This document shows, piece after piece, positions 1 through 64,000 of a stretch of 64,000 nt of DNA; position 1 is the first letter of the stretch; the number at the start of each line of letters is the position of its first letter. The notes under the pieces are model-generated. The model was not told the origin of the DNA. It was given only the letters and a program-made list of their open reading frames with translations, and did not search any database. Position numbers and translations under genes: made by a program. Source of the DNA: Penicillus capitatus (taxonomy: Eukaryota; Plantae; Chlorophyta); the NCBI GenBank assembly GCA_965649825.1, contig OZ287719.1:62001-126000 (forward strand). Direction: 5' to 3'.

Positions 1-786
1 AACAACGTCAGCTTCAGGGCAGCTTCTTATTAGAAAGCAAAAGAGTGAGATTCGACGCTTGCCTGTTCGTGCTCCGTTTCGAGAAAGGCCCCGGCGGAGC
101 AGACGATGAGGGTCAGCACCGAGAAACACAGCACGAGGACTTTGCGCTGAATGAGCGAGTCCGTTCGGGTCATCAGCCGATGGACCCTCAGAATTCGAAG
201 CAGGCGAAGGAGTCGGGCACATCGAAGGAAACCAAAATCGACAAGGGCTGCTCGTCGCAGGGACAGTTCGAGAAAAGGCGGCAGGATGGTGAGCTGATCG
301 ACGGCGCTCTCCCAGGTGAAGAAGTGCCGCCAGCGGTCTTCAGCAACGAACAGACGCAGCGCGAATTCAGCCGTAAAGAACCCACTGCACGCGAGCTCCA
401 CGATCCGCGTCGCGATCCCGAGATCCTGCCGCCATACACCAGCCGCCTTTGCGTCGGGGTCGAGGAGGGAGGGATAGGTCAACGAGGTAGGTCTCGAGGA
501 TGTAGAGGAGGACGGCGAGGATGGAAAGAAAGGCCGAGGCGAAATCGAGCACGCATCCCCAGACGCTGTTCAGCAGACATCTCTTGAGCTGTTTGCTCCA
601 AGGCACCGTCAAGTAAATGCGTCTCAGCAGCTTCGCGTGTTGTCTAGAAGGGCGCCGCAGCGTGGGCGCGGTTTCCGTCTGGCGTCGTGCCTGAGATGCC
701 GTCGTCTGAGTCGGATAGCGTCGTGTGGTGGCGAAGGGCCGAGATCTGGAGGAGGTTCCATGTGACGATCGATCTGGTTCGATCAT
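1..786 (-). CDS. Voltage-sensor/BK(Slo)-type potassium channel, N-terminal part (continues off the left edge); spliced
   Basis: ORF 367..786 ends in an S1-like helix (FASAFLSILAVLLYILETYL). A 58-nt GT..AG intron joins it to ORF 30..482, which has S2-S5 features (FFTAEFALRLFVAEDRWRHFF; S4 FLRCARLLRLLRILR). Confidence 0.8.
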
Positions 787-816
787 GGAAAAGACGAAAA
801 AGCGCTTACCGACGTC

Positions 817-898
817 GATGCGATGGCCGAGTGGTCTAAGGCGCTGGATTTAGGCTCCAGTCCTTTCGAGGGCGTGGGTTCAAATCCCACTCGCATCA
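817..898 (+). tRNA. tRNA-Leu (anticodon TAG)
   Basis: Acceptor stem GATGCGA/TCGCATC, D-arm TGGCCGAGTGGTCTAAGGCG, anticodon arm CTGGA-TTTAGGC-TCCAG, long variable arm, T-arm GTGGG-TTCAAAT-CCCAC. Confidence 0.95.
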
Positions 899-1609
899 TC
901 ATCTTTTGTGTAAGAGAGGAGGAGACTTCGAGCTAGCAAGCAAGCGATCGAGTTGTGGTTATGGCTGTTGTTGTTGTTGACTTCAACAGATTTCATGTGT
1001 AACTTGAACACACAGCGCACCTTCAGAGGTGTCAACGAGTCATTCCCGGGACCCGCCCCGCTTTCCTTCCCCATGAGAGAGTCCAGAGAATCGAAAACTA
1101 TGAACAACAACAACAACACAGTGCATGACATGTTAAAGGATGTACGTCGTGTGCTTATCGTGATGTAAAGAGAGATTAAATCGCGCTATCTTTATTGTTG
1201 TGTTGCGCCGTGTGTTTGTGCATGCATCACAAAAAACAGAGTCAGATTTTCCACATGTTCACCACACAACGTCATGGCAGGAGGGGAGAGTGTTTTCGTG
1301 GGCAGTAAGTACAGAAGGCGAAGGAATTTCAGTGAAATGACGTCAGGGAAAGGAACCGCCTGACCTTCCATCTTTTCCTAACAAACGTAACGCAGCTGCT
1401 GCCTGATCGTTCCCCAATGAGGCTTGAAGGAGACCTTCCACTAAAATGAGCTTCGTCTATGCTCAAGCGCGTGCTCTATGTGCAATCCCGTGCCTAGCTG
1501 AAAGACTGGTACATTGGATGAATAGAAAACACCCAAGGATGGATATATAAAAGTCGTGCCGCGAAAAATTGTACAGATCTGTCACCAGTTCATGATGCTT
1601 CAAAGCAGC

Positions 1610-4033
1610 TTATTGCTTGAATGCTGCAAATTCGGCTGGCGTTGTCGGAGGATCTCGTTGGGATGTCGCTCCGTCCAGAGAACGTGTCGTTTGAAGGGAG
1701 GTTATTGCTTCATCTGTGTGCGAAGGCTCGTTGCCATCCAGGCTCAGATGCAACGATCGGTAGCTGTCCAAAAAGACAGGAGCATGAACCGTCGTTGTCG
1801 CCTGGGCAGGATTCACTCTCAAACTGCTGAACTTCTTTGGCACGAGACGAAGACTCTTCTTCTTTTCGGCTACTGGAACGGAGTCCTGATGACTGAAGAA
1901 CGAGGATCGCGTCTGGCTGTCGCCCAGGGGATGCGACGATGTTCTCGCTCCTCCTTGCAAGCCTTCTTCCTTCTCATACTTCTGCAGCATGAGCGACAGT
2001 CTGTCAATAATGTCTGGAAAGATCGGCCGTTTCATGTGCTCCTGACACCAGCACGACTCGATCAGTGCCACAAAATCTGGTGGAATGTTTGCGGGGAACG
2101 CAGGACGGGCGCCGTTGTTCACCACAGCCAAGATGATCTCGCCTTGATTCTTACCTACAGCATCCACCCACCATTACCATCTCACTCTTTTCTCACACAT
2201 TTCTGCGCGTACCATGATGCGCCTTGCGCCCCGCTAAGACTTCCCACAAGAGTATGGCAAAGGAATAGACATCTGCTGCAGAGGTCAATACACCACCCCT
2301 GAGCAACTCAGGAGGCATATGAGTGACCGTTCCGCATGTGAACGTTTCAATGTGTGAGTCTTCGGCCAAGAATCGGCTCAGGCCAAAATCACCAACCTTG
2401 CAAATGAAGCCTCGTGGATCGGAGCCATCTCCTTTCAACAATACATTTCCCGTTTTCAGATCTCCATGAATGATACGGACAGAATGCAAGTAGTTCATGG
2501 CGCTTGCAATCTCCAAAGCTGTTTTCGCAACAAAAGACATTCTAAAACGATCCTGTCTGTCCGGCGTTCGAAAAATCCCCGAGGCCACAGCATCGGCCAA
2601 AGACCCCCTACACCACAGCCGCCGCCACCGCCTGTCACATCACGCCCATCGCATACAGGCATCGCGCACCGATCACAGTATTCGAGGATGAGCCATGTTT
2701 CGAATGTTCCTTCCTGTCGTGGTCCCTCTTCGTCATCATCGAACGATCCAAACATATCTTCGCTGCTGCAGGATCCAGAATGATGAGAGTCATTTGTTTT
2801 CTTCTTCTTTTCGGTGGAAGCGCCGAAGAAACGCGTGGGACTTTCGACAGATGCAGCCATTTTCTTGCTGATTTGATACGTCTGGACGACATTGGGATGC
2901 GAGATGTGTCTGGCGAAGAACGCCTCTAACGGGCCACCCACATTGGTCCGTAAGCACTGGTCATTATGCTTAATCACTTTCACGGCGACCGTCGTTCCTT
3001 GCCAGCATCCACGATACACGCGACCAAACTCCCCATGTCCCAGAGGCGCTTCCAACGCCACATCTGAATCCAGAATAGCCCAGTTTTCTGGCGTCGAACT
3101 CGTTTTATTGAGCACATCGGCTTGTTCAGTGGGATCGTCGCCGTAATATGATCCCTTCTCTTCATCGCCCGCCTCCAGTCTCCATGCATCTTGCCGGCGA
3201 CTGATCCATGCGATCCCGCCCCATACAGCCACCGAGAGAGACAGCGTCCCGCAGACCACGACCAAAATATAGATCACCATGTGTCCTGGACCATCTGACT
3301 CTTCTTCGAATACTGCTGGCGGCGGCATATGTCGATGATTCTCTTCCTTGTCTACTGCCATTCGATAGTAGCCCATCAGTTCCGGATCTTTACGATTGGT
3401 ATTGCAGGTGAAGACGCTATGACAGAGACGCCACACCGCATGACGCTCTTCCCAATGCAGGACAACATCGTGCGCTTGAACCGTATGATCATCCAGTTGT
3501 TCACTCCATTGCTGTCCGGGATGGGACGCAGGACGTTCGAGGTCCTGAAAATGTGTGACATTGAGATGCCAGGGACAGGACAAGACGCCAACAACGACAA
3601 AATTAAAAAAAGCCGTCGCATTTTCGGCCGTTTTGAAGAAAACGATATCGATATTGCCAATGCCCATGTCCTGCTGGATGAAGATGAGGTTTTCGAATTT
3701 GACGGTGCTTCCAGAACCGGCGACAACTTTTTTGCTCGAAGTCCCCCAGTCGATATGCGGGAGCACGCCATGGCGCTCGCGACCTCGGATGTTGACATCG
3801 CGGTGGATGGTGATGGTTTGATTCCAATTAGTGGTGTCGCAGGGAAACGAACGCACAATCTCGATATCCTTTACTTCCGGCGCCTCGAGAGCCGAGCGCA
3901 GTTTGGTACAGCTGGAAACGACGCGACGATGCGACTGGAGGCCTTCCGTCATCGACAGAGAACCGACGCAGCATAACAGAAAGCAACGTAGAACGAAGGA
4001 CGCATGGACTCGCCTTAGTCGTAGCACAGACAT
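1610..4033 (-). CDS. Receptor-like TKL/MAP3K-type protein kinase (signal peptide, ectodomain, one TM, kinase); spliced
   Basis: N-terminal hydrophobic stretch; TM VIYILVVVCGTLSLSVAVWGGIAW; G-loop LGHGEFGRVY; VAVK; HGDLKTGNVLL; DFG; CGTVTHMPPE; DVYSFAILLWE across ORFs 2495..4096, 2193..2600 and 1610..2167. Confidence 0.88.
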
Positions 4034-4459
4034 AGGACTTCTCACATAACGCTCTTCTCGCGGTCGAACGGTATTCGAGGAGAGGGACGTGCGCAAAAGG
4101 AATCACGGAAGGATGAAGAGGACGCGAAAAAAGCAGAGGAAGCGTTTTCACACGAAAAGAAGGCGTGGTCGGTGAGTGGACCGTCGCGAGGCAGTTGGTG
4201 GGAGGGTCACTTTCGAACCAAGCCTCCGCTAAGTCGTACGAATTCGCAGCGTTCCATGCAACGGATCGTCATCCGGACCCGACGACGGTCACGATGCGAC
4301 GATGCTCAGCGAACTGATGAGGCCGTGGCCGACGAAGACGATAGGGATCGGCAACGTCTGCCTCGACGACGCGCTCAGACGTGGTCGTCGTTAACCGTCA
4401 CGGCAGTGCAGAAGACGCCACGTCGACGGGGACGTGAGCGGGAAGGGGAAAAGCGCAGG

Positions 4460-5506
4460 ATGCCGGTGATGACGCTGGCAACGGCGGAGGAAAAGCGAAA
4501 GGACGTGCGTCCCTGGAGGGTATTGGTCGGAAACCTTGCTGCCGGTGCCGTGGCTGGCTGCACTGTTGAAGCCGGTACCGATCACACTTCACACTTTGCA
4601 CTGTTCTGTACGCCGTCTGTACTTTAGCCCTCTATCCCGTCGACACGATCAAGACGCGGTTACAGATGATGCGTTCGGGTGGCGGTCTGCGTGCGCTCTT
4701 TCGCAGCGGTGGATCAGGGAAGCTCTATTCAGGGATCTGGGGAAATCTGGCAGGCGTCGGTCCAGCGACGGCGCTGTTCTTTGGCGTTTACGAACCCGTC
4801 AAGGCCGAAGCGTCCAAGATCATTGGGGTCGATGCGGCACCGTTGATCGCCGGCGGCATCGCTGGCGTCGCGTCGTCCATCATTCGCGTGCCGACCGAAG
4901 TCGTGAAGCAGCGCATGCAGACGGGTCAGTTCGCCACGGCCCTTGGCGCCGTAAGCATACCACCCTCTATCGATCGATGCGTCAACTGGCGATGGCAGGT
5001 TTCGAAGATTGCGAGGACAGAAGGCCTGCGTGGCTTCTTTGCTGGCTACGATGCGTTTCTCCTCCGAGATCTGCCATTCGACGCGATCGAGTTCGCCACC
5101 TACGAGGCGCTGAAATCGTTCTACTTGGGCATGACGCACCGCCGCCGTCTGAACACAATGGAGGCGGCGGTGACCGGAGCCATCGCTGGAGGCTTTACCG
5201 GTGAGACGTTCGTTCTCGTCTCCGCCGCCATATCGCGATGGCGTTACAGGATTGGTGACGACGCCTTTTGATGTGCTCAAGACACGACTCATGACGCAAG
5301 GCGCAACGAAGCATTACGACAGTCTCTTCCATGCGGTGCGCCGGATCACGGCGGAGGAAGGACCGTCGGCGTTTTTCAAGGGATGGCAGGCACGACTGTT
5401 GTGGATTTCGATCGGCGGCTGCATTTTCTTCACGGCATTGGAACAGGCGCGAAACGTCTTTGTTCCGTCTGTCGTCGAAGAGGAAGCTACGGGGAAGTCG
5501 CATTAA
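4460..5506 (+). CDS. Mitochondrial carrier family protein, S-adenosylmethionine carrier-like; spliced
   Basis: Three Px[DE]xx[KR] carrier repeats (PVDTIKTR, PTEVVKQR, PFDVLKTR) plus GNLAGVGPATALFFGVYE and RDLPFDAIEF, which are typical of SAMC. Confidence 0.88.
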
Positions 5507-5563
5507 GACGACGACGATCGCTGTCGGATTGACCACGTCGTTTGACGAACAACGAACGCCTCG

Positions 5564-6679
5564 ATGGATAGCGCGATATGCGCGGTGACACGTGACGTCT
5601 TGCAATCGACGACGACGACTCCGCTCGTCGCAAAACCGCGTCTAACAGATGCGCTTCTCAAACGACCGCCGTTTCGTTTTCTCCACGATATCGTCTCTGC
5701 CGTGCAGCGGAAGACGGACTTCGCCGTCGGCGTTTTGACCGAAGAGGAAAGCGATGTGCAATGGTTGGGGGAGCGTCGTGAGAGGAAGGTAGCCTATTTG
5801 GAGAAACTCATTGGTGCGGTCGAGGCGGCGGAGGGACGGTCACTCAATATCGACCCGAATAAGATCCTCGCCGGCGTCGAACCGGAGCGCACCAATCTCT
5901 TGTTACAGACGCTCGGTCGCGTGGCCGTCGCCGAAGCAACAGTCGAACAGTTGAACGCAAACCCGTCACCGACCCCATATCCCTTCATGCGTTCTCGGCC
6001 ACCTTCGCGAAGAGGCACACAGGAAAGCCTGGATGTGACCCATGCGGAGCGAGGGAGTCCCGAAGATCACAACGGTCGGTGGATCGACACGGATGATCTG
6101 CCAGAGCATCCTGTCGATGGACGGCAGACGTGGACCGGTTCCTCTCCGTCGTCCGTTACGTCTGGAGACTCGGCCGCGTCGAGCCTCGTTCCAGAGGTAG
6201 ACATCTCGTCACCGCACGAGGGACGTCCGTTGTCATCCGAAGGGGTCCGAATTCGGGAGCTGCGTCGAGAGGAGGTGGCTGTGGTCGAGGAGGCATCTCC
6301 CGGCATCGTGCTTAGAAGGCGGCGGTCGGTCGGGTCGAAGCCAAAGACAGGTGCGGATGTCGTGGATCTGATCGAGACGTTTGGCCGTTTTGGCACATTG
6401 ACGTCGTCGCTGGGACGCGCGGTGCATCATCTCTTCTCGGCGATGGACCCCATGCGAGAAGAACTGGCGTTGTGGCAACGGGAGGCGTCGTTGTGCGCCG
6501 ATCGTCTGCGCGTATCGAACGGGGCGGCCCATCGTGACGATCCGGCCGAGAAAGAAATGCGAGATCTGGATGAAGAGATCGAAAAACGACGAAAGAGTAT
6601 TCGTGCGCTGAAGCATGCCGTTGCGTGCAATGCCGAGACGATCATGAAAATGCTCCAGAGCTTAACAAGCGATTCGTAA
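5564..6679 (+). CDS. IFT54: Intraflagellar transport protein IFT54/TRAF3IP1 (MIP-T3)
   Basis: N-terminal CH domain (KPRLTDALLKRPPFRFLHDIV; ILAGVEPERTNLLLQ) and C-terminal coiled coil (MDPMREELALW...NAETIMKML). Confidence 0.88.
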   Translation: MDSAICAVTRDVLQSTTTTPLVAKPRLTDALLKRPPFRFLHDIVSAVQRKTDFAVGVLTEEESDVQWLGERRERKVAYLEKLIGAVEAAEGRSLNIDPNKILAGVEPERTNLLLQTLGRVAVAEATVEQLNANPSPTPYPFMRSRPPSRRGTQESLDVTHAERGSPEDHNGRWIDTDDLPEHPVDGRQTWTGSSPSSVTSGDSAASSLVPEVDISSPHEGRPLSSEGVRIRELRREEVAVVEEASPGIVLRRRRSVGSKPKTGADVVDLIETFGRFGTLTSSLGRAVHHLFSAMDPMREELALWQREASLCADRLRVSNGAAHRDDPAEKEMRDLDEEIEKRRKSIRALKHAVACNAETIMKMLQSLTSDS

Positions 6680-6709
6680 TGCCGGCCGCCGTCCTCACGC
6701 GTCCCGTCT

Positions 6710-9700
6710 TCAGTTGTCCACGAGCATCGCGTCCGTTGACTCGTCGTCATCGTCATCGTCCTCAGCCGCCGCCGCCGCCGCCGAACCGGATCCTGCCGTG
6801 GAGGAACTTCTCTTTGAAGCGGGGGTTTGCCCATCGGCGTTTTTCTCTTCTGTGGCCGAGGTCATGTCGATCCCCGCTTCGTGGCTAAAGTACTTTCGGA
6901 TGGCGTTCAGAGCATCCTCCAATACCAGCGACAGTCTTTTGCGCGGATTAGATATCTAGGGTCAATCGAAATGTGTGACGCGTACCAAAAGAGTGAAAAA
7001 ATCACTTTGCGGGTAAAGGCGTCCTGTAGACGTATCCTCAGAATCGCTATAGCCTCGGCCGCCTCCGTCTGCGTTGCAAATTTTATCCAACTACATCGAT
7101 CCATCATGAAAGTGTGATGGAAGTGTAACCGTACCTATCGACGACCAACGATCGACCGACGGCTCTGTACTCAGCTTCCGTTCGCTACACAGCACGCTCT
7201 CTCACATCTTGTCATCCCAATACTTTGCGCACCAATGGACCCTTGAAAGGCCGAACGCATTCCTGGACCTCAAGTTGACGCGCGATGAGCGGTAAGGGAT
7301 GCGGCTGGACAGCGGTGGTATCACGGACGTAGATTTGAAAATCGCCCCTCGTGATGTCGGCAAACGCCAGAAGAGGACACATGGGCAACGCGTCGTCCTC
7401 CACGACCGGCGGCTTGAGCGAAGAATTGACCGAGGTGTTCAGCATCCCCACCTTTCGATCTTTCATAAGAATCTTCCCCCTCTTCTTCAGAGAGCCCACA
7501 TTGGGATACAGACCACAAACCTACAGCCCACAGATGGCGGCTCGACCACGGAGAGCAGAAACGTCCTTTACCAGCAGAGCACGAACGAGACCCACATCTT
7601 CGACGTTACGCTGTAACGTGCCGCTATCGATCTGCATTCCTTTGAACTTCAAATCCGACAGGATCTTCTTCCGCAGGCCATCGATCGTGAACATCGCCTC
7701 GAGCGAGAGAAAATGACTGTCACAGAAGTCGCGTTTGGCATGTGCTTGCTGAAAAGACTGAAAGGCATGGATCGTGGCGAGATGGTCACTGGCGCCACCC
7801 CACTGGTCACTCATTTTCGTGCGGACTTTCTTGATCGCGTCATCGGCGTCCGCAAAGAGCACCCATGGTGACCTAGACGCACAGCGCCTGTCAGATTGCT
7901 CTCTTTTTGGCTTCTTTGCCTGTGGGAGATGGCGCAGGTGATGGTGAGAAGGGGATCGAGGCAATCGAATAGGTGGCCGTACAGAATCATCTTGCCCGTT
8001 CTCGGATCCATCGGCAGCGATGCCAGTCTTTTCCCGAGCACCGTCAGCTGCTCATCTTCCGTAAGGGCCCCGATCTCGACCAGCAACGTCACCGCTCGTC
8101 GCACCGCTTCGTCCGATGGCGGATTGGGCGCCTTCTTCATAAACTCCCGAATCGTGAGCTGGTCTTTGTTCCGCTCGAGACAGACCCGTGCCTAAGCGCA
8201 CACTGCGTGAAGCAGAAGCGACCGAGAAGCTGCACCTGGAGACAGATCTCTTCGAGAGGGATCCGACACAGCTCCGGTTCCACAAAGTCGTCCATCTCCT
8301 GCGCCTCGGCTCGCGTGTAGACATGAAACGCCAGTCCTTCTCGACAGCGACCGGCACGACCCGCTCGCTGCACTTCATTCGCCTTCGAGATCCATCTGTT
8401 CTGCAATGTACTAACGCCAGCCGCCGCATCGTACGATTTCTCTTTCATCTTGCCACAGTTGATGACGACCGAGACATCGTTGATGGTGATGGACGTCTCG
8501 GCAATGGGCGTCGATAGGACGATCTTGTGCTTGCCAGGTGGTGCTGGTTGAAAAGCGTTTCTCTGTTCTCTGGGGGCGACGGTGGAATGCAGACAGAGCA
8601 AGACAGCGTTGTCGTTGGTGAAGCCCGCCGCCATGAGCTGCTGACGGAGGGTCACGATTTCTTTCCATCCCGACAGGAAAACGAGAATCGCGCCGTCTGC
8701 CGTGCGCCCTTTCCATTTCTTCTCGTGGCAAATCTTCTGAATCAGCGCGACGAGCAAATCGAAGTCCGGCTCTCCGATCTTTGGCGGCTCATATTCGTCG
8801 ATTGCGTCCGGGGGCAGGCTTTGCTCAAGCATCTTGCCGATCTGTTCAAACCCAAAGAGTGAGAAAGGCGAAAAAGAGTGAGAAAGGCCTTACTGCTTCG
8901 CGATTGTACTCCTTTGCCCACTTAAAACAATCGTGTCCATTGGTCGTGCGGATCGATGGATCGGCGCCAAGTTTGAGAAACCGATCGACAAAAGAGTGAT
9001 ATCCGTGGATCACAGCCACGGACAGCGGCGTCAGTCCCGTCCCTGAATGTTGGAGATTGAGAAAACGGCCTTCATTGTGGTCACCTATACATAACACGCC
9101 GTCTCTCTACGCACGATCCCTCTAACCGTCCTCACGCACAGGCATGGTGCACAAGCTTTTCTATTGATGTGACAGATCCGTCGAGAAACGCCTCTTCGAT
9201 ACAGGACTCCACAAGAGCTCTCTCTTCCTGCGATGCCTGCAACGCAAGTGATCGAGGGATCGTGTGCTGAGAGGGATCGGACTCGTGGTTGTTGCGTGCA
9301 TTTGTCGGTCGGGCTGGCGTTGCGCAGTCCCCTCAGGATGTCATCCAGATAGTAGTTCTCCACGGGATACGTGCGTCCTTCGACGTGCAAGGAAGGACAG
9401 TTGCCAAAGTACTCCACAAAGAGCTCCTTGTGCAACGTCGCCGACATCAGAATCACTTTGAGATCGGGATGCCTCGGCAGCAGATCGCGCAAAACGACGA
9501 GCAGGAAATCGGAGTTGTGATCGCGTTCGTGCACTTCGTCGATGATCAGATGCGTCCATTCGCCCTGAAACGCCGACTAGATCGACAAACCACAGAAAAA
9601 GAGTGAGAAAATGAGTGAGTGCTGTCTCACACATTTGTCAGATCTTTGAGCATGATGCCCGTCGTGGCGTAGATCAGCGCCGTATTGGGGCCGCACACTC

Positions 9701-10726
9701 TGTCCAGCATCACACGGTATCCCACGGTCTTGCCCAGGGACTCGCCCCTTTCCTCTGCCACTCTTGCGGCCACCATCGTCGCGGCGATGCGTCTCGGCTG
9801 CGTGCACAGAATTCGGCACGGCTTGTTTCTCGACCAGGCCTCGTCCAACAGAAACTGCGGCACCTGTGTCGTCTTACCGCACCCTGTATCGCCAGAAATC
9901 AACAAAACTTGATTCGCTGCCACAGCCTTGATGATGGCATCTCTGATCACACCATCAGGACGGACAGTCCAGGCAGACGGCCTTGTTACTTGTATTTTGC
10001 CACGGGTAACGAGGAACGCTGTTTCTCCATTTCTCTGCCTTTGGTCGAGCGGTAGTGCACCATACGTTTCCAGAGCAGCTCGATGCCTTTGCTGGATGTG
10101 TTTAGTATAGCGACGTCGCTGAACCGTCGATGACGCACGACCTCTTCGGTTTCTCGGTATTCTGCCCATCCAGGTATTTCCATCTTCACATCGGGCTCCT
10201 GTATCAATCCCGCCCGAATCTTCTCCGCTTCACTCGGCGGATGTCTCTGATCATATGTCACTCTTTCTCACTCTATATTGTTATGAATCGCACACTTTGA
10301 GATGGTTTTTCAAAAGAGTGAGAGAAGCGTCGCTGATTGGTAATTGGTAGAGATTTTCTTGAGGTTGATCGCCGCGTTTGGCCTTCTTGTTTTTGGTAAC
10401 GGACAACGCTCGGTTATCACCCGTCCTGTCACATCAGTCGCATCATCTCACACATTCTGATGGCATTGGATCTTACCCGTCACTCTTGGATACGAGACCA
10501 TAACGCGCACAGAGTTTGTGCAGCTCCAATCGATCAGTATTCGACAACGACGACGGAAACTTCAGCGCTGTCGCAAAAGAGTGAACTCCACAAAAGAGTG
10601 AGAAGATCAGAAAGTACTGTCTTTGGAGGATGAACGAAACTCGATCAGCTGCTGCTCCCACTTACGCAGCAGAAGCTTCTTCTCTTTTTCGGCGCCGTCC
10701 ATCTTGCGCTTGCGCTCGAGCGGCAT
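6710..10726 (-). CDS. DExH-box RNA helicase with R3H and ankyrin insert (YTHDC2/DExH6-like); multi-exon, start uncertain
   Basis: R3H-like LSNTDRLELHKLC; Walker A GDTGCGKTTQVPQF; TQPRRIAA; DEVHERD; MSAT; IAETSITINDV; QRAGRAGR; HA2 LASLPMDPRTGKM; ankyrin insert GLTPLSVAV. Confidence 0.88.
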
Positions 10727-10883
10727 AGAAGGGGCCTTGGCGGCAGAAACCTTCTGCGCAGGACGATGCAGATATCTCCCAGAATCGAGCCAGCCGGGCA
10801 GAGGTACACGCTTACGAGCGAGGATCCGTCTCAGGCCAAACCACATCGATAAAACGACATCATTAAACACAAAATGATACTCA

Positions 10884-13339
10884 TTAAACCGTTAATGATC
10901 GATAGAGCGCATCAATCTCTGGCTGAAATCTTTCTTTGGCTTGATGCCTCTTGAGCTTAAACGTCGGCGTCAGGAGATCGTTGTCCACAGTGAAGGGCTC
11001 GGAGATGAGGCAGATGGCCCGAACCTGCTCAAAGCTGGCAAGCCCTGCAATGCGTCCCTCTCCTTGCATCCCATCCAGCACGGTCGCCAGGACATCGCGA
11101 TCCTCACACAATTTGGGCAGCGTTTTCTTGATCCCCTGATGTTTGGCCCAGGGGAAGAGCACGTCGGTATCTGGCACGACAACGCCGACGAGCTGGTGTT
11201 TCAAACTGTCGCCGTAGACGAAGACTTGAGCCACGAAAGGACATCTGTATATCTCACTCTTTATTGATGTGACGTAAAGTGTGACCATAACCTCGTATAG
11301 ATGTTCTCGATTTTCTCCGGAGCGATGTACTCTCCCTGGGCTAGTTTGAAGAGATTCTTGCGCCGGTCGATGATTTTGAGGCGACCTTTCGGCAACCAAC
11401 ACCCGACATCGCCAGTATGAAACCATCCAGCGGCATCAATGACTTCCGCCGTCTGGGCATCGTCTTTGTGATAGCCTGTAAAGAGCAGAGGACCTCGCAC
11501 ACAAACCTCCCCGCTGCATGCACACAATATTCAAGGCTCGAGTGGCAACGTGAAGGAACCGTGGATAGGGCTCGTCTGTGGTGAAGTAGTTCATCTCGGG
11601 GATATCGACGAGCTTGATTTCGCAGCAAGGCACAGGCGATCCCACGTGGCCCGAGGTCATGTCAGCGAAGTTTGTGAGTGAGATCGTGCAGGACGTCTCT
11701 GTCATACCGTAGCCTTCCATCACCCGTGCGCCGAAACAGATTCTGAGGAAATCGAAGACCTCTGCCGAGATCGGCGATGCCCCTGCGTCATTCTTTCATG
11801 ATGTGACAGGTGTGCGGTGATGTGACGTCCACCTGTGATGAGGTACTCCACTTTGCCACCGAGCTTCTCTTTGAGCTTGGAGAAGACGAGACGGTCATAG
11901 AGGAATCCCAGTCGAGCTTGTGAGATGTCTCCCTTCTCAAGCGCCGCCTTCTTCGACGCGTAGGCTGCTGCAAAGAGCTGCCGAGTGACGATGTCACTCT
12001 CTTTGATCCCACTCATCACCTAATCACACTCTTTGCGCTCAGTTTTCTCCATCGTGTCCCACTTTGTCATAGATTCGGTTGAAAAGACGAGGGACGGAGC
12101 TGAACAGAGTGGGCTTCAGTTCAGCAATGTCATCCAATATTGTCAGAATATCACCGTGATAGAATCCGTACTCCGTCCCCAGGTACATCGCCACCGTGAG
12201 ATTGATCCGTTCGTAGATATGTGCCAGTGGTAGATAAGAGAGAGTCCGATGTCCGGGGACCAGATCCGGAATGAGCGTCACGTTTCCAGCAGCATTGGCA
12301 ACAAGACCTCGATGTGTCATCCTTGCTCCTTTGGGCACTCCTGTCGTGCCACTCGTGTAGCAAATCATCGCCAGATTCTCAGGATCTGGCGGAATGTGCG
12401 GCTTGATGTTCTGTGCGCCCAGTGCTGCCAGTTGGCGCAATGTCATGATTTGACAGGTCGATTGCAAAGGAGCCGTCGGAAGCATGTCTTCCTCTAGACC
12501 CCAAACAATGACGGCCTTGATGGTGTGACAGTTGGATATGGCGTTGAGCATGGTCTTGAGCACAGCGGCGCTGCAGCCGACCGCTTCCGTTTCGGAGTGG
12601 TTACAGATGAAGGTCGCGATATCGGGGCCCAGCGTGTCATACAGAGGGACGGTCGTCATCGAATAGGCATGGCAGGCGGCATCAAGCAGCACCCACTCTG
12701 TATGTTACTCTTTTGAAAATGAGAAGTGTGAGAAAGCGCAGGAACCTTCGCAGTTGATCGAAAAGACGCCGACAGTGGATCCTGCCTTCAGACCCAGATG
12801 CAGCAAACCTGATCCGATTTCTGTCCGTATCGACGCTGCCTGAAACGCACGGTGGTCAGTCACTCTTTGAATGCCACTCGGGTCACACTTTTGCGTAAGG
12901 AATCCACATGTAAGGACCGTAGCTCCCATCCGATCGCTTCTTACGTGTCCCCAAGAATGAAGCCTATTATCCTTGCATCCGTTTCTCACTCTTTTGAGCG
13001 TGATCGACAGTACTTTGCCAAATTGTCTCACACTACGCTCAAGAACATCATAGAGCGTCCGGATCTCTTCGTCTGGTGGAGGAAAACGCGAAATGAGCTT
13101 CTCTGGCGACATAGCCGATCTACACGTCCCTTTCACATTGTGTGCAAAACGTATGCGATAGCAAACCGGACGACATTCCACGGAGCGTCGCTCCTCAAAT
13201 CTTCCGGCAAGAAAACACCATGATGCCACATCGCAATGAACTGCTCACGCTCCTCCGGTGTCGCATCCCGTCTCTGTGCCTCGCCATCGAGGACGACGTG
13301 GTTCGAGAGCACACCCAAACGACGCACGGCCATTTCCAT
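10884..13339 (-). CDS. Long-chain acyl-CoA synthetase (peroxisomal LACS6/7-like); multi-exon
   Basis: AMP-binding motifs ICYTSGTTGVPKG, GYGMTET, GWFHTGDVG, IIDRRKNLFKLAQGEYIAPEKIE, LLTPTFKLKR. N-terminal PTS2-like nonapeptide RLGVLSNHV. Confidence 0.9.
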
Positions 13340-13411
13340 CGCCACTCGTCAAGATGACGTCACCCCAACGCCACGTCCCTTCGATTATCATTTCGACGAC
13401 ATTGTGTTGCG

Positions 13412-14926
13412 ATGAACCAAAGCGACGGCTCGACATCCCGCGTCGTCGGGTTCATTGTCCCTCGTGAAACGGCCGAATCTGTCGAAACGACCCCGACGCC
13501 ATCGACGGACGCGTCATGTCTATCGGGCTCGCCTTTGGTCGTCTCCATACCGCCCTCCTTTCAGGCCACCCCTCGAGGTCCACCCAGTGAGGCACCTTTC
13601 GGTAGAGGCGGGTCCAAATCGTCGACCTCGGAGTCGATCCTCAACGTCGACCCATCCACAGCGCCCGGCTCCGATGGATTGCGCCAGATGACACCTACGG
13701 ACCGAACGAACGCACCTCCACCGATGACCACACCATCGCCTGCTCAGCCATCTGCCAAGCAGCCGAAGCCAAAGCCGCCAAAGAAGGACCCGCCGCCAGC
13801 CCAGTCGAACAAACCTGGCCCGCGCGGAAGGGGGGAGAAAGTAAAGGATATGAGAAAAGGGAGCAATGCTCCATGCATTGCACTCTTCAATCATTTAGAG
13901 CCATTTCAGCCGTTCTCTCGCCAAGACATGATGCGACAGGAGGAGTTCTGGTCGCTCGATCCCGTTTTCGTCCAGTTCTGTGTGGACTACGGCGAACGGA
14001 AGATCAACGAATCTACGGCCTGCAAGGCGCTACTGGAGGTCTGGCTTCACGCCCTACAGAGCTTCCAGCAGACAAAGAGTGACCTCTTCTACACTCGAGA
14101 ATTTCTCACTTTTCTGAACCATCACATCAAATGCTTGATCCGGTGCCGGGCGATGAACATTGCGATGCGGAATGCGATCAAAGTGATCAAAGTCGAAGTG
14201 TCCAAGCTCAAATCTGGTGTCCCTTTGGAAGAAGGCCGCGATGCCGTGCGTCGCATTCTGCAGAATCTCATCGAAGAGCGTGTGGACGTGGCGCCCTTCA
14301 TTGCCAGTGAGGCCAAAGATCTCATTCGGAACGGAGATGTGATTTTGACGTACTCCGCTTCCGAGACCGTCCTGGCTGTGCTCTCCTACGCCTGGTCTCA
14401 ACAGGAAATGCGATTTCGGGTCGTCGTGGTCGATGTCCGACCCGAATGCGAAGCCAAGAGCTTTCTCCATCGTCTCATGCAGATGGGCATTCCCTGTACG
14501 TACCTCTTTCTCAACGCCCTCTCCTTTGCCCTCAAAGGCGTGACCAAGATCTTGATCGGCGCCTCGGCCGTTTTGAGCAATGGGACAGTCGTGAGCCGCG
14601 CTGGGTCAGCCGCCGTGGCGATGATGGCCCATCGGTCACACATTCCGACGATCGTCTGTTGCCAGACACTCAAATTCCACGAACGGGTCCAACTCGATTC
14701 CTTTACCCACAACGAACTGGGCGATGCGACAGCGCTCCTCTCATCGGCATCGGATCTCACACTTGATCACTCTTTTCTCAGTCTTCTCAACATCCGTTAC
14801 GATTTAATGCCGGCGGCTTTTGTTTCCATGATTGTGAGCGAGTTAGGCATTCTCCCCGCCTCTAGTGTCCCTGTCATTCTCCGTGAACAAGCCAGTAGCG
14901 AAAAGGAACCGCCGACTCTCATTTAA
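13412..14926 (+). CDS. EIF2B4: Translation initiation factor eIF2B subunit delta (intronless)
   Basis: LFNHLEPF, CRAMNIAMRNAIK, GDVILTYS, VLSNGTVVSRAGSA, KFHERVQLDSFTHNELG, YDLMPA. Confidence 0.92.
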   Translation: MNQSDGSTSRVVGFIVPRETAESVETTPTPSTDASCLSGSPLVVSIPPSFQATPRGPPSEAPFGRGGSKSSTSESILNVDPSTAPGSDGLRQMTPTDRTNAPPPMTTPSPAQPSAKQPKPKPPKKDPPPAQSNKPGPRGRGEKVKDMRKGSNAPCIALFNHLEPFQPFSRQDMMRQEEFWSLDPVFVQFCVDYGERKINESTACKALLEVWLHALQSFQQTKSDLFYTREFLTFLNHHIKCLIRCRAMNIAMRNAIKVIKVEVSKLKSGVPLEEGRDAVRRILQNLIEERVDVAPFIASEAKDLIRNGDVILTYSASETVLAVLSYAWSQQEMRFRVVVVDVRPECEAKSFLHRLMQMGIPCTYLFLNALSFALKGVTKILIGASAVLSNGTVVSRAGSAAVAMMAHRSHIPTIVCCQTLKFHERVQLDSFTHNELGDATALLSSASDLTLDHSFLSLLNIRYDLMPAAFVSMIVSELGILPASSVPVILREQASSEKEPPTLI

Positions 14927-14962
14927 ATCACACTTTTAACACCGATCATCATCGTCATCATC

Positions 14963-15355
14963 TCAATAGAAGAACCCAATCACTTTGCCTCCGACTTTCT
15001 TCCGGCGCGCTTCGATGTGTGTCATGATTCCAGAAGATGTCGTCAGGACGATGTGTCCAAAGAGACGCGATGGCAGCAGGCGTCCCACCCATTTCTCGAT
15101 GTCTTTGTGTGAGATGTTGTATCTCGGAGAGATGACGCCGCACTTGTTGAGACGGCCATTGAGCTCCACGACGATTTTGCCAGAGCGTCTGTCGTCGACG
15201 TACTCGAATTCCCCGATGTACTCGTGCTTCTGCATGAGTTGCAGGAATTTGATGATCACTTTGGACACGGGGCGCAGCAGAACTTGACGCTTCCCGCGGC
15301 GCTCGGCATTGAGAATGGAATTGCAACAGTCGTGCAAGACACTTACGAGCACCAT
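14963..15355 (-). CDS. RPS15A: 40S ribosomal protein S15a (uS8)
   Basis: 130 aa with [62 protein letters not shown]. Confidence 0.97.
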
Positions 15356-15419
15356 CGTCGATCAAACGCGCTCGATGGCGGCGGAACGTATAGAATGCCT
15401 TAAATGATGATCCTTATGA

Positions 15420-15737
15420 TCATTCCCGTTTCCTTGTCTGCAATAGAAAACCATGCCAGTTGGGAATCTCGTCCTTCAGAATGTCTTTGACTTTTCGGTG
15501 CTGTGCGATGGTAGTGAGTCCCCTACGAGCGGCAAGAGGTGATAAGGGAGACCGTGTGTACGTTCGATGGTACTGGAAATCGGTGGAGGCGACGTCGATG
15601 TTGAACATCGTCCCGCAGCCGCCGCTCGTGTCTTCGACGATGACATGACTGTTCTTGAGGTGTCGTTGTAAGAGCGAGGTGATCTTCTGTACGGCGGACG
15701 AAGAGGCAAAGGCTCTTCGAGGCGTCGTTGTCCACAT
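15420..15737 (-). CDS. BolA family protein (organelle-targeted); one intron
   Basis: VEDTSGGCGTMFNIDVASTDF + GLTTIAQHRKVKDILKDEIPNWHG match the BolA3-type signature. Confidence 0.85.
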   Translation of the reverse strand: MWTTTPRRAFASSSAVQKITSLLQRHLKNSHVIVEDTSGGCGTMFNIDVASTDFQYHRTYTRSPLSPLAARRGLTTIAQHRKVKDILKDEIPNWHGFLLQTRKRE

Positions 15738-16829
15738 TGAATGACCTCGATCAATCAATTGTATACGATATCTTATACCGACGGGCACACGCATCAGTTG
15801 GTGCGTTCGTGCAATGGAACGATCATAGCTTCTGTGCATGGCACACATCTAGCTGCAGCTTTAATTTGGATTCTTCTGTGCTACAGCTGAGTTTGTGTAT
15901 CTTGAAAGATTACGCTCTACCAGAAGGAGTTGTCCTCAAAGAGGTCGATCGTCCACAAGATCATTTAATAGCGTCCTTCTGTTTGGATCCGCTGTTCGAG
16001 TACCAAAGGTGTCTTCTTTGTCTGCGCCTGGAGTTTTGTACCATTAACTGCAGCTAAACTGTATGTCTGGCAGCAATCAAGCAAGGTATCGATTCATAGC
16101 AGTTGGATATGGCGGTTGGACTGTCATCAGCTGAAGTTGTCACATCAAAGTCGTCCAACATTGCCGTCGGTTAACGGTGTTTGTTATTCTCTCCTTTGTT
16201 CCTTCGTTGCATGACGCTTCAAAAGAGTGATGAGGATTCTATCTCTATTCTGAGGCTGGCTGTGAAGTCTTGCGCCAGAAAACTCGAATGCTGGAGCAAC
16301 CCGCGTCTTTTTTCGGCCCGAAGGAAATCTGTTCGTGCAGCCGACAAGGGTTCCTTTCTTAAGGAATGTGTGGTTTGACTTACCAGCACCAGACACTCAA
16401 TGGACATTGTGATACATCTTTTATTCGGACAGAAGCAATCCGGATAGAACCTGAAATAGCTGCACGTCTAACGCGCTACCGAGACCGGGAAAACGTTGTT
16501 TTGGCGGCGCACTCAGAACAATCGACATCTATACTTAAAGATGAACAGTTGAGATGGAGCTTTAGACGGCAGCTCCGTTCAATGGATTCCTTCAAACGTG
16601 CCTGACAGGCTAAACAGGATAAGAGTGTAACAGGAGACATCCGCAGTTGTAACCTTTAAGTACGCAAGAGAGACTGGAGGGTAGATCGAATCTGCGGAGA
16701 ACAGTCACGACTCATGCATATGACATTATACGGAGTCCTTCCGTATTTGTCCTTAATCGTCTTTGACGCTCCACGATCGAGCAGCATCTGTCCAACGGGT
16801 TAAATGTATCAGAACCCAGAACCGTTTTA

Positions 16830-18694
16830 ACTCACCCTTGCAATTTCAACACTTCCAACTGCTGCCGCAGTATGAAGTGGAGTGATTCCCCAATTGTTCG
16901 TCGCTTTGATGCTTGCACCTCTGTTAAGCAGGATCTGCGTCGAAGGCCTCTCTCTACCGCAGAAGAAGTAAAACAGTTTCGTCGACGCACCTTGACGATT
17001 TCAACATGTATATATGATATTGCGTCATGAAGCGCTTTCCAACCGTTTTTATCACTCGCCTCCATGTCTGCACCTCGATCAAGCAGAACCTAGGTCGACA
17101 GCCATCCGTCTCGGAAGACAGTGCACAGTTTTGTCAACGCACCTTTACAACTTCAACTCTGTTCTGCGACACTGCAACACTAAGTGTCGTCCTTCCGATG
17201 GAATCTCTCGACTCGATATCTGCACCTCGATTGAGCAGGACCTGCGTCGGAGAATGTGTCTCAAAAGACGGCGATTAGTCGCGTCGAAGCACCTTGACGA
17301 GTTCAACCTTTCCAGTCCCCGCTGCCGAAATCAGACCGACAGATGGAGCACTGCCGGTCGCCTCGAACTGTGCGACTTGGTCGAGTGTCTGTATCCACGA
17401 TAGACATCCTTATAAGACCCGAAGCGATCAGTATCGCTCGCACCTCTGCGATTTCGACGTATCCAGACGCTTTCGCCAACTGACTTGGAGTACGTCCGTG
17501 GCTATCCGTTGTCGCAGACTTTGCGCCACGACCCAGCAGAACCTACATCGACAGATATCGCTGGAGAGAGCTTGCGCATCCGCGTCGCACCATTGCGACT
17601 TCGGCATCTCCTCGAGATGCCGCCCAGGAAAGCGGCGTCCGTCGACTGCCGTCAGTGACGTCGAGCGTTGCGCCACTGTCGAGCAGAACCTGCAGAAGAT
17701 GCAATCACGATTTTTATAATGAGAGAGAGAGAGAGAGCGACGCACCTTCACTAGATCCACGATCTTCGACTGTGCTGCACGGTGGAGTGGCCTCTGTCCT
17801 CCTTCGCCCACCGCCTCTACGTTCGCTCCTCCACCGATGAGAGCCTGCAGACACGACGGTTCTTCACAGATCGCCGCCGAAAGCAGGACGCACTTTGACG
17901 ATCTCGACGGTCCCGTAGAGCGAAGCGTAATGGAGTGGTCTGTTTTGTCTTGTGTCGGTCGCCTCGGTGTTAGCGCCGCCGACGAGGAGAGCCTAAAAAA
18001 CTTCTGTCTCCGAGAAGCTTTACACAGCAGGTCGTTACTTTGACTATTTCCACGTTCCGGCTTGAAACGGCGTAGAAAAGCGGAGTCCATTGTGTAGCGG
18101 TTGCCGCTTCGATCTCTGCGCCCTCAGCGAGTATGAACTGACAAGACTCCTGTCAGCGAGATTCGCACCATCAAGGACGCACCCTTATCATGTCCGCCTT
18201 CTCGGACAGAACAGCGTAGTAGAGCGGCGTCAGCCCTGTCTCGTCCTTGGCTTCGATGTCGGCTCCTCCGCGAAGAAGTGCCTGCATGGGCGATAAGCTT
18301 CGACGAGCATAGTCAATAGGCATGTCGCACTTTCGCATCGTCAGTTTTTCCGTTGGCCACTGCCAGGTGAAGGGGAGTCGGCCCCGTGTTGCTGCTGCCC
18401 GCATCGTTACTTGCGCCGCTTCCGACCGAAAACTGCAAAGGCAATTTCCGCGGCTGCAGCCACCCGTAGCGGGACATCGATTACCTGATGTGTTTCATGG
18501 TCGATTTCGTTAGCGTCGACGCGCAGTCGCTTGCTATCGGGATGTTGCTCCGTGGACGACAGAACTGCTTCCACGGCAACACGCTCGTCGAGAGATGGAT
18601 GGAATGGTTCAGTGGCGGCGGCACCCTGGCTGGCGGATGTCGCGTAGAAGACCAGAAGAAGACACGTCCACGCGTGCAGCACGGCGCACTTCAT
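16830..18694 (-). CDS. Signal-peptide + ankyrin-repeat protein, paralog A1; multi-exon, 3' end approximate
   Basis: Start MKCAVLHAWTCLLLVFYATSASQG. Ankyrin exons QALLRGGADIEAKDETGLTPLYYA, QALIGGGANVEAVGEGGQRPLHRAA, GWKALHDA, separated by short introns. Confidence 0.65.
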
Positions 18695-19927
18695 GTTTCC
18701 GCGGAGAAACAGGTATTATACGACCGCGAACGGGAAATGTTCTATACTCGGACTGAAATGTGAAGTTTGAATCAAATGCGACCTCAGGAATGGAATGCAT
18801 GGTCGAATTTGTATCGCGTCCGAGCTGCCATCTAAATGCTGTACTGGACATCATCGTCGCCTCTCGTCATCGTTTTACTGCGACTCATCTCGCATGCAGC
18901 AAATCTCAGATACTGGTTATCATGCGGCCAGAGCAGAGAGAGGTCGGTTATCCTGCGACTCTCCCCGTGTCCGTCTCTGAACTGTTGCGCGCGGTCGCTT
19001 TGCTCTGCGAGCGAGCGACACCCGCCCTCCGACGCTGACATGGGCACATTCATCCAGAACGAGAGATCTCTAAGTTTTTGGAGTTGCTAAGGACGGCTTC
19101 AGTTGGCAAAGGCTCTCTGCGTCGATATCCTGACAAAAAGAACGTCGTCACTCGGACAGCAATCACGCCGAATGGCACAGCGGATCTGTCGCGACCGTCG
19201 AATCTGATAGCAGTCGGACATGTCTGCTGTATTGCACTCTTCTTTGAAGCCTTGCATGGATGTACAGGAGACTTCGTGGAGAACTACTGCGTAGACACGA
19301 CGTGTCTAGCACTTTGCACATCTGTCGGATGCGACAGGTCATGATGCACCACCATGAGTCGCTTGTCTGCGGAGCGATTCGCCTAGGAACTGACACTAGT
19401 GGAAAGCGACTTGTGAAGCGGTCGATGCGTCTGAGGATATCTTGTGACCTGACAGACGAACTGTAGAATGATGCGGTAGACGGTCTGACCTGATATCTGG
19501 GAACAAGGCTACAGCCAGTTTGCAGAGAATGGGCAACTCCGTGTGCCTGTGACGATTCCACCTCGTTTGATTCGAAGAACTGATCGCATTGACGCTCTGT
19601 CGCAGACAACGGTTCCCGTTTCCTCGGTGGTGCACACTCTATCCTCTTGCTGGTTGTCGATGACGAGGTATGAGGCGTGAGGTACTGTGCGACGCCATGC
19701 GATTTCGTCTGCTGCGTGTCCGAGGCAGCCTTCTGTCTGTCTGTCTGTCTGTCTGACGCTGTTCTTGCTCGTCGTGGCTGTTCTTTGAGAAGACGCACAA
19801 TGATGCAGCGCACCGTCAGATTCGGGGGTAGCGGACTCGCCGTCGCTGCGCGTTAGATTCGCCGTCTCGACATGACGTCGACAGTGTGTCAGGGCAGTTG
19901 TGACGCACTCGTCTCGGCAGCCACCTG

Positions 19928-20423
19928 ATGGACGACGTAATGTTCATGGTCTTCATTGGCGACTCGGAAGAGAGAATCTCGTTCTACAGCGCAGCAAAGA
20001 GGAAACTTGTCAGTGTCGACGACAATGGAGCGATGTTCTGCGAATCGGAGAGGAGCATTGAAGACGGCACGATTCTTTACGGATGGAAAACGGGAGATGG
20101 GTCGGCCTAGACGCCACATGAGGAGCACGTGGAGGCGGCAACGTGGTTACAACTCGAGATTATCCGAACTCTTCTTAAGGGACTACAGATCTATATTTCA
20201 AACGCACTGGTGGAAGCAAGATAAGAGTATCTGCGCGTCAGCAAAGACGAGGAACACGTCGCGACGCGTATATGCGGAGGACAAAGAGAAACTCCTGCAG
20301 GTCGTTGGCCTCTATGGGCCGTCCGAGATCTACGCCGACCTATTCGTAGAAGCGCCAATAAACTGCGCCGTCTGTTCTGCCGGCAAAGAAAGAACACTGC
20401 AGCTTGAAATGCTGGGGAACTAA
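19928..20423 (+). CDS. Unknown small protein, possibly spliced or frameshifted
   Basis: Two overlapping ORFs (19928..20110 and 19956..20423) with protein-like composition. No family recognised. Confidence 0.25.
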
Positions 20424-20654
20424 GTTAGCAGCGTCAACATTCGACGCGCCCATCGTTTGCGCGTGCTTGAGCTGCGTCACCTGCGTGATTCTGTGGGGCC
20501 TTCGCAACTTGCAGAATTCTGGAACGTGTGTCCTTGCATGTATAAGGACATCAATCACTTCAAACAGATGGTCACATCACGTGATGGTCATCAGCCGTCG
20601 CGATAAAGATCTGACCACTGTCGGGTCCGATCCGTGGCAAGTCTACCAGCGTGT

Positions 20655-22803
20655 TTATCTTCCGGCGTTAAAGACGACGAAGATACGATTTCCAGCCGAG
20701 CCCGAGGAGAAGGCCCTGCGAGGTCGGGTCTCCGTAAGAAAGCTGTCTTGTCTGTGTTGTTCCAAGTCGAGCAGACCGTTTGTCCTCAGTCGCTGCGCGT
20801 CACATACCAAGGCGACCGACATGCGTGCACACGCGCTGCCCTCTAAGTCACACGATGGTTCTCTTGTGGTTGTTACAGAGAACGACATGAGCAGAGCGGC
20901 GTAGAAGGTTCTGCGGACACCATCTCTGTAAAGGTGATTTGCGCATCGAGCGTTTTCCGTTGTTTCGCCGAAAGGAAGGAGTGATCGCATCCATTCTCTG
21001 AGGAATATGTGATGTCTGATCGTGCAGTCTTCCGAACCACATCGCTTTAGTCGCTGAAGACTGAAGTGCATCTCAATTTCTTCGAGCCACTATTACTGGA
21101 TCTCGGCGAATGTCGAAGGAGAAACGATGGTCCTGTCTGTGCGAGACTCCTGTCACATTCTGTGCGAGGAAGTTCACGATTCGTCGCATCGTCGACGGAG
21201 AACGTGGGCGAAAGCGGCGCGATTCCGTCACCCCTGACTCGCAGTTTGTTCCAAACTCCAAACATCTGTGTTTCTTCGGCTAAAAGCCGTAGAATCTCAT
21301 CTTCCCCCTTTACCCAGCTAGTGACAACAGAATCGGGATTCATGCGTTCCATCGAGACCTTATGCAAAACAGTCTCGGCATTGTCTTTCGGTAGGACATC
21401 ATTGCCAAAAAGGAAAAAACACCGCAAAAAACGCCTCGGCTAGCACAGGAGAACGGTGCCCGACATTAAAAGAAGTGTCCGTCGGGCTTCAATCGAGACA
21501 CGATCTCGTCGGGAATAGTGCAGAACAGCCCAATAGTGCATAGGTAATCGTATGCAATGTTCCCGCAGACGTCTTCTGCAGTTGTGGATGCTCCTTTGTC
21601 GAGCAGCATCTGTGGAGCATCGAGCGAGTACTGCACAGTGGACAAACAGAGTGACGCACCTCAATGATCTCGGGTATTCCGATTGCTGCGGCTAAATGAA
21701 GAGGTCTCGCTCCGCTGGGTACCTTTGTTTTTTCGACATCGGCGACAGCTTCAAGCAGAGCCTGCACAAACAGATTCTTGTCTGGGAGAACCTCCGACAC
21801 ACGAGATGGATGTACTTTTATTGCTTCGACGTTCACAGTGGTTATTGTGGCAATGAGTGGTGTCATTCCAGCAACATTAACTGCGTCGATATCTGCGCCT
21901 TCATCGATTAGATACTACACAAGAGTCCCACTAAGACAGAGCGTTCATGTGGCTCGAGACGCACTTTCATGACTTCAGCAAATTCACCCTGCATGGAGGG
22001 TTCTAGCCGCTCATCAACTACTGTCAGCGCCGCTGCGAGAAGTGCATTATTTCCTTTGGTGTCAACTGCTTTGACATCTGCGCCTTTACTGATTAGATAC
22101 TACAGAAGAGTCTCACGACGACAGAACGTGCGTGCGGCTCGAGACGTACTTTCACCATTTCCGCATTTCTTCTACCAGACGCATAGAGAAGCGGAGTAAG
22201 ATGAGCGAGATCGGCTGCTTCGATGTTTGCTCCTCTGTCGATTAGATACTACAGAAGAATCCCGCGACAAATGAAACGTCCGTACAGTTCGTAACACACT
22301 TTCGCAACTTCTGTTCTGTCCTTAAACAGCGCCCAATGGAGTGCAGTCCATCCATCGCTGTCGATCCCCTCGATGTCTGCTCCGTCGTCCAGCAGAGCCT
22401 GTTTACGAGTGGTCCTTCTCTGAGAACCTTGTCACACTGAAGAGACGCACCTCCGCTTATTTCACGTCTCCATCCATCGCCGTCAGGTGAAAAGGAGTCG
22501 TTTCCTGTTTGTCATGTGCATGGAGCTTTGCGTTGCGCTCGAGCGGCATACGTTGTCAGTCTCCGCTGGCGCGCATAACCTAGATCATGGTTGCACCTGG
22601 TGAAGTTCGTCCCTCTTTTGAACGGCGAGGTGTGAGGTAATGTTTCCGCCGTCCACGCCCGCGAACAACTGTGCCCCTTTCAGACAACGACACACACGTT
22701 TTTACGACGTCGCGTGAAGCTAACCGGTGATACCACGGCTGCCGGATGCCACACGGGAAGCGAGCAGAAGACAGAGCCACACGTACAGCACACGGCACCT
22801 CAT
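20655..22803 (-). CDS. Signal-peptide + ankyrin-repeat protein, paralog A2; multi-exon
   Basis: ATG 22803 MRCRVLYVWLCLLLASRVASGSRGIT, then a GT intron. Ankyrin exons (ALLDDGADIEGIDSDGWTALHWA; GARPLHLAAAIG; DNAETVLHKVS), then a non-ankyrin C-terminal ORF (REWMRSLLPFG...). Confidence 0.65.
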
Positions 22804-23235
22804 GTTCACGCGAACGCGAAACGTCTATGCGGCGCAGAGGCAAAGCGTTTAGCACGGACTGGAATGCGAGGCTTGAAACAAGGCACTGACAAAGACACGT
22901 GGTCGAATTTGTAGGCTGTCTGGACTGTCCTGCGAATGCACCGGACAGCATCCTTGCGTCTCCTCCACGCATTTTCGCGCAGCATGACTCGGATGACGAA
23001 ACCTCGAACGTCTTTCTCCACAGCACGGGATGAGGGCTGGGGAACGTTGATTCTCTGGCGAGTCGCTCTGTGTGACGCTGCACGGTGTTGTGAGAATTCG
23101 CTCGAAAGGGTAAAGGAATGCGCGTTCGCGGTAGGCTGTTCGTTTGTGAAACGTACAGATCGCAATTACAATCCTGTGATCCAGCGCGTCCATTTTAATG
23201 TTCCTTTTTTCTAAGATTATTCTCATCGTATTCCA

Positions 23236-26200
23236 TCAGAACATGGGCCCACCTATCTTTCGCCGAAATGGTTGAAGAAAATCTCGATGTACGTTATAGG
23301 GGTAAGACCCGTCAGGCAGTTCGATATCCCAACGATGTTCACTACGTTTCTTTGTCAATACACAGGGAGAAACCCACTTAGAATAGAGCTTAGAGTCTAA
23401 GCGATCAACTAATTTGGAGTTGTACCAAGATACTTCCATGCCCTCGTGAATAGGAACATCTTTGACGTTCTTTGCATATCTCTTGGCAGACTGCTCGTGT
23501 GCTCTTTTGTTTCTCTCGTAAGCCAGTTTCCGATCTGTTGCTAATTGCTCATCATTTGCCAGTCTGCCACTTCTGTGAATTCCTTTAAGGAGATATCTTG
23601 GACAGAAAAGAGTAGTGCAATGCACTGTTCGATTTATTTCTTGCACACATTCGTTGATGTGTTCGGTCCAGTCTCCTCTTTTCTCTTTCCAAATTCTCTT
23701 TAGACGATTGACGAAGTTCTTGTTGTACGCTTCAATTGTGCCGGCGCTTTTATGTGAATAAGGGGTGTGTGAATGATGTCAACGCCGTATCGCTCACAGA
23801 AACTCTCAAACTCTTTTGAGATGAATGCTGCTCCATTGTCACACAGGATACGTTCCGGTGGGCCATTCAATGCAATCCAGTTCTTCAGCAGCTTTATAAT
23901 CTGAGTAGTAGAGCACGTTTTAGATGCTTGCGCCGTGCCAGACTTGGTAAATGCATCTATTCCGGTTGCGATAAAACGATAACCATGCATTCCTCTAGGC
24001 AACGGACCGATGAAATCTAAACACAGGGTATGGTTCGGTGTCGGACTATCTGTCATCCCCAAATCTACGTTGTGTTGCAATTGTCTAAATTGCTGGCAAA
24101 CATCACAAGTCTGAACGAAACTTTTGACGTCTTCGTAATCATTTTCCCACCGGGACCCATCCGATCTCAAATTCAACCACGTCTTTCTAATTCCAAAGTG
24201 GCCTTTGTGTGCTCTAGCAATCGCTTCCCTTGTTGTACCCCGAGGGTACAAACTTGGTAGCCCTGGTGTTTTTGGTTGATTTCCGAGGTCACTGGATTAG
24301 CCACTTTCCATCGACTGAGTACATCTGCAATCGCATTGTCCTTCCCTTCTACGAAACGGAAATTCAGTTTATCTAGTGAAAAATGATGCCTCAGCCAACT
24401 ATACTGTCGTTGTATCCTTAAATCCTTGAACTTGTGCAAAAATGTTGGCTCCTTCAGCCACTCTATTGTAGCCTGGTTATCCGAATATACGGTAACAGTA
24501 AATCCCTTCGTCATGTAAAAACATTGCTTTAAAGCTTCCACGATCCCCATCAATTCCCCCAAAAAACTTCCTACCTTCTCGCTTGTAGCGAACGAACCAA
24601 AAACACATGGTTGCAAAGCTGAGTTAAACAGAACGAATCCAAACTGGTTCAAAGGATTTCCACACCAATCGGTGTACAAATGAAACGGACCCACCCTCCG
24701 TAGTGTCAATCTGTATGCATTGATACACAAATCGGTCACTGTCTCCTGAAAAATCTTATTCGCTTGTTTGTAATCATTATTTTCTCTTTTAAGAAACGGC
24801 TTCAGCTCATTCATGACATGTGTGTATTTGTAGCAATATGGTGCGACTTGTTGACACAGCCCCACTGCTCTTTGAACGTCATGGCGTGATTCTACCCTTG
24901 GCAACTTCTGTAGAATGGCTTGCAGCTTGTGGTATGGGTTGATGGTGCCATTATTCAGTTCTGTACCCAAAAAACTCACGGAGCTCTTGAACCAATCACA
25001 TTTTTGTATGTTGATCGTCAGACCATATTCATCAAAACGCTGTAATAGCAGCCTAGTCTTTTCAAAGAGATCATTCACTGTTTCTCCACCCACTAATATA
25101 TCGTCAAAATATCTTATCGCGTCTAGTCCTTGCAGAATGTGAGTCATTCTATTATTAAAGAGCTCCGGACTTATGTTAACACCCTGCGGAAGTCTGCGGA
25201 AACCATATGTTACCCCCTTCCAATGCACTGCAAAAAACTTAGACAGACTATCGTCTATTGGTATTGAACCGTACCCATGAACCACGTCAATAATATTAAA
25301 AACAGTCCAACTAGGATCGATTTTACTAATTGCGCCAGCTACCGGGGTTATTGTGCCACCCTGACTCCCTTTTAGATATGTGTTGATATCTCTGAAGTCA
25401 ATAGTTGGTCTTATTTTCCCATTTGGTTTTCTCAAAAAGTTCAAAGGTGCCACGACTGCATGAATGGCTTCCTCCGTGGATAACACTCGAATGATTTCTT
25501 CTTCAAGTAACGACTCTATCTCTTCGGTAATCTCTTTTTCGGTCAAATCGGAAAAATAGTTTTCTCGCCAGCAAGGTTTAGGCTCAAAATTCCATAATAG
25601 ATCTCTTTCGCTAACTCTAATACGTAGTAAACTCTCATTCGCTGATCTAACCTTGTCACAAAAAACATTCGGGAACATGCCTTTTAACCTCTGTACTAAA
25701 CTCATCGTGTCGTGCTTATCTGCTGAACTCGTCACCATTTGTATTTTCTTCGTATCGTTCTTTAATGCATGCTTCACCCCGTTAACATCGATAATCTAAT
25801 CTATGTTCACCTTTCCACAGACCAACTTCATTTTGCTTGTGATATGCTGTGGAACATCAGTTTGGTTGAAGATTACTATGCTTATTTGCCCATTTGTGTA
25901 AATCTTGCAACGGCAGAATATTCCTTTATTTTGTGTGCAGTCAAAAATTGCTTTCCATTCTGCGTCTTCGGAAAATCTAAAAGGTAAGATAATTCTTCTA
26001 CTCTTAAAAGGCCCTAAAACTATACTCCTTCCTGCCACAAAGATGAGCCACCCATTTCTTTTAAAAGGAAAAAATTCCGGTTTGATCTCCTCTGTTACAT
26101 GGAGGCAACCAGCACTTGAGACTTATTTTTGTTTCCTTTTCCCCTTTTTTGTCCAATTGCGACTTATGAGAATTAGCTTTTTGATTTCACCCCCCTTTTC

Positions 26201-26419
26201 TCTTCGATTATTTGTCGCCTGCTGAAAAACAGGCTCCTCTGTCAGTTTTTTTGGCAATGATACCTGGTGAATAAGAATCTTTCTACCGTCACTATCAAAA
26301 ACACAATCTTGTTCGCAATCTAAACGGAGGCCTAGCGTTTGTAAAGCTTCTAACCCCAAAATTGGCTTTGTCACCCCCTTGCATACTAAGAACGAGAGTT
26401 TTGTTTTCCTTGTCGCCAA
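23236..26419 (-). pseudogene. Family 1 copy A pol (protease C-half, dUTPase-like, RT, RNase H, integrase), disrupted
   Basis: RT RPTIDFRDIN/LPQG/RYFDD; RH LYTDW..NAIADVLSR; IN HKGH..CDVC, DFIGP, DNGAAF. Stops at 26123 and 25796; frameshifts near 24270 and 23760. Confidence 0.9.
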
Positions 26420-29327
26420 GAGAACAATCTAACGTGACTTCTCCTAAAGGTTTACTCGTGCTATTGTCAAATCCAGTTACTTCTTTGGTCGACGTTGTTT
26501 CTAAGACAAACTGATGGGTTCTAGCCAAGGATTCCGACAAAACATTGGTTTCTGCCCCGGTGTCCAACAAGAACGAAATCTTGTTGGGAATGCCAGCAAT
26601 CTTCAAAGGAAGATTGTATCGGATCAACCTTTTTTGCTTTGTCCCCGTTTCTGTATCGGTTGTCTGTACTACGTTTGTCTGAGAAACACGGTCTTTGGCC
26701 ACTCTCTTTGTGCTTCTGCGTGGACAATCCCTCGCTGAGTGCCCTCTTGTTTTGCAGTGTTCGCACAAATATCCGTTTCCATTTGATTTGACCTGTTGTC
26801 TGCCGGGGAACGGAATTCTTGGCGCGCTTCGTCCATCAGATGTAAACTCGTGCAAGATTCTTTGGACCCGTGACCACTCTTGGGCGTTGTCACAGCCAAG
26901 CGTCCCAAGTTGGGCCTGTATTCTCGGATGGGCAATATTGAAAACGCGTTCGAACGCAACCATGTACTTCTCTGGATGTCGGATCTTGTCCATTAAAGTC
27001 GTCAACCGAATCGAAAACTGGCTAATATCTTCCTTTCCTTTGGGCAACATTCTTTGCAGATCTTGGATCGCTGGACCGAATGTAACTTGTTGCCTTTTGA
27101 CTTGGTCGATATGAACATCTGGCTGTATTTCTCCCACTTCTCCTTGTGGTTGCCTTTGCACATGTTCCTGCACTCTCCGATACTGCCTCTCAAGTCGTCT
27201 GCGGTCATGATCTGTCATACCACCTCCCAGGTGCCTTCTCTCCGCTTCAATCCAGTCATTCATCGATGGGGCTCGTGCCTGCTGCCTTGGCGCCTGTGGA
27301 TCCCTTCGAATTCTGTCGTCCAACTCTTCCACTCTTTGATTTAAAGTTTGAAGGCTTGATTCGATCGTGCCTTGCATCATTCGTTGTTGATTGATTACCC
27401 TTTCCTCCATCTCTTCTGCATTTCTCGCTACACCCTCTGTGAGATTGCGAATCTCTTCTCTGACTTCTTGCATCATACGTTCCTGCCTCGCATCTCCTAT
27501 AGTCGCGATTGCTTCTTCTCTCTGATGCTGCGGTTGCTGAGGAGGTTGCTGCGGTTGCTGTCCCTCCTTTCTGCCCGTCCATAAACCTTTTAGGCCTTCC
27601 CAATCGAATCTTAGGCAAAACCATGCGAATCTCATTGTCCACCATAGGCCTCGAACGATGCTTATCACCATTCTTATCTTCCTCGCCAAACATGCGAAGA
27701 TCGATCCAATCCAGTTTATGATCTTCCCTAGGACAATCATGACTCCGAGCAGTTGCCAACCATTCTTCGTTATCATGGCCCCTCGCAGGGCCGGCCAGCC
27801 GAATATATCCCACAAGACTCCAACGGTCCACGTCACCATGTTATCTCGAGCGCCGAGGATCCACGTGACTATTCTCTCTATCCAGGTCTCTTCTCCTCGG
27901 CTAGTTTTCCATCCGTCGTTTATGTCGTCACATGCGCATTCGTCGAGGATGGACGTGATGTTTTCCATGTGGCCTTTGATGCTGTGCAATGTCTTCTTTA
28001 TTTCATCTGCCATATCATCCGACATCCTGTCGTCGCTCCCGATCGTTGTCTTCTTGTGTTTATCTCCTCCTTCCGCGGTGTGATTCATCAATTTCATGAA
28101 TTCGTGAGCCGTTCGGAGGAAGACCTTCATGTCTCGTTCCATTTTGGTTACTTTCTTTGGCATGTTGTTGAGGGTCGCTGCGGTGAAGGCGGAGATTATC
28201 CCGGGTGATGATACTGCTGCGGTAACCCGTCCTCCAACCATCCAATTGACGATTCCGTGTATTCCCATTGTCAATACCGACTGTGTTAATACGTTGAAGG
28301 CGCGTTCTTGAAAGCCCATCTCTGGCGTAACCTCCCCTGGTTCCACTGTGAGCGGCCACTCAGCTTGAGGCAGAGCGTCTTCAACTCCTCGCATATTGAA
28401 GACATCTTCCGGAGTCGTCTCTGTCACTGCTTCTTGTTCCGGTGTTTCCATTGATGCTTGGCTTTCCTCACGCGTTGGCTCTGGGCTCTCTCTAGATTCC
28501 TCTATCATCACTTCTGGTTCCTCGGCCTTGGCAGGGCCTTCTGTCGACTCTTCGACCATCGCCTCCGGTTCATCTACCCGGGCCCTCTGATAATCATCTT
28601 GAGAGATCGGCACAGCCTCTTCAAATCTTCGACGTAGGGCCCTTGCGATCGAGACACGGGTTTCGTTGTCTTCGCTATCCCCGACTATCATTTCATATAC
28701 TCGGTGTCGTGCTGTCTCTAGAAGCTCCTTCGGTCGCCATTCCCTATCGGATTGTGTCCCACTTACTATTAAGAAAAGCAAACTGTTTGTGGTTTTTATC
28801 GTTTTTCCGTCCCAAGTAAGTGATCCTCCCTCTGACAGAACATTGACAAGAACCTTCGCCTCACTCAGGGCCATTCCCTGTAGAGCATCGTATACGATGA
28901 CGCTGTTTGGACATTCACCGATCGCATCAATGATCGTTTTTTGCGTCTGTCCTCCAAGATCCTCGTGTTCTTCACTGTGTCCCTTTATGTAGTGCATGCA
29001 GTCTTCCATGTGTGAATTTTTTTCGGTGCTCATTGTCCTGAGCCGTTCCGAGATGCTGTCACACTTGTTTGTTGTGCAGTACAAGATTACTGCCACGGCC
29101 TTTCTCTCTCCTGTTTCGTGAAGCAGTTGTAGATCCAGATTTCTTTTTATACCGAAAATGTAGTCGTCTGTCCAGTCGCCTTGTCCGTGTACGAAGTGTC
29201 GGATGGTCTCAAGTGTGGTCTTTATGACATCTGAAAGGTCAGCAGATTGGTGACCCCAAAGTGCAGTCACCCAGAATAGGCTCAATCCGAAGAGGAGCAG
29301 GCCATGCAAACCTCGCTCCGAAACCAT
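26295..29327 (-). CDS. Family 1 Gag-protease polyprotein: signal peptide, torsin-like domain, TM region, coiled coil, CA-CTD-like region, CCHC knuckle, aspartyl protease N-half
   Basis: 1010-aa ORF. N-terminal GLLLFGLSLFWVTALWG; CEHCKTRGHSARDC; FLLDTGAETNVL. A +1 frameshift lies inside the protease near 26400. Confidence 0.85.
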   Translation of the reverse strand: MVSERGLHGLLLFGLSLFWVTALWGHQSADLSDVIKTTLETIRHFVHGQGDWTDDYIFGIKRNLDLQLLHETGERKAVAVILYCTTNKCDSISERLRTMSTEKNSHMEDCMHYIKGHSEEHEDLGGQTQKTIIDAIGECPNSVIVYDALQGMALSEAKVLVNVLSEGGSLTWDGKTIKTTNSLLFLIVSGTQSDREWRPKELLETARHRVYEMIVGDSEDNETRVSIARALRRRFEEAVPISQDDYQRARVDEPEAMVEESTEGPAKAEEPEVMIEESRESPEPTREESQASMETPEQEAVTETTPEDVFNMRGVEDALPQAEWPLTVEPGEVTPEMGFQERAFNVLTQSVLTMGIHGIVNWMVGGRVTAAVSSPGIISAFTAATLNNMPKKVTKMERDMKVFLRTAHEFMKLMNHTAEGGDKHKKTTIGSDDRMSDDMADEIKKTLHSIKGHMENITSILDECACDDINDGWKTSRGEETWIERIVTWILGARDNMVTWTVGVLWDIFGWPALRGAMITKNGWQLLGVMIVLGKIINWIGSIFACLARKIRMVISIVRGLWWTMRFAWFCLRFDWEGLKGLWTGRKEGQQPQQPPQQPQHQREEAIATIGDARQERMMQEVREEIRNLTEGVARNAEEMEERVINQQRMMQGTIESSLQTLNQRVEELDDRIRRDPQAPRQQARAPSMNDWIEAERRHLGGGMTDHDRRRLERQYRRVQEHVQRQPQGEVGEIQPDVHIDQVKRQQVTFGPAIQDLQRMLPKGKEDISQFSIRLTTLMDKIRHPEKYMVAFERVFNIAHPRIQAQLGTLGCDNAQEWSRVQRILHEFTSDGRSAPRIPFPGRQQVKSNGNGYLCEHCKTRGHSARDCPRRSTKRVAKDRVSQTNVVQTTDTETGTKQKRLIRYNLPLKIAGIPNKISFLLDTGAETNVLSESLARTHQFVLETTSTKEVTGFDNSTSKPLGEVTLDCSLGDKENKTLVLSMQGGDKANFGVRSFTNARPPFRLRTRLCF

Positions 29328-29361
29328 GTTGTGAGAATTCGCTCGAAAGGGTAAAGGAATG

Positions 29362-29608
29362 TGTCGCCGGTCGGCCGAGCAGAAAACAATACACAGCGGA
29401 AGACTCTTACATTAATCGGAGCAAGGTCTTGAGTGTTCAGAATGTGTCCTTATGTATGCGCGCGGTGACGCGACGTTCCTAGGCAGGTGAATCATCGTGC
29501 TGTCAAAACCACAGAAAAGGGCCCTTTGTCCCGTAGGACAAGACAGGCAGCGTTCCTTGGCACGGATAACCCCCGCAGAACAAGACAGTGTCACATCGCT
29601 CGGCGACA
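29362..29608 (-). mobile_element. Solo LTR (247 bp) related to the family 3 LTR
   Basis: Termini TGTCGCCG..CGGCGACA. Aligns by eye with 53272..53507 (CAGCGGAAG, GGCAGGTGAATCA, GTCACATCGCTCGGCGACA). Flanks GAATG/CTCGT are not a TSD. Confidence 0.8.
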
Positions 29609-30322
29609 CTCGTCGTCGTCGGCCAGGGCGAATTCCCGATCGAACACACACGGTTGCACAAGGAAAAGCTTACAAAACGTCATGAGCCCCAGGGCTTTTA
29701 TCCGGTCCACGCGATGGACAGGTGAGTCACCCACCTCTCAGCACCATAGAACGAGGACCCCTCATGGCCCCCGTCTCCCTTGACACGACTCCTGAGTACC
29801 CCTTTCAAGCCCGACCCCCTCCCCACCGAGGCAGTCCCATCGCTGCAGCGAGGCCATCACATCGCCAACTCCAAATCTTGGCGACATGTCCATCGATCCA
29901 TTCTCCTCTTCGTATTCTTTGCTCGTCGACTTCGCATAGGGCAGTCCATCGTGGAAATGCCCTCCGCTGGCCACCTGTCCATCTGCGTTCGTCCGTGCCA
30001 GGACGTAAAATCAAGATCAATAGCGACCATGAAGGCGCGTGGTTGAATCATCCAGTATGTGTCTGCGCTGTCATACAATTGTCGGTCACATCAAGATAGC
30101 AAGCAATCTCGTCGAATGGTTCTGTAGACGCGCACCACGCTTTGTTTTCTAGCCTTGCATGCCGACGCAACAGACATGACGTGGGGAGTAAGTATCAAGA
30201 CAGTAACGAATCTGATAGAAAGAAAAACCTCTATCGCCCAATCAGCGACCTGTCGGAGGATACTTTGGACGCGCCTTTTAGTGACAACTAAGTCAGAATC
30301 CAGGCTTTTATCGTGCGAAAGC

Positions 30323-30398
30323 GCCCTCGTGGTGTAATGGTTGGCGCACTTGAAGTTTTCTCAAGAGGCGTGCGTGGGTTCGAATCCCGCCGAGGCGC
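30323..30398 (+). pseudogene. tRNA-derived element (tRNA pseudogene or SINE head)
   Basis: A-box TGGTGTAATGG, B-box GGTTCGAATCCC, anticodon arm CTTGA-AGTTTTC-TCAAG. It lacks U33, the acceptor stem is imperfect, and there is a 4-nt duplication in the variable loop. Confidence 0.7.
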
Positions 30399-31099
30399 CC
30401 CGTGAGTCACTCGGGTGATAGTGACTGGCCGGAGGGTGAAGCGGCGACTCATCATGATCAAGAAAATCAGAAGATTGTGCAATTAAAAAGACGCGGGTCA
30501 AGTCCAGACCGGAGCATGCGGTTATACGTGAGGTGGACGACGAATCGTCGCAGACGCTGTGAGACATGTGAAGCGACGGATGGAAGCACGAGTCTTCTAA
30601 TTGAACGATTGAACGATGAATTGACAATGGGCGTCGGGTTGCTGATATGCTAATTAAGCGCATGCAACTGTAAAAATCCAAATCGAATCGAATCGTGCGA
30701 AAGCCATGGTGAGCCGAACTAACGCGCGTAGCGGAGACGAAACAAAACGGCAACACGCAAAGAATTGATAAAATTACAGTTCGGCCGTTTCCCCGGAAGC
30801 TCTCGCCGATCACTCATAACGATGAACAAAAGCACAAGGCGCGTCTGAGCCTCTTATTTCTTCGGTGTACCTTGACTCGTCTGGCGCAGAACGTCCCTCG
30901 TCTTCCGTCCTCGCGTTGCACGCAGGTCGCCTCGGAGTCTTCTCACGTCTCCTCGAGAGTCCATCCATCCCGTCCACTGCAGCCATCTGGTTCACGCGAA
31001 AAAAAGAAAAAAAGGCAAAAAGATAGAGAAAGATGAAGGTGAGTGGATGCAGCAACCGACGCAGTCTTTTGCGCCGGCAGCTTTAGGGCTAGGGTGACT

Positions 31100-31161
31100 G
31101 CTCAGTCAAGGTGACCGAACAGTTTCGACGGCGCCACCCGTCTCATCAGACCCCTTAAGAG
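31100..31161 (-). ncRNA. Type I hammerhead ribozyme (predicted cleavage GUC^A between 31113 and 31112)
   Basis: Minus strand: AAGGGGT-CTGATGA-GACGG(gtggcg)CCGTC-GAAA-CT(gttc)GGTC^ACCTT. Full core present; stems I, II and III can form. Confidence 0.75.
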
Positions 31162-31254
31162 TATTTGCCGATTTAGCGCTATCCAGTCCCGCCACGAGGA
31201 GGCACGGCTCGACGATGCGTTGGCAAACACACCGCCGTTGGGACCACAATTTTG

Positions 31255-31803
31255 GGTAATCACGAAATGAAACGAAATGAAATGCCATTCCTTGGGGTGG
31301 TAATCACGAAATGAAATGCCATTCCTTGGGGTGGTAATCACGAAATGAAATGCCATTCCTTGGGGTGGTAATCACGAAATGAAATGCCATTCCTTGGGGT
31401 GGTAATCACGAAATGAAATGCCATTCCTTGGGGTGGTAATCACGAAATGAAATGCCATTCCTTGGGGGGGTAATCACGAAATGAAATGCCATTCCTTGGG
31501 GGGGTAATCACGAAATGAAATGCCATTCCTTGGGGGGGTAATCACGAAATGAAATGCCATTCCTTGGTGGGGTAATCACGAAATGAAATGCCATTCCTTG
31601 GTGGGGTAATCACGAAATGAAATGCCATTCCTTGGTGGGGTAATCACGAAATGAAATGCCATTCCTTGGTGGGGTAATCACGAAATGAAATGCCATTCCT
31701 TGGTGGGGTAATCACGAAATGAAATGCCATTCCTTGGGGTGGTAATCACGAAATGAAATGCCATTTGGTGGGGTAATCACGAAAGTGCCTTGGGGTAATC
31801 ACG
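31255..31803. repeat. 34-bp minisatellite (13 full-length units plus degenerate flanking units)
   Basis: Unit TAATCACGAAATGAAATGCCATTCCTTGGGGTGG with an exact 34-bp period from 31301 to 31743. No spacers. Confidence 0.95.
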
Positions 31804-32370
31804 AGGATGTCCTTCCTTCCGGGATTCCTCAACCAGGTCGAAGGGACGGCCGCCTACAAGAGACGACCCTCACCCCGCCTTCGGGACTAACGGGTGGGCC
31901 CGACGCCGTAGAAGCCGCTCAACAGTCCGCGCCACAACCGTCGCACGATTGCCGCCATCGACGGCAGCGTCTCATGCGCTGTTGTATCATTCTTTCGACG
32001 GACAACCGAACGACGATTCGACGTAGTGGGACCGGAGCTGCGCAACTGTGGGGGAGTATCTCCCGGAAAGAAGGGCCATCCGAGGATGTCCCCCCGATCC
32101 GAGATTCCTCAACCAGGTCGAAGCAAAGGCCGCCTACAAGAGACGACCCTCACCCCGCCTTCGGGACTAACGGGTGGGCCCGACGCCGCAGAAGCCGCTC
32201 AACGGCCCCCGCCACAACCGCCGCACGATTGCCGCCGTTCTCGGCAGCGTCTCATGCGCTGTGGTAAGGTACTTCAATAGTGCAAAACTTCAATATGACG
32301 GAACAATCGAGGACGCGTTCGACGCATCCGGACTGGAGCTGCGCAACTACGGGGGAGTATCTCCCGGAAA
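31803..32370. repeat. Two diverged ~280-bp direct repeats
   Basis: Copies start at 31803 and 32082 (GAGGATGTCC...CAAGAGACGACCCTCACCCCGCCTTCGGGACTAACGGGTGGGCCCGACGCC...GGGGAGTATCTCCCGGAAAG). Confidence 0.9.
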
Positions 32371-32414
32371 GAAAGACGAAAAATGGTACGCGTCATCACT
32401 TATATAACCCTTCA

Positions 32415-32680
32415 GATGATGTGACAGCGTCACATCATTTTGTCGCGCAATCAGCCAATCACGACGCGATTTCGGAATACTAACCGTCGGAAAAAGAAGC
32501 TGGGAGGAAGGCGTCGATTCAGCCGATAGCCAATCACGTTGCAGTATCGGAATATTCCATCTGTCACATCAGAATATTCCATCTGTCGCATCAGAATATT
32601 CCTATCGAATCAGCCACTCAGCGCGCACCTTTCAAAGCGACGTTGACAGGGTCACATCACCATCCAAGTATTTAAGGCCT
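32415..32680 (+). promoter_or_regulatory. Putative Pol II promoter (repeated CCAAT boxes + TATA-like)
   Basis: AGCCAATCA at ~32453 and ~32528, AGCCACTCA at ~32612, TATTTAA at 32669, and a 10-bp inverted repeat ATGATGTGAC/GTCACATCAT near 32416. Confidence 0.45.
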
Positions 32681-33139
32681 ACCATGGCGCGCATTTCGTC
32701 TTTTGTCGTTAGGGCGGTTCTACTGGTGGGTTCTTGCTTCCGGGTTTCGGCTCGGAACATAGAATGCCAAATACCGGGCCAGTGCTGCCAGGCTATAAGC
32801 CGCCGACCCGGCCCGTCGGTGTTGCGAGGCATCCCTTCGGGAGGTGCTGCTGACCATCACCTTCCCGCCATGGTTGGCGCAAGCAAAGGTCGTTAGACGC
32901 TGGATTCGGAGTGTTCAAGGCGTGTTGAACAGGCGGCGCGTAGCGGGTGCCTAAGACCATCACACCTACTCCGAAATTTGCGCTCCGCCGCACGCTTAAG
33001 ACATACGGCTCCACTGCGCTAATGCCGCGCCGCCTTCGGGTGACGCGTCACTGGTTCAGTGGGGAGGGTGGGCTTGGGGTCATCCTAGCCAATCCGGATC
33101 TTTCCGGATCGCGTCGAGGGTTTTGGTGCCTCGACGCGA

Positions 33140-33186
33140 AGGGGTCTGACGAGACGGGTGGCGCCGTCGAAACCCTAAGTCTTCTG
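33140..33186 (+). ncRNA. Hammerhead ribozyme core (minimal; stem I weak)
   Basis: GGGGT-CTGACGA-GACGG(gtggcg)CCGTC-GAAAC(cctaa)GTC. Confidence 0.55.
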
Positions 33187-33354
33187 TTTACGTGTCGTCC
33201 GAACCGCGCGCGCTCGAATTACGCGTTCCATTCACGCTCTCCGTGTCGGAGCTTAGCCGATGTCTAGCACACGGGGTAGATCTGTCGACTGCGTCCGCGG
33301 TTTTTCTGTTCCGACGAGTCGATGTCGCGTTCTGGTTCGCGCCGAGACGCGGGA

Positions 33355-33400
33355 AAGGGGTCTGATGAGACGGATGGCGCCGTCGAAACCGCAGAGTGCT
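33355..33400 (+). ncRNA. Hammerhead ribozyme core (degenerate stem III)
   Basis: GGGGT-CTGATGA-GACGG(atggcg)CCGTC-GAAAC; no clear downstream NUH in register. Confidence 0.45.
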
Positions 33401-34471
33401 GCTCCGTTGCATTCGGCGGTCGCCCTAGCCAGTCGTTTTATTTTCTGTCTCTTTTTCGCCTGTCTGTGTCTATGTTTCTGCTTACGTGCTTTAACACTAC
33501 CTGACCTTTACAACCGATTACAAGGCAAAAAGCATATGTGTGTATGTATACATGCTCCCCACTTTCGTTCGGTTTGTTTATTCATCTGCCGTCGTGTCCA
33601 CTCAGTCTTTTCAGCGAATGCTGTCCTATCGAGACGTCGTCTTCTGTCGTCGACGCCGCGCCACATTAGACAGACTTTGTCAGCAAAGCGACCGCTGCCA
33701 GATGCAACACACCTGCAGGAAAGTGTCACTGTCGCGTCATTAGGCACAGAACCCCTCTCACCGTCGTGACCAACACCGTCTTGCGTTTTGCTAGGATGCC
33801 TGCACAGTGTCCTTCGTTGTCCGTCAATGCACACAGGAGCACCGTGATGACAAGGATGAAGCGAAATGTTCTTTGGGCGTTCATGTCCATGCCGCAGAGG
33901 TTGTAAAACATCCACAGTTCCATCATCGAAAGAGTGGTGAATGCCCAAGTAGTCTGCGAAGACCAAATCGATGTTAGTCACTTGATCGAATGCTTTTCGT
34001 CTGTGTCGAAGTTTTTCGACTATTCGTGAAGCGTGGGGCAGACATATCACAAGTTTCCTTGCTCTGTGCCCGGCACATCAATCGGCAGAATCAGGGGCCG
34101 CCGGTCTTTGTTTTGTTTCGCGATAGTTTTTCGGTCTGTCTGCTTTGTCTCGTTACCAGTCTGACTTGAGCTATGCACGAACTTTTGAGTCTTGTCAAGT
34201 GTAGCGTGTCATATTGTTTACGTCGGTATAGGGCGTGTGCAAACGTCCAGTCAGCGCGAATCGGCGCGGACAGCGTGCTTGCGGGAAAAGACTATCAATC
34301 TAGATATCGCACACATGTGCGACGGGCGGACAACACCTGAATAGAGTGTGGAGAACCGACATATATAGTCAATCGTATGCACATAATAACCCAATCGTTG
34401 GGCGCGCGAAACAAAACTCATGTGAAATATAGAGGATGGATGGATGCCATTCATTACATACCAACGTTTCG

Positions 34472-34889
34472 GTTCGACTTATAAAGATCGAACTCAAGTT
34501 GACAAAGAAAAGGCCAGAAAAATAAGTCCGAATAGAAATGGCCCGTTCGATTTATGAGGACCGAACTCGACTTGGCAGTGAAAACGGCCACGGCATAAAG
34601 CCCGGCAGTGAATGAGACTCATGTCGACAAAGAAAAGGCCAGTGCAATGAATCCGAATGGAAACGGCCCGTTCGATTTATCAGTATCGAACTCGACTTGC
34701 CAGTGAAACAGCCAGAGAGATGAATCTGAATGGAGCCGGTTCGATTTATAAGTATCGAACCCATCTTGCCAGATAAAACAGCCAGAGAGATGAATCTGAA
34801 AGGAGACGGCCAGTTCGACTTATGCCTGTCAAACTCGACTTGCCAGTGAAACAGCCAGATGAGGCCCGTTCGATTTATCAGTATCGAAC
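34472..34889. repeat. Array of six 22-bp imperfect palindromes within degenerate 55-125 bp repeats
   Basis: GTTCGA(T/C)TTATnnnn(A/G)TCGAAC-like motifs at 34472, 34545, 34670, 34739, 34813 and 34868. Confidence 0.85.
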
Positions 34890-37404
34890 TCGACTTGACA
34901 GTGAAACAGTCACGGCGTCAAAGATACCCGGATACCTTCCGATACCTTCTGATACCTTTATCCAATTCATGCCCGTCACGAACCCTTGCAACCATTCGAC
35001 TCACGGACACAACGTCTCTTCCGTTGCCGCCGGCAAACAAAACGTTCGGAACTTTGTCTCGAATGGGCGCTTTCCAGTCTCGTCGGCATCCCAAAACAAA
35101 CGGCACAAACCAGTCCCTTGGCGATCTGACCGTCCGTCCACACTTCCGTTCCCGCATTCCCTAGACCAATTCCCAGCGCCTCCGCACTAGACCTACCGCC
35201 GGATGCAAACCCCGTGGAGCGACATACCATACCGTCTAGTCTGCCACTCTCCCTTGTGGACACCAACGTCTTCCTCAAGCTGACGACGAAGCAAAGCTCC
35301 GTAGCGAAACCGACGCAAGAGATTCACGGACCACGGCTCTTGAGAAAAGAATCCACGCAGAACACCCGAAGCGTGCTTGCAGTGGAACGGCAATACAGGA
35401 AAGAAAAAACAACAAGCCTACGACACACACCGATAGCGGAAAGACGGCGCTGGCGCGGGAAAGAAAAAACCACGTTTCCTACGAAGACACACAAGAAAAG
35501 AAAAAACGCGCGTCGAGCCATGGCGATCGCAGAACTCAAGGTCAGCACGCCGCAGTCAACCGAGGAACGTGGCCCACGGCAATCCGCGTTCCCAAGCCGT
35601 CATCACCCCACGCTCTCCACTAATCGCACACCTAGGTCGTCGTGCTTTGGCCTCACCGCGTAGTCGCCATCCATATTCTCCCCTTTATCACTCATCCGAG
35701 TTACGCATCAGATCGCCAACTCATCCTCTTTTGCCGACCCTTGACATCTCTTCTCTCCTCGCCCGCCCATCTCGACAAAGCTCCGCCTTCCACGCGAGAA
35801 GCCCGATACAACCTCTAACGAATCCTAATCCGCATACCGGACCGCTGCATCGGTCACCTATCTTCTGGATCTCTTTCCAGAATCCCTAGATGACCCCTCC
35901 GCCTCACCGACGCCCTTCCGCTTTGCATCGGCCGCTTTCTTTATGTCTGACATCCGCTGTTCACGAGCCCGTGTGCTCCGTAACCCGTAGCGTCGCTTTG
36001 CCTCTCTTTCCCTTGATACCTCTTCATCGTAAGATGATTCCCAAGAACGACGTTTGGAACCGCGGCCCCTAGATACCGGCTCTTCCACTTCCATAACCGT
36101 GTCCCCGTCGTCGTCCACGTTCCCTTCTTCTCCGTCGACGACTGTCGGTATTCCTTGCACCACGTTCACAGGCGTCCCCTCGGCGCCCTCCTCGACGTCC
36201 GCCGGCGTCCCGTCGGCGGTTGACGCCATCGGTATGCCTTGCACGACGATCACGGGTGTCCCGTCGGCGATCTCCACGACGTCCGCCGGCGTCCCGTCGA
36301 CGACTGTCGGTATGCCTTGCACGACGATCACGGGTGTCCCGTCGGCGATCTCCACGACGTCCGCCGGTGTCCCGTCGACGATTGACACCACCGGTATGCC
36401 TTGCACGACGATCACGGGTGTCCCGTCGGCGATCTCCACGACGTCCGCCGGCGTCCCGTCGACGACTGTCGGTATTCCTTGCACCACGTTCACAGGCGTC
36501 CCATCGGCGATCTCCACGACGTCCGCCGGCGTCCCGTCGACGACTGTCGGTATTCCTTGCACCACGTTCACAGGCGTCCCATCGGCGATCTCCACGACGT
36601 CCGCCGGCGCCTCGCTGGTGACCGGCACAGCCAGGCTTATCAAGAAGCTCACGAAATTATGGGCCAAGTCCACGAAGTCCTCTGATGCACGGCGTTCGTC
36701 GGGCGCTGTGCTCATGAGGAAATCAACTGTTGAACTCAAGTATTCCACGAAACGCAGCGTTCTTAGGAATTCGTAGTCGTCGTTGGCGTCGGCGACCAAG
36801 TAGTTCGACACCGCAGCTTGCCATAAAAGGTTAGCATAGTCCGCCCAGGTGCGAAGTTGCACATCACTAGGGCCAGGTTCGTCCGCTCCTCCTGCTACAC
36901 GTCGCGGAGCCAGTTGCCGGCTGACGTGAAGGACCGCCAGAAATCTATCTGGGTCTGTCCCTTCATACGGTGTGTCGCCAAGATCTGGCTTGGCGATGTG
37001 ACTGCCCAGAGGGTCACATCGCTTAAAACGGAGAAAAACCCTGGGTCTGTGAACCTTTGTAAGCCTTTTGCGTTCTGCGTTACGTGCGTGTGTAAGCGAA
37101 ATCCATCCTGGATAACGACGAAGCGCAACCGCCTTCGCGTGCAGTTGTTCCTTACCCTCCTTTGTACCAAAACACGCCATATCTGTCGGCGCTAGCGTTC
37201 TTCAGACAAGCGGAACGTGGGAGCTCTGACGTGACCGAGTCCATAGCGCAGGACGGTACCCAAGTCGACGATCGACTGGTCCATCCTGTGGAGGCAGGAC
37301 CAACCGACGCAGAAGCCGACGAAGAAGCACCACGAAGGGAATTATCCCAAGAGCGACAAGTGGTTTCGGAGCGAGGCTACGGCGAAGTAGAAGGGGTAGA
37401 CAAG

Positions 37405-39222
37405 ATGCAGCAAAAAGCCTGGCTGTGTCTCTTTGCGTTGTTTTACCTTCTTGTCTCTGCGGCAATAATCGCGGGACACGCGGAGAATTCAACAGAGAAG
37501 GAAAGGTCGGAGAAGGAGCTCCAAGATGAGTTTAAGGAATCAGGGGCAACATTGGCTGACTTGTTACAAAGGATCAAAGCCTTAGAAAAGGAAGCGGCCG
37601 AGTTCAGGGCAGAAGCTCGGAGGGAGAGGGCCGCACGGATACAGCTGAATGAGGAGGTGCAAATACTTAGGAAGGAAAATGAGCGCCTTCGAGATCGGAT
37701 GGAAGCGGAGATTATTAACGAGGTGCTTGAGGAGGGGCAAAAATTACGTTTGGAGGCCACGAGGACATGGTGGGAGTGGCTGACGGGGACGGCTCCCCCG
37801 GGCGTGGAGGTGGAGAGAACGACCACGATCGAGGGTTGCCAAGATTTGAAGTGTTGCTTTGGAATGTGGTGGACGACCGTGGGAGAACTATTCCATCAAA
37901 CAACGGATCTTATTTATCGATTCGTGTGGGATCCATATGGCACTGGAGGCCACTGGGCATCGGGTCTGTTTAGCGCCGGCTTCTGGGGACCGGTGCTCGG
38001 AATAACGATCCTAGTGGTGGTGGTGAATCTCCTACTGCTGGCTGTCTTCCGAGCGGCTGATATATGGAAGGGAATGAAGGGGCTGGCCAGTAGGTTGGGA
38101 GGGCTGCCCATGTTTAAGCTCGTGGGTATGGCCTTCTCGAAGCTGCGAAGGGGAGAGGGGCCAGAGGGGACCTCCCCTGAACTCCAGGAGATGCGAAGGA
38201 CCGTAGAAAAGCTTCAGAAGACCGTGGAGACGAGTCAGCGGAAGGGAAAGGAGCAACGGGAGATGAGGGAGCTCCGTGGGCAGGTGGAGAACCTCATGGC
38301 CAAGTGCGAGCAACAGGCGCCTCCAGGAGAGGATGTGCAGACGAAGACCGTGAGAGAGATGCAGGCATTTTTCCAGCAGCAACTCGATCAGCTACGAAGG
38401 GAGTTCATACATACGGGGAAGCAACCAGGACCTGCACCGATCCCGGTGGATATGTCTCCCCGTCGGAGGCAGAATCCTGGTTCAATGCCACCAGGGGGGA
38501 GGCAACGCTACTGTGAGCGCTGCAAGAAATGGCATCCGGGACTTGAGTGCTGGGATTGCACCAAGTGCAGAACGTGTGGTGCAACAGGAATGTGCGAACA
38601 CCGGGCAAAGATCGTGGAGAACAACCGAAGACGATCCCCTACTCCCAGGCCGGAGAGGACGAGAGCTGTGGCGGTATGTGAGCGGGAGGAGTCTGAAGCG
38701 ATGTGGGATTGGGACGCGAGGTTAGTGGAGGAGGCATCGCAAACGGGATCTTCAATCTCCTTCTCGACGAAAGGGGAGGGAAGTGGAGAACCGGGCACAC
38801 AAGAGTCGGTCGTTGCGGTGGTGGACAAAGAGGCTAAGGGATACCGTCTGCGAGGACACTTGGCTGTGGGAGGAGGGGTAGCTCCTTGCACGTTCCTTAT
38901 CGACACTGGCTCGGAAGTGAATTTGCTGAGTGAGAAGACGTGCACGCGCCTAGGAGTGGGTATTCAGTCGGCAGGACCTGACAAGCCAAACTTGGCAGGG
39001 GTGTCCGGAGAGCGGTTAGAGGTGACGGGGCAGGCGATCTTAGAGACTCGGTTTGGTCAAGAGGAGGGGAAGGCGATTCGTTATTGGGTCGCGAAGAACG
39101 TAAGAGACATAATTGGGATTCCTGGAATAGGGCAGCTGGGGATTTCATTGACGAACCCGGGTCACATGGCAGTGTTTCCCTCGGGGCAGAAACTTTTTTG
39201 TCAGGTGGTGCAAAAAAACTAA
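37405..39222 (+). CDS. Family 2 Gag-protease: signal peptide, coiled-coil ectodomain, TM, coiled coil, Zn fingers, aspartyl protease
   Basis: MQQKAWLCLFALFYLLVSAAIIAGHA; TM FWGPVLGITILVVVVNLLLLAVF; CERCKKWHPGLEC; FLIDTGSEVNLL; IIGIPGI. Confidence 0.88.
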   Translation: MQQKAWLCLFALFYLLVSAAIIAGHAENSTEKERSEKELQDEFKESGATLADLLQRIKALEKEAAEFRAEARRERAARIQLNEEVQILRKENERLRDRMEAEIINEVLEEGQKLRLEATRTWWEWLTGTAPPGVEVERTTTIEGCQDLKCCFGMWWTTVGELFHQTTDLIYRFVWDPYGTGGHWASGLFSAGFWGPVLGITILVVVVNLLLLAVFRAADIWKGMKGLASRLGGLPMFKLVGMAFSKLRRGEGPEGTSPELQEMRRTVEKLQKTVETSQRKGKEQREMRELRGQVENLMAKCEQQAPPGEDVQTKTVREMQAFFQQQLDQLRREFIHTGKQPGPAPIPVDMSPRRRQNPGSMPPGGRQRYCERCKKWHPGLECWDCTKCRTCGATGMCEHRAKIVENNRRRSPTPRPERTRAVAVCEREESEAMWDWDARLVEEASQTGSSISFSTKGEGSGEPGTQESVVAVVDKEAKGYRLRGHLAVGGGVAPCTFLIDTGSEVNLLSEKTCTRLGVGIQSAGPDKPNLAGVSGERLEVTGQAILETRFGQEEGKAIRYWVAKNVRDIIGIPGIGQLGISLTNPGHMAVFPSGQKLFCQVVQKN

Positions 39223-39248
39223 AGGGCTCTCCCGCGCAGACGGGAGAG
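39213..39248 (+). promoter_or_regulatory. -1 programmed ribosomal frameshift signal
   Basis: A_AAA_AAC heptamer (39213..39219) directly before TAA, 7-nt spacer, 8-bp stem CTCTCCCG/CGGGAGAG with a 6-nt loop. Confidence 0.88.
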
Positions 39249-42194
39249 GGGGGTGGTACTTTGAAAAGGGATAAAAGAAAACAAAAAGAGGGGGAAATCA
39301 GCACGCTCTGTTGTAAGAGCGTTTCATTAAAGCAACTGTGGGTATATGAGCCGAAGTGGCGCATTTTATGCAGGGGGAACGTGCTGCAACTGCCATTGGG
39401 CAAGACCACATACATCCCACCCAGGGAATCAATGCGGGTTTGTTTGCCCTGGGAGGTCAGGGGCGCAGATTTGACCGGTTTTTTCTCTCTACTGCATCGT
39501 AAGGAGGTATCGGTATCAAGCCAGTTTAGCGCAAAGTCGGGACGGATCCATGTGTTGTTGCTTAATTTCGGATCGGAGGTGGCTGTCATAGCCGCCAAAA
39601 CGTTTGTCCTGGGTGTGGGGTCGCAAGGGTCGTTCTTTCATGTGTGCACGGCCGATGGGCGAGAACATCAGTTGTCTAATGGTATGGGGGTTGAGTGTGG
39701 GGCGAAGGGATGGGCGGTTGCGAGCGTTAGCTCGGAGCCAAAATTTTTTGCCCAGTTCCCTCAGTTGTTTTGTGAAGATACGTGTCGGATTCCGGAGCAC
39801 ATGCAAAGGTTTCGGGTCCGGAAGGACGACATTTCTTGGGTGGGGGACATGATCTATCGGGGGAAGTGTGCGGTCAATGTGGAAAATCTGGTCCCGGCGC
39901 GGGCCATAGATGAGACGGTTGAATCGATGCTGCGTGATGGCTATGTGGAGGAGGTGGGGGACAGTTCGTCGCTCATGTTGCATCCGTTGATCTTCCTCCC
40001 GAAGCCAGACGGGCGTACGCGCTTAGTCATCGATTTACGACGTATCAATGGTCATACACGACACACGAGGGGGGGACTACCAGCGATACATACTGTGTTT
40101 CGCCAAGTGCCGACCACATGGCGTTTTTTTTGTAAAATTGATATTAAGAATGGTTACCATAGGGTACCAGTGGAACGTTCATTGGGGGATTTATTTGCAT
40201 TTGGTATACGCCGCCGTTTCTTTCGATACAAGGTATTGCCTCAGGGATGGGCGGCTAGTCCGCATATTTTCCATGCTGTCATGATGGAAATATGCTCTGG
40301 CCATGAGGCAATACATTATATTGATGACATAATACTGGGGGCGTCGACCCTAAAGGAATTGACTGCGCGGGTTTCTGCTCTGTTAGCCACCCTACAGAAA
40401 TACGGATTGCAGATACAGCAGAAGAAGTTTCTTTTTGGAAAGGAATCTGTAGAGTTCTTGGGTTTTGAGCTCCGGAGTGGGGGGCGTGTGAGTGCTGAAA
40501 GCTATTTACAGAAGCGAAGGGAGGCACTGGAAGGTCGAATAGAAACAAAAAGAGACCTGCAGAGTCTGCTGGGGACATTGAACGTCGCTCGGCACTTCGT
40601 ACCAGGGCTCAGCCAAAAGACGGCTGGGTTGCAGAAGTTGTTGCTGGCTATGGCGAGCAGTAGCTTGGGGACGGAAGAAAAGGAGCAGGCTCACGAGTTG
40701 GCGAAGAAGGCCTGGGGGGAGGTGTTGGAATCCTGTGTAACAGTGCAGATGGCGATGCCAGAGAAGGCCAGATTTGAGTTGTACACGGATTGGTCAACGG
40801 AGGCGATGGGATACGTCCTTTTTGCTGAAGGGGAGGACGGGCGTCATATCACAGACATCAACTCCACAAGGGCAGTCGAGCGGACAGCCGTGAGCAGCTT
40901 CCTGGGGGAGCTGCGGGGAATTGTGTGGGCACTGAAGAAGACGCGACATATCGTCTGGACCTCGGCAATCAAGGTCTGCTGTGACAATCAAGGCACAGTA
41001 GCTCGCTTGCAGAAGGGGGATGTCATGGGGGATGATGTTCGATGTTCTCGACTCATGGGATGGCTGTGGGGAAACTTCCCCCAAGTACAGTTTGAGTATG
41101 TACCTGGCGCAATCAACCAAGTGGCAGATTACCTGAGTCGGAGAAAAGGCCAGCAGAAGGAGGGGAAGGTGGTAGGAGCAGTTATGCTTCAGCAGCGGCC
41201 TCTCGTTGACGTGGTAAGGAGCCGTCTGGAAAAGGCACATCAGGGTCACTGGCACGCAGAAAGGACGTGGCAACATCTGAAACGGGATGGCCCGGTTTGG
41301 CCGGGAGCAAGGAAGGAGGTGTTCCAGTATGTGGAGCAGTGCCCCAATTGCCAACATTTTCGTGGCTTAGAGCACCGGGAACCATGGACGGGGATGGAGA
41401 TAACTCACCCAAACGATGTTGTTTTCGGAGATTTTCTGGGGCCTATTACTTTGAGTCGGGGGCGAGGAAAACGAGTCCTTCTGGTGTTGGTCGACGGTTT
41501 CAGTCGCATCACGCACTTACACGTGGCTAAGACTCCCACGGAAAGAACGGTCCTGCGAGGATTGAAGCGATGGGAACAAGCTTTATCATGGAAACATGGA
41601 CATATTCGTATGTTCATGGCAGATAGAGGAGCGGCATTCATCGGCGGAGGGGTTCGAGCATTCTGTGAGGAGCATGGGATCAAGCAACGGTGGTCGCCAA
41701 GTCATGCACCTTGGTGCAATGGTGCAGCAGAGCGACAGGTGGGAAACGTGAAGACAAGATTGGCCAAGATACTCTGGAAGTCTGCCGAGGACATCTCTAT
41801 CCATACGTTGGAGGAGATTTTGAACCAAGGGATTTGCGAGACCACGGGTTTCACACCCATGGAATTGTGCTGGGGAAGACGACGTGACGGCAGCTTGATG
41901 ACGGACATGGAGTGGGAGCAGGCCATGCACCTCGCTCAACAGAAAAGAGCGGCTGGGCGACAGAGGGACAGGGAAGCATACCTTCGAAAATTTTCGAGCA
42001 AGCCGCCGCTACAGACAGGACAATGGGTTCTGGCGTATGAACCTCATAGAAAGCGCCATGCACTCCATTCGCCGTGGACAGGTCCTCACCTAACTGCGGA
42101 GCCGCGGGGGTCGAGATTATGGATGGTGTGGAAAAATGGAAGTTCTCGAAGAGTGGGACCATTTCATGCAGAACATTTGCGGTTATATTGCTAG
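39213..42194 (+). CDS. Family 2 Pol (-1 frame): dUTPase-like, RT, RNase H, integrase
   Basis: RLVIDLRRIN, LPQGW, HYIDD; LYTDWS..NQVADYLSR; HQGH..CPNC, DFLGP, DRGAAF, ERQVG; C-terminal GPF/Y-like module. No chromodomain. Confidence 0.93.
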   Translation, partial: KKLKGSPAQTGEGGGTLKRDKRKQKEGEISTLCCKSVSLKQLWVYEPKWRILCRGNVLQLPLGKTTYIPPRESMRVCLPWEVRGADLTGFFSLLHRKEVSVSSQFSAKSGRIHVLLLNFGSEVAVIAAKTFVLGVGSQGSFFHVCTADGREHQLSNGMGVECGAKGWAVASVSSEPKFFAQFPQLFCEDTCRIPEHMQRFRVRKDDISWVGDMIYRGKCAVNVENLVPARAIDETVESMLRDGYVEEVGDSSSLMLHPLIFLPKPDGRTRLVIDLRRINGHTRHTRGGLPAIHTVFRQVPTTWRFFCKIDIKNGYHRVPVERSLGDLFAFGIRRRFFRYKVLPQGWAASPHIFHAVMMEICSGHEAIHYIDDIILGASTLKELTARVSALLATLQKYGLQIQQKKFLFGKESVEFLGFELRSGGRVSAESYLQKRREALEGRIETKRDLQSLLGTLNVARHFVPGLSQKTAGLQKLLLAMASSSLGTEEKEQAHELAKKAWGEVLESCVTVQMAMPEKARFELYTDWSTEAMGYVLFAEGEDGRHITDINSTRAVERTAVSSFLGELRGIVWALKKTRHIVWTSAIKVCCDNQGTVARLQKGDVMGDDVRCSRLMGWLWGNFPQVQFEYVPGAINQVADYLSRRKGQQKEGKVVGAVMLQQRPLVDVVRSRLEKAHQGHWHAERTWQHLKRDGPVWPGARKEVFQYVEQCPNCQHFRGLEHREPWTGMEITHPNDVVFGDFLGPITLSRGRGKRVLLVLVDGFSRITHLHVAKTPTERTVLRGLKRWEQALSWKHGHIRMFMADRGAAFIGGGVRAFCEEHGIKQRWSPSHAPWCNGAAERQVGNVKTRLAKILWKSAEDISIHTLEEILNQGICETTGFTPMELCWGRRRDGSLMTDMEWEQAMHLAQQKRAAGRQRDREAYLRKFSSKPPLQTGQWVLAYEPHRKRHALHSPWTGPHLTAEPRGSRLWMVWKNGSSRRVGPFHAEHLRLYC

Positions 42195-42889
42195 GGTGAT
42201 CGTCAGAGTTGGCGGGAAGCGTGGTGTCGCCAAGATCTGGCTTGGCGATGTGACTGCCCAGAGGGTCACATCGCTTAAAACGGAGAAAAACCCTGGGTCT
42301 GTGAACCTTTGTAAGCCTTTTGCGTTCTGCGTTACGTGCGTGTGTAAGCGAAATCCATCCTGGATAACGACGAAGCGCAACCGCCTTCGCGTGCAGTTGT
42401 TCCTTACCCTCCTTTGTACCAAAACACGCCATATCTGTCGGCGCTAGCGTTCTTCAGACAAGCGGAACGTGGGAGCTCTGACGTGACCGAGTCCATAGCG
42501 CAGGACGGTACCCAAGTCGACGATCGACTGGTCCATCCTGTGGAGGCAGGACCAACCGACGCAGAAGCCGACGAAGAAGCACCACGAAGGGAATTATCCC
42601 AAGAGCGACACGGTGATCCTATGTCCTCCTCGCCGGGCACGTATGCAGTAAACGTGTCAAAAAGAGCCGACTGAAGGGCGTTGAAGAACACGCGGTACCC
42701 CTCACGTTCGACCAGTTGGTTGTCCAACGCTTGCAGAACGCTATGAATAAGCGACGACACGGACGAACTCATCGTTGTTTTTTTTGCAGAAAAATCCGAG
42801 AACCAAACGCCAATATGGCTGAGGGCAGTTTCGGCAAAAAGACGCGAAACGGCAAACGGCAAATACGCGGAATAATTGTACGGCGGTAC

Positions 42890-43125
42890 GCTTTTATACT
42901 CGCGAAATGCAATTACGTAAAATCTTCTCATCTACGGTTATGTCACGGAACTCGCATCGCGACGGCTGACGGCGGCGAACCTTCTCAGCTACGGTTTTGT
43001 CCGTCCCGGAACTTTCTCATCTACGGTTATGTCACGGAACTCGCATCGCGACGGCTGACGGCGGCGAACCTTCTCAGCTACGGTTACGTCCCGGAACTCG
43101 AACTCGCATCGCTATTGGCTGATTC
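42890..43125 (-). promoter_or_regulatory. Putative promoter of the interrupted ORF (CCAAT + TATA) with an 89-bp tandem duplication
   Basis: Minus-strand TATAAAA at 42892..42898, CAGCCAAT at ~43114..43121, and repeats at 42925/43014 carrying four TTCTCA[TG]CTACGGTT motifs. Confidence 0.5.
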
Positions 43126-43185
43126 GACGGCAGAACGATGTGACGTCCATTAATCAACGGCGTCGCCATTATGGATGATGATCGA

Positions 43186-43210
43186 TCAATCAATCAATCA
43201 ATCAATCAAT
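43186..43210. repeat. (AATC)n microsatellite
   Basis: About six tandem AATC units. Confidence 0.9.
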
Positions 43211-43713
43211 AGCAAGCCAATTAATGGAATTAGTAGTCAGTCGATCTGCCAGTCTGGCGTCGCGTAGACTGTTTGGAGGATTTTACATCGAAGAATCGTA
43301 TAAGAATGAAACTTTTCAAAGGCAAAGCCTTACACAAACGAAAGTCAAGAACTGTAATTCTGCAATGCTTTTATTCTGTTGAGTGATGTCACATCGAGGC
43401 GGATGGGTGCATGCGTTTCTAACGATACAGACGAAGGGTCAGCGATGAGGGAACGTGTGACCGAACGACGACGCATCACGGTCGCCGTTACAGAGAAAAC
43501 AAAAGAGAATGCAAAAACAGCAAGGAAAAGAGGACGAGACAAATCAACTAGCTATTCGATACGGTCCTCGGGAAGAAGTAATGGCGACAGTGGGAACACC
43601 TTCACGTGTATGCCTTCCTAAAGCGACATCACACACCAATGCATCTCCTTAGGGAGTCGCATCCGAAGCGCCAGTCGCTAAGAACTCCGTGCGTAAAATC
43701 AAGATCGTTCAGA

Positions 43714-46531
43714 TCATCGGTCCCGCGCTCGAGAAGCGACAACTTGATGCTTTTGATCTCCAAGGCAGCGACGCGGCGAAGATGAACGGTCCTTCCGGAT
43801 GCAGGAGGATATGTATGACGACTCTATGCGGATGCCGCAGATCGGGATCACCGTCCGACAGCAAGCAAAGCTGTTACATCGACAGCAAAGACGAACATCG
43901 AACGGTCTGACACAGAGAGAAAGACAGGTAGCTAGCTTCGTGTGATAGACAAAAAAGCAAAACAGTTTCAAGAGAGAAACACTGGTACGACATGACGGTA
44001 AAAAAACAGGTAAGTGGTGGGCGATCTGTCTCTGAACCTCCAGATCTGGTCCATTCCGAAAGATGACGTGTGTTTGGTGAATCGGAACCGGTCTTTGCAC
44101 TGGGCTCCATGTCCTCTTCATCGAGACGCGTTCTCTTCTTTTTCGCGCCGGCGTCGACGAGAATCTAAACGCAAGAGCCGTATGTGATCGAGTACAGACA
44201 GCGAGCGCATGATGTCACCTCGGCAAGGATCGGGTTGCCATGACTGGCTGCAGCGGAGATCGGCGTGCGCGATTCCTCGTCCTTTGAATCAACGTCGGCC
44301 CCGGCATCGACGAGCTCCTACGATGGACACGCCCGTCTCGATCGTTTTATGCGTGTGCTCTCTCGCCAGCGTGATTTCGGCATGTCCATAGAGTGCCGCT
44401 TGATGAAGCGCGGTCCTCTTTGCCAGAGTTATCGCCTCGACGTCGGCATCGACCGTCAGGAAATACTGCAACCGCTCGTCACCGCAGGCGCGTTGTCACT
44501 TGATGCAATGACGCACTTGGACCATACGCAGATTCCCCTTCGACACGGCATCGTAGAGCGGCGTCCTTCCGACAGTATCACCGCCGTTGGTATTCGCTCC
44601 GCCTTTGTACAAAACCTGCAACGATGTGCTTGCGCCGCCATTCTTTGCTTTGAGACGAGGAGGCACCTATGCGGTTTCGACGTCCCCATCGAGCGCCGCC
44701 ACATGAAGCGACGTCTGATCGCGCCGGTCGGCCCTCAAAGACACATAGATGCCAAACCACATCGCTTTACCGCTGAAGACGGACGTACATCTCGATTTCG
44801 TCAAGCCACGGTTTCAGGATCTTGGCGAATGTCGCAGGAGAAACGATGGTCCTGTCTGTGTGAGACTCCAGCCGTCTGCTCTATGTGAGGAAGTTTGCGA
44901 TTCGTCGCATCGTCGGCGGAGAACGTGGTCGAAAGCGGCGCGATCGAATCATCCCCCAACTCGCATTTTGTTGCATACTTCAAGCATCTGTGTTCCTTCG
45001 GCTAAAAGCCGTAGAATCTCATCTTCCCCCTTTACCCAGCTAGTGACAAAAGAATCGGGATCCATGCGTTCCATCGAGACCTTATGCAAAACAGTCTCGG
45101 CATTGTCTTTCGGTAGGACATCATTGCCGAAAAGGAAAAAACAGCGCAAAAAACGCCTCGGCTAGCACAGGAGAACGGTGCCCGACATTAAAAGAAGTGT
45201 CCGTCGGGCTTCATCCGAGACACGATCTCGTCGGGAATAGTGCAGAACAGACCCACAATGCATAGGCAATCGTACGCAACCCTCCCATCGACGTCTTCCG
45301 CAGTGGTGGATGCTCCTTTGTCTAGCAGCATCTGTAGAGCATCGAGCGAGTTCTGCGCAGTGGACAAACAGAGTGACGCACCTCAATGATCTCTGGTATT
45401 CCGATTGCTGCGGCAACATGAAGAGGTCTCATTCCGCTAGGCATCTCTGTTTTTTCGACGTCGGAGCCAGCTTCAAGCAGAGCCTGCACAAACAGATTCT
45501 TGTCTGAGAAGACCTCCGACACATGAGATGGATGTACTTTTACTACTTCGACGTTCACAGTGCATATTGTGGCAATGAGTACTGTCATTCCAATATCATC
45601 ATTAACTGCGTCGATATCTGCGCCTTTATTGATTAGATACTACACAAGAATCCCACTAAGACAGAGCGTTCATGTGGCTCGAGACGCACTTTCATGACTT
45701 CAGCAAATTCACCCTGCTTGGAGGGTTCTAGGTGGTCCGAAATTACCATCTGCGCCGCTAAGAGAAGTGCATTATTTCCTTTGGTGTCAACTGCTTTGAC
45801 ATCTGCGCCTTTACTGATTAGATACTACAGAAGAGTCTCACGACGACAGAACGTGCATGTGGCTCGAGACGTACTTTCACCATTTCCGTATTTCTTGTAG
45901 CAGACGCATAGTGAAGCGGAGTACGATGAAAGAAATCGGTTGCTTCGATGTTTGCTCCTCTGTCGATTAGATACTACAGAAGAATCCCGTGACTATGAAA
46001 CGTCTGTACAGTCCGTGACACACTTTCGCGACCTCTGTTCTTCTCGCAAACAGCGCCCAATGGAATGCATTCCATCCACCGCGGTCGATCTCCTCGATGT
46101 CTGCTCCGTCGTCCAGCAGAGCCTGTTTACGAGTGGTCCTTCTCTGAGAACCTTGTTACGCTGAAAAGACACACCTCCACTTCTTTCACGTCTCCATCCA
46201 TCGCCGCCTGGTGAAGAGGAGGCGTTTCCTGATTGTCATGTACGTGGAGCTTTGCGCTGCGCTCGAGCGGCAACTACGTTGTCAGTCTCAGCTGGCGCAC
46301 ACAGCCTAGGGATCATGGTTGTACCTGATGAAGATCGTCCTTCTCTTGACCAGCGACGCGTGAGAGGATGTTTCCGCCGTCCACGCCCGCGAACAACTGT
46401 GCCCCTTTCAGACAACAGCAGATGCGTTTTGACGACGTCGCGTGATGCTAACCGGTGATACCACGGCTGCCGGATGCCACACGGGAAACGAGCAGAAGGC
46501 AGAGCCACACGTACAGCACACTGCACCTCAT
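43714..46531 (-). CDS. Signal-peptide + ankyrin-repeat protein, paralog A3; multi-exon, 3' end uncertain
   Basis: ATG 46531 MRCSVLYVWLCLLLVSRVASGSRGIT; ankyrin exons including SGMRPLHVAAAIG and TKRTALHQAALYGHAEIT. Confidence 0.62.
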
Positions 46532-49149
46532 GTTTACGCGACCTCGAAACGTCTATGCGGCGTAAAGGCAAAGCGTTTAGCACGGACTGGAATGCGAGGC
46601 TTGAAACAAGACACTGACAAAGACGCGTGGTCGAATTTGTAGGCTGCCTTGACGATCCTGCGAATGTACCGGACATCATCCGTGCGTCTCCTCCACGCAT
46701 TTTCGCGCAGCATGCCTCGGCATGACATAACCTCAAACGTCTTTCTCCACAGCACGGGATGAGGGATAGGGAACGTTGATTCTCTGGCGAGTCGCTCAGC
46801 CCGATGCTGCACGGTCCTTGCTCCGCAGAGCACGTAGTGTTTCGATTTCCGCCTGCGACATGGGCATCGTTTTCCAGGACGCCGAAGATCTTCACGTTTT
46901 CGAAATTGCTGCTGTCCACTATCTCAAGAGGAGACGGATCCTCCGTGGTCGCCCTGATTAACAAACCCTCGTTACTCGAATATACATCACATCAGATGGG
47001 TGTGGCGGCAGATGTACAATTGGAATGGCGAATCTGCTGTCCGTTGAGGACAGCTTCTCGTGTCACACAGTTCGTGTGCAACACTGCGTCGCTCTGAAGA
47101 CCGACAGCTTCATGGAGAATGATGCAGTTGCGATGTGTTAGGTGCCATGACCCTATGCAGCAACAGATGCAGTGTCGATGAAGCATCCATCCTTCATCGA
47201 CAGTTCCAACTGCTGTCCGTTAACAAGCCAAGTCTGACAGGCGAAGACGATACGGGTCATGAATGCATCGTCGCTGCTGTTCAAAGTTCTCTGCGTGCTC
47301 TAGTATCATCTTTCCTATCTGGGAACAAACGCGGCCATCAGACTGTTTGTTCCCTGTTATGCGATGGAGACAAGGAGTATCTCGGCCTGCTTTACCAATA
47401 CACGCTGCACCAGTAGCAGACAGACAGACAGACAGACCTTCTTTGTCGATCTCTTGTGCATCAAATGCCTCGAGAAGAGGCTCGTTTCCTGCAGCACCTG
47501 TCAAATCATGCCGTTCCGTGTTGGCGGTCTTCGGGAAGCTAAACGGTCCGACGAATCAGTTCATTAAGTGTCCATCGATCCAATCTCCTCTTCGTGTTCT
47601 TTGCGCGTCGACTTTGCATAGGGCATTCCATCGTGGAAATGCACTTCGCTGACCACCTATCCATCTGCATCGTTTCGCAATTCTTCTCAGAGGCGAAGGA
47701 GTTGTTCGAAACTCAAAAAGAGAAGCCATTCAACGGGTAGACACGACGAGAGGGAAGGCAGATCTCTCAATTCGTCCGCATTTGATGCCTGCCTTGTACA
47801 TAGCGAGAACCAGTCACTGAAAGAACACTGTGCAATTCATAGACGAACAAAGGATGCTAGGGAAACGTCCTGACTTCTGTATAAGGAGTCGCCCTTCGTA
47901 TTCTCCCATTCTGCTCAAACAAGGAATCCTTGAGGTCAAAGGCGACGGAAGAGACATGCTCTGCTGTTTCTTGATGACACGAGACAGATCCTTTCTCCTC
48001 TCTATGGAAGTATGTGGCGACAGTCATTTCACGGACTTGAGAATCGAAGATGTGACGGGGATGCAACAGTGGCAGTGCTCTAGTATTACATTAACCGTTT
48101 TAACATCTATTCAGCCGTCCTGTCCATGCAGTCTTTTCAGCGAATGCTGACTGTCCTATCGAGACGTCGTCTTCCATCGTCGACATCTCTCCACATTAGA
48201 CAGACTTTGCCCGCAAAGCGACCGCTGCCAAATCCAACACACCTGCAGGAAAATGTCACCATCGCGTCATTAGGCACAGAACACCACTCACCGTCGTGAC
48301 CAACACCGTCTTGCATTTTGCTAGGATGCCTGCACAGTATCCTTCGTTGTCCGTCAATGCACACAGGAGCACCGTGATGACAAGGATGAAGTGAAACGTC
48401 TTTTGGGCGTTCATGTCGACGACGCTGAGGCTGCCAGCGACAGGAAGGACGATAATGTATGGACTGGCGCTGTTCGCTATCACAGCACCGCGAGTGGAAT
48501 GTTTCGCCCGACGATTTGAACAGACTGCCGAAAAGTGTCGCCCAAACGCACAGGCAGCTGCGAAAACCGAATGAGATAATCGGCTGCTGCATGCGCCATG
48601 AAATACCCTCGCCGCCGCGATTGTCTATCTACGACGTTCGCGATGCGCAGCTGTCCCACGTGGCCGTCACATCAAGTCGCCTCCCGCAACTCGACGCATC
48701 CACGACTCCTCACTTTTCTTCGCCCTTGTCCTCTGCGTCGGCTACGATGATTGTCCTGCGTGCTGCCACGCGAGTTCGCACATATTTGGCTACACCCGTT
48801 TACAACGTGGCTGCGTGAGGGATCTTTGTTATCGCGTTACTGATCGACGACGCCACCAAGACGCGTCGAGATGCCGTTCGTGTCGACTGCTCGTCGCATA
48901 CGCGCGCACTAACTGGACCATTAGACGATCTGAACCAGGAATAGGCGGTCGTTCGTTAGACGGAGGCAGGACTTCACGCAGTCCGTCTCCTTGTTCTCTT
49001 CTCATGATGGAACAAGCGTGTATCCAACAGACAAACAAAAACAGAAAACCCATCCGCCAAGGCGTCCTATTTCAGGCGCCGGCTGCATTCAGGAGAGGAG
49101 GTACTCGAGTTCAGCCCTGGTCGTTTCAGAACAGGGCGGATCGGCGTCG

Positions 49150-51568
49150 ATACAGATGACATCGTAAGGCATCTTTCCATCCCGGTCCTTCACATCCGTG
49201 TCTGCGCCGGCGTTGGTGAGAATCTAAACGCAAAAGCCGTATGTGATCGGGTACAGACAGCGAGCGCATGATGTCACCTCGGCAAGGATCGGGTTGCCAT
49301 AACTGGATGCAGCGTAGATCGGCGTGCGCGATTCTTCGTCCTTTGCATCAACGTCGGCTCCGGCGTCGATGAGCTCCTACGATGGACACGCGCGTTTTCG
49401 ATCGTTTTGGGCGTACGCTCACTCGCCAGTGTGATTTCGGCGTGTCCATAGAGTGCCGCTTGATGAAGCGCTGTCCTTTTTGTCAAAGTTCTCGCCTCGA
49501 CGTCGGCATCGACCGACAGGAAATACTACAAACGCTCGTCACCACAGGCGCGTTTTCACTTGATGCAGTGACGCACTTGGACCACACGCAGATTCCCCTT
49601 CGCCACGGCATCGTAGAGCGGCGTCCTTCCGACAATATCGCCGGCGTTGACATTCGCTCCGCCTTTGTACAAAACCTACAACGACGTGCTTGCGCCGCCA
49701 TTCTTTGCCGGAGACAAGGAGGCACCTCCGCAGTTTCGACGTCATCATCGAGCGCCGCCACATGAAGCGACGTCTGATCGCGCCGGTCTGTCGCCTCAAC
49801 GTCGGCGCCGTTATCAATCAAAATCTATAGCGATACTCGCATGTCGCAGTCTGTCTGAGCGATTGAGGATTCACCTTTGCAGCGGTCTCATGTCCGTTGC
49901 TCGCTGCGACGTAGAGCGGTGTCCTTTCTTCGACGTCGGCCAAATCGACATACGCTCCCGCACCGATCAGCATCTACATCCATACCTCCTCGTTTTGTTT
50001 ACTGTCAAAACGAGGCTCTCGCTTTCCTGCACAATTTTCCAATGTCCGTTCTCTGATGCGCCATAAAGTGGCGTTCGGCCGAATACGTCAAACGCATTCA
50101 CGTCTGCTTTGGCATCTATCAGGAGCTGTAGCAAAACACGCATACGGCGATCGTTCGGTGTGATTGATCCGCAGCGCACCCTGACGACGTCGTGGTATCC
50201 GTCTGCCGCCGCATGGAAGAGCGCCGTCACTCCGTGGGTGCTTGCCGCGTTGACATCGGCGCCAACTCTGATCAACAACTACAACAGCATCCATCTGTCG
50301 TAAACTCCATAGCGCATCGATGGCGCGCCTCGAGAGCGTCCACGTGTCCATTGCTCGCTGCGCGATAAAGTGGCGTCCGTCTGAGGTCATCCGTGACGTC
50401 AATGGTGGCGCCGTGATCGAGCAGAGCCTAGAACAGCAATCACATTGCTCCCTTCTCACGCCTCTTCTGGCGAGGGACTCGGCACACTTTCATCACTTCA
50501 ACATGTCCGTTCGCCGCCGCATCTAAGAGTGGGACCGTTCCCTTCACGTCAGCCGTGTCGACAGAGGCCCCTCTGCCGATTCGGATTAGGACCTACGGTG
50601 AACGCGCATTCCGGCTCCGATGATCCGAACGACATATAAAGGCACCTTGACGACGTCGACGTGTCCATTGGCCGCTGCGAGATGCAATGGCGTCCTTCCG
50701 TTCTCTTCGACTACTCCGATATCTGCGCCGCCATCAATCAGCGCCTGCAACAGCAGATGTCTGACACTGGCGAACATCCGGCAGTCGTAGACGCACCTTC
50801 ACTTCGTCCACGTCTCCATTATAAGCTGCCCAGTGCAACAGAGTCCATTCCTCTCTGTACGCCGGCGTCCATTCCTCCAGATCGACGTCATTCGGTTCGA
50901 TGACAAAAAGGATCTGACGTGCCGTTCTTCCTTCGACGCATAACGGAGCGAAGCAAGACGCACCTGTTCATCTTTGCTGCCGGTATTGTGTATTGTGTGA
51001 AGGGACAGGTAGCCTTCGTTGCAGTCGAACGGGTCTGTACGTTCATTGCCGTCGGAGCCGTGGCATATCGATGAAGCGTACCGATACAGGCGTTTTCTGT
51101 AAGACGGTGTGTTATCTTGTGCTTGGCGAGCTGCCCCGTCGTCTTCGGCTTTCCGTAACCCTGTGTCGAAAACCGCGCCGTCATTTTGCATCGGAGATAC
51201 CCATGCCGTCACCTTCGTGCCGATCGTCGCGTCCGACGACGCGGGCCGCCGACTTCCTGCACACATTCGCCGTCTTACGACGTTGGGTGGCGTGAATGTC
51301 CACACCTGACAAAGATCTACCTACGAACTGTCGCAGGGTCCATCCTTACCTCCATGCTTTGCGAATTTCAGAGTAAGGCGCAACGTACTTTGGTTATGAG
51401 GTTCGCCGGGCGGTCGACTGGGTCGAGCAGCACGAGATCTAAACAACGGCACACGGCTGTGTGAAGGGAGGGAGGGATGTGGCGACTGGCGGCGGCACCG
51501 CGACTGCCCCATGTCGACTGCGGGAGAAGGCTGAGGCACATCAACAGGTACAGAACGGCGCGCTTCAT
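49150..51568 (-). CDS. Signal-peptide + ankyrin-repeat protein, paralog A4; multi-exon, 3' end uncertain
   Basis: ATG 51568 MKRAVLYLLMCLSLLPQSTWGSRGAAA; ankyrin exons GRTPLHLAAANGHVDVVK, GVTALFHAAADGYHDVV, GRTPLYGASENGHWKIV, QTSLHVAA. Confidence 0.62.
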
Positions 51569-51856
51569 GTTGTTCGGCGAAGAGAGTGCGGAAACGGACG
51601 GAACTGGTCGAAGCAGATAGACACGCGCTCAAATGCAACGTCCAAGTAATGATGCCGACATCGAGTCATGATTGCATGTACGTGCGGTTGTCCTTCCCCT
51701 ATCCGGTTTACATCGTCAATGATCCTCGTCTCACTCATGCTCACTCGGGAAGAGTTTCTCGACACAACGCTAGCAACGTTTGTTGCCTTCTGCCGGCGAT
51801 GGCAACGGAGTCCTTCGTGCTAGTCTTACGGTAATAGAGATCTATTCCTCAGCGAA

Positions 51857-54800
51857 TTATCGAAACAGTAGTACAGAAGCCTCTTCGCATAGTTGTGCGG
51901 ACGCCTCGCTCGTTGCGAGAAAGTAGGAGGAAGGATACTGCCGTTTGGCGTTAGCGATTCTGTGTGGAGGTATGTGCGATCGCATCCATTCTCTACAGAA
52001 TTGTAACGGCTGATCGTCAGGTCGGCCCCTCAAAGACACATAGATGCCAAACCACATCGCTTTAGTCGCTGAAGACTGAAGTGCATCTCGATTTCTTCGA
52101 GCCACGATTACTGGATCCCGGCGAATGTCGAAGGAGAAACGATGGTCCTGTCTGTGCGAGACTCCTGTCACAGTCTGTGTGAGGAAGTTCACGATTCGTC
52201 GCATCGTCGACGGAGAACGTGGTCGAAAGCGGCGCGATCGCATCATCCCCCAACTCGCATTTTGTTGCATACTTCAAGCATCTGTGTTCCTTCGGCTAAA
52301 AGCCGTAGAATCTCATCTTCCCCCTTTACCCAGCTAGTGACAAAAGAATCGGGATCCATGCGTTCCATCGAGACCTTATGCAAAACAGTCTCGGCATTGT
52401 CTTTCGGTAGGACATCATTGCCGAAAAGGAAAAAACAGCGCAAAAAACGCCTCGGCTAGCACAGGAGAACGGTGCCCGACATTAGAAGAAGTGTCCGTCG
52501 GGCTTCATCCGAGACACGATCTCGTCGGGAATAGTGCAGAACAGACCCACAATGCATAGGCAATCGTACGCAACCCTCCCATCGACGTCTTCTGCAGTCG
52601 TGGATGCTCCTTTGTCAAGCAGCATCTGTGGAGCATCGAGCGAGTTCTGCGCAGTGGACAAACAGAGTGACGCACCTCAATGATCTCTGGTATTCCGATT
52701 GCTGCGGCAACATGAAGAGGTCTCATTCCGCTAGGCATCTCTGTTTTTTCGACGTCGGAGCCAGCTTCAAGCAGAGCCTGCACAAACAGATTCTTGTCTG
52801 AGAAGACCTCCGACACATGAGATGGATGTACTTTTACTACTTCGACGTTCACAGTGCATATTGTGGCAATGAGTACTGTCATTCCAATATCATCATTAAC
52901 TGCGTCGATATCTGCGCCTTTATTGATTAGATACTACACAAGAATCCCACTAAGACAGAGCGTTCATGTGGCTCGAGACGCACTTTCATGACTTCAGCAA
53001 ATTCACCCTGCTTGGAGGGTTCTAGGTGGTCCGAAATTACCATCTGCGCCGCTAAGAGAAGTGCATTATTTCCTTTGGTGTCAACTGCTTTGACATCTGC
53101 GCCTTTACTGATTAGATACTACAGAAGAGTCTCACGACGACAGAACGTGCATGTGGCTCGAGACGTACTTTCACCATTTCCGCATTTCTTCTACCAGACG
53201 CATAGTGAAGCGGAGTACGATGAAAGAAATCGGTTGCTTCGATGTTTGCTCCTCTGTCGATTAGATACTACTGTCGCGCGGAGGCGCCGAACGAAACGAT
53301 AACAGCGGAAGTCTTTACAGGTAAATCAGAGCAAGGCGTTCAGAGGTTCAGATTGCGCATCAAATACCTGCGCGATGACGCGACTTGACGAGGCAGGTGA
53401 ATCACCCTAGCCTCAGAGCCAGAGAAAATGGCCTCGGGTGATTGATCCAGCACCGCCCAGGACGTGGACCCATCAGAAACTAGGCAGGGTCACATCGCTC
53501 GGCGACACCACGCTTCCCGCCAACTCCGAAAAACAAGTAAAGCAAACCCCCACGAAAACAACAGAATGAAATCAGTCTATGCCCGAGGTGAATCGTCGCA
53601 GCGCCGAGAAAATGGTCCATCCCGAAGATGATGATGCTTCTGTGTTTGGTTCCCCCGCTCTCTGCTGCGCATCCGATATCGTCGGATCCACTGACTCGAC
53701 CGCATTAATCCGCGCTTGCGGACAGTCCTTTGCCAGATGCCCCTTGCATCGGCACACATAACATATCCGACCGCGCTTGATGGCACCTCCGCCATCATCT
53801 GCCGCATCGGTTGCTCTCGCCCGTCGTCGGCGCGGGAACCGCCCAATGTCGTGCAAAACGCGCTTCATCTGATGCAACGTCTTCACGGTTCTCCGTCCTT
53901 CTGCCGGTCTTGTCGTCATCAACTCAGCCGTCCTTTCGCCGTTCGTCCGTACGGTTTCCTGCAGAGTCTTCACCTCGGCGGTCAAAGACTGTAGACATGG
54001 CACCAAATCAGGTGCCGAAATAAACTTTTTCTTCGCCTCTGTAAAGGCGGCATCAGTCTCTCTAAGCTTCTCATGGAGAGAGGAGGCTTCCACGCGTGCC
54101 TCGTTTGCATCTTGCTGTGCCTTGACGCTGCCTTGCTGCGCCTCGGCAAGATCCTGTTGCAGCCTCGCATTCGCCCCTGACAACCGTTCGTTTTTCACAT
54201 TCACTTCTTCCCACGCTTGCGCAGCCAAGGCGTTTTGCTGCAGCCCCTGCTCAAACTCCCGGTACAGCTCGTCGTGGAGATCTTTCCACCGTTCGCTCTC
54301 CTTGACCGCGTTAGCACATGCCGTCTGCGCTTCAGACGCGCTTCGCTGTTCGCGCCGTAGCTGCTGTTGTAGCTGCTCCCTCTCCTCGCGCAGTCGTCTC
54401 GTCGTCGCTTGCAACTCGCGCCTCTCTTGCAGCCTCGGGCAAACGTACTTGACAAAATCGTGCAGCTCTGTTGTGTCGAGCAAATATTTGTCATCGATCA
54501 CCGCGACGTAGCAACCCCGATGTGTCGCTCGCACCCTCTGAACGGCAATTCTATCCGGATACAGACTTTCATCTTCATTGAACCAGCGCAGCAGGCTCGG
54601 CTCCCAATTGGTGACGTCGTAGGACCCCTCCCCTAAGAAGTGACCTTGCTCCGTTCTTCTTTCTCTTCGCCCTTGACTCATCCTTGCTCCTGACTTCTTG
54701 AATTTCCTAGATATGTCTAGAAAATGTCTAGACAGGACTCGACTTCCCCGAAGTAAGCGCTTCAGTGCACACAGCACGCGCGCAACGTCACCGAGACGGA

Positions 54801-55629
54801 GTTCAAACTGAGGAGCGTTATCTCAGCTCCGAAACCATGTCGCGCGGAGGCGCCGAACGAAACGATAACAGCGGAAGTCTTTACAGGTAAATCAGAGCAA
54901 GGCGTTCAGAGGTTCAGATTGCGCATCAAATACCTGCGCGATGACGCGACTTGACGAGGCAGGTGAATCACCCTAGCCTCAGAGCCAGAGAAAATGGCCT
55001 CGGGTGATTCATCCAGCACCGCCCAGGACGTGGACCCATCAGAAACTAGGCAGGGTCACATCGCTCGGCGACAACTACAGAAGAATCCCGCGACAAATGA
55101 AACGTCCGTACAGTTCGTAACACGCTTTCGCAACTTCTGTTCTGTCCTTAAACAGCGCCCAATGGAGTGCAGTCCATCCATCGCTGTCGATCTCCTCGAT
55201 GTCTGCTCCGTCGTCCAGCAGAGCCTGTTTACGAGTGGTTCTTCTCTGAGAACCTTGTCACACTGAAGAGACGCACCTCCGCTTATTTCACGTCTCCATC
55301 CATCGCCGTCAGGTGAAAAGGAGTCGTTTCCTGTTTGTCATGTGCATGGAGCTTTGCGTTGCGCTCGAGCGGCATACGTTGTCAGTCTCCGCTGGCGCGC
55401 ATAACCTAGATCATGGTTGCACCTGGTGAAGTTCGTCCCTCTTTTGAACGGCGAGGTGTGAGGTAATGTTTCCGCCGTCCACGCCCGCGAACAACTGTGC
55501 CCCTTTCAGACAACGACACATACGTTTTTACGACGTCGCGTGAAGCTAACCGGTGATACCACGGCTGCCGGATGCCACACGGGAAGCGAGCAGAAGACAG
55601 AGCCACACGTACAGCACACGGCACCTCAT
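51857..55629 (-). CDS. Signal-peptide + ankyrin-repeat protein, paralog A5, interrupted by the family 3 element
   Basis: The 5' part (55074..55629) is nearly identical to A2 and the middle (about 52060..53271) nearly identical to A3. It has a distinct C-terminal ORF, REWMRSHIPP.... Confidence 0.6.
53272..55073 (-). mobile_element. Non-autonomous pol-less LTR element, family 3 (1802 bp; TR-GAG/TRIM-like)
   Basis: LTRs 53272..53507 and 54838..55073 (236 bp, one difference seen). TSD ACTAC. PBS TGGTTTCGGAGC (54826..54837, minus strand). Confidence 0.95.
53572..54777 (-). CDS. Gag-like protein: long coiled coil + CCHC zinc knuckle; no protease or pol (first ATG at about 54681)
   Basis: Heptad-rich region aa ~115-300; CYVCRCKGHLAKDC. 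Confidence 0.82.
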   Translation of the reverse strand: MLCALKRLLRGSRVLSRHFLDISRKFKKSGARMSQGRRERRTEQGHFLGEGSYDVTNWEPSLLRWFNEDESLYPDRIAVQRVRATHRGCYVAVIDDKYLLDTTELHDFVKYVCPRLQERRELQATTRRLREEREQLQQQLRREQRSASEAQTACANAVKESERWKDLHDELYREFEQGLQQNALAAQAWEEVNVKNERLSGANARLQQDLAEAQQGSVKAQQDANEARVEASSLHEKLRETDAAFTEAKKKFISAPDLVPCLQSLTAEVKTLQETVRTNGERTAELMTTRPAEGRRTVKTLHQMKRVLHDIGRFPRRRRARATDAADDGGGAIKRGRICYVCRCKGHLAKDCPQARINAVESVDPTISDAQQRAGEPNTEASSSSGWTIFSALRRFTSGID

Positions 55630-55911
55630 GTTTACGCGAACGCGAAACGTCTATGCGGCGCAGAGGCAAAGCGTTTAGCACGGACTGGAATGCGAGGCTT
55701 GAAACAAGGCACTGACAAAGACACGTGGTCGAATTTGTAGGCTGTCTGGACTGTCCTGCGAATGCACCGGACAGCATCCTTGCGTCTCCTCCACGCATTT
55801 TCGCGCAGCATGACTCGGATGACGAAACCTCGAACGTCTTTCTCCACAGCACGGGATGAGGGCTGGGGAACGTTGATTCTCTGGCGAGTCGCTCTGTGTG
55901 ACGCTGCACGG

Positions 55912-58900
55912 TGTTGTGAGAATTCGCTCGAAAGGGTAAAGGAATGCGCGTTCGCGGTAGGCTGTTCGTTTGTGAAACGTACAGATCGCAATTACAATCC
56001 TGTGATCCAGCGCGTCCATTTTAATGTTCCTTTTTTCTAAGATTATTCTCATCGTATTCCATCAGAACATGGGCCCACCTATCTTTCGCCGAAATGGTTG
56101 AAGAAAATCTCGATGTACGTTATAGGGGTAAGACCCGTCAGGCAGTTCGATATCCCAACGATGTTCACTACGTTTCTTTGTCAATACACAGGGAGAAACC
56201 CACTTAGAATAGAGCTTAGAGTCTAAGCGATCAACTAATTTGGAGTTGTACCAAGATACTTCCATGCCCTCGTGAATAGGAACATCTTTGACGTTCTTTG
56301 CATATCTCTTGGCAGACTGCTCGTGTGCTCTTTTGATTCTCTCGTAAGCCAGTTTCCGATCTGTTGCTAATTGCTCATTATTGGCTAGTCTGCCACTTCT
56401 ATGAATTCCTTTAAGGAGATATCTTGGACAGAAAAGAGTAGTGCAATGGACTGTTCGATTTATTTCTTGCACACATTCGTTAATGTGTTCGGTCCAGTCT
56501 CCTCTTTTCTCTTTCCAAATTCTCTTTAGACGATTGACGAAGTTCTTGTTGTACGCTTCAATTGTGCCGGCGCTTTTATGTGAATAAGGGGTGTGTGAAT
56601 GATGTCAACACCATGTCACTCACAGAAACTCTCAAACTCTTTTGAGATGAATGCTGCTCCATTGTCACACAGGATACGTTCCGGTGGGCCATTCAATGCA
56701 ATCCAGTTCTTCAGCAGCTTTATGATATGAGTAGTAGAGCACGTTTTAGATGCTTGAGCCGTGCCAGACTTGGTAAATGCATCTATTCCGGTTGCGATAA
56801 AACGATAACCATGCATTCCTCTAGGCAACGGACCGATGAAATCTAAACACAGGGTATGGTTCGGTGTCGGACTATCTGTCATCCCCAAATCTACGTTGTG
56901 TTGCAATTGTCTAAATTGCTGGCAAACATCACAAGTCTGAACGAAACTTTTGACGTCTTCGTAATCATTTTCCCACCGGGACCCATCCGATCTCAAATTC
57001 AACCACGTCTTTCTAATTCCAAAGTGGCCTTTGTGTGCTCTAGCAATCGCTTCCCTTGTTGTACCCCGAGGGTACAAACTTGGTAGCCCTGGTGTTTTTG
57101 GTTGATTTCCGAGGTCACTGGATTAGCCACTTTCCATCGACTGAGTACATCTGCAATCGCATTGTCCTTCCCTTCTACGAAACGGAAATTCAGTTTATCT
57201 AGTGAAAAATGATGCCTCAGCCAACTATACTGTCGTTGTATCCTTAAATCCTTGAACTTGTGCAAAAATGTTGGCTCCTTCAGCCACTCTATTGTAGCCT
57301 GGTTATCCGAATATACGGTAACAGTAAATCCCTTCGTCATGTAAAAACATTGCTTTAAAGCTTCCACGATCCCCATCAATTCCCCCAAAAAACTTCCTAC
57401 CTTCTCGCTTGTAGCGAACGAACCAAAAACACATGGTTGCAAAGCTGAGTTAAACAGAACGAATCCAAACTGGTTCAAAGGATTTCCACACCAATCGGTG
57501 TACAAATGAAACGGACCCACCCTCCGTAGTGTCAATCTGTATGCATTGATACACAAATCGGTCACTGTCTCCTGAAAAATCTTATTCGCTTGTTTGTAAT
57601 CATTATTTTCTCTTTTAAGAAACGGCTTCAGCTCATTCATGACATATGTGTATTTGTAGCAATATGGTGCGACTTGTTGACACAGCCCCACTGCTCTTTG
57701 AACGTCATGGCGTGATTCTACCCTTGGCAACTTCTGTAGAATGGCTTGCAGCTTGTGGTATGGGTTGATGGTGCCGTTATTCAGTTCTGTACCCAAAAAA
57801 CTCACGGAGCTCCTGAACCAATCACATTTGTGTATGTTGACCGTCAGACCATATTCATCAAAACGCTGTAATAGCAGCCTAGTCTTTTCAAAGAGATCAT
57901 TCACTGTTTCTCCACCCACTAGTATATCGTCAAAGTATCTTATCACGTCTAGTCCTTGCAGAATGTGAGTCATTCTATTATTAAAGAGCTCCGGACTTAT
58001 GTTAACACCCTGCGGAAGTCTACGGAAACCATATGTTATCCCCTTCCAATGCAATGCGAAAAACTTAGACAGACTATCGTCTATTGGTATTGAACCGTAC
58101 CCATGGACCACGTCAACAATATTAAAAACAGTCCAACTTGGATCGATTTTACTAATTGCGTCAGCTACCGGGGTTATTGTGCCACCTTGACTCCCTTTTA
58201 GATATGTGTTGATATCTCTGAAGTCAATAGTCGGTCTTATTTTCCCATTTGGTTTTCTCAAAAAGTTCAAAGGTGCCACGACTGCATGAATGGCTTCCTC
58301 CGTAGATAACACTCGAATGATCTCTTCTTCAAGTAACGACTCTATCTCTTCGGTAATCTCTTTTTCGGTCAGATCGGAAAAATAGTTTTCTCGCCAGCAA
58401 GGTTTAGGCTCAAAATTCCATACTAGATCCCTTTCGCTAACTCTAATACGTAGTAAATTCTCATTCGCTGATCTGACCTTGTCACAAAAAACATTCGGGA
58501 AGATGCCTTTTAACCTCTGTACTAAACTCATCGTATCGTGCTTATCTACTGAACTCGTCACCATTTGTATTTTCTTCGTATCGTTCTTTAATGCATGCTT
58601 CACCCCGTTAACATCGATAATCCAATCTATGTTCACCTTTCCACACACTAACTTCATTTTGCTTGTGATATGCTGTGGAACATCAGTTTGGTTGAAGATT
58701 ACTATGCTTATTTGCCCATTTGTGTAAATCTTGCAACGGCAGAATATTCCTTTATTTTGTGTGCAGTCAAAAATTGCTTTCCATTCTGCGTCTTCGGAAA
58801 ATCTAAAAGGTAAGATAATTCTTCTACTCTTAAAAGGCCCTAAAACTATACTCCTTCCTGCCACAAAGATGAGCCACCCATTTCTTTTAAAAGGAAAAAA

Positions 58901-61900
58901 TTCCGGTTTGATCTCCTCTGTTACATGGAGGCAACCAGCACTTGAGACTTATTTTTGTTTCCTTTTCCCCTTTTTTGTCCAATTGCGACTTATGAGAATT
59001 AGCTTTTTGATTTCACCCCCCTTTTCTCTTCGATTATTTGTCGCCTGCTGAAAAACAGGCTCCTCTGTCAGTTTTTTTGGCAATGATACCTGGTGAATAA
59101 GAATCTTTCTACCGTCACTATCAAAAACACAATCTTGTTCGCAATCTAAACGGAGGCCTAGCGTTTGTAAAGCTTCTAACCCCAAAATTGGCTTTGTCAC
59201 CCCCTTGCATACTAAGAACGAGAGTTTTGTTTTCCTTGTCGCCAAGAGAACAATCTAACGTGACTTCTCCTAAAGGTTTACTCGTGCTATTGTCAAATCC
59301 AGTTACTTCTTTGGTCGACGTTGTTTCTAAGACAAACTGATGGGTTCTAGCCAAGGATTCCGACAAAACATTGGTTTCTGCCCCGGTGTCCAACAAGAAC
59401 GAAATCTTGTTGGGAATGCCAGCAATCTTCAAAGGAAGATTGTATCGGATCAACCTTTTTTGCTTTGTCCCCGTTTCTGTATCGGTTGTCTGTACTACGT
59501 TTGTCTGAGAAACACGGTCTTTGGCCACTCTCTTTGTGCTTCTGCGTGGACAATCCCTCGCTGAGTGCCCTCTTGTTTTGCAGTGTTCGCACAAATATCC
59601 GTTTCCATTTGATTTGACCTGTTGTCTGCCGGGGAACGGAATTCTTGGCGCGCTTCGTCCATCAGATGTAAACTCGTGCAAGATTCTTTGGACCCGTGAC
59701 CACTCTTGGGCGTTGTCACAGCCAAGCGTCCCAAGTTGGGCCTGTATTCTCGGATGGGCAATATTGAAAACGCGTTCGAACGCAACCATGTACTTCTCTG
59801 GATGTCGGATCTTGTCCATTAAAGTCGTCAACCGAATCGAAAACTGGCTAATATCTTCCTTTCCTTTGGGCAACATTCTTTGCAGATCTTGGATCGCTGG
59901 ACCGAATGTAACTTGTTGCCTTTTGACTTGGTCGATATGAACATCTGGCTGTATTTCTCCCACTTCTCCTTGTGGTTGCCTTTGCACATGTTCCTGCACT
60001 CTCCGATACTGCCTCTCAAGTCGTCTGCGGTCATGATCTGTCATACCACCTCCCAGGTGCCTTCTCTCCGCTTCAATCCAGTCATTCATCGATGGGGCTC
60101 GTGCCTGCTGCCTTGGCGCCTGTGGATCCCTTCGAATTCTGTCGTCCAACTCTTCCACTCTTTGATTTAAAGTTTGAAGGCTTGATTCGATCGTGCCTTG
60201 CATCATTCGTTGTTGATTGATTACCCTTTCCTCCATCTCTTCTGCATTTCTCGCTACACCCTCTGTGAGATTGCGAATCTCTTCTCTGACTTCTTGCATC
60301 ATACGTTCCTGCCTCGCATCTCCTATAGTCGCGATTGCTTCTTCTCTCTGATGCTGCGGTTGCTGAGGAGGTTGCTGCGGTTGCTGTCCCTCCTTTCTGC
60401 CCGTCCATAAACCTTTTAGGCCTTCCCAATCGAATCTTAGGCAAAACCATGCGAATCTCATTGTCCACCATAGGCCTCGAACGATGCTTATCGCCATTCT
60501 TATCTTCCTCGCCAAATATGCGAAGATTGATCCAATCCAGTTTATGATCTTCCCTAGGACAATCATGACTCCGAGCAGTTGCCAAGCATTCTTCGTTATC
60601 ATGACCCCTCGCAGGGCCGGCCAGCCGAATATATCCCACAAGACTCCAACGGTCCACGTCACCATGTTATCTCGAGCGCCGAGGATCCACGTGACTATTC
60701 TCTCTATCCAGGTCTCTTCTCCTCGGCTAGTTTTCCATCCGTCGTTTATGTCGTCACATGCGCATTCGTCGAGGATGGACGTGATGTTTTCCATGTGGCC
60801 TTTGATGCTGTGCAATGTCTTCTTTATTTCATCTGCCATATCATCCGACATCCTGTCGTCGCTCCCGATCGTTGTCTTCTTGTGTTTATCTCCTCCTTCC
60901 GCGGTGTGATTCATCAATTTCATGAATTCGTGAGCCGTTCGGAGGAAGACCTTCATGTCTCGTTCCATTTTGGTTTCTTTCTTTGGCATGTTGTTGAGGG
61001 TCGCTGCGGTGAAGGCGGAGATTATCCCGGGTGATGATACTGCTGCGGTAACCCGCCCTCCAACCATCCAATTGACAATTCCGTGTATTCCCGTTGTCAG
61101 CACAGACTGCGTTAACACGTTGAAGGCGCGTTCTTGCAAACCTATCTCTGGCGTAACCTCCACTGGTTCCACTGTGAGCGGCCACTCGGCCTGAGGCAGA
61201 GCGTCTTCAACTCCTTGCATATTGAAGACATCTTCCGGAGTCGTCTCTGTCACTGCCTCTTGTTCCGGTGTTTTCATCGATGCTTGGCTTTCCTCACGCG
61301 TTGGCTCTAGGCTCTCTGTAGATTCTTCTATCGTCACTTCTGGTTCCTCGGCCTTGGCTGGGTCTTCTGCAAACTCTTCGATCGTCGCCTCCGGTTCATC
61401 TACCCGGGCCCTCTGATAATCATCTTTGGAGATCGGCACGGCCTCTTCAAATCTTCGACGTAGGGCCCTTGCGATCGAGACACGGGTTTCGTTGTCTTCG
61501 CTATCCCCGACTATCATTTCATATACTCGATGCCGCGCTGTCTCTAGAAGCTCCTTCGGTCGCCATTCCCTATCGGATGGTGTCCCACTCACTACTAAGA
61601 AAAGCAAACTGTTTGTGGTTTTTATCGTTTTTCCGTCCCAAGTAAGTGATCCTCCCTCTGACAGAACATTGACAAGAACCTTCGCCTCACTCAGGGTCAT
61701 TCCCTGTAGAGCATCGTATACGATGACGCTGTTTGGACATCCACCGATCGCATCAATGATCGTTTTTTGCGTCTGTCCTCCAAGATCCTCGTGTTCTTCA
61801 CTGTGTCCCTTTATGCAGTGCATGCAGTCTTCCATGTGCGATTTTTTTCGGTGCTCATTGTTCTGAGCCGTTCCGAGATGCTGTCACACTTGTTTGTTGT

Positions 61901-62186
61901 GCAGTACAAGATTACTGCCACGGCCTTTCTCTCTCCTGTTTCGTGGAGCAGTTGTAGATCCAGATTTCTTTTTGTACCGAAAATGTAGTCGTCTGTCCAG
62001 TCGCCTTGTCCGTGTACGAAGTGTCGGATGGTCTCAAGTGTGGTCTTTCTGACATCTGAAAGGTCAGCAGATTGGTGACCCCAAAGTGCAGTCACCCAGA
62101 ATAGGCTCAATCCGAAGAGGAGCAGGCCATGCAAACCTCGCTCCGAAACCATGTTGTGAGAATTCGCTCGAAAGGGTAAAGGAATG
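55912..62186 (-). mobile_element. Ty3/gypsy-type LTR retrotransposon, family 1 copy B (decayed)
   Basis: 3' LTR 55912..56069; 5' remnant 62152..62186. gag is frameshifted near 61840; dUT-RT-RH is open (56999..58864); the integrase has a stop at 56616. Confidence 0.92.
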
Positions 62187-62433
62187 TGTCGCCGGTCGGC
62201 CGAGCAGAAAACAATACACAGCGGAAGACTCTTACATTAATCGGAGCAAGGTCTTGAGTGTTCAGAATGTGTCCTTATGTATGCGCGCGGTGACGCGACG
62301 TTCCTAGGCAGGTGAATCATCGTGCTGTCAAAACCACAGAAAAGGGCCCTTTGTCCCGTAGGACAAGACAGGCAGCGTTCCTTGGCACGGATAACCCCCG
62401 CAGAACAAGACAGTGTCACATCGCTCGGCGACA
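62187..62433 (-). mobile_element. Solo LTR (duplicate of 29362..29608)
   Basis: Same sequence and same junctions as 29362..29608. Confidence 0.8.
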
Positions 62434-63147
62434 CTCGTCGTCGTCGGCCAGGGCGAATTCCCGATCGAACACACACGGTTGCACAAGGAAAAGCTTACAA
62501 AACGTCATGAGCCCCAGGGCTTTTATCCGGTCCACGCGATGGACAGGTGAGTCACCCACCTCTCAGCACCATAGAACGAGGACCCCTCATGGCCCCCGTC
62601 TCCCTTGACACGACTCCTGAGTACCCCTTTCAAGCCCGACCCCCTCCCCACCGAGGCAGTCCCATCGCTGCAGCGAGGCCATCACATCGCCAACTCCAAA
62701 TCTTGGCGACATGTCCATCGATCCATTCTCCTCTTCGTATTCTTTGCTCGTCGACTTCGCATAGGGCAGTCCATCGTGGAAATGCCCTCCGCTGGCCACC
62801 TGTCCATCTGCGTTCGTCCGTGCCAGGACGTAAAATCAAGATCAATAGCGACCATGAAGGCGCGTGGTTGAATCATCCAGTATGTGTCTGCGCTGTCATA
62901 CAATTGTCGGTCACATCAAGATAGCAAGCAATCTCGTCGAATGGTTCTGTAGACGCGCACCACGCTTTGTTTTCTAGCCTTGCATGCCGACGCAACAGAC
63001 ATGACGTGGGGAGTAAGTATCAAGACAGTAACGAATCTGATAGAAAGAAAAACCTCTATCGCCCAATCAGCGACCTGTCGGAGGATACTTTGGACGCGCC
63101 TTTTAGTGACAACTAAGTCAGAATCCAGGCTTTTATCGTGCGAAAGC

Positions 63148-63219
63148 GCCCTCGTGGTGTAATGGTTGGCGCACTTGAAGTTTTCTCAAGAGGCGTGGGT
63201 TCGAATCCCGCCGAGGCGC
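63148..63219 (+). pseudogene. tRNA-derived element (duplicate of 30323..30398, with a 4-nt variable loop)
   Basis: A and B boxes intact; lacks the GCGT duplication seen in the 30.3-kb copy. Confidence 0.7.
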
Positions 63220-63916
63220 CCCGTGAGTCACTCGGGTGATAATGACTGGCCGGAGGGTGAAGCGGCGACTCATCATGATCAAGAAAATCAGAAGATTGTG
63301 CAATTAAGACGCGGGTCAAGTCCAGACCGGAGCATGCGGTTATACGTGAGGTGGACGACGAATCGTCGCAGACGCTGTGAGACATGTGAAGCGACGGATG
63401 GAAGCACGAGTCTTCTAATTGAACGATTGAACGATGAATTGACAATGGGCGTCGGGTTGCTGATATGCTAATTAAGCGCATGCAACTGTAAAAATCCAAA
63501 TCGAATCGAATCGTGCGAAAGCCATGGTGAGCCGAACTAACGCGCGTAGCGGAGACGAAACAAAACGGCAACACGCAAAGAATTGATAAAATTACAGTTC
63601 GGCCGTTTCCCCGGAAGCTCTCGCCGATCACACATACGATGAACAAAAGCACAAGGCGCGTCTGAGCCTCTTATTTCTTCGGTGTACCTTGACTCGTTTG
63701 GCGCAGAACGTCCCTCGTCTTCCGTCCTCGCGTTGCACGCAGGTCGCCTCGGAGTCTTCTCACGTCTCCTCGAGAGTCCATCCATTCCGTCCACTGCAGC
63801 CAGCTGGTTCACGCCAAAAAAAAGAAAAAAGGCAAAAAGATAGAGAAAGATGAAGGTGAGTGGATGCAGCAACCGACGCAGTCTTTTGCGCCGGCAGCTT
63901 TAGGGCTAGGGTGACT

Positions 63917-63978
63917 GCTCAGTCAAGGTGACCGAACAGTTTCGACGGCGCCACCCGTCTCATCAGACCCCTTAAGAG
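63917..63978 (-). ncRNA. Type I hammerhead ribozyme (duplicate of 31100..31161)
   Basis: Same core and stems. Confidence 0.75.
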
Positions 63979-64000
63979 TATTTGCCGATTTAGCGCTATC

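Follow-up and report, generated by a model that had tools for sequence, protein, structure and literature searches.

A 20-nt block, AAGATAGGTGGGCCCATGTT (23240..23259, minus strand), at the border between the internal region and the 3′ LTR of family 1, a retroelement of the window (i.e., the whole 64,000-nt stretch of Penicillus capitatus DNA analysed here), is a cis signal at the nucleotide level, independent of the reading frame. It is invariant in family 1 and in two related families, L004 and L090, and it holds an 8-nt palindrome, TGGGCCCA. This clade keeps letter for letter a putative priming site that ends in pyrimidines and spells the anticodon arm of initiator tRNA, and unrelated elements of the same genome, with a common primer-binding site, carry the neighbouring part of the tRNA at the same spot. 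The reading we favour, to which we give about an even chance, is that the site is an atypical plus-strand priming signal of the polypurine-tract type joined to the signal for the outer end of the LTR, acting in cis and possibly derived from the tRNA.

On the minus strand, the border reads ...CCATTTCGGCGAAAGATAGGTGGGCCCA|TGTTCTGATGG..., with GGTGGGCCCA at 23253..23244 and T at 23243. The last 10 nt of the internal region and this first LTR base make up the 11-mer GGTGGGCCCA|T (23243..23253), and GGTGGGCCCA|TGTTCTG spans 23253..23237. The same letters are present on the minus strand at 56069..56079, and the original prediction had counted a second site there (56070..56079). This copy lies within a segmental duplicate (22248-31183 versus 55074-64000, 98.7% identical, flanks included), and hence it is neither an independent insertion nor an independent observation. 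The window alone does not place the LTR border: TGTTCTGATGG... is present only at the two duplicated sites. The 5′ LTR of the window copy (29327..29608, minus strand) is unlike the 3′ one, being a chimeric sequence that begins with TGTCGCC, like the family 2 type, and matches the 3′ LTR only over its last ~36 nt. No target duplication was found at this copy.

The border was fixed by five other family 1 copies from the same assembly (ENA ERZ25074695), L003 and L005 to L008. L005 has LTRs of 156 bp that are 100% identical (6550-6705 and 12816-12971) and a target duplication, CTGG; L003 has an LTR pair of 157 bp and a target duplication, GTGG; and L006, L007, and L008 contain two LTR start motifs each. 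Target duplications of 4 bp are found in two of the five copies (L003 and L005). The related L004 family also has an LTR pair (at 6138.. and 12803..). In the five copies and in the L004 family, the LTR starts with the TG directly 3′ of GGTGGGCCCA. These LTR pairs and target duplications therefore fix the border at this TG, exactly where it had been proposed. The 3′ LTR of family 1 (23086..23243, minus strand) is a 158-bp TG...CA sequence with the stop codon of pol 8 nt inside it. An alternative border ~160 nt further on, at 23086, the edge of the homology to a 2-kb unit (44752-46815) and to L001, was rejected because L003 and L005 show that 23086-23243 is a complete short LTR.

Within family 1, the 17-mer GGTGGGCCCATGTTCTG is exact in 7/7 copies. 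Analysis of synonymous sites within the family, as had been suggested, has no power, the copies being 91–99% identical, and the comparison was made across the related families instead. The RT-IN proteins of the two related families are 67% and about 55% identical to that of family 1 (54–67% across the three lineages). Across the three lineages 43% of the upstream coding columns are invariant, and the longest other invariant run is 5 nt, versus 20 nt for the block; the chance of a 20-nt invariant run across three lineages is ~1e-5. Family 1 reads through the block, in the frame ...RRKIGGPMF*, which ends at 23236, 8 nt inside the LTR, and the predicted overlap with the integrase C-terminus is therefore real in this family. 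In L004 and L090, pol enters the block in a different frame from that of family 1 and terminates there at a TAG, so that in these two families the block is read differently and is partly noncoding. The invariance of the block, together with the TAG stops in another frame, therefore points to selection on the nucleotides, i.e., to a cis signal, and not to protein constraint. The original prediction had named as damaging the case of copies that vary freely at these positions and are conserved only as protein; what we find is invariance of the nucleotides. No conserved fold was detected around the block in family 1, L004, and L090 (z = +0.87, −0.31, and −2.1; the pairings differ), which suggests that it acts as a linear, hybridising sequence. 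Scans for copies of the block or of the primer-binding site in viral contigs returned chance matches only.

The 11-mer corresponds to the 5′ strand of the anticodon stem and to the loop, up to the U of CAU, of an initiator-type tRNA-Met. The stretch compared is GGTGGGCCCAT, expected at positions 26–36 of the host tRNAi-Met. The 11-nt match ending inside the anticodon that had been claimed was recovered: the 11-mer is 11/11 identical to the anticodon arm of 14 tRNA-Met(CAT) genes on giant-virus contigs of IMG/VR, which were retrieved by searching with that very motif, and 10/11 identical, 9 nt of it contiguous, to human tRNAi-Met (PMC12775451). Among the 14 IMG/VR genes, 6 are eukaryote-initiator-like (A1, ATCGAAA T loop). 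For the 9 contiguous nucleotides shared with the human tRNA, p is 0.03 against the window background and 0.015 in shuffles. These comparisons were made with reference tRNAs, human and IMG/VR. Across the window and loci L001 and L003 to L008, the only tRNAs that ARAGORN detected were tRNA-Leu, with no tRNA-Met. When metagenomes were scanned for the 11-mer combined with the 3′ end that the primer-binding site implies, 0 matches were obtained; combining that 3′ end with the T stem instead yielded 57 matches, none a tRNA at the match; and a three-part tRNA pattern gave 0 matches on viral contigs and one non-tRNA match on prokaryote genomes.

Three broader forms of likeness were rejected in family 1. 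A complete but degenerate 5′ tRNA half upstream of the 11-mer leaves no significant residual likeness. For a continuation into the LTR as a B-box or T-arm, family 1 offers GATGGA..., which L090 and L004 do not conserve. A folded mimic of the anticodon arm would need a hairpin, and none is conserved in family 1, L004, and L090, nor is there a CCCAC partner strand downstream.

The likeness to initiator tRNA recurs in elements that share the primer-binding site. In the window copy of family 1, this site, TGGTTTCGGAGCGAGG, lies at 29311..29326 on the minus strand, and it follows the CA of the LTR in every copy and in five lineages, being common to family 2, L004 (15 nt), L090 (18 nt), L091, and a small nonautonomous element (12 nt in each of the last two). 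It is 15–19 nt long in the family 1 clade and family 2. L090 and L091 come from SRR33785046 and SRR23287135, respectively. No tRNA gene matching the site was found in the scans run. Family 2 (36973-42610; target duplication CGGTG) is only 28% identical to family 1 in RT-IN. Its pre-LTR segment, CAGAGTTGGCGGGAAGCGTGG|TG (42204..42226, plus strand), aligns with positions 3–28 of human tRNAi-Met with 21 identities, 1 mismatch, and 2 gaps. In the small element (53272-55073), the corresponding segment is TTCGGAGTTGGCGGGAAGCGTGG|TG (53506..53530, minus strand), and its TTCGGAG is the 5′ acceptor strand, from tRNA position 1 onward, that is predicted from the shared primer-binding site. Family 2, the small element, and L091 all have sequence like the D arm of initiator tRNA at the pre-LTR position. 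In composition-preserving shuffles, the likeness to human tRNAi-Met has p < 2e-4 for family 2 and for L091, versus 0.03–0.76 for two control polypurine tracts. The claim that a distant family matches an adjoining part of the same tRNA at the same place thus stands, and it extends to three elements.

To our knowledge, retroviruses and LTR retrotransposons are all taken to prime the plus strand from an RNase H-resistant polypurine tract. Annotation tools search for such a tract on the assumption of its universal use. The general role of polypurine tracts and LTR ends has been described (PMC5371799). The family 1 site had been described as not purine-rich. This is correct for its last 4 nt, CCCA, and incorrect for the preceding 14 nt, GAAAGATAGGTGGG (23248..23261, minus strand), a candidate polypurine tract in which 12/14 positions are purines. 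With CCCA between it and the LTR, this tract is not the unbroken purine run abutting U3 of canonical tracts, a run that is present in the control gypsy elements L215 and L216 from similar assemblies, whose all-purine tracts lie at the LTR. Family 2, the small element, and L091 have the purine-rich tracts GGCGGGAAGCGTGG and GGAAGCGTG; GGCGGGAAGCGTGG directly abuts a verified LTR start, and the L091 tract abuts a TG taken as the LTR start. The family 1 site resembles the polypurine tract/U3 junction of retroviruses and Ty3 (PMC5371799) in its location just 5′ of the 3′ LTR, in its purine-rich 14-mer, in its strong conservation, which includes the first LTR bases, and in its overlap with the end of pol. 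It differs from such junctions in ending with CCCA and in having the anticodon arm of initiator tRNA as its terminal 11 nt.

Under the favoured reading of a cis priming signal, the minus-strand DNA would be copied across the site, and an RNA with its 3′ end at or just before ...GGUGGGCCCA would stay paired to it. Reverse transcriptase would extend this RNA into TGTTCTG..., thereby fixing the left end of the LTR, and the adjoining TGTT(C/G)TG would be the end recognised by integrase. The most likely primer would be RNA of the element itself that RNase H leaves intact at GAAAGATAGGTGGG. The tract itself might have originated as a retro-copied 5′ piece of the primer tRNA, captured, for instance, when minus-strand synthesis switched template to a packaged tRNA and ran off at its position 1, and retained because it is G- and purine-rich. 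We infer which RNA primes, where it is cut, and where the tract came from. A tRNA origin is suggested because the 11 nt spell the anticodon arm and distant elements with the same primer-binding site carry the D-arm part. The invariant, purine-rich AAGATAG of the block, 7 nt that have no match in the tRNA, is what a polypurine tract acting in cis predicts. CCCA next to the LTR argues against a cis primer, as either the primer would be cut 3′ of a run of pyrimidines or the linear DNA would reach integrase with 4 surplus bases, which the enzyme would have to trim. The perfect conservation of the 11 tRNA-identical bases is also an argument against, since it is equally explained by a constraint from outside, namely the tRNA itself. 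The acceptor stem predicted from the primer-binding site has U1:A72, which is unusual for an initiator tRNA; this and the limitation of the family 1 likeness to 11 nt both speak against derivation from the tRNA. If the link with the tRNA is real, the initiator tRNA-Met should read ...GGAAGCGTG-GTGGGCCCAT... and end with ...CCTCGCTCCGAAA; if the primer acts in cis, the RNA attached to plus-strand DNA should read ...AAGAUAGGUGGGCCCA.

The original prediction was of a tRNA plus-strand primer with two end points, and its site, its match, and its collinear second family were all found. The tRNA primer itself received no direct support over an RNase H-spared piece of the element's own RNA. Priming in trans is unlikely: a 5′ fragment of initiator tRNA would anneal to minus-strand DNA and prime the plus strand, with the fragment ending at A35 in the anticodon in family 1 and near position 26–27 in family 2 and L091, so that one tRNA would serve both strands. 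The match has the same sense as the tRNA, as pairing with minus-strand DNA requires, and in every lineage its longest contiguous part (9–12 nt) abuts the LTR or the presumed TG, where the 3′ end of a primer would pair. All lineages have the primer-binding site of one tRNA, the family 1 junction falls inside the anticodon, an RNase H-resistant tract would not be expected to have CCCA beside the LTR, and the 11-mer is invariant across families that are 54–67% identical. Moreover, cells contain initiator tRNA cleaved in the anticodon loop, and the resulting 5′ halves, whose 3′ end is usable, prime the minus strand of copia and Ty5 (PMC5371799). Family 1 resembles these elements (PMC5371799) in the region of the tRNA involved and in a match that ends within the anticodon; moreover, the opposite strand of its site has the layout of a half-tRNA primer-binding site, i.e., the CA of the LTR end followed by the complement of the anticodon arm. 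The match is not a primer-binding site of the copia/Ty5 type, however, as it lies 5′ of the 3′ LTR with the tRNA sense on the coding strand, and the 5′ LTR has a normal primer-binding site of 12–19 nt for the tRNA 3′ end. We know of no description of a half tRNA that primes a plus strand, and a literature search (tRNA-like polypurine tract, tRNA plus-strand primer, and the exact strings) returned no precedent and nothing relevant. Weighing further against a trans primer, the element's own RNA, identical in sequence, is already base-paired at the site, the block runs 7 nt further 5′ (AAGATAG) without a match in reference initiator tRNAs, the contiguous pairing is of 9–12 nt only, and the tRNAs compared are reference ones from other sources. 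Position 26–27 is not a usual site of tRNA cleavage, so that two different fragments would be needed.

We consider it improbable, though less so than what follows, that the site is an ordinary lineage-specific polypurine tract with an LTR end, its resemblance to the tRNA being a coincidence aided by G-rich composition. Family 1 has only 9 contiguous nt in common with human tRNAi-Met (p 0.03 and 0.015) and no residual likeness upstream of the 11-mer, the 11/11 reference tRNAs came from a search with that motif, and the D arm of initiator tRNA is itself purine-rich. Chance does not readily explain, however, why three lineages (the family 1 clade, family 2 with the small element, and L091) all resemble a single tRNA at the same position and in the same orientation, over parts that adjoin and are collinear, with shuffle p values below 2e-4 in family 2 and L091 versus 0.03–0.76 in the two control tracts. 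The tRNA in question is the canonical primer of such elements, and the match of the small element begins with 7 nt predicted independently from its primer-binding site. If the likeness is no coincidence, the host tRNAi-Met should carry GGAAGCGTGGTGGGCCCAT or a nearly identical stretch. Very unlikely, in our view, is an RNA–RNA contact in which TGGGCCCA, a palindrome of 8 nt (10 nt counting G-U ends), pairs the genomic RNA with the packaged initiator tRNA, as in the 5′–3′ bridge of Ty3, or with a second genomic RNA to form a dimer. The primer-binding site of Ty3 is bipartite, and its 3′ segment, which lies in U3 next to the polypurine tract, complements the T and D arms of the tRNA. In favour of such a contact, the palindrome can be read directly from the sequence and does not vary among the three lineages, and Ty3 initiation complexes dimerise through a palindrome of the tRNA (PMC5371799). 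Family 1 also has in common with Ty3 the superfamily, a tRNA-related sequence by the polypurine tract/U3 at the 3′ end of the genome, and initiator tRNA as the likely partner. Unlike the Ty3 segment, its sequence is in the tRNA sense and lies immediately outside U3, and the 8-nt palindrome is its only part that could pair with the tRNA; what the elements carry are sense copies, of the anticodon arm in family 1 and of the D arm in family 2 and L091. In family 2, the small element, and L091, the tRNA-like sequence is present without the palindrome, so that a contact through it would leave the shared pattern unexplained, and the identity to the tRNA is longer (11 nt) than the palindrome (8 nt). 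Nor is a second anchor obviously needed with a 5′ primer-binding site of 12–19 nt, versus 8 nt in Ty3.

A retroelement genome that copies the anticodon-arm letters of its own primer tRNA is also known from HIV-1, whose tRNA-like element mimics the anticodon arm of tRNA-Lys3 (PMC5113203). That mimic is folded, lies next to the 5′ primer-binding site, and binds a synthetase (PMC5113203). The family 1 site is not of this type, as it lies at the border of the 3′ LTR and lacks both a conserved hairpin and the 3′ strand of the anticodon stem; no folded mimic is present in family 1, L004, or L090.

At the least, these data suggest that polypurine tracts can be built from captured tRNA sequence, that a signal in the nucleotides, and not the protein, can constrain the end of pol, and that rules based on purine content will miss such priming sites. 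A larger claim, which we regard as doubtful, is that this lineage reuses its minus-strand primer, initiator tRNA-Met, the 5′ fragments of which would prime the plus strand outside U3, in place of the polypurine tract or as a backup to it. The point of cleavage of the host tRNA, in the anticodon in the family 1 clade and where the D stem joins the anticodon stem in family 2 and L091, would then set the left LTR end. This would be a new step in the scheme of reverse transcription and a new use for tRNA halves.

Family 1 is best read as a member of a poorly sampled Ty3/gypsy lineage. ORF1 (26295..29327, minus strand; 1010 aa), whose ATG straddles the LTR end and the primer-binding site, has an N-terminal part of 580 aa of no known type, a CCHC knuckle, and an aspartic protease. 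The RT-RNase H-integrase gene (23236..25777, minus strand) is in three reading frames in the window, with at least two frame changes, and is continuous (871–940 aa) in L005 to L008. Pfam domains follow the minus-strand order Asp_protease_2, RVT_1, Integrase_H2C2, and rve; Pfam gave no RNase H hit in family 1 and only weak RVT_3 hits in P0004 and P0006. This is the protease–RT–(RNase H)–integrase order of Ty3/gypsy (Metaviridae-like) elements. Their direct TG...CA LTRs and short target duplications are found in L005 and L003, with an LTR pair in L004, and not in the window copy. The clade is thinly sampled, as searches with RT and with P0008 gave five clusters and then a next match at 26% identity. 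Its nearest named relative is in the green alga Caulerpa lentillifera.

The site under study is the 3′ end, on the minus strand, of an element (family 1) whose LTRs, target duplications, and order of Pfam domains (aspartic protease, RVT_1, Integrase_H2C2, and rve, from 29327 to 23236) identify it as a Ty3/gypsy LTR retrotransposon. In protein searches, its nearest named relative comes from the green alga Caulerpa lentillifera. The border reads ...CCATTTCGGCGAAAGATAGGTGGGCCCA and then, in the LTR, TGTTCTGATGG..., with GGTGGGCCCA at 23253..23244. Identical letters occur a second time at 56079..56069, within a segmental duplicate (22248-31183 and 55074-64000, 98.7% identity over at least 8.9 kb) that contains the entire family-1 copy and ~1.6 kb of upstream flank and whose second copy runs past the window end. 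Because flanking DNA is included, the second site represents no independent insertion. The reverse transcriptase-integrase (RT-IN) gene occupies three reading frames in both copies, implying at least two frame changes. The 5′ LTR (29327-29608, minus strand, 282 bp, upstream of ORF1) is chimeric: it starts with TGTCGCCGAGCGATGTGAC, as do the LTRs of the distant family 2 and of a small non-autonomous element, has 73% similarity to the 236-bp LTR at 53272-53507, and has only its last ~36 nt in common with the window 3′ LTR. With unlike LTRs and no target duplication, this copy looks like an inter-element recombinant. The ORF1 ATG begins with the last base of the 5′ LTR and runs into the primer-binding site, which is therefore translated. 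The first ~580 aa of ORF1 (27588-29327, minus strand), before a gag-like CCHC knuckle, have a signal-like start and several hydrophobic stretches, and no relative in Pfam or PDB.

The border cannot be demonstrated within the window, as the LTR start motif is confined to the two duplicated sites and the 5′ LTR differs. Additional family-1 copies were found by protein searches of ENA assembly ERZ25074695, the source of the window. One (L005) is full-length: its two 156-bp LTRs (6550-6705 and 12816-12971) are 100% identical, and its target duplication is 4 bp long (CTGG). Another (L003), with an internal deletion, keeps a pair of 157-bp LTRs and has GTGG as its target duplication; L006, L007, and L008 have the LTR start motif twice each. 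In all five the LTR starts with TGTTCTG right after GGTGGGCCCA, and the junction-spanning 17-mer is exact in 7/7 family-1 copies. Since LTR pairs elsewhere start at TG, the window 3′ LTR is 23243..23086 (158 bp, TG...CA); these LTR pairs and target duplications confirm the border placed by the original prediction. An old family-1 fragment (L001, 10590-10840, 91% identical), without an LTR pair in its 20-kb locus, has a 4-nt insertion immediately 5′ of the 11-mer made of the last 10 internal nucleotides and the first LTR base. The 11-mer and LTR start are undamaged there, and homology to the window stops exactly at the LTR end. The full-length L005 copy is nested between 100% identical 153-bp direct repeats (5598-5750 and 13352-13504), which may be another small LTR element.

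Family-1 copies are 91-99% identical, too similar for a test of coding constraint, and related families were used for this purpose: P0003 (locus L004, same assembly), with RT-IN 67% identical to family 1, and P0004 (locus L090, a Logan contig from another sample), with 53-58%. The L004 junction reads ...GACAGAAGATAGGTGGGCCCA and then TGTTGTG..., its own 100% identical LTR pair beginning at that TG; the L090 junction reads ...GACGAAAGATAGGTGGGCCCA and then TGTTCTGAT.... In the four-sequence alignment, 20 consecutive columns are invariant (AAGATAGGTGGGCCCATGTT, window 23259..23240; chance probability ~1e-5); the coding columns upstream are only 43% invariant, and no other invariant run is longer than 5. 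In family 1 the block encodes ...K I G G P M F and then a stop codon situated 8 nt into the LTR. The homologous frame of L004 and L090 (anchored at HRDF) stops at the TAG within GATAGG; there the block lies in a different frame, and its 3′ half is noncoding. This invariance in spite of differing frames indicates that the constraint acts on nucleotides; conservation at the protein level only, with copies varying freely, had been named as the outcome that would count against the original prediction, and it is not what these families show. Within the block, AAGATAG and the following bases form a tract with 12 purines in 14 (GAAAGATAGGTGGG). No conserved RNA fold surrounds the block in family 1, L004, or L090, which suggests that it acts as linear sequence.

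The family-1 primer-binding site (TGGTTTCGGAGCGAGG, 29326..29311, minus strand) directly follows the 5′ LTR in every copy. It recurs over 15 nt in L004, 18 nt in L090, and 12 nt in L091 (a 39-50% relative), and the same site is found in family 2 (36973-42610, target duplication CGGTG), whose RT-IN is only 28% identical, and in the small element (53272-55073). Hence, all these elements would use one tRNA, with predicted 3′ end ...CCTCGCTCCGAAA(CCA). In family 1 the complementarity extends into three A's of the T loop, in agreement with the ...GAAACC T loop of initiator tRNAs (viral-contig genes and human). The first base pair predicted from the site is U1:A72, which is unusual for an initiator tRNA.

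A scan of IMG/VR for the 11-mer and its predicted stem partner gave 24 places; 14 of these are tRNA-Met(CAT) genes with the anticodon arm exactly GGTGGGCCCAT..CCCAC, references that, being picked by the motif itself, carry no independent probability. Six giant-virus-type contigs have a tRNA with A1, an ATCGAAA T loop, and a CCCAUAA anticodon loop, all eukaryote-initiator features. Human initiator methionine tRNA (tRNAi-Met; sequence from PMC12775451) matches the 11-mer at 10/11 positions, 9 of them contiguous (p = 0.03 for family 1 on window background, 0.015 on shuffles). Judged by sequence, the 11-mer is genuine initiator anticodon-arm sequence: it covers tRNA position 26, the 5′ stem strand (27-31), and loop positions 32-36, and ends at the anticodon U. 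The predicted 11-nt match ending inside the anticodon therefore holds on the initiator-type tRNAs of the viral contigs. The host initiator tRNA was not recovered by ARAGORN on the window and loci L001 and L003-L008, nor by pattern scans of metagenomes, viruses, and genomes. Upstream of the 11-mer, residual tRNA similarity is not significant in family 1, L004, and L090 (p 0.04-0.55), and AAGATAG, 7 of the 20 invariant bases, differs from the reference tRNAs at three positions. A degenerate tRNA-like sequence with a non-canonical anticodon loop, not called by ARAGORN, lies ~0.7 kb upstream of the family-1 5′ LTR (30323-30397 and 63148-63218, plus strand; Rfam tRNA 29.6 and 36.9 bits).

Likeness to the same tRNA is found at the same position in distant elements. 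The family-2 pre-LTR segment (42204-42226, plus strand), CAGAGTTGGCGGGAAGCGTGG before TG, aligns with positions 3-28 of human tRNAi-Met: 21 bases are identical and one differs, 1 nt is inserted, and 4 nt of the D loop are missing (window-background p 7.5e-4; score reached by 0/5000 composition-preserving shuffles). The small element has TTCGGAGTTGGCGGGAAGCGTGG before TG, the first seven letters being the 5′ acceptor strand predicted from the common primer-binding site. In L091 the pol end, ...GCAGTGGAAGCGTG before a TG presumed to be the LTR start (the contig ends there), matches tRNA positions 12-25 at 13/14 (0/5000 shuffles). Two generic gypsy controls from other assemblies have all-purine tracts at their LTRs without tRNA likeness (p 0.03-0.76). 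Independent references thus bear out the original prediction of a match, in a diverged family, to another, neighbouring part of the same tRNA at the same place. Alongside family 2 (GAAG-CGT-GGTG), the family-1 tract ((A)AAG-ATA-GGTG) appears to be the same motif after divergence, with the family-1 LTR beginning 8 nt farther on in the tRNA-like sequence. Folding of family-2 RNA predicts a strong hairpin that spans the pre-LTR/LTR junction (42180-42255, plus strand; -31.2 kcal/mol, z -3.7, 0/200 shuffles folding equally well); none comparable is predicted in the family-1 clade.

The position of the site, its purine tract, its conservation together with the start of the LTR, and the invariance of bases without tRNA likeness are best explained by a cis-acting signal that primes the plus strand and is fused to the LTR end recognised by integrase, a reading to which we give an even chance (for the general scheme of plus-strand priming and LTR ends, see PMC5371799). 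The site would work like a polypurine tract, yet it fails the strict definition of one. The tract itself probably arose when a 5′ piece of the primer tRNA was retro-copied: in minus-strand synthesis, a template switch onto the packaged tRNA with run-off at position 1 would place a sense tRNA copy, from position 1, directly 5′ of U3, and the small element has that layout. Such a cis tract explains the invariant CCCA beside the LTR poorly; RNase H might cut after the pyrimidine run, or the primer might end at GGG and the four extra bases be trimmed at integration. In the original prediction, plus-strand synthesis is primed by a 5′ fragment of the tRNA annealed to minus-strand DNA; this would account for the CCCA, as well as for the sense orientation, the contiguous identity beside the LTR in every lineage, and the position of the junction within the anticodon. 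Half-tRNAs that prime the minus strand of copia and Ty5 (PMC5371799) offer a partial precedent. The family-1 site is at the wrong end and in the wrong sense for a primer-binding site of that type. Priming in trans would require two different fragment ends and leaves AAGATAG unexplained; we consider it unlikely, and from that idea it is the nucleotide-level constraint and the initiator-tRNA likeness that stand. A literature search gave no report of tRNA-like polypurine tracts or tRNA-primed plus strands.

Pairing through the palindrome TGGGCCCA, either with the tRNA in a bridge like that of Ty3 or between two genomes, would cover the family-1 clade only and is quite improbable. The site is not a bipartite one of the Ty3 type, which is complementary to its tRNA; the sequence here is sense. 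The HIV-type tRNA mimic (PMC5113203) is folded, unlike the family-1 block. Pure coincidence of the tRNA likeness is decidedly unlikely, given that collinear parts of a single tRNA are matched in three lineages.

The small LTR element (53272-55073, minus strand, 1802 bp, 236-bp LTRs 99.6% identical) has a 401-aa ORF without a Pfam match, and a primer-binding site and pre-LTR tract as in family 2. It is inserted into one of three copies of an unassigned 2.06-kb unit (21032-23086; 44752-46815; 52047-53271 with 55074-55912), which directly adjoins the family-1 3′ LTR in 2/3 copies. The third copy resembles the second at 97% in its left part and the first at 98.7% in its right part, a mosaic that suggests recombination or gene conversion. 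A 594-bp direct repeat (44145-44738 and 49204-49799, 91% identical), possibly the LTRs of a non-autonomous element, flanks the second unit and two short pieces also present upstream of the first family-1 copy (47569-47668, similar to 29887-29986, and 48111-48433, similar to 33585-33903). Tandem arrays are found at 31170-31883 (34-bp unit, ~21 copies) and 36132-36617 (162-bp unit, ~3 copies). The host is a eukaryote with flagella or cilia and ~52% G+C. Its genes in the window include tRNA-Leu(TAG) (817-898, plus strand) and, as long uninterrupted ORFs, an MIP-T3 ciliary protein (5564-6679) and an eIF2B-family subunit (13412-14926).

Follow-up and report, generated by a model that had tools for sequence, protein, structure and literature searches.

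The Gag protein of LTR retrotransposons is taken to be soluble and cytosolic, and Gag is known to reach membranes through a lipid modification, through a matrix domain, or with the help of an Env or small membrane protein that is encoded separately. The question raised by this locus is why the Gag-protease ORF of an intact element should open with a signal-like hydrophobic segment, a predicted luminal domain and a Trp-rich membrane anchor, and what such a module might do. Two families of elements with an N-terminal module of this kind are present in the window, that is, the whole stretch of 64,000 nucleotides that was analysed. The explanation favoured here, given a probability of roughly 0.55, is that the in-frame module serves as a membrane-targeting and assembly platform of Gag, that it forms an exchangeable cassette, and that family 2 additionally makes a longer isoform from a CTG. 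No description of such a membrane-anchored Gag for Ty3/gypsy-like elements was found in the literature.

The family-2 element extends from 36973 to 42610 on the forward strand, on which all of its features lie, and it opens with an intact Gag-protease ORF. Its 5' LTR (36973-37358) and 3' LTR (42225-42610) are 386 bp long with TG..CA ends and are 100% identical, and the target-site duplication CGGTG is found at 36968-36972 on the left and at 42611-42615 on the right. The PBS-like 16-mer TGGTTTCGGAGCGAGG (37361-37376) is common to family 1 and all relatives examined; the 15-16-mer beginning with TGG directly after the LTR is the same in both families and all relatives, and no cognate tRNA was identified for this TGG-starting 16-mer. 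The Gag-protease ORF (37405-39222; 605 aa) lies wholly within the LTR element, and its first ATG, at 37405, is 29 nt past the PBS-like 16-mer. Behind the N-terminal module come a predicted cytosolic part with a coiled coil and Pro-rich sequence, without a recognised capsid family (38176-38511), a nucleocapsid-like part made up of a CCHC zinc knuckle and, behind it, another Cys/His cluster (38512-38601), and an aspartic protease domain (38872-39114) with its DTG at 38896-38916. The heptamer A AAA AAC, placed in the gag phase at 39213-39219 and abutting the gag-PR stop codon, is likely the site of a -1 frameshift into pol; the C-terminal residues of gag-PR at this site are identical in all relatives. 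The pol ORF in the -1 frame (39084-42194) encodes RT, RNase H and integrase, and a purine-rich PPT-like tract (42214-42224) precedes the 3' LTR. The element is intact, and the identical LTRs, the target duplication and the presence of an identical Pol on another contig show that it is young.

Both families can be assigned to the Ty3/gypsy-type LTR retrotransposons. The domain order according to Pfam is protease, RT, RNase H and integrase, and the best PDB matches of Pol are Ty3 Gag-Pol 7q5b (E 1.6e-30) and Ty3 RT 4ol8, with the RTs of foamy viruses, caulimoviruses and gamma-retroviruses ranking behind Ty3. Also shared with Ty3/gypsy (Metaviridae-type) elements are the TG..CA LTRs with a 4-5-bp target duplication, the PBS right after the 5' LTR, the purine tract before the 3' LTR, the CCHC knuckle in Gag, the same order of Pol domains and the reading of Pol through the -1 frame. 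By contrast, the N-terminus of Gag differs here in consisting of a signal-like segment, a predicted luminal domain and a membrane anchor; further differences are a start codon straddling the LTR/PBS junction and a capsid family that is not recognised. No capsid or Retrotrans_gag family was found in either 'Gag', even at E up to 10, and only CCHC knuckles and coiled coils were seen. Since no capsid domain was detected, the label 'Gag' is given on position, CCHC knuckle and protease only. In known Ty3/gypsy elements such as the errantiviruses and the plant Athila/Tat elements, Env-like genes are separate ORFs 3' of pol (PMC13524379).

The module of family 2 begins with a hydrophobic segment at aa 5-24 (37417-37476), either a signal peptide or a signal-anchor. 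An N-x-T sequon lies directly behind it (37486-37494) and is conserved across six family-2 members, being found in the same place in L005, L006, L009, L010 and L001. A predicted luminal domain of helical/heptad character follows (aa 26-118; 37480-37758), representing the variable 'type A' distal ectodomain, and then the first Trp cluster, TRTWWEW (aa 119-125; 37759-37779), of which W125 is invariant in alignment A4. The cysteine triplet CQDLKCC, with C-4-CC spacing (aa 145-151; 37837-37857), is invariant in all six sequences of alignments A4 and A6. The Trp-rich juxtamembrane helix and loop (aa 152-191; 37858-37977) are highly conserved, with 9% Trp vs 2.5% overall, and lead into the predicted transmembrane anchor (aa 192-217; 37978-38055; Kyte-Doolittle (KD) peak 3.0) and a downstream amphipathic helix (aa 226-247; 38080-38145). 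Conservation within the entire family-2 Gag is highest in the anchor and the helix behind it. This order of parts had been proposed from the letters of the window by a sequence-only reading, and it is borne out by the coordinates, the KD values and the AlphaFold2 model; the transmembrane segment that was then placed at 37981-38049 coincides with the anchor found here.

The two hydrophobic peaks of family 2 lie far beyond chance. In 19-residue windows, KD reaches 2.44 at aa 5-23 and 3.00 at aa 197-215, and among 5000 shuffles of the protein the N-terminal value was reached by 1, the internal value by 0, and both by 0. The 15 residues ahead of the anchor core include 0 basic ones and the 15 behind it include 4, and the positive-inside rule is satisfied at the anchor in 7/7 members tabulated, so that Gag is predicted to stay in the cytosol. 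AlphaFold2 gives a single long helix at aa 50-118 (pLDDT about 90); taken whole, the models of both families are of low confidence, with pLDDT 46 for family 1 and 61 for family 2 and pTM between 0.25 and 0.40 (0.25 in family 2). The first segment of family 2 is a 20-residue apolar run, which resembles a membrane span more than a signal that is cleaved off, and because of this and of a possible translated LTR-encoded extension upstream, it is uncertain whether this family has a simple type I topology. L007, a distant member with 24% identity, has a signal-like segment that is short and canonical and ends in small residues. The type I membrane Gag that had been put forward is thus upheld as to the positive-inside rule and a predicted cytosolic Gag, and left uncertain as to a simple type I form in family 2.

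The stretch of LTR, PBS and leader from 37096 to 37404 is open in the gag frame without an in-frame ATG, and it may encode an N-terminal extension of Gag. Within the open LTR stretch lie a CTG in strong initiation context (37108-37110) and a Pro/Tyr-rich motif (about 37147-37170). LTRs of the family-2 type have 88-145 codons open in frame, and their conserved CTG has A at -3 and G at +4; in family 1 only 4-23 codons are open. The pN/pS of the extension is 0.39-0.54 in frame vs about 1.0 in the other two frames, a coding signature that is clear in the relatives and weak to not seen for the window copy. Given the open LTR upstream of the ATG, the coding signature and the conserved CTG, the 'signal peptide' may be the signal-anchor of an extended isoform, and family 2 probably has a second, longer isoform that starts at this CTG. 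In that isoform, the first segment would act as signal-anchor and the protein would cross the membrane twice as a hairpin, its two ends being cytosolic.

The start codon is also peculiar. In L002, L003, L005, L006 and the family-1 copies of the window, the ATG is formed by the last LTR base and the first two PBS bases, which implies that the primer-binding site encodes the start of the signal sequence. The purine at -3 and the G at +4 of this junction ATG speak against leaky scanning. The same ATG-plus-PBS string is found, as a string match, in L001 and L007-L010, and all elements checked have a strong initiation context around the first ATG.

Family 1 lies on the reverse strand. The Gag-protease ORF of copy 1 (26295-29327; 1010 aa) is intact, and at its start lie the PBS (29311-29326) and a 35-bp remnant of the 5' LTR (29327-29361), the remainder of the LTR being missing. 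The signal-like N-terminus (aa 1-25; 29253-29327), whose first residues MVSERG are encoded by the PBS, is present in 3/3 members. It is followed by a Clp/Hsp100-type AAA+-like domain with four conserved cysteines (aa 26-240; 28608-29252), an acidic linker (28308-28607), a moderately hydrophobic stretch rich in Gly, Ala and Ser (aa 343-386; 28170-28301; KD 1.0-1.4), a CxC motif with a Trp-rich juxtamembrane region (aa 464-524; 27756-27938), a candidate transmembrane anchor (aa 524-548; 27684-27758) and an Arg-rich hydrophobic/amphipathic segment (27606-27683). The Trp-rich hydrophobic region spans aa 467-574, and the four cysteines and CxC are kept in the family at 31% identity. The CCHC knuckle (26724-26765) and the aspartic protease (DTG at 26550-26570) occupy 26388-26765. 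The pol of copy 1 (23257-26020) has two frameshifts and up to two in-frame stops compared with the intact Pol of L002, and the PPT (23244-23258) and 158-bp 3' LTR (23086-23243) close the element at 23086-23258. The second copy (55912-62186) belongs to a segmental duplicate of 98.7% identity. One frameshift interrupts the gag-PR of this copy (59124-62152), and two frameshifts and one stop its pol.

The anchor of family 1 is weaker than that of family 2, and marginal. Its KD of 1.98 (1.64 in P0004) was reached by 315/5000 shuffles (6%), and the segment contains Lys. If the second hydrophobic segment after this anchor spans the membrane, Gag would come to lie in the lumen. The order of parts earlier described for family 1 is confirmed for the signal-like start, the alpha/beta domain, the acidic linker and the Trp-rich region, and holds less firmly for the anchor. 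Likenesses that had been seen by eye between the membrane modules of the two families dissolve on comparison: BLASTP gives E = 1.2, hhalign gives a probability of 1% and, with deeper profiles, 0.2%, and the Smith-Waterman score was reached by 217/1000 shuffles. A homologous anchor common to both families is not detectable by these tests, and what the two have in common is confined to the order of their parts and their richness in Trp.

The predicted luminal domain of family 1 had been called torsin-like. Torsins sit behind a signal sequence, and the family-1 domain likewise follows a signal-like sequence. The likeness can be kept at the level of the Clp/Hsp100 AAA+ clade only. The profile of the domain matches Skd3 and ClpB (E 0.002-1), with Skd3 at E 0.002 over the Walker-B to sensor-1 region, and the best 50 Foldseek matches are all Clp/Hsp100 (E 1e-5 to 6e-4, from a model of pLDDT 46). 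Torsin is absent from the PDB sequence matches at E up to 10 and from the best 50 Foldseek matches listed, and neither Pfam Torsin (E up to 10) nor Pfam AAA matches the domain; torsins as its nearest relatives are not supported, the matches being ClpB, ClpC and Skd3. When aligned to Skd3, the Walker-B Asp is kept, the next Glu is Ala, the sensor-1 Asn is Gly, and Walker-A is unaligned. The replacement of the Glu and the Asn suggests that the AAA+ domain is catalytically degenerate and probably not an ATPase. Compared with ClpB NBD2, ClpC and human CLPB/Skd3, to which profile and Foldseek matches tie it, the domain differs in sitting in a retrotransposon polyprotein and in having its catalytic residues replaced.

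The modules are not peculiar to the window. Intact, recently inserted relatives (L002, L005, L006, L008-L010) keep them, so the fusion to Gag is retained in intact members, and L002, L005 and L006 of these have 100%-identical LTRs. TG..CA ends and a target duplication, as in family 2, are seen in L002, L003, L005 and L006. The relatives were all taken from three or four assemblies, whose hosts may be closely related. The dN/dS is 0.12-0.19 over the family-2 modules (window vs L001) and 0.17-0.29 over the family-1 modules (window vs L003), with about 0.67 in the family-1 signal and anchor windows of about 25 codons each; the Gag and protease parts give 0.07-0.26. These values indicate that the N-terminal modules are under purifying selection, and the view that they are part of the elements, and not host exons, is supported. 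When L010 is compared with L006, the module (aa 1-200) is 63-100% identical, the rest of Gag 10-30% and Pol 33-36%, and identity matrices and sliding windows reveal two different distal ectodomains on the same anchor. The module can be regarded as an exchangeable cassette moving between distant lineages, with a replaceable distal luminal part. The swappable module of the sequence-only reading is thereby sustained, since lineages with a Pol identity of only about 33% have exchanged the N-terminal module as a whole.

According to the favoured explanation, Gag is predicted to be inserted in the membrane. The nascent polyprotein would be brought to the ER by its first hydrophobic segment, and the next domain would be translocated into the lumen, in family 2 the coiled coil with the C-4-CC triplet and in family 1 the catalytically dead Clp/Hsp100-like AAA+ domain. 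The anchor would stop the transfer, so that coiled coil, CCHC knuckle, protease and frameshifted Pol would be tethered on the cytosolic face. The module would then be a built-in platform for membrane targeting and assembly, in the role played elsewhere by a matrix domain or a separate membrane protein, and it may make up for the absent recognisable capsid domain. The protease could later cut the module from the nucleocapsid and the enzymes.

A different explanation, which appears rather unlikely, is that a minimal envelope-like or fusogenic glycoprotein heads the polyprotein of a retrovirus-like agent that has no separate env gene; after cleavage by the protease, the module would stay in the membrane wrapping the particle or at the cell surface and mediate fusion or the passage from cell to cell. 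In family 2, helices and motifs follow the order described for gamma-type (class I) retroviral TM subunits, which comprise a hydrophobic N-terminus, a long heptad helix, a loop with CXnCC where the chain turns back, a shorter helix, an aromatic-rich pre-anchor and an anchor (PMC9967133). In family 1 a large head and a linker are followed by a hydrophobic stretch rich in Gly and Ala, by helices, CxC and an anchor, and the distal ectodomain is fast-evolving and swapped, as receptor-facing parts tend to be. However, sequence searches of Pfam and PDB (E up to 10) gave generic coiled coils only and no viral glycoprotein, and a BFVD fold search for viral fusion proteins gave none either (best E 1.7). 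The ISD plus CX6CC signature is not matched: the cysteine spacing in family 2 is 4 where 6 is typical. The ectodomain of family 2 has only about 170 residues with no domain upstream of the heptad region, and it has neither a surface subunit with a CXXC partner nor a polybasic, furin-type cleavage site before a fusion peptide, the position of which is taken by the targeting signal; the model is without confident tertiary structure (pTM 0.25). In family 1 the head domain is present, and the sequence ahead of the hydrophobic stretch showed neither CXXC nor a polybasic site. The module is also placed at the N-terminus of Gag, not in a 3' env gene, and the host looks unicellular, so the gain from intercellular transfer is not obvious. 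The class I fusion likeness suggested by the sequence-only reading therefore consists in the order of parts and the C-4-CC spacing only and is not supported by Pfam, PDB or BFVD. A second precedent is the sORF2 of the Drosophila MDG1 group, a FAST-like 5' membrane protein of env-less Ty3/gypsy elements that supports cell-to-cell spread; it is a separate ORF of about 70 aa with an ectodomain, one span and a basic and amphipathic cytosolic tail (PMC11952523). The position upstream of the Gag body and the basic amphipathic stretch after the span are similar here, but the module of 215-590 aa is fused in frame to Gag and has far larger ectodomains and an N-terminal signal-like segment, so a separate small ORF of the sORF2/FAST type (about 70-200 aa) does not fit. 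That a protist Ty3/gypsy-like clade encodes an envelope-like glycoprotein first, fused to the Gag N-terminus as an exchangeable cassette, is a tentative idea of low probability.

It is likewise doubtful that the membrane form is a minor, accessory isoform with a regulatory or host-interaction role, the assembling Gag arising from downstream initiation or cleavage and the fusion being an inexpensive means of producing one more protein from unspliced RNA. A precedent is MLV glycoGag (gPr80gag), a Gag isoform that starts at a CUG upstream, goes into the secretory pathway by way of a hydrophobic segment in its N-terminal extension, is inserted in the membrane and has an accessory role (PMC12530543), and the in-frame selected extension with a conserved CTG in family-2 LTRs implies that alternative initiation is already present in the leader. 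Met codons occur right after the anchor in most family-2 members, and the gene caller placed the start of P0001 just past the anchor. Against this, the Met codons behind the anchor are not kept in every member (P0007 and P0008 differ), the strong context of the first ATG is universal among the elements checked, and the high conservation of anchor and post-anchor helix fits a structural role in every molecule. The body of glycoGag is luminal or extracellular and glycosylated (type II), whereas a second anchor predicts a cytosolic Gag here; the module is also part of the ATG-initiated main product, and sequence similarity is absent. A type II topology of the glycoGag kind, with the Gag body in the lumen, has the second strong span and the basic residues behind it against it. 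Less probable still is that the hydrophobic segments are oligomerisation or peripheral lipid-binding parts of a cytosolic Gag, with the 'ectodomain' in the cytosol too. The weak anchor of family 1 would agree with this, as would the usually cytosolic or organellar location of Clp/Hsp100-type AAA+ domains, but the family-2 segments reach KD 2.4-3.0 over 19 residues, values jointly attained by 0/5000 shuffles. The N-terminal segment, the positive-inside flanks and the conserved sequon and cysteines are what is expected of a secretory-pathway protein, and the start of L007 is textbook signal-like. An artefact, in which the N-terminal part is a host exon, a chance ORF extension or debris of a chimeric insertion, is scarcely credible. 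The family-1 copies of the window are indeed damaged and inside a segmental duplication, but the family-2 ORF lies between identical LTRs just behind its PBS, the architecture recurs in independent insertions on other contigs with their own target duplications and different flanks, and dN/dS is well below 1.

If Gag is integral to the membrane and bears a luminal domain of some size, as the favoured explanation has it, the expected assembly site of such elements would change, and so would the expected look of the particle, the capsid domain being undetectable. Extra genes would be gained through the exchange of cassettes at the 5' end, and not through their capture downstream of pol. Should the module prove envelope-like, one unspliced RNA would yield a membrane-inserted polyprotein giving both surface protein and particle core; this would represent an env-first route to a retrovirus-like life style, independent of 3' env capture, and an independent origin of retrovirus-like architecture in protists, to which the CUG-initiated cytosolic extension would add a further layer. 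The start codon at the LTR/PBS junction and the coding LTR with its conserved CTG are oddities of these elements, as is a dead Clp-type AAA+ domain apparently put into the secretory pathway by a transposon.

The family-2 element at 36973-42610 is a complete LTR element with two LTRs of 386 bp each, which are 100% identical and end in TG..CA, and the 5-bp target duplication CGGTG is found on both sides of it. Its first gene is the Gag-protease (gag-PR) ORF at 37405-39222, encoding 605 aa, with an aspartic protease at aa 490-570 in Pfam. The pol ORF in the -1 frame (39084-42194) encodes RT, RNase H, and integrase (Pfam). The heptamer A AAA AAC at 39213-39219, in the gag phase directly 5' of the gag-PR stop, is likely a programmed -1 frameshift site, judging from its sequence and position, and the end residues of gag-PR are the same in all family-2 relatives. 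The top solved-structure match of the family-2 Pol was Ty3 Gag-Pol (E 1.6e-30), with foamy-virus, caulimovirus, and gamma-retroviral enzymes ranking below it, and the backbone belongs to the Ty3/gypsy kind. An identical Pol is carried by another public contig. The element of the window is young, intact, and of Ty3/gypsy type. Its 5' LTR overlaps the 5' end of an ORF of 440 aa on the minus strand (35858-37180), in which 162-bp tandem repeats at 36132-36617 encode an acidic Val/Pro/Thr-rich repeat; the element may have been inserted into or beside this gene.

Ahead of the Gag parts, the family-2 protein carries a module whose description and coordinates in the sequence-only reading proved correct. 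The Kyte-Doolittle (KD) means over 19 residues peak at 2.44 (aa 5-23) and 3.00 (aa 197-215). Between these peaks lie an N-x-T sequon (aa 28-30), a long helix (aa 50-118, predicted with pLDDT about 90), a first Trp cluster (aa 119-125) followed by a Pro-rich loop, the CQDLKCC motif (aa 145-151), and a second helix (aa 148-175) followed by a Gly/Trp-rich stretch. Hydrophobic residues occupy 62% of the a/d positions of the long helix, as against 33% elsewhere. No Lys or Arg occurs in the 15 residues before the anchor core, and 4 occur in the 15 after it. The anchor is followed by an amphipathic helix and a coiled coil; next come a CCHC knuckle of canonical form, a further Cys/His cluster, and the protease.

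Relatives were found in the ENA assemblies ERZ25074695 and ERZ26696514, in the genome of the window, and in one marine JGI sample set. An exhaustive HMMER search with family-2 aa 100-262, the source of the related proteins P0006-P0010, matched five Gag-protease proteins, four of them at 52-61% identity and the fifth at 31%. A word-index protein search returned a single, partial family-2 match, and no relatives appeared in JGI metagenomes scanned with two family-2 alignments or in IMG/VR scanned with both families. The contigs of the family-2 relatives, some of them reached through Pol relatives, hold complete elements. The loci L005 and L006 have 100%-identical LTRs and target duplications of their own, and gag-PR and pol are full-length in L008, L009, and L010. 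L001 is a degraded copy with one stop and one frameshift in gag-PR, and L007 is a distant degraded member (24% identical, one in-frame stop in 293 codons translated), whose signal-like segment is short and ends in small residues. All family-2 relatives retain the first hydrophobic segment and, further on, the Trp-rich helix and the anchor with its basic stretch behind it; the cysteine triplet is invariant, and six members have a sequon right behind the first hydrophobic segment. Intact members lacking the fusion, which had been named beforehand as evidence against it, were not encountered; intact relatives carry the module.

Between family 2 of the window and L001, dN/dS was 0.11 over the anchor, 0.12 over both the Cys/Trp region and the Gag body, 0.19 over the post-anchor helix, and 0.07 over nucleocapsid plus protease. 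For family 1 compared with the locus L003, the luminal and membrane parts gave 0.17-0.29 and Gag plus protease 0.13-0.26; the signal and anchor windows gave about 0.67, in short windows of about 25 codons. An origin of the module as a host exon or a chance ORF was rejected on the basis of the identical LTRs, the elements' own target duplications, and the dN/dS evidence.

The module does not always follow the rest of its element. When L010 (2765-3400) was compared with L006 (6316-6950), the module (aa 1-200) was 63-100% identical in 30-residue windows; beyond it, the rest of Gag-PR was only 10-30% and Pol 33-36% identical. This contrast between the sequences points to recombinational transfer of a cassette between lineages. 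Similarly, the distal ectodomain of L009 is the long coiled-coil type of L005 (70-90% identity), while its Pol is closest to that of L006 (69%). A different distal ectodomain, short and Tyr-rich, is found on the same Cys/Trp/anchor base in L006, L008, L010, and the related protein P0008. Together, the L010/L006 and L009/L005 patterns indicate that the module and, within it, the distal luminal part have been exchanged between lineages, and the earlier proposal of a swappable module is thus supported in substance.

Family 1 is represented by a minus-strand gag-PR ORF at 29327-26295 (1010 aa). Its product begins with a signal-like segment, an alpha/beta domain of 215 residues, an acidic linker, and a moderately hydrophobic stretch rich in Gly, Ala, and Ser. 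Helices, a CxC, and a Trp-rich region lead up to a candidate anchor at aa 524-548 with a KD of 1.98; behind it lie a hydrophobic segment rich in Arg and then a coiled coil, the CCHC knuckle, and the protease. The topology is less certain in this family because the Arg-rich hydrophobic segment comes after the anchor. The related protein P0004, from a locus (L002) with 100%-identical LTRs, is collinear with family 1 over the N-terminal 600 residues at about 30% identity, and four cysteines and the CxC are conserved between them. Both family-1 copies in the window are damaged, having lost most of the 5' LTR and bearing two frameshifts and one or two stops in pol; the second copy has one further frameshift in gag-PR. 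They are segmental duplicates rather than independent insertions, being 98.7% identical over 8.9 kb with flanks included (22248-31183 and 55074-64000, the latter reaching the end of the window). The remaining 5' LTR is a 35-bp remnant that adjoins a mosaic of other LTR fragments (29362-29886). In P0005 (L004 9001-10548), a family-1 derivative, the signal-like start and AAA+-like domain are fused straight to integrase through an internal deletion.

The family-1 head domain had been called torsin-like. Its profile matches human CLPB/Skd3 over the Walker-B to sensor-1 region (E 0.002), and the best 50 fold matches of its model (pLDDT 46) are only ClpC, ClpB, Skd3, and ClpA; neither the catalytic Glu nor the sensor-1 Asn is retained. 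It is a Clp/Hsp100-type AAA+ domain. The description therefore holds loosely, as a Clp-type AAA+ domain behind a signal sequence, but torsin was absent from the profile matches and from the best 50 fold matches, and neither Torsin nor AAA was found in Pfam. No capsid family was detected by Pfam in the Gag bodies of either family. The alignment of the two families' membrane modules, made by eye, was no better than chance: the anchors gave negative results in BLASTP, in hhalign, whether the profiles were shallow or deeper, and in Smith-Waterman scoring against shuffles. They were rejected as demonstrated homologues, and what remains is analogy in how the parts are ordered. Both families share the PBS, the ATG at the junction, the MVSER start, and this order, and they may have inherited the arrangement from a common ancestor, but the anchors do not demonstrate such ancestry.

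In L002 (9046), L003 (8366), L005 (6340), L006 (6316), and both family-1 copies of the window (29325-29327 and 62150-62152, minus strand), the gag ATG takes its A from the very end of the 5' LTR and its T and G from the start of the PBS. The same ATG-plus-PBS string is present in L001 (7260), L007 (7713), L008 (2564), L009 (2486), and L010 (2765), whose LTR ends are unmapped. With the ATG placed across the LTR/PBS junction, the signal-like segment has its first residues (MVSER...) specified by the PBS. A purine at -3 and G at +4 give this ATG a strong context. In the family-2 copy of the window, the PBS-like 16-mer (37361-37376) lies just 3' of the 5' LTR, and the junction is without an ATG; the first ATG, at 37405 with A at -3, stands 29 nt beyond the 16-mer and 45 nt downstream of the expected site. 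The PBS showed no match to a tRNA-Leu gene (817-898) or to two weak tRNA-like sequences in the duplicated segment (30323-30397, compared directly, and 63148-63218).

In all family-2-type elements, the gag frame stays open through the 88-145 codons that precede gag within the LTR (37096-37404 in the window, L005 5977-6339, L006 5992-6315, and equivalents in L009, L010, and L001), with no in-frame ATG except in L010; in family 1, the upstream open codons number only 4-23. Between elements, pN/pS in this frame is 0.39-0.54, compared with 0.92-1.06 in the other two frames, although the coding signature is weak in the window's own copy. A CTG with A at -3 and G at +4 stands at the head of the stretch in all 6 elements. 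These features suggest an additional, longer Gag isoform in family 2 that would be initiated at this CTG; the 20-residue hydrophobic segment would then act as a signal-anchor, with the same topology downstream. A Pro/Tyr-rich motif is conserved in the stretch (VVPYPPLY in the window), which we take, from composition alone, to recall the short late-budding motifs of retroviral Gag.

It can be seen that the module is in-frame, conserved, selected, and exchangeable, and that its features match those of a secretory-pathway membrane protein. We favor, at a probability of roughly 0.55, a built-in platform for membrane targeting and assembly. The polyprotein would be targeted co-translationally to the ER; the domain with the conserved cysteines, and in family 2 the conserved sequon, would be luminal; the anchor would act as stop-transfer, and Gag-nucleocapsid-protease(-Pol) would stay cytosolic and membrane-tethered. 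An envelope-like or fusogenic role of the module after cleavage by the protease is unlikely. The loose resemblance to class I fusion proteins proposed for family 2 (family definition of the gamma-type TM from PMC9967133) goes no further than the order of parts and a CXnCC with n = 4, and no viral glycoprotein matched family 2 by sequence or fold. Pfam and PDB sequence searches with both membrane modules and the family-2 ectodomain gave generic coiled-coil noise only. The structure models used here are of low confidence, and a BFVD fold search with the family-2 model, which returned no match, is a weak negative, the model being without tertiary confidence.

Equally improbable is the module-bearing form as an accessory isoform beside a separately made Gag. 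A comparable arrangement is the glycoGag of MLV, a CUG-initiated, membrane-inserted Gag isoform with its Gag body luminal (PMC12530543). The absence of any true membrane insertion is more doubtful still: among 5000 shuffles of the family-2 protein, the 2.44 peak was reached once and the 3.00 peak never. The family-1 anchor is weaker, its KD value being reached by 6% of shuffles.

Along with glycoGag, the closest functional analogues of the module are sORF2 of Drosophila MDG1-group elements, which is encoded 5' of gag as a small membrane protein in its own right and supports transfer from cell to cell (PMC11952523), and the errantivirus env genes 3' of pol (PMC13524379). None of the three is an in-frame N-terminal fusion of signal, ectodomain, and anchor to Gag, and our literature search found no report of an LTR-retrotransposon Gag bearing a signal or anchor. 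A distant element (L011 46-1794 of JGI 3300000977, marine; also L012 and L013), with Pol 27-30% identical to both families, has at its Gag start about 110 hydrophobic Trp/Tyr-rich residues, which include a single candidate span with a run of Lys behind it; a large ectodomain is absent. Association of the Gag N-terminus with membranes may extend more widely across this part of the Ty3/gypsy tree.

Several other repeats were observed in the window. A 1.8-kb element on the minus strand (53272-55073) has LTRs of 236 bp with 99.6% identity and the initial part of the PBS found in both families. Its one ORF, Gag-like and about 370-400 aa long, encodes a coiled coil and a CCHC; membrane module and pol are absent, and the element is probably non-autonomous. 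It is inserted into another repeat, and the start of its LTR is similar to the L005 one (74% over 126 nt). About 20 copies of a 34-bp unit form a tandem array at 31170-31883; in the centre of the array they are 95-100% identical. A further repeat family (44145-49799, 21032-23086, and 52006-53271) has terminal direct repeats of about 595 bp, 91% identical and 5.06 kb apart; the RT of the studied families was not found in it, and fragments 90-97% related to it flank both family-1 copies. Uninterrupted ORFs at 5564-6679, 13412-14926, 12039-12692, and 8137-8832 encode MIP-T3/IFT54, an eIF2B-family subunit, an AMP-binding enzyme, and a helicase, respectively, and Rpb1 (1656 aa) is likewise uninterrupted in L002 (258-5228). 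The single-exon genes for IFT54/MIP-T3, eIF2B, and Rpb1 indicate that the host is an intron-poor, flagellated eukaryote.

Follow-up and report, generated by a model that had tools for sequence, protein, structure and literature searches.

What starts the second DNA strand in LTR retrotransposons whose 3' LTR is preceded by a copy of part of a tRNA? To our knowledge, all retroviruses and LTR retrotransposons are taken to prime the plus strand from a purine tract encoded in the genome. In the window, that is, the whole 64,000-nucleotide stretch of DNA analysed here, elements of three families have at this place a segment resembling the 5' half of initiator tRNA-Met (iMet) in sense orientation. 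The original prediction was that such a tRNA fragment primes the plus strand exactly at the LTR edge, an interpretation that, taken as a whole, is partly supported by the results below.

Elements of the window and their pre-LTR segments

The element in which the segment was first seen, family 2, is located on the plus strand, with the following features.

36968..36972, plus strand: target-site duplication CGGTG, left copy, identical to the 5 nt at 42611-42615
36973..37358, plus strand: 5' LTR, 386 nt, TG..CA, 100% identity with 42225-42610
37361..37376, plus strand: predicted minus-strand primer-binding site (PBS) TGGTTTCGGAGCGAGG, 2 nt past the 5' LTR, complement of the tRNA 3' end ...CCUCGCUCCGAAACCA
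37405..39222, plus strand: gag-protease reading frame, from the ORF list, with a weak, sub-threshold Asp_protease_2 match
39084..42194, plus strand: pol reading frame (reverse transcriptase, RNase H, integrase), with Pfam RVT_1, RT_RNaseH, Integrase_H2C2 and rve
42203..42224, plus strand: tRNA-iMet 5'-half-like segment TCAGAGTTGGCGGGAAGCGTGG, sense, abutting the 3' LTR, with tRNA positions 2-7, 8-12 and 18-27
42225..42610, plus strand: 3' LTR, identical to the 5' LTR
42611..42615, plus strand: target-site duplication CGGTG, right copy, same as the left copy

Identical 386-nt LTRs bounded by TG..CA and a 5-bp duplication (CGGTG) identify family 2 as an LTR element, and in the Pfam search its pol domains were found in Ty3/gypsy order, the Asp_protease_2 match in the ORF upstream being weak (E 8.6e-4, sub-threshold by the Pfam cut-off). 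The pol stop codon lies 8 nt ahead of the tRNA-like segment, which is therefore non-coding, and the TG directly after 42224 represents the first bases of the 3' LTR. Another repeat pair of the window, 44145-44738 / 49204-49799, was considered as an LTR element and rejected.

Family 3 is a 1.8-kb element with 236-nt LTRs, a GTAGT duplication and the same PBS as family 2.

54838..55073, minus strand: 5' LTR, 236 nt, with the target duplication GTAGT at 55078-55074 and 53271-53267
54826..54837, minus strand: predicted PBS TGGTTTCGGAGC, immediately following the 5' LTR
53572..54777, minus strand: gag-like ORF with a CCHC zinc knuckle (CX2CX4HX4C in the translation), without pol
53508..53530, minus strand: tRNA-like segment TTCGGAGTTGGCGGGAAGCGTGG, whose first 7 nt are the acceptor strand predicted from the PBS, with the 3' LTR directly after
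53272..53507, minus strand: 3' LTR, with one mismatch between the two family 3 LTRs

A Pfam search with the gag-like ORF gave zero matches. Family 3 is a non-autonomous relative of family 2, nested within another repeat, and in both families the PBS is found 0-2 nt downstream of the 5' LTR. The segments at 42203-42224 and 53530..53508 (minus strand) have the sequences and coordinates given for them in the original prediction, and both lie before verified 3' LTRs.

A third and deeper lineage, family 1, is also of the Ty3/gypsy type and is present on the minus strand in two copies (21032-31183 and 52047-64000), with 28% identity between its reverse transcriptase (RT) and that of family 2.

29308..29326, minus strand: copy A, predicted PBS TGGTTTCGGAGCGAGGTTT, the common PBS extended to 19 nt
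23244..23267, minus strand: copy A, tRNA-like segment TTCGGCGAAAGATAGGTGGGCCCA, with the acceptor start and tRNA positions 16-35, exact over 26-35
23086..23243, minus strand: copy A, 3' LTR, 158 nt, its start verified on the intact relative L131
56070..56093, minus strand: copy B, tRNA-like segment, a duplicate of copy A, with the 3' LTR at 56069-55912 and the PBS at 62151-62133

The 3' LTR of family 1 starts with TGTTCTG, right after TTCGGCGAAAGATAGGTGGGCCCA, and only the last 35 nt of the copy A 5' LTR remain (29361-29327).

Relatives and conservation of the segment

Very few homologues of the family 2 pol were found among 5.8 billion proteins, the close ones coming from two ENA long-read assemblies. 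They include another copy of the window's family 2 (L001), four further families with 58-71% pol identity to it (L002, L003, L004 and L130), and a distant lineage whose pol is 33% identical (L005). An IMG/VR profile search with pol yielded no further relatives, and those in EukProt were from Caulerpa lentillifera. As regards the surrounding genome, the eIF2B-delta gene at 13412-14926 of the window has its best match in a EukProt protein (56%), followed by Ostreobium quekettii (38%) and then by chlorophytes.

In the six loci with both LTRs on the contig (L001-L005 and L126) the LTR pairs are identical, a target duplication is present and the PBS is TGGTTTCGGAGC, while L131 has direct LTRs and a 4-bp duplication and confirms the LTR start of family 1. 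The segment ends exactly at the verified LTR start in two window elements and in these seven complete loci (L001-L005, L126 and L131); the same junction was found in L130, on a contig without a 5' LTR.

The family-2 group comprises six families, the gag-only family 3 included. The 22-mer ahead of the 3' LTR, TCGGAGTTGGCGGGAAGCGTGG, is 100% identical in 6/6 of them. The 40 nt upstream of it are 27% identical and unalignable, which is the random level, and identity over the LTRs' initial 40 nt is 41%, so that the invariant 22-mer between diverged flanks forms a conserved island from tRNA position 1-2 to the LTR edge. The original prediction had described a match to the tRNA in three blocks, with one extra T and a 4-nt deletion in the D loop. 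Both indels were recovered against the iMet genes throughout the group, but the block given as TCAGAG owes its A to a private G>A change at 42205, one of 24 differences between the window copy and L001; all other copies and families have TCGGAG, the consensus and the acceptor implied by the PBS.

Outside this group the sequences before the 3' LTR were as follows.

L005: TTTCGGAGTTCTGCGCAGGCGGATGGGTGGGCCCA, then TGTTG; acceptor strand, GCGCAG of the D stem/loop, and anticodon stem/loop to CCCA
L131 (ERZ25074695): as family 1, to which it is 97% identical
L126 (ERZ25074695): cTTCGGAGattagacagaagataGGTGGGCCCA, then TGTTGTG; 67% identical
L127 (Logan SRR33785046, 40% GC): acatcagacgaaagataGGTGGGCCCA, then TGTTCTG; acceptor block lost
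L128 (Logan SRR23287135, 31% GC): CCGGAGTccaataaGCAGTGGAAGCGTG, then TGAAG; AT-rich, at a presumed LTR start where the contig ends

Each lineage keeps different blocks of the tRNA, and jointly they cover positions 1-36. In L005, U36 of the tRNA is the first LTR base, and L128 has a 14-nt exact run in the D arm (tRNA positions 13-26) just upstream of its presumed LTR start. The sequence GGTGGGCCCA, followed by TG at the LTR edge and including the anticodon stem, is common to L005 and family 1; it corresponds to tRNA positions 26-35 and is unchanged between lineages whose RTs are 27% identical. Since L005 and the family-1 group share it, this junction is probably ancestral by parsimony, and the family-2 group would have lost TGGGCCCA.

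These elements form a small clade of green-algal Ty3/gypsy elements marked by the tRNA-like segment. The exact LTR-proximal 10-11 nt are kept at 27-33% pol identity, and on the evidence of these alignments the segment is conserved across such lineages under strong selection. Conservation goes beyond purine content, as both the TCGGAG block and the pyrimidine-rich CCCA junction are kept.

Identity of the tRNA

The references for iMet were genes on JGI metagenome contigs in which ARAGORN called tRNA-Met(CAT). Those of the green lineage read ATCAGAGTGGCGCAGCGGAAGCGTGGTGGGCCCATAACCCAC..., in agreement with the start of plant iMet given in the original prediction. The PBS, TGGTTTCGGAGCGAGG(TTT), ends in TGG (for CCA) and reproduces an iMet-type T arm: over 16-20 nt it implies the T arm CCGAGGATCGAAACCTCG, including A59/A60, which is that of the iMet genes L029, L053 and L066. 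A60 is a hallmark of initiator tRNAs, and the tRNA class whose 3' end the PBS indicates is thus, as claimed, the one that the segment resembles.

The PBS further implies an acceptor with the 3' strand CUCCGAA and hence the 5' strand UUCGGAG, two base pairs away from the plant ATCAGAG. The predicted 7-mer was found ahead of the D-arm-like part in family 3, L003, L005, L126 and L130, and the remaining families of the family-2 group match it at 6/7 positions. It is suggestive that the acceptor block follows this host acceptor, as implied by the PBS, and departs from the generic plant form; the acceptor in the PBS is identical in all lineages from four samples, giving zero variation for a covariation test. 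The host is probably a siphonous green alga, of the Bryopsidales or closely related to them, and its iMet is therefore expected to have plant-type D and anticodon arms; the prediction is UUCGGAG/CUCCGAA for the acceptor, GGCGCAGYGGAAGCGUGG for the D arm and GGUGGGCCCAU for the anticodon arm. Searches for the host tRNA with patterns derived from the PBS (GGATCGAAACCTCGCTCCGAAA and an abbreviated version) retrieved nothing from JGI metagenomes, GTDB genomes or IMG/VR, and no tRNA-Met gene was found in the window or in the scanned loci L001-L005 and L126-L128. An Rfam scan of the L005 site gave no tRNA match, as expected for half a tRNA.

The sites were aligned to the 5' half of this predicted tRNA (acceptor from the PBS, the rest plant-type iMet), with 20,000 random host 37-mers as the null (mean 5.7, sd 1.5). 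Scores were 16.5-17.5 in the family-2 group (z 7.4-8), 20.5 in L005 (z 10) and 13 in family 1 (z 5). With the acceptor excluded, sense iMet was the best of 264 distinct tRNAs at the site, ahead of 195 other tRNAs and of iMet antisense (sense 12-16, antisense 4-9). In every element the top two tRNA matches were the PBS, in antisense, and the pre-LTR site, in sense. These results uphold the reading of the site as a sense copy of the iMet 5' half. Against the green-lineage iMet genes, contiguous complementarity of at least 8 nt was found at verified LTR edges, as exact runs of 10 nt (18-27) and 10-11 nt (26-35/36).

A gapped score near 15 (15.5) also arose once by chance, in the integrase motif WSNGAAERQVGN, so that the case for significance is carried by the a-priori position, by exact runs of 10-11 nt reaching verified LTR edges and by the retention of different blocks in each lineage. 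This coding motif, ~490 nt upstream in L002 and L004, had been a candidate for an internal second copy acting as a central plus-strand origin and was rejected as a chance match. An extension of the antisense tRNA 3' half into the 5' leader, by which the two element ends would divide the entire tRNA between them, was likewise rejected, being not significant beyond the 16-20-nt PBS (p 0.03 to 0.99), and no conserved complementary stretch of at least 8 nt was found elsewhere inside the elements. Taken together, the sequence comparisons give good support to a tRNA-derived segment at the expected position of the polypurine tract.

Candidate mechanisms of plus-strand initiation

The polypurine tract (PPT) of retroviruses and LTR retrotransposons, such as GAGAGAGAGGAAGA in Ty3, resembles the segment in its position immediately 5' of the 3' LTR, in its necessary role of defining the first U3 base and the plus-strand start, and in composition, the segment being G-rich with 10-11 purines in its last 15 nt. 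Unlike a PPT, the segment is recognisably tRNA-derived, the ancestral type has CCCA at the cleavage site, and conservation extends over an island of 22-35 nt that begins at tRNA position 1-2. As the original prediction held, the conventional tract is replaced: the 8-15 near-pure purines of a canonical PPT are missing from the U3 border, where the family-2 group ends in the 6 nt GCGTGG, and L005 and the family-1 group end in GGCCCA. This comparison with ordinary PPTs rests on the literature, the candidate outgroup L129 having no clean LTR pair.

In copia and Ty5 the tRNA fragment ends at about position 39-40, against an implied 27 or 35 here. Their half-tRNA priming is similar in using initiator Met, with a 5' half that reaches the anticodon region and a complement abutting the LTR edge (PMC5371799). 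There, however, the fragment primes the minus strand beside the 5' LTR, whereas the elements described here have a normal 3'-end PBS, and their half-tRNA match is located beside the 3' LTR, at the plus-strand start. Ty3, with its bipartite PBS, and Ty1, with its tRNA boxes, also offer a parallel, Ty3/gypsy elements using iMet and carrying a second tRNA-related sequence near the 3' end (PMC5371799). Those segments complement the T and D arms and bind the tRNA, in contrast to the present one, which is in tRNA sense; no conserved antisense matches of the Ty3 3' PBS type were found in the LTR or the 3' region. Precedents for unorthodox primers are known. Tf1 RNA itself mimics the primer for the minus strand, with no need of a tRNA, and in hepadnaviruses a short RNA made elsewhere moves to the plus-strand start, its source being the viral pregenome and not a host tRNA. 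No earlier account of a sequence in tRNA sense in place of the PPT was found in the full-text literature, whose coverage is incomplete, so that this is absence of evidence only.

The plus-strand start is set by the sequence that directly precedes the 3' LTR (PMC5371799, PMC3185511). Given this replication scheme, and since no other purine tract was found upstream of the segment at the family 2 site or at the sites of its relatives, the segment can be regarded as the putative plus-strand initiation site. The reading that we prefer, tentatively and with a probability of roughly 0.45, is that this site descends from a sense copy of iMet 1-36 and that the primer is the element's own RNA, acting in cis. 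Beyond the segment's observed position, tRNA homology, sense orientation, conservation and exact LTR borders, its origin by template switching and the supply of the primer in cis are what we infer. The source would be the initiator tRNA-Met that, with its 3' end, also primes the minus strand. In the course of minus-strand synthesis over the U3 border, RT would switch template onto a packaged tRNA-iMet, or a 5' fragment of it, and copy it through to the tRNA 5' end, leaving a sense copy. The original prediction had argued that a sense copy cannot be a product of reverse transcription, which is wrong, as a template switch onto packaged tRNA during minus-strand synthesis yields exactly this orientation. 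The purine-rich part from the D arm and anticodon stem, GGCGCAGCGGAAGCGUGGUGGG, could then have taken over as primer: the element RNA at the site would withstand RNase H digestion, be cut exactly at the LTR edge and prime plus-strand DNA in the manner of an ordinary PPT, with the element's RT/RNase H recognising the particular sequence of the site.

Several features of the segment favour a cis primer. The invariant 22-mer of the family-2 group differs from the iMet genes by a 1-nt insertion and a 4-nt deletion, indels that make perfect pairing with a canonical tRNA impossible. The LTR edge falls at tRNA 27|28 in the family-2 group and at 35|36 in L005 and the family-1 group, two positions that would call for more than one fixed tRNA fragment. 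Within the family-1 group, the middle part of the segment has diverged from the tRNA and is still purine-rich (GAAAGATAGG vs GGAAGCGTGG). The element version of the site reads GAGUUGGCGGGAAGCG / GAGUUGGCGGGAAGCGUGG where the tRNA version reads GAGUGGCGCAGCGGAAGCG / GAGUGGCGCAGCGGAAGCGUGG. The Ty1 PPT is itself a short G-rich run that includes a T. Short alternating-purine runs serve as PPTs in Ty1 and Ty3, there is no common PPT consensus (PMC3185511), and in every studied LTR element the plus strand is primed from the element's own RNA (PMC5371799, PMC3185511).

Other features fit a cis primer less well and lend weight to priming in trans, which we consider unlikely, though the least so of the alternatives. 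An iMet 5' fragment would here anneal to the minus-strand DNA once RNase H has cleared the genomic RNA, and would prime the plus strand. Either a free fragment might serve, or the unpaired 5' half of the tRNA molecule that remains joined to the minus-strand 5' end; in both cases the fragment's 3'-OH, at A35 or G27, would start the plus strand at the first LTR base, and the segment would act as a second PBS on the other strand. The ancestral-type junction, ending in CCCA with pyrimidines at 4-5/15 of the terminal nt, is unlike any known PPT, the exceptions cited for PPTs being single-pyrimidine only (PMC3185511). The constancy of GGTGGGCCCA resembles that of a PBS matched to an invariant host molecule and not that of a lineage-specific PPT; the LTR-proximal 10-11 nt match the tRNA exactly wherever the LTR edge of a lineage is verified (GGAAGCGTGG and GGTGGGCCCA) and survive 27-33% pol identity in the fashion of a PBS. 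The TCGGAG acceptor block, in non-coding sequence 17-22 nt away from the junction, shows no variation; a need for it in PPT function is not obvious, and it corresponds to the host-specific acceptor predicted from the PBS. The tRNA similarity stops where the LTR starts, an agreement within 1-2 nt that remains a coincidence under capture followed by cis priming. Read on the minus strand, LTR...ACA|TGGGCCCACC... resembles a half-tRNA PBS of the copia/Ty5 type, elements in which iMet 5' fragments with usable 3' ends do act as primers (PMC5371799).

Against a tRNA fragment as primer stand, in turn, the indels within the otherwise invariant 22-mer and the two junctions, which need two fragments, one of them ending at G27, inside the anticodon stem and an unusual cleavage site. 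Eukaryotic iMet usually carries modifications at G26 and G9, which would pair poorly, and tRNA halves made by nucleases usually end in a cyclic phosphate instead of a 3'-OH. The acceptor block is also missing in the family-1 relative L127, and we know of no precedent for a tRNA-primed plus strand in any retroelement. We put forward tRNA-primed plus-strand synthesis as a hypothesis suggested by these matches. Its fullest form, in which one initiator tRNA would supply both primers, the 3' end for the minus strand at the PBS and the 5' half, set free or cleaved close to the anticodon, for the plus strand at a 'plus-strand PBS' beside the 3' LTR, is similarly doubtful; under that two-primer reading, a return to cis priming may have occurred secondarily in the family-2 group.

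A role other than priming, through mimicry of the tRNA at the RNA level, seems improbable. The sense copy would pair with the iMet 3' half in the style of the acceptor and anticodon stems, or could pair through its self-complementary UGGGCCCA and GCGC blocks, and might act in primer recruitment, packaging or strand transfer, in a loose parallel to the 3' part of the bipartite PBS of Ty3 or to the contact between U3 and tRNA in HIV-1. The best-kept blocks away from the junction are indeed the acceptor strand and positions 26-31, the cloverleaf partners of the 3' half; TGGGCCCA is palindromic, so that the sense copy also complements the tRNA there, and a 3'-terminal tRNA-binding segment exists in Ty3 (PMC5371799). 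However, the acceptor 3' strand is already engaged with the PBS of 16-20 nt, TGGGCCCA is wholly absent from the family-2 group, which has nonetheless been recently active (identical LTRs), antisense scores at the site are low, there is no conserved complementary partner inside the elements, and the exact end of the segment at the LTR edge is left unexplained.

That an ordinary G-rich PPT merely happens to resemble the iMet 5' half is very improbable: the D arm and anticodon stem of iMet are purine-rich, the match was first found post hoc with gaps allowed, and integrase shows how high a gapped score can rise, but exact runs of 10, 11 and 14 nt fit three tRNA windows at the same a-priori position (10 and 11 at verified LTR edges, the 14 of L128 at a presumed one), the non-purine blocks TTCGGAG(T), GCGCAG and CCCAT also occur, in collinear order, sense iMet beats all other tRNAs, and by hand calculation an LTR-edge 10-mer would match one or another 10-mer within 35 nt with p ~2.5e-5 per lineage.

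A whole clade of elements thus carries a sense copy of the 5' half of its primer tRNA at the position where the plus strand starts, and annotation tools that demand a purine tract have a blind spot for such elements. If the primer is the element's own RNA, as we prefer, a host tRNA sequence can be captured as a second-strand origin, and precise RNase H cleavage after CCCA is attainable. Priming by a tRNA fragment would instead amount to a new mechanism of replication and a new biological use for tRNA 5' halves, and if one tRNA gives both primers, the clade would do without any polypurine-tract mechanism.

The pol frame and the tRNA-like segment

In the family-1 group (family 1, a deeper Ty3/gypsy lineage, and its relatives L126 and L127), the pol reading frame enters the tRNA-like segment, the sense copy of the initiator tRNA-Met 5' half adjoining the 3' LTR (family 1 at window 23236-23646). 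The pol stop is the TAG of GATAGG in both relatives and a TGA at LTR bases 6-8 in family 1. The segment is non-coding in the family-2 group and in the distant lineage L005. Target duplications are 4 bp long in the family-1 group, compared with 5 bp in the family-2 group.

Genomic setting of the elements

Host genes and repeats in the window are as follows:

817-898: tRNA-Leu gene, 82 nt
5564-6679: IFT54/MIP-T3 homologue, uninterrupted ORF
13412-14926: eIF2B-delta gene, uninterrupted ORF
21032-23086, 44752-46815 and 52047-55912: 2-kb repeat, three occurrences, 90-97% identity
31170-31883: 34-nt unit repeated in tandem about 20 times, core identity 92-100%
36132-36617: 162-nt unit repeated in tandem, three copies, identities of 91% and 65%

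Judged by eIF2B-delta, the host is close to Caulerpa and Ostreobium (Bryopsidales). Family 1 and its flank lie in a block that spans 9 kb or more and occurs twice (21032-31183 and 52047-64000); the two copies are 98.7% identical and look to have arisen by segmental duplication, not by separate insertions. Only the last 35 nt of the 5' LTR remain in copies A and B alike, and the GC content of the family-1 interior is only 41-47%, versus about 52% in the surroundings. The 34-nt array adjoins the truncated 5' end of copy A, immediately outside it. The gag-only family-3 insertion (53272-55073) is nested within copy B. Two of the three 2-kb repeat copies flank the family-1 3' LTR. The 162-nt repeats, a short way upstream of the family-2 insertion, are enclosed by a minus-strand ORF of 440 aa, for which a Pfam search returned no match.

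A chance similarity within integrase

The stretch encoding the integrase motif WSNGAAERQVGN in two family-2-group relatives (element positions about 4821 in L002 and about 4861 in L004) scored 15.5 against the tRNA 5' half. The coding sequence there is purine-rich and the similarity was attributed to chance; the score is a useful caution for gapped tRNA-similarity searches.
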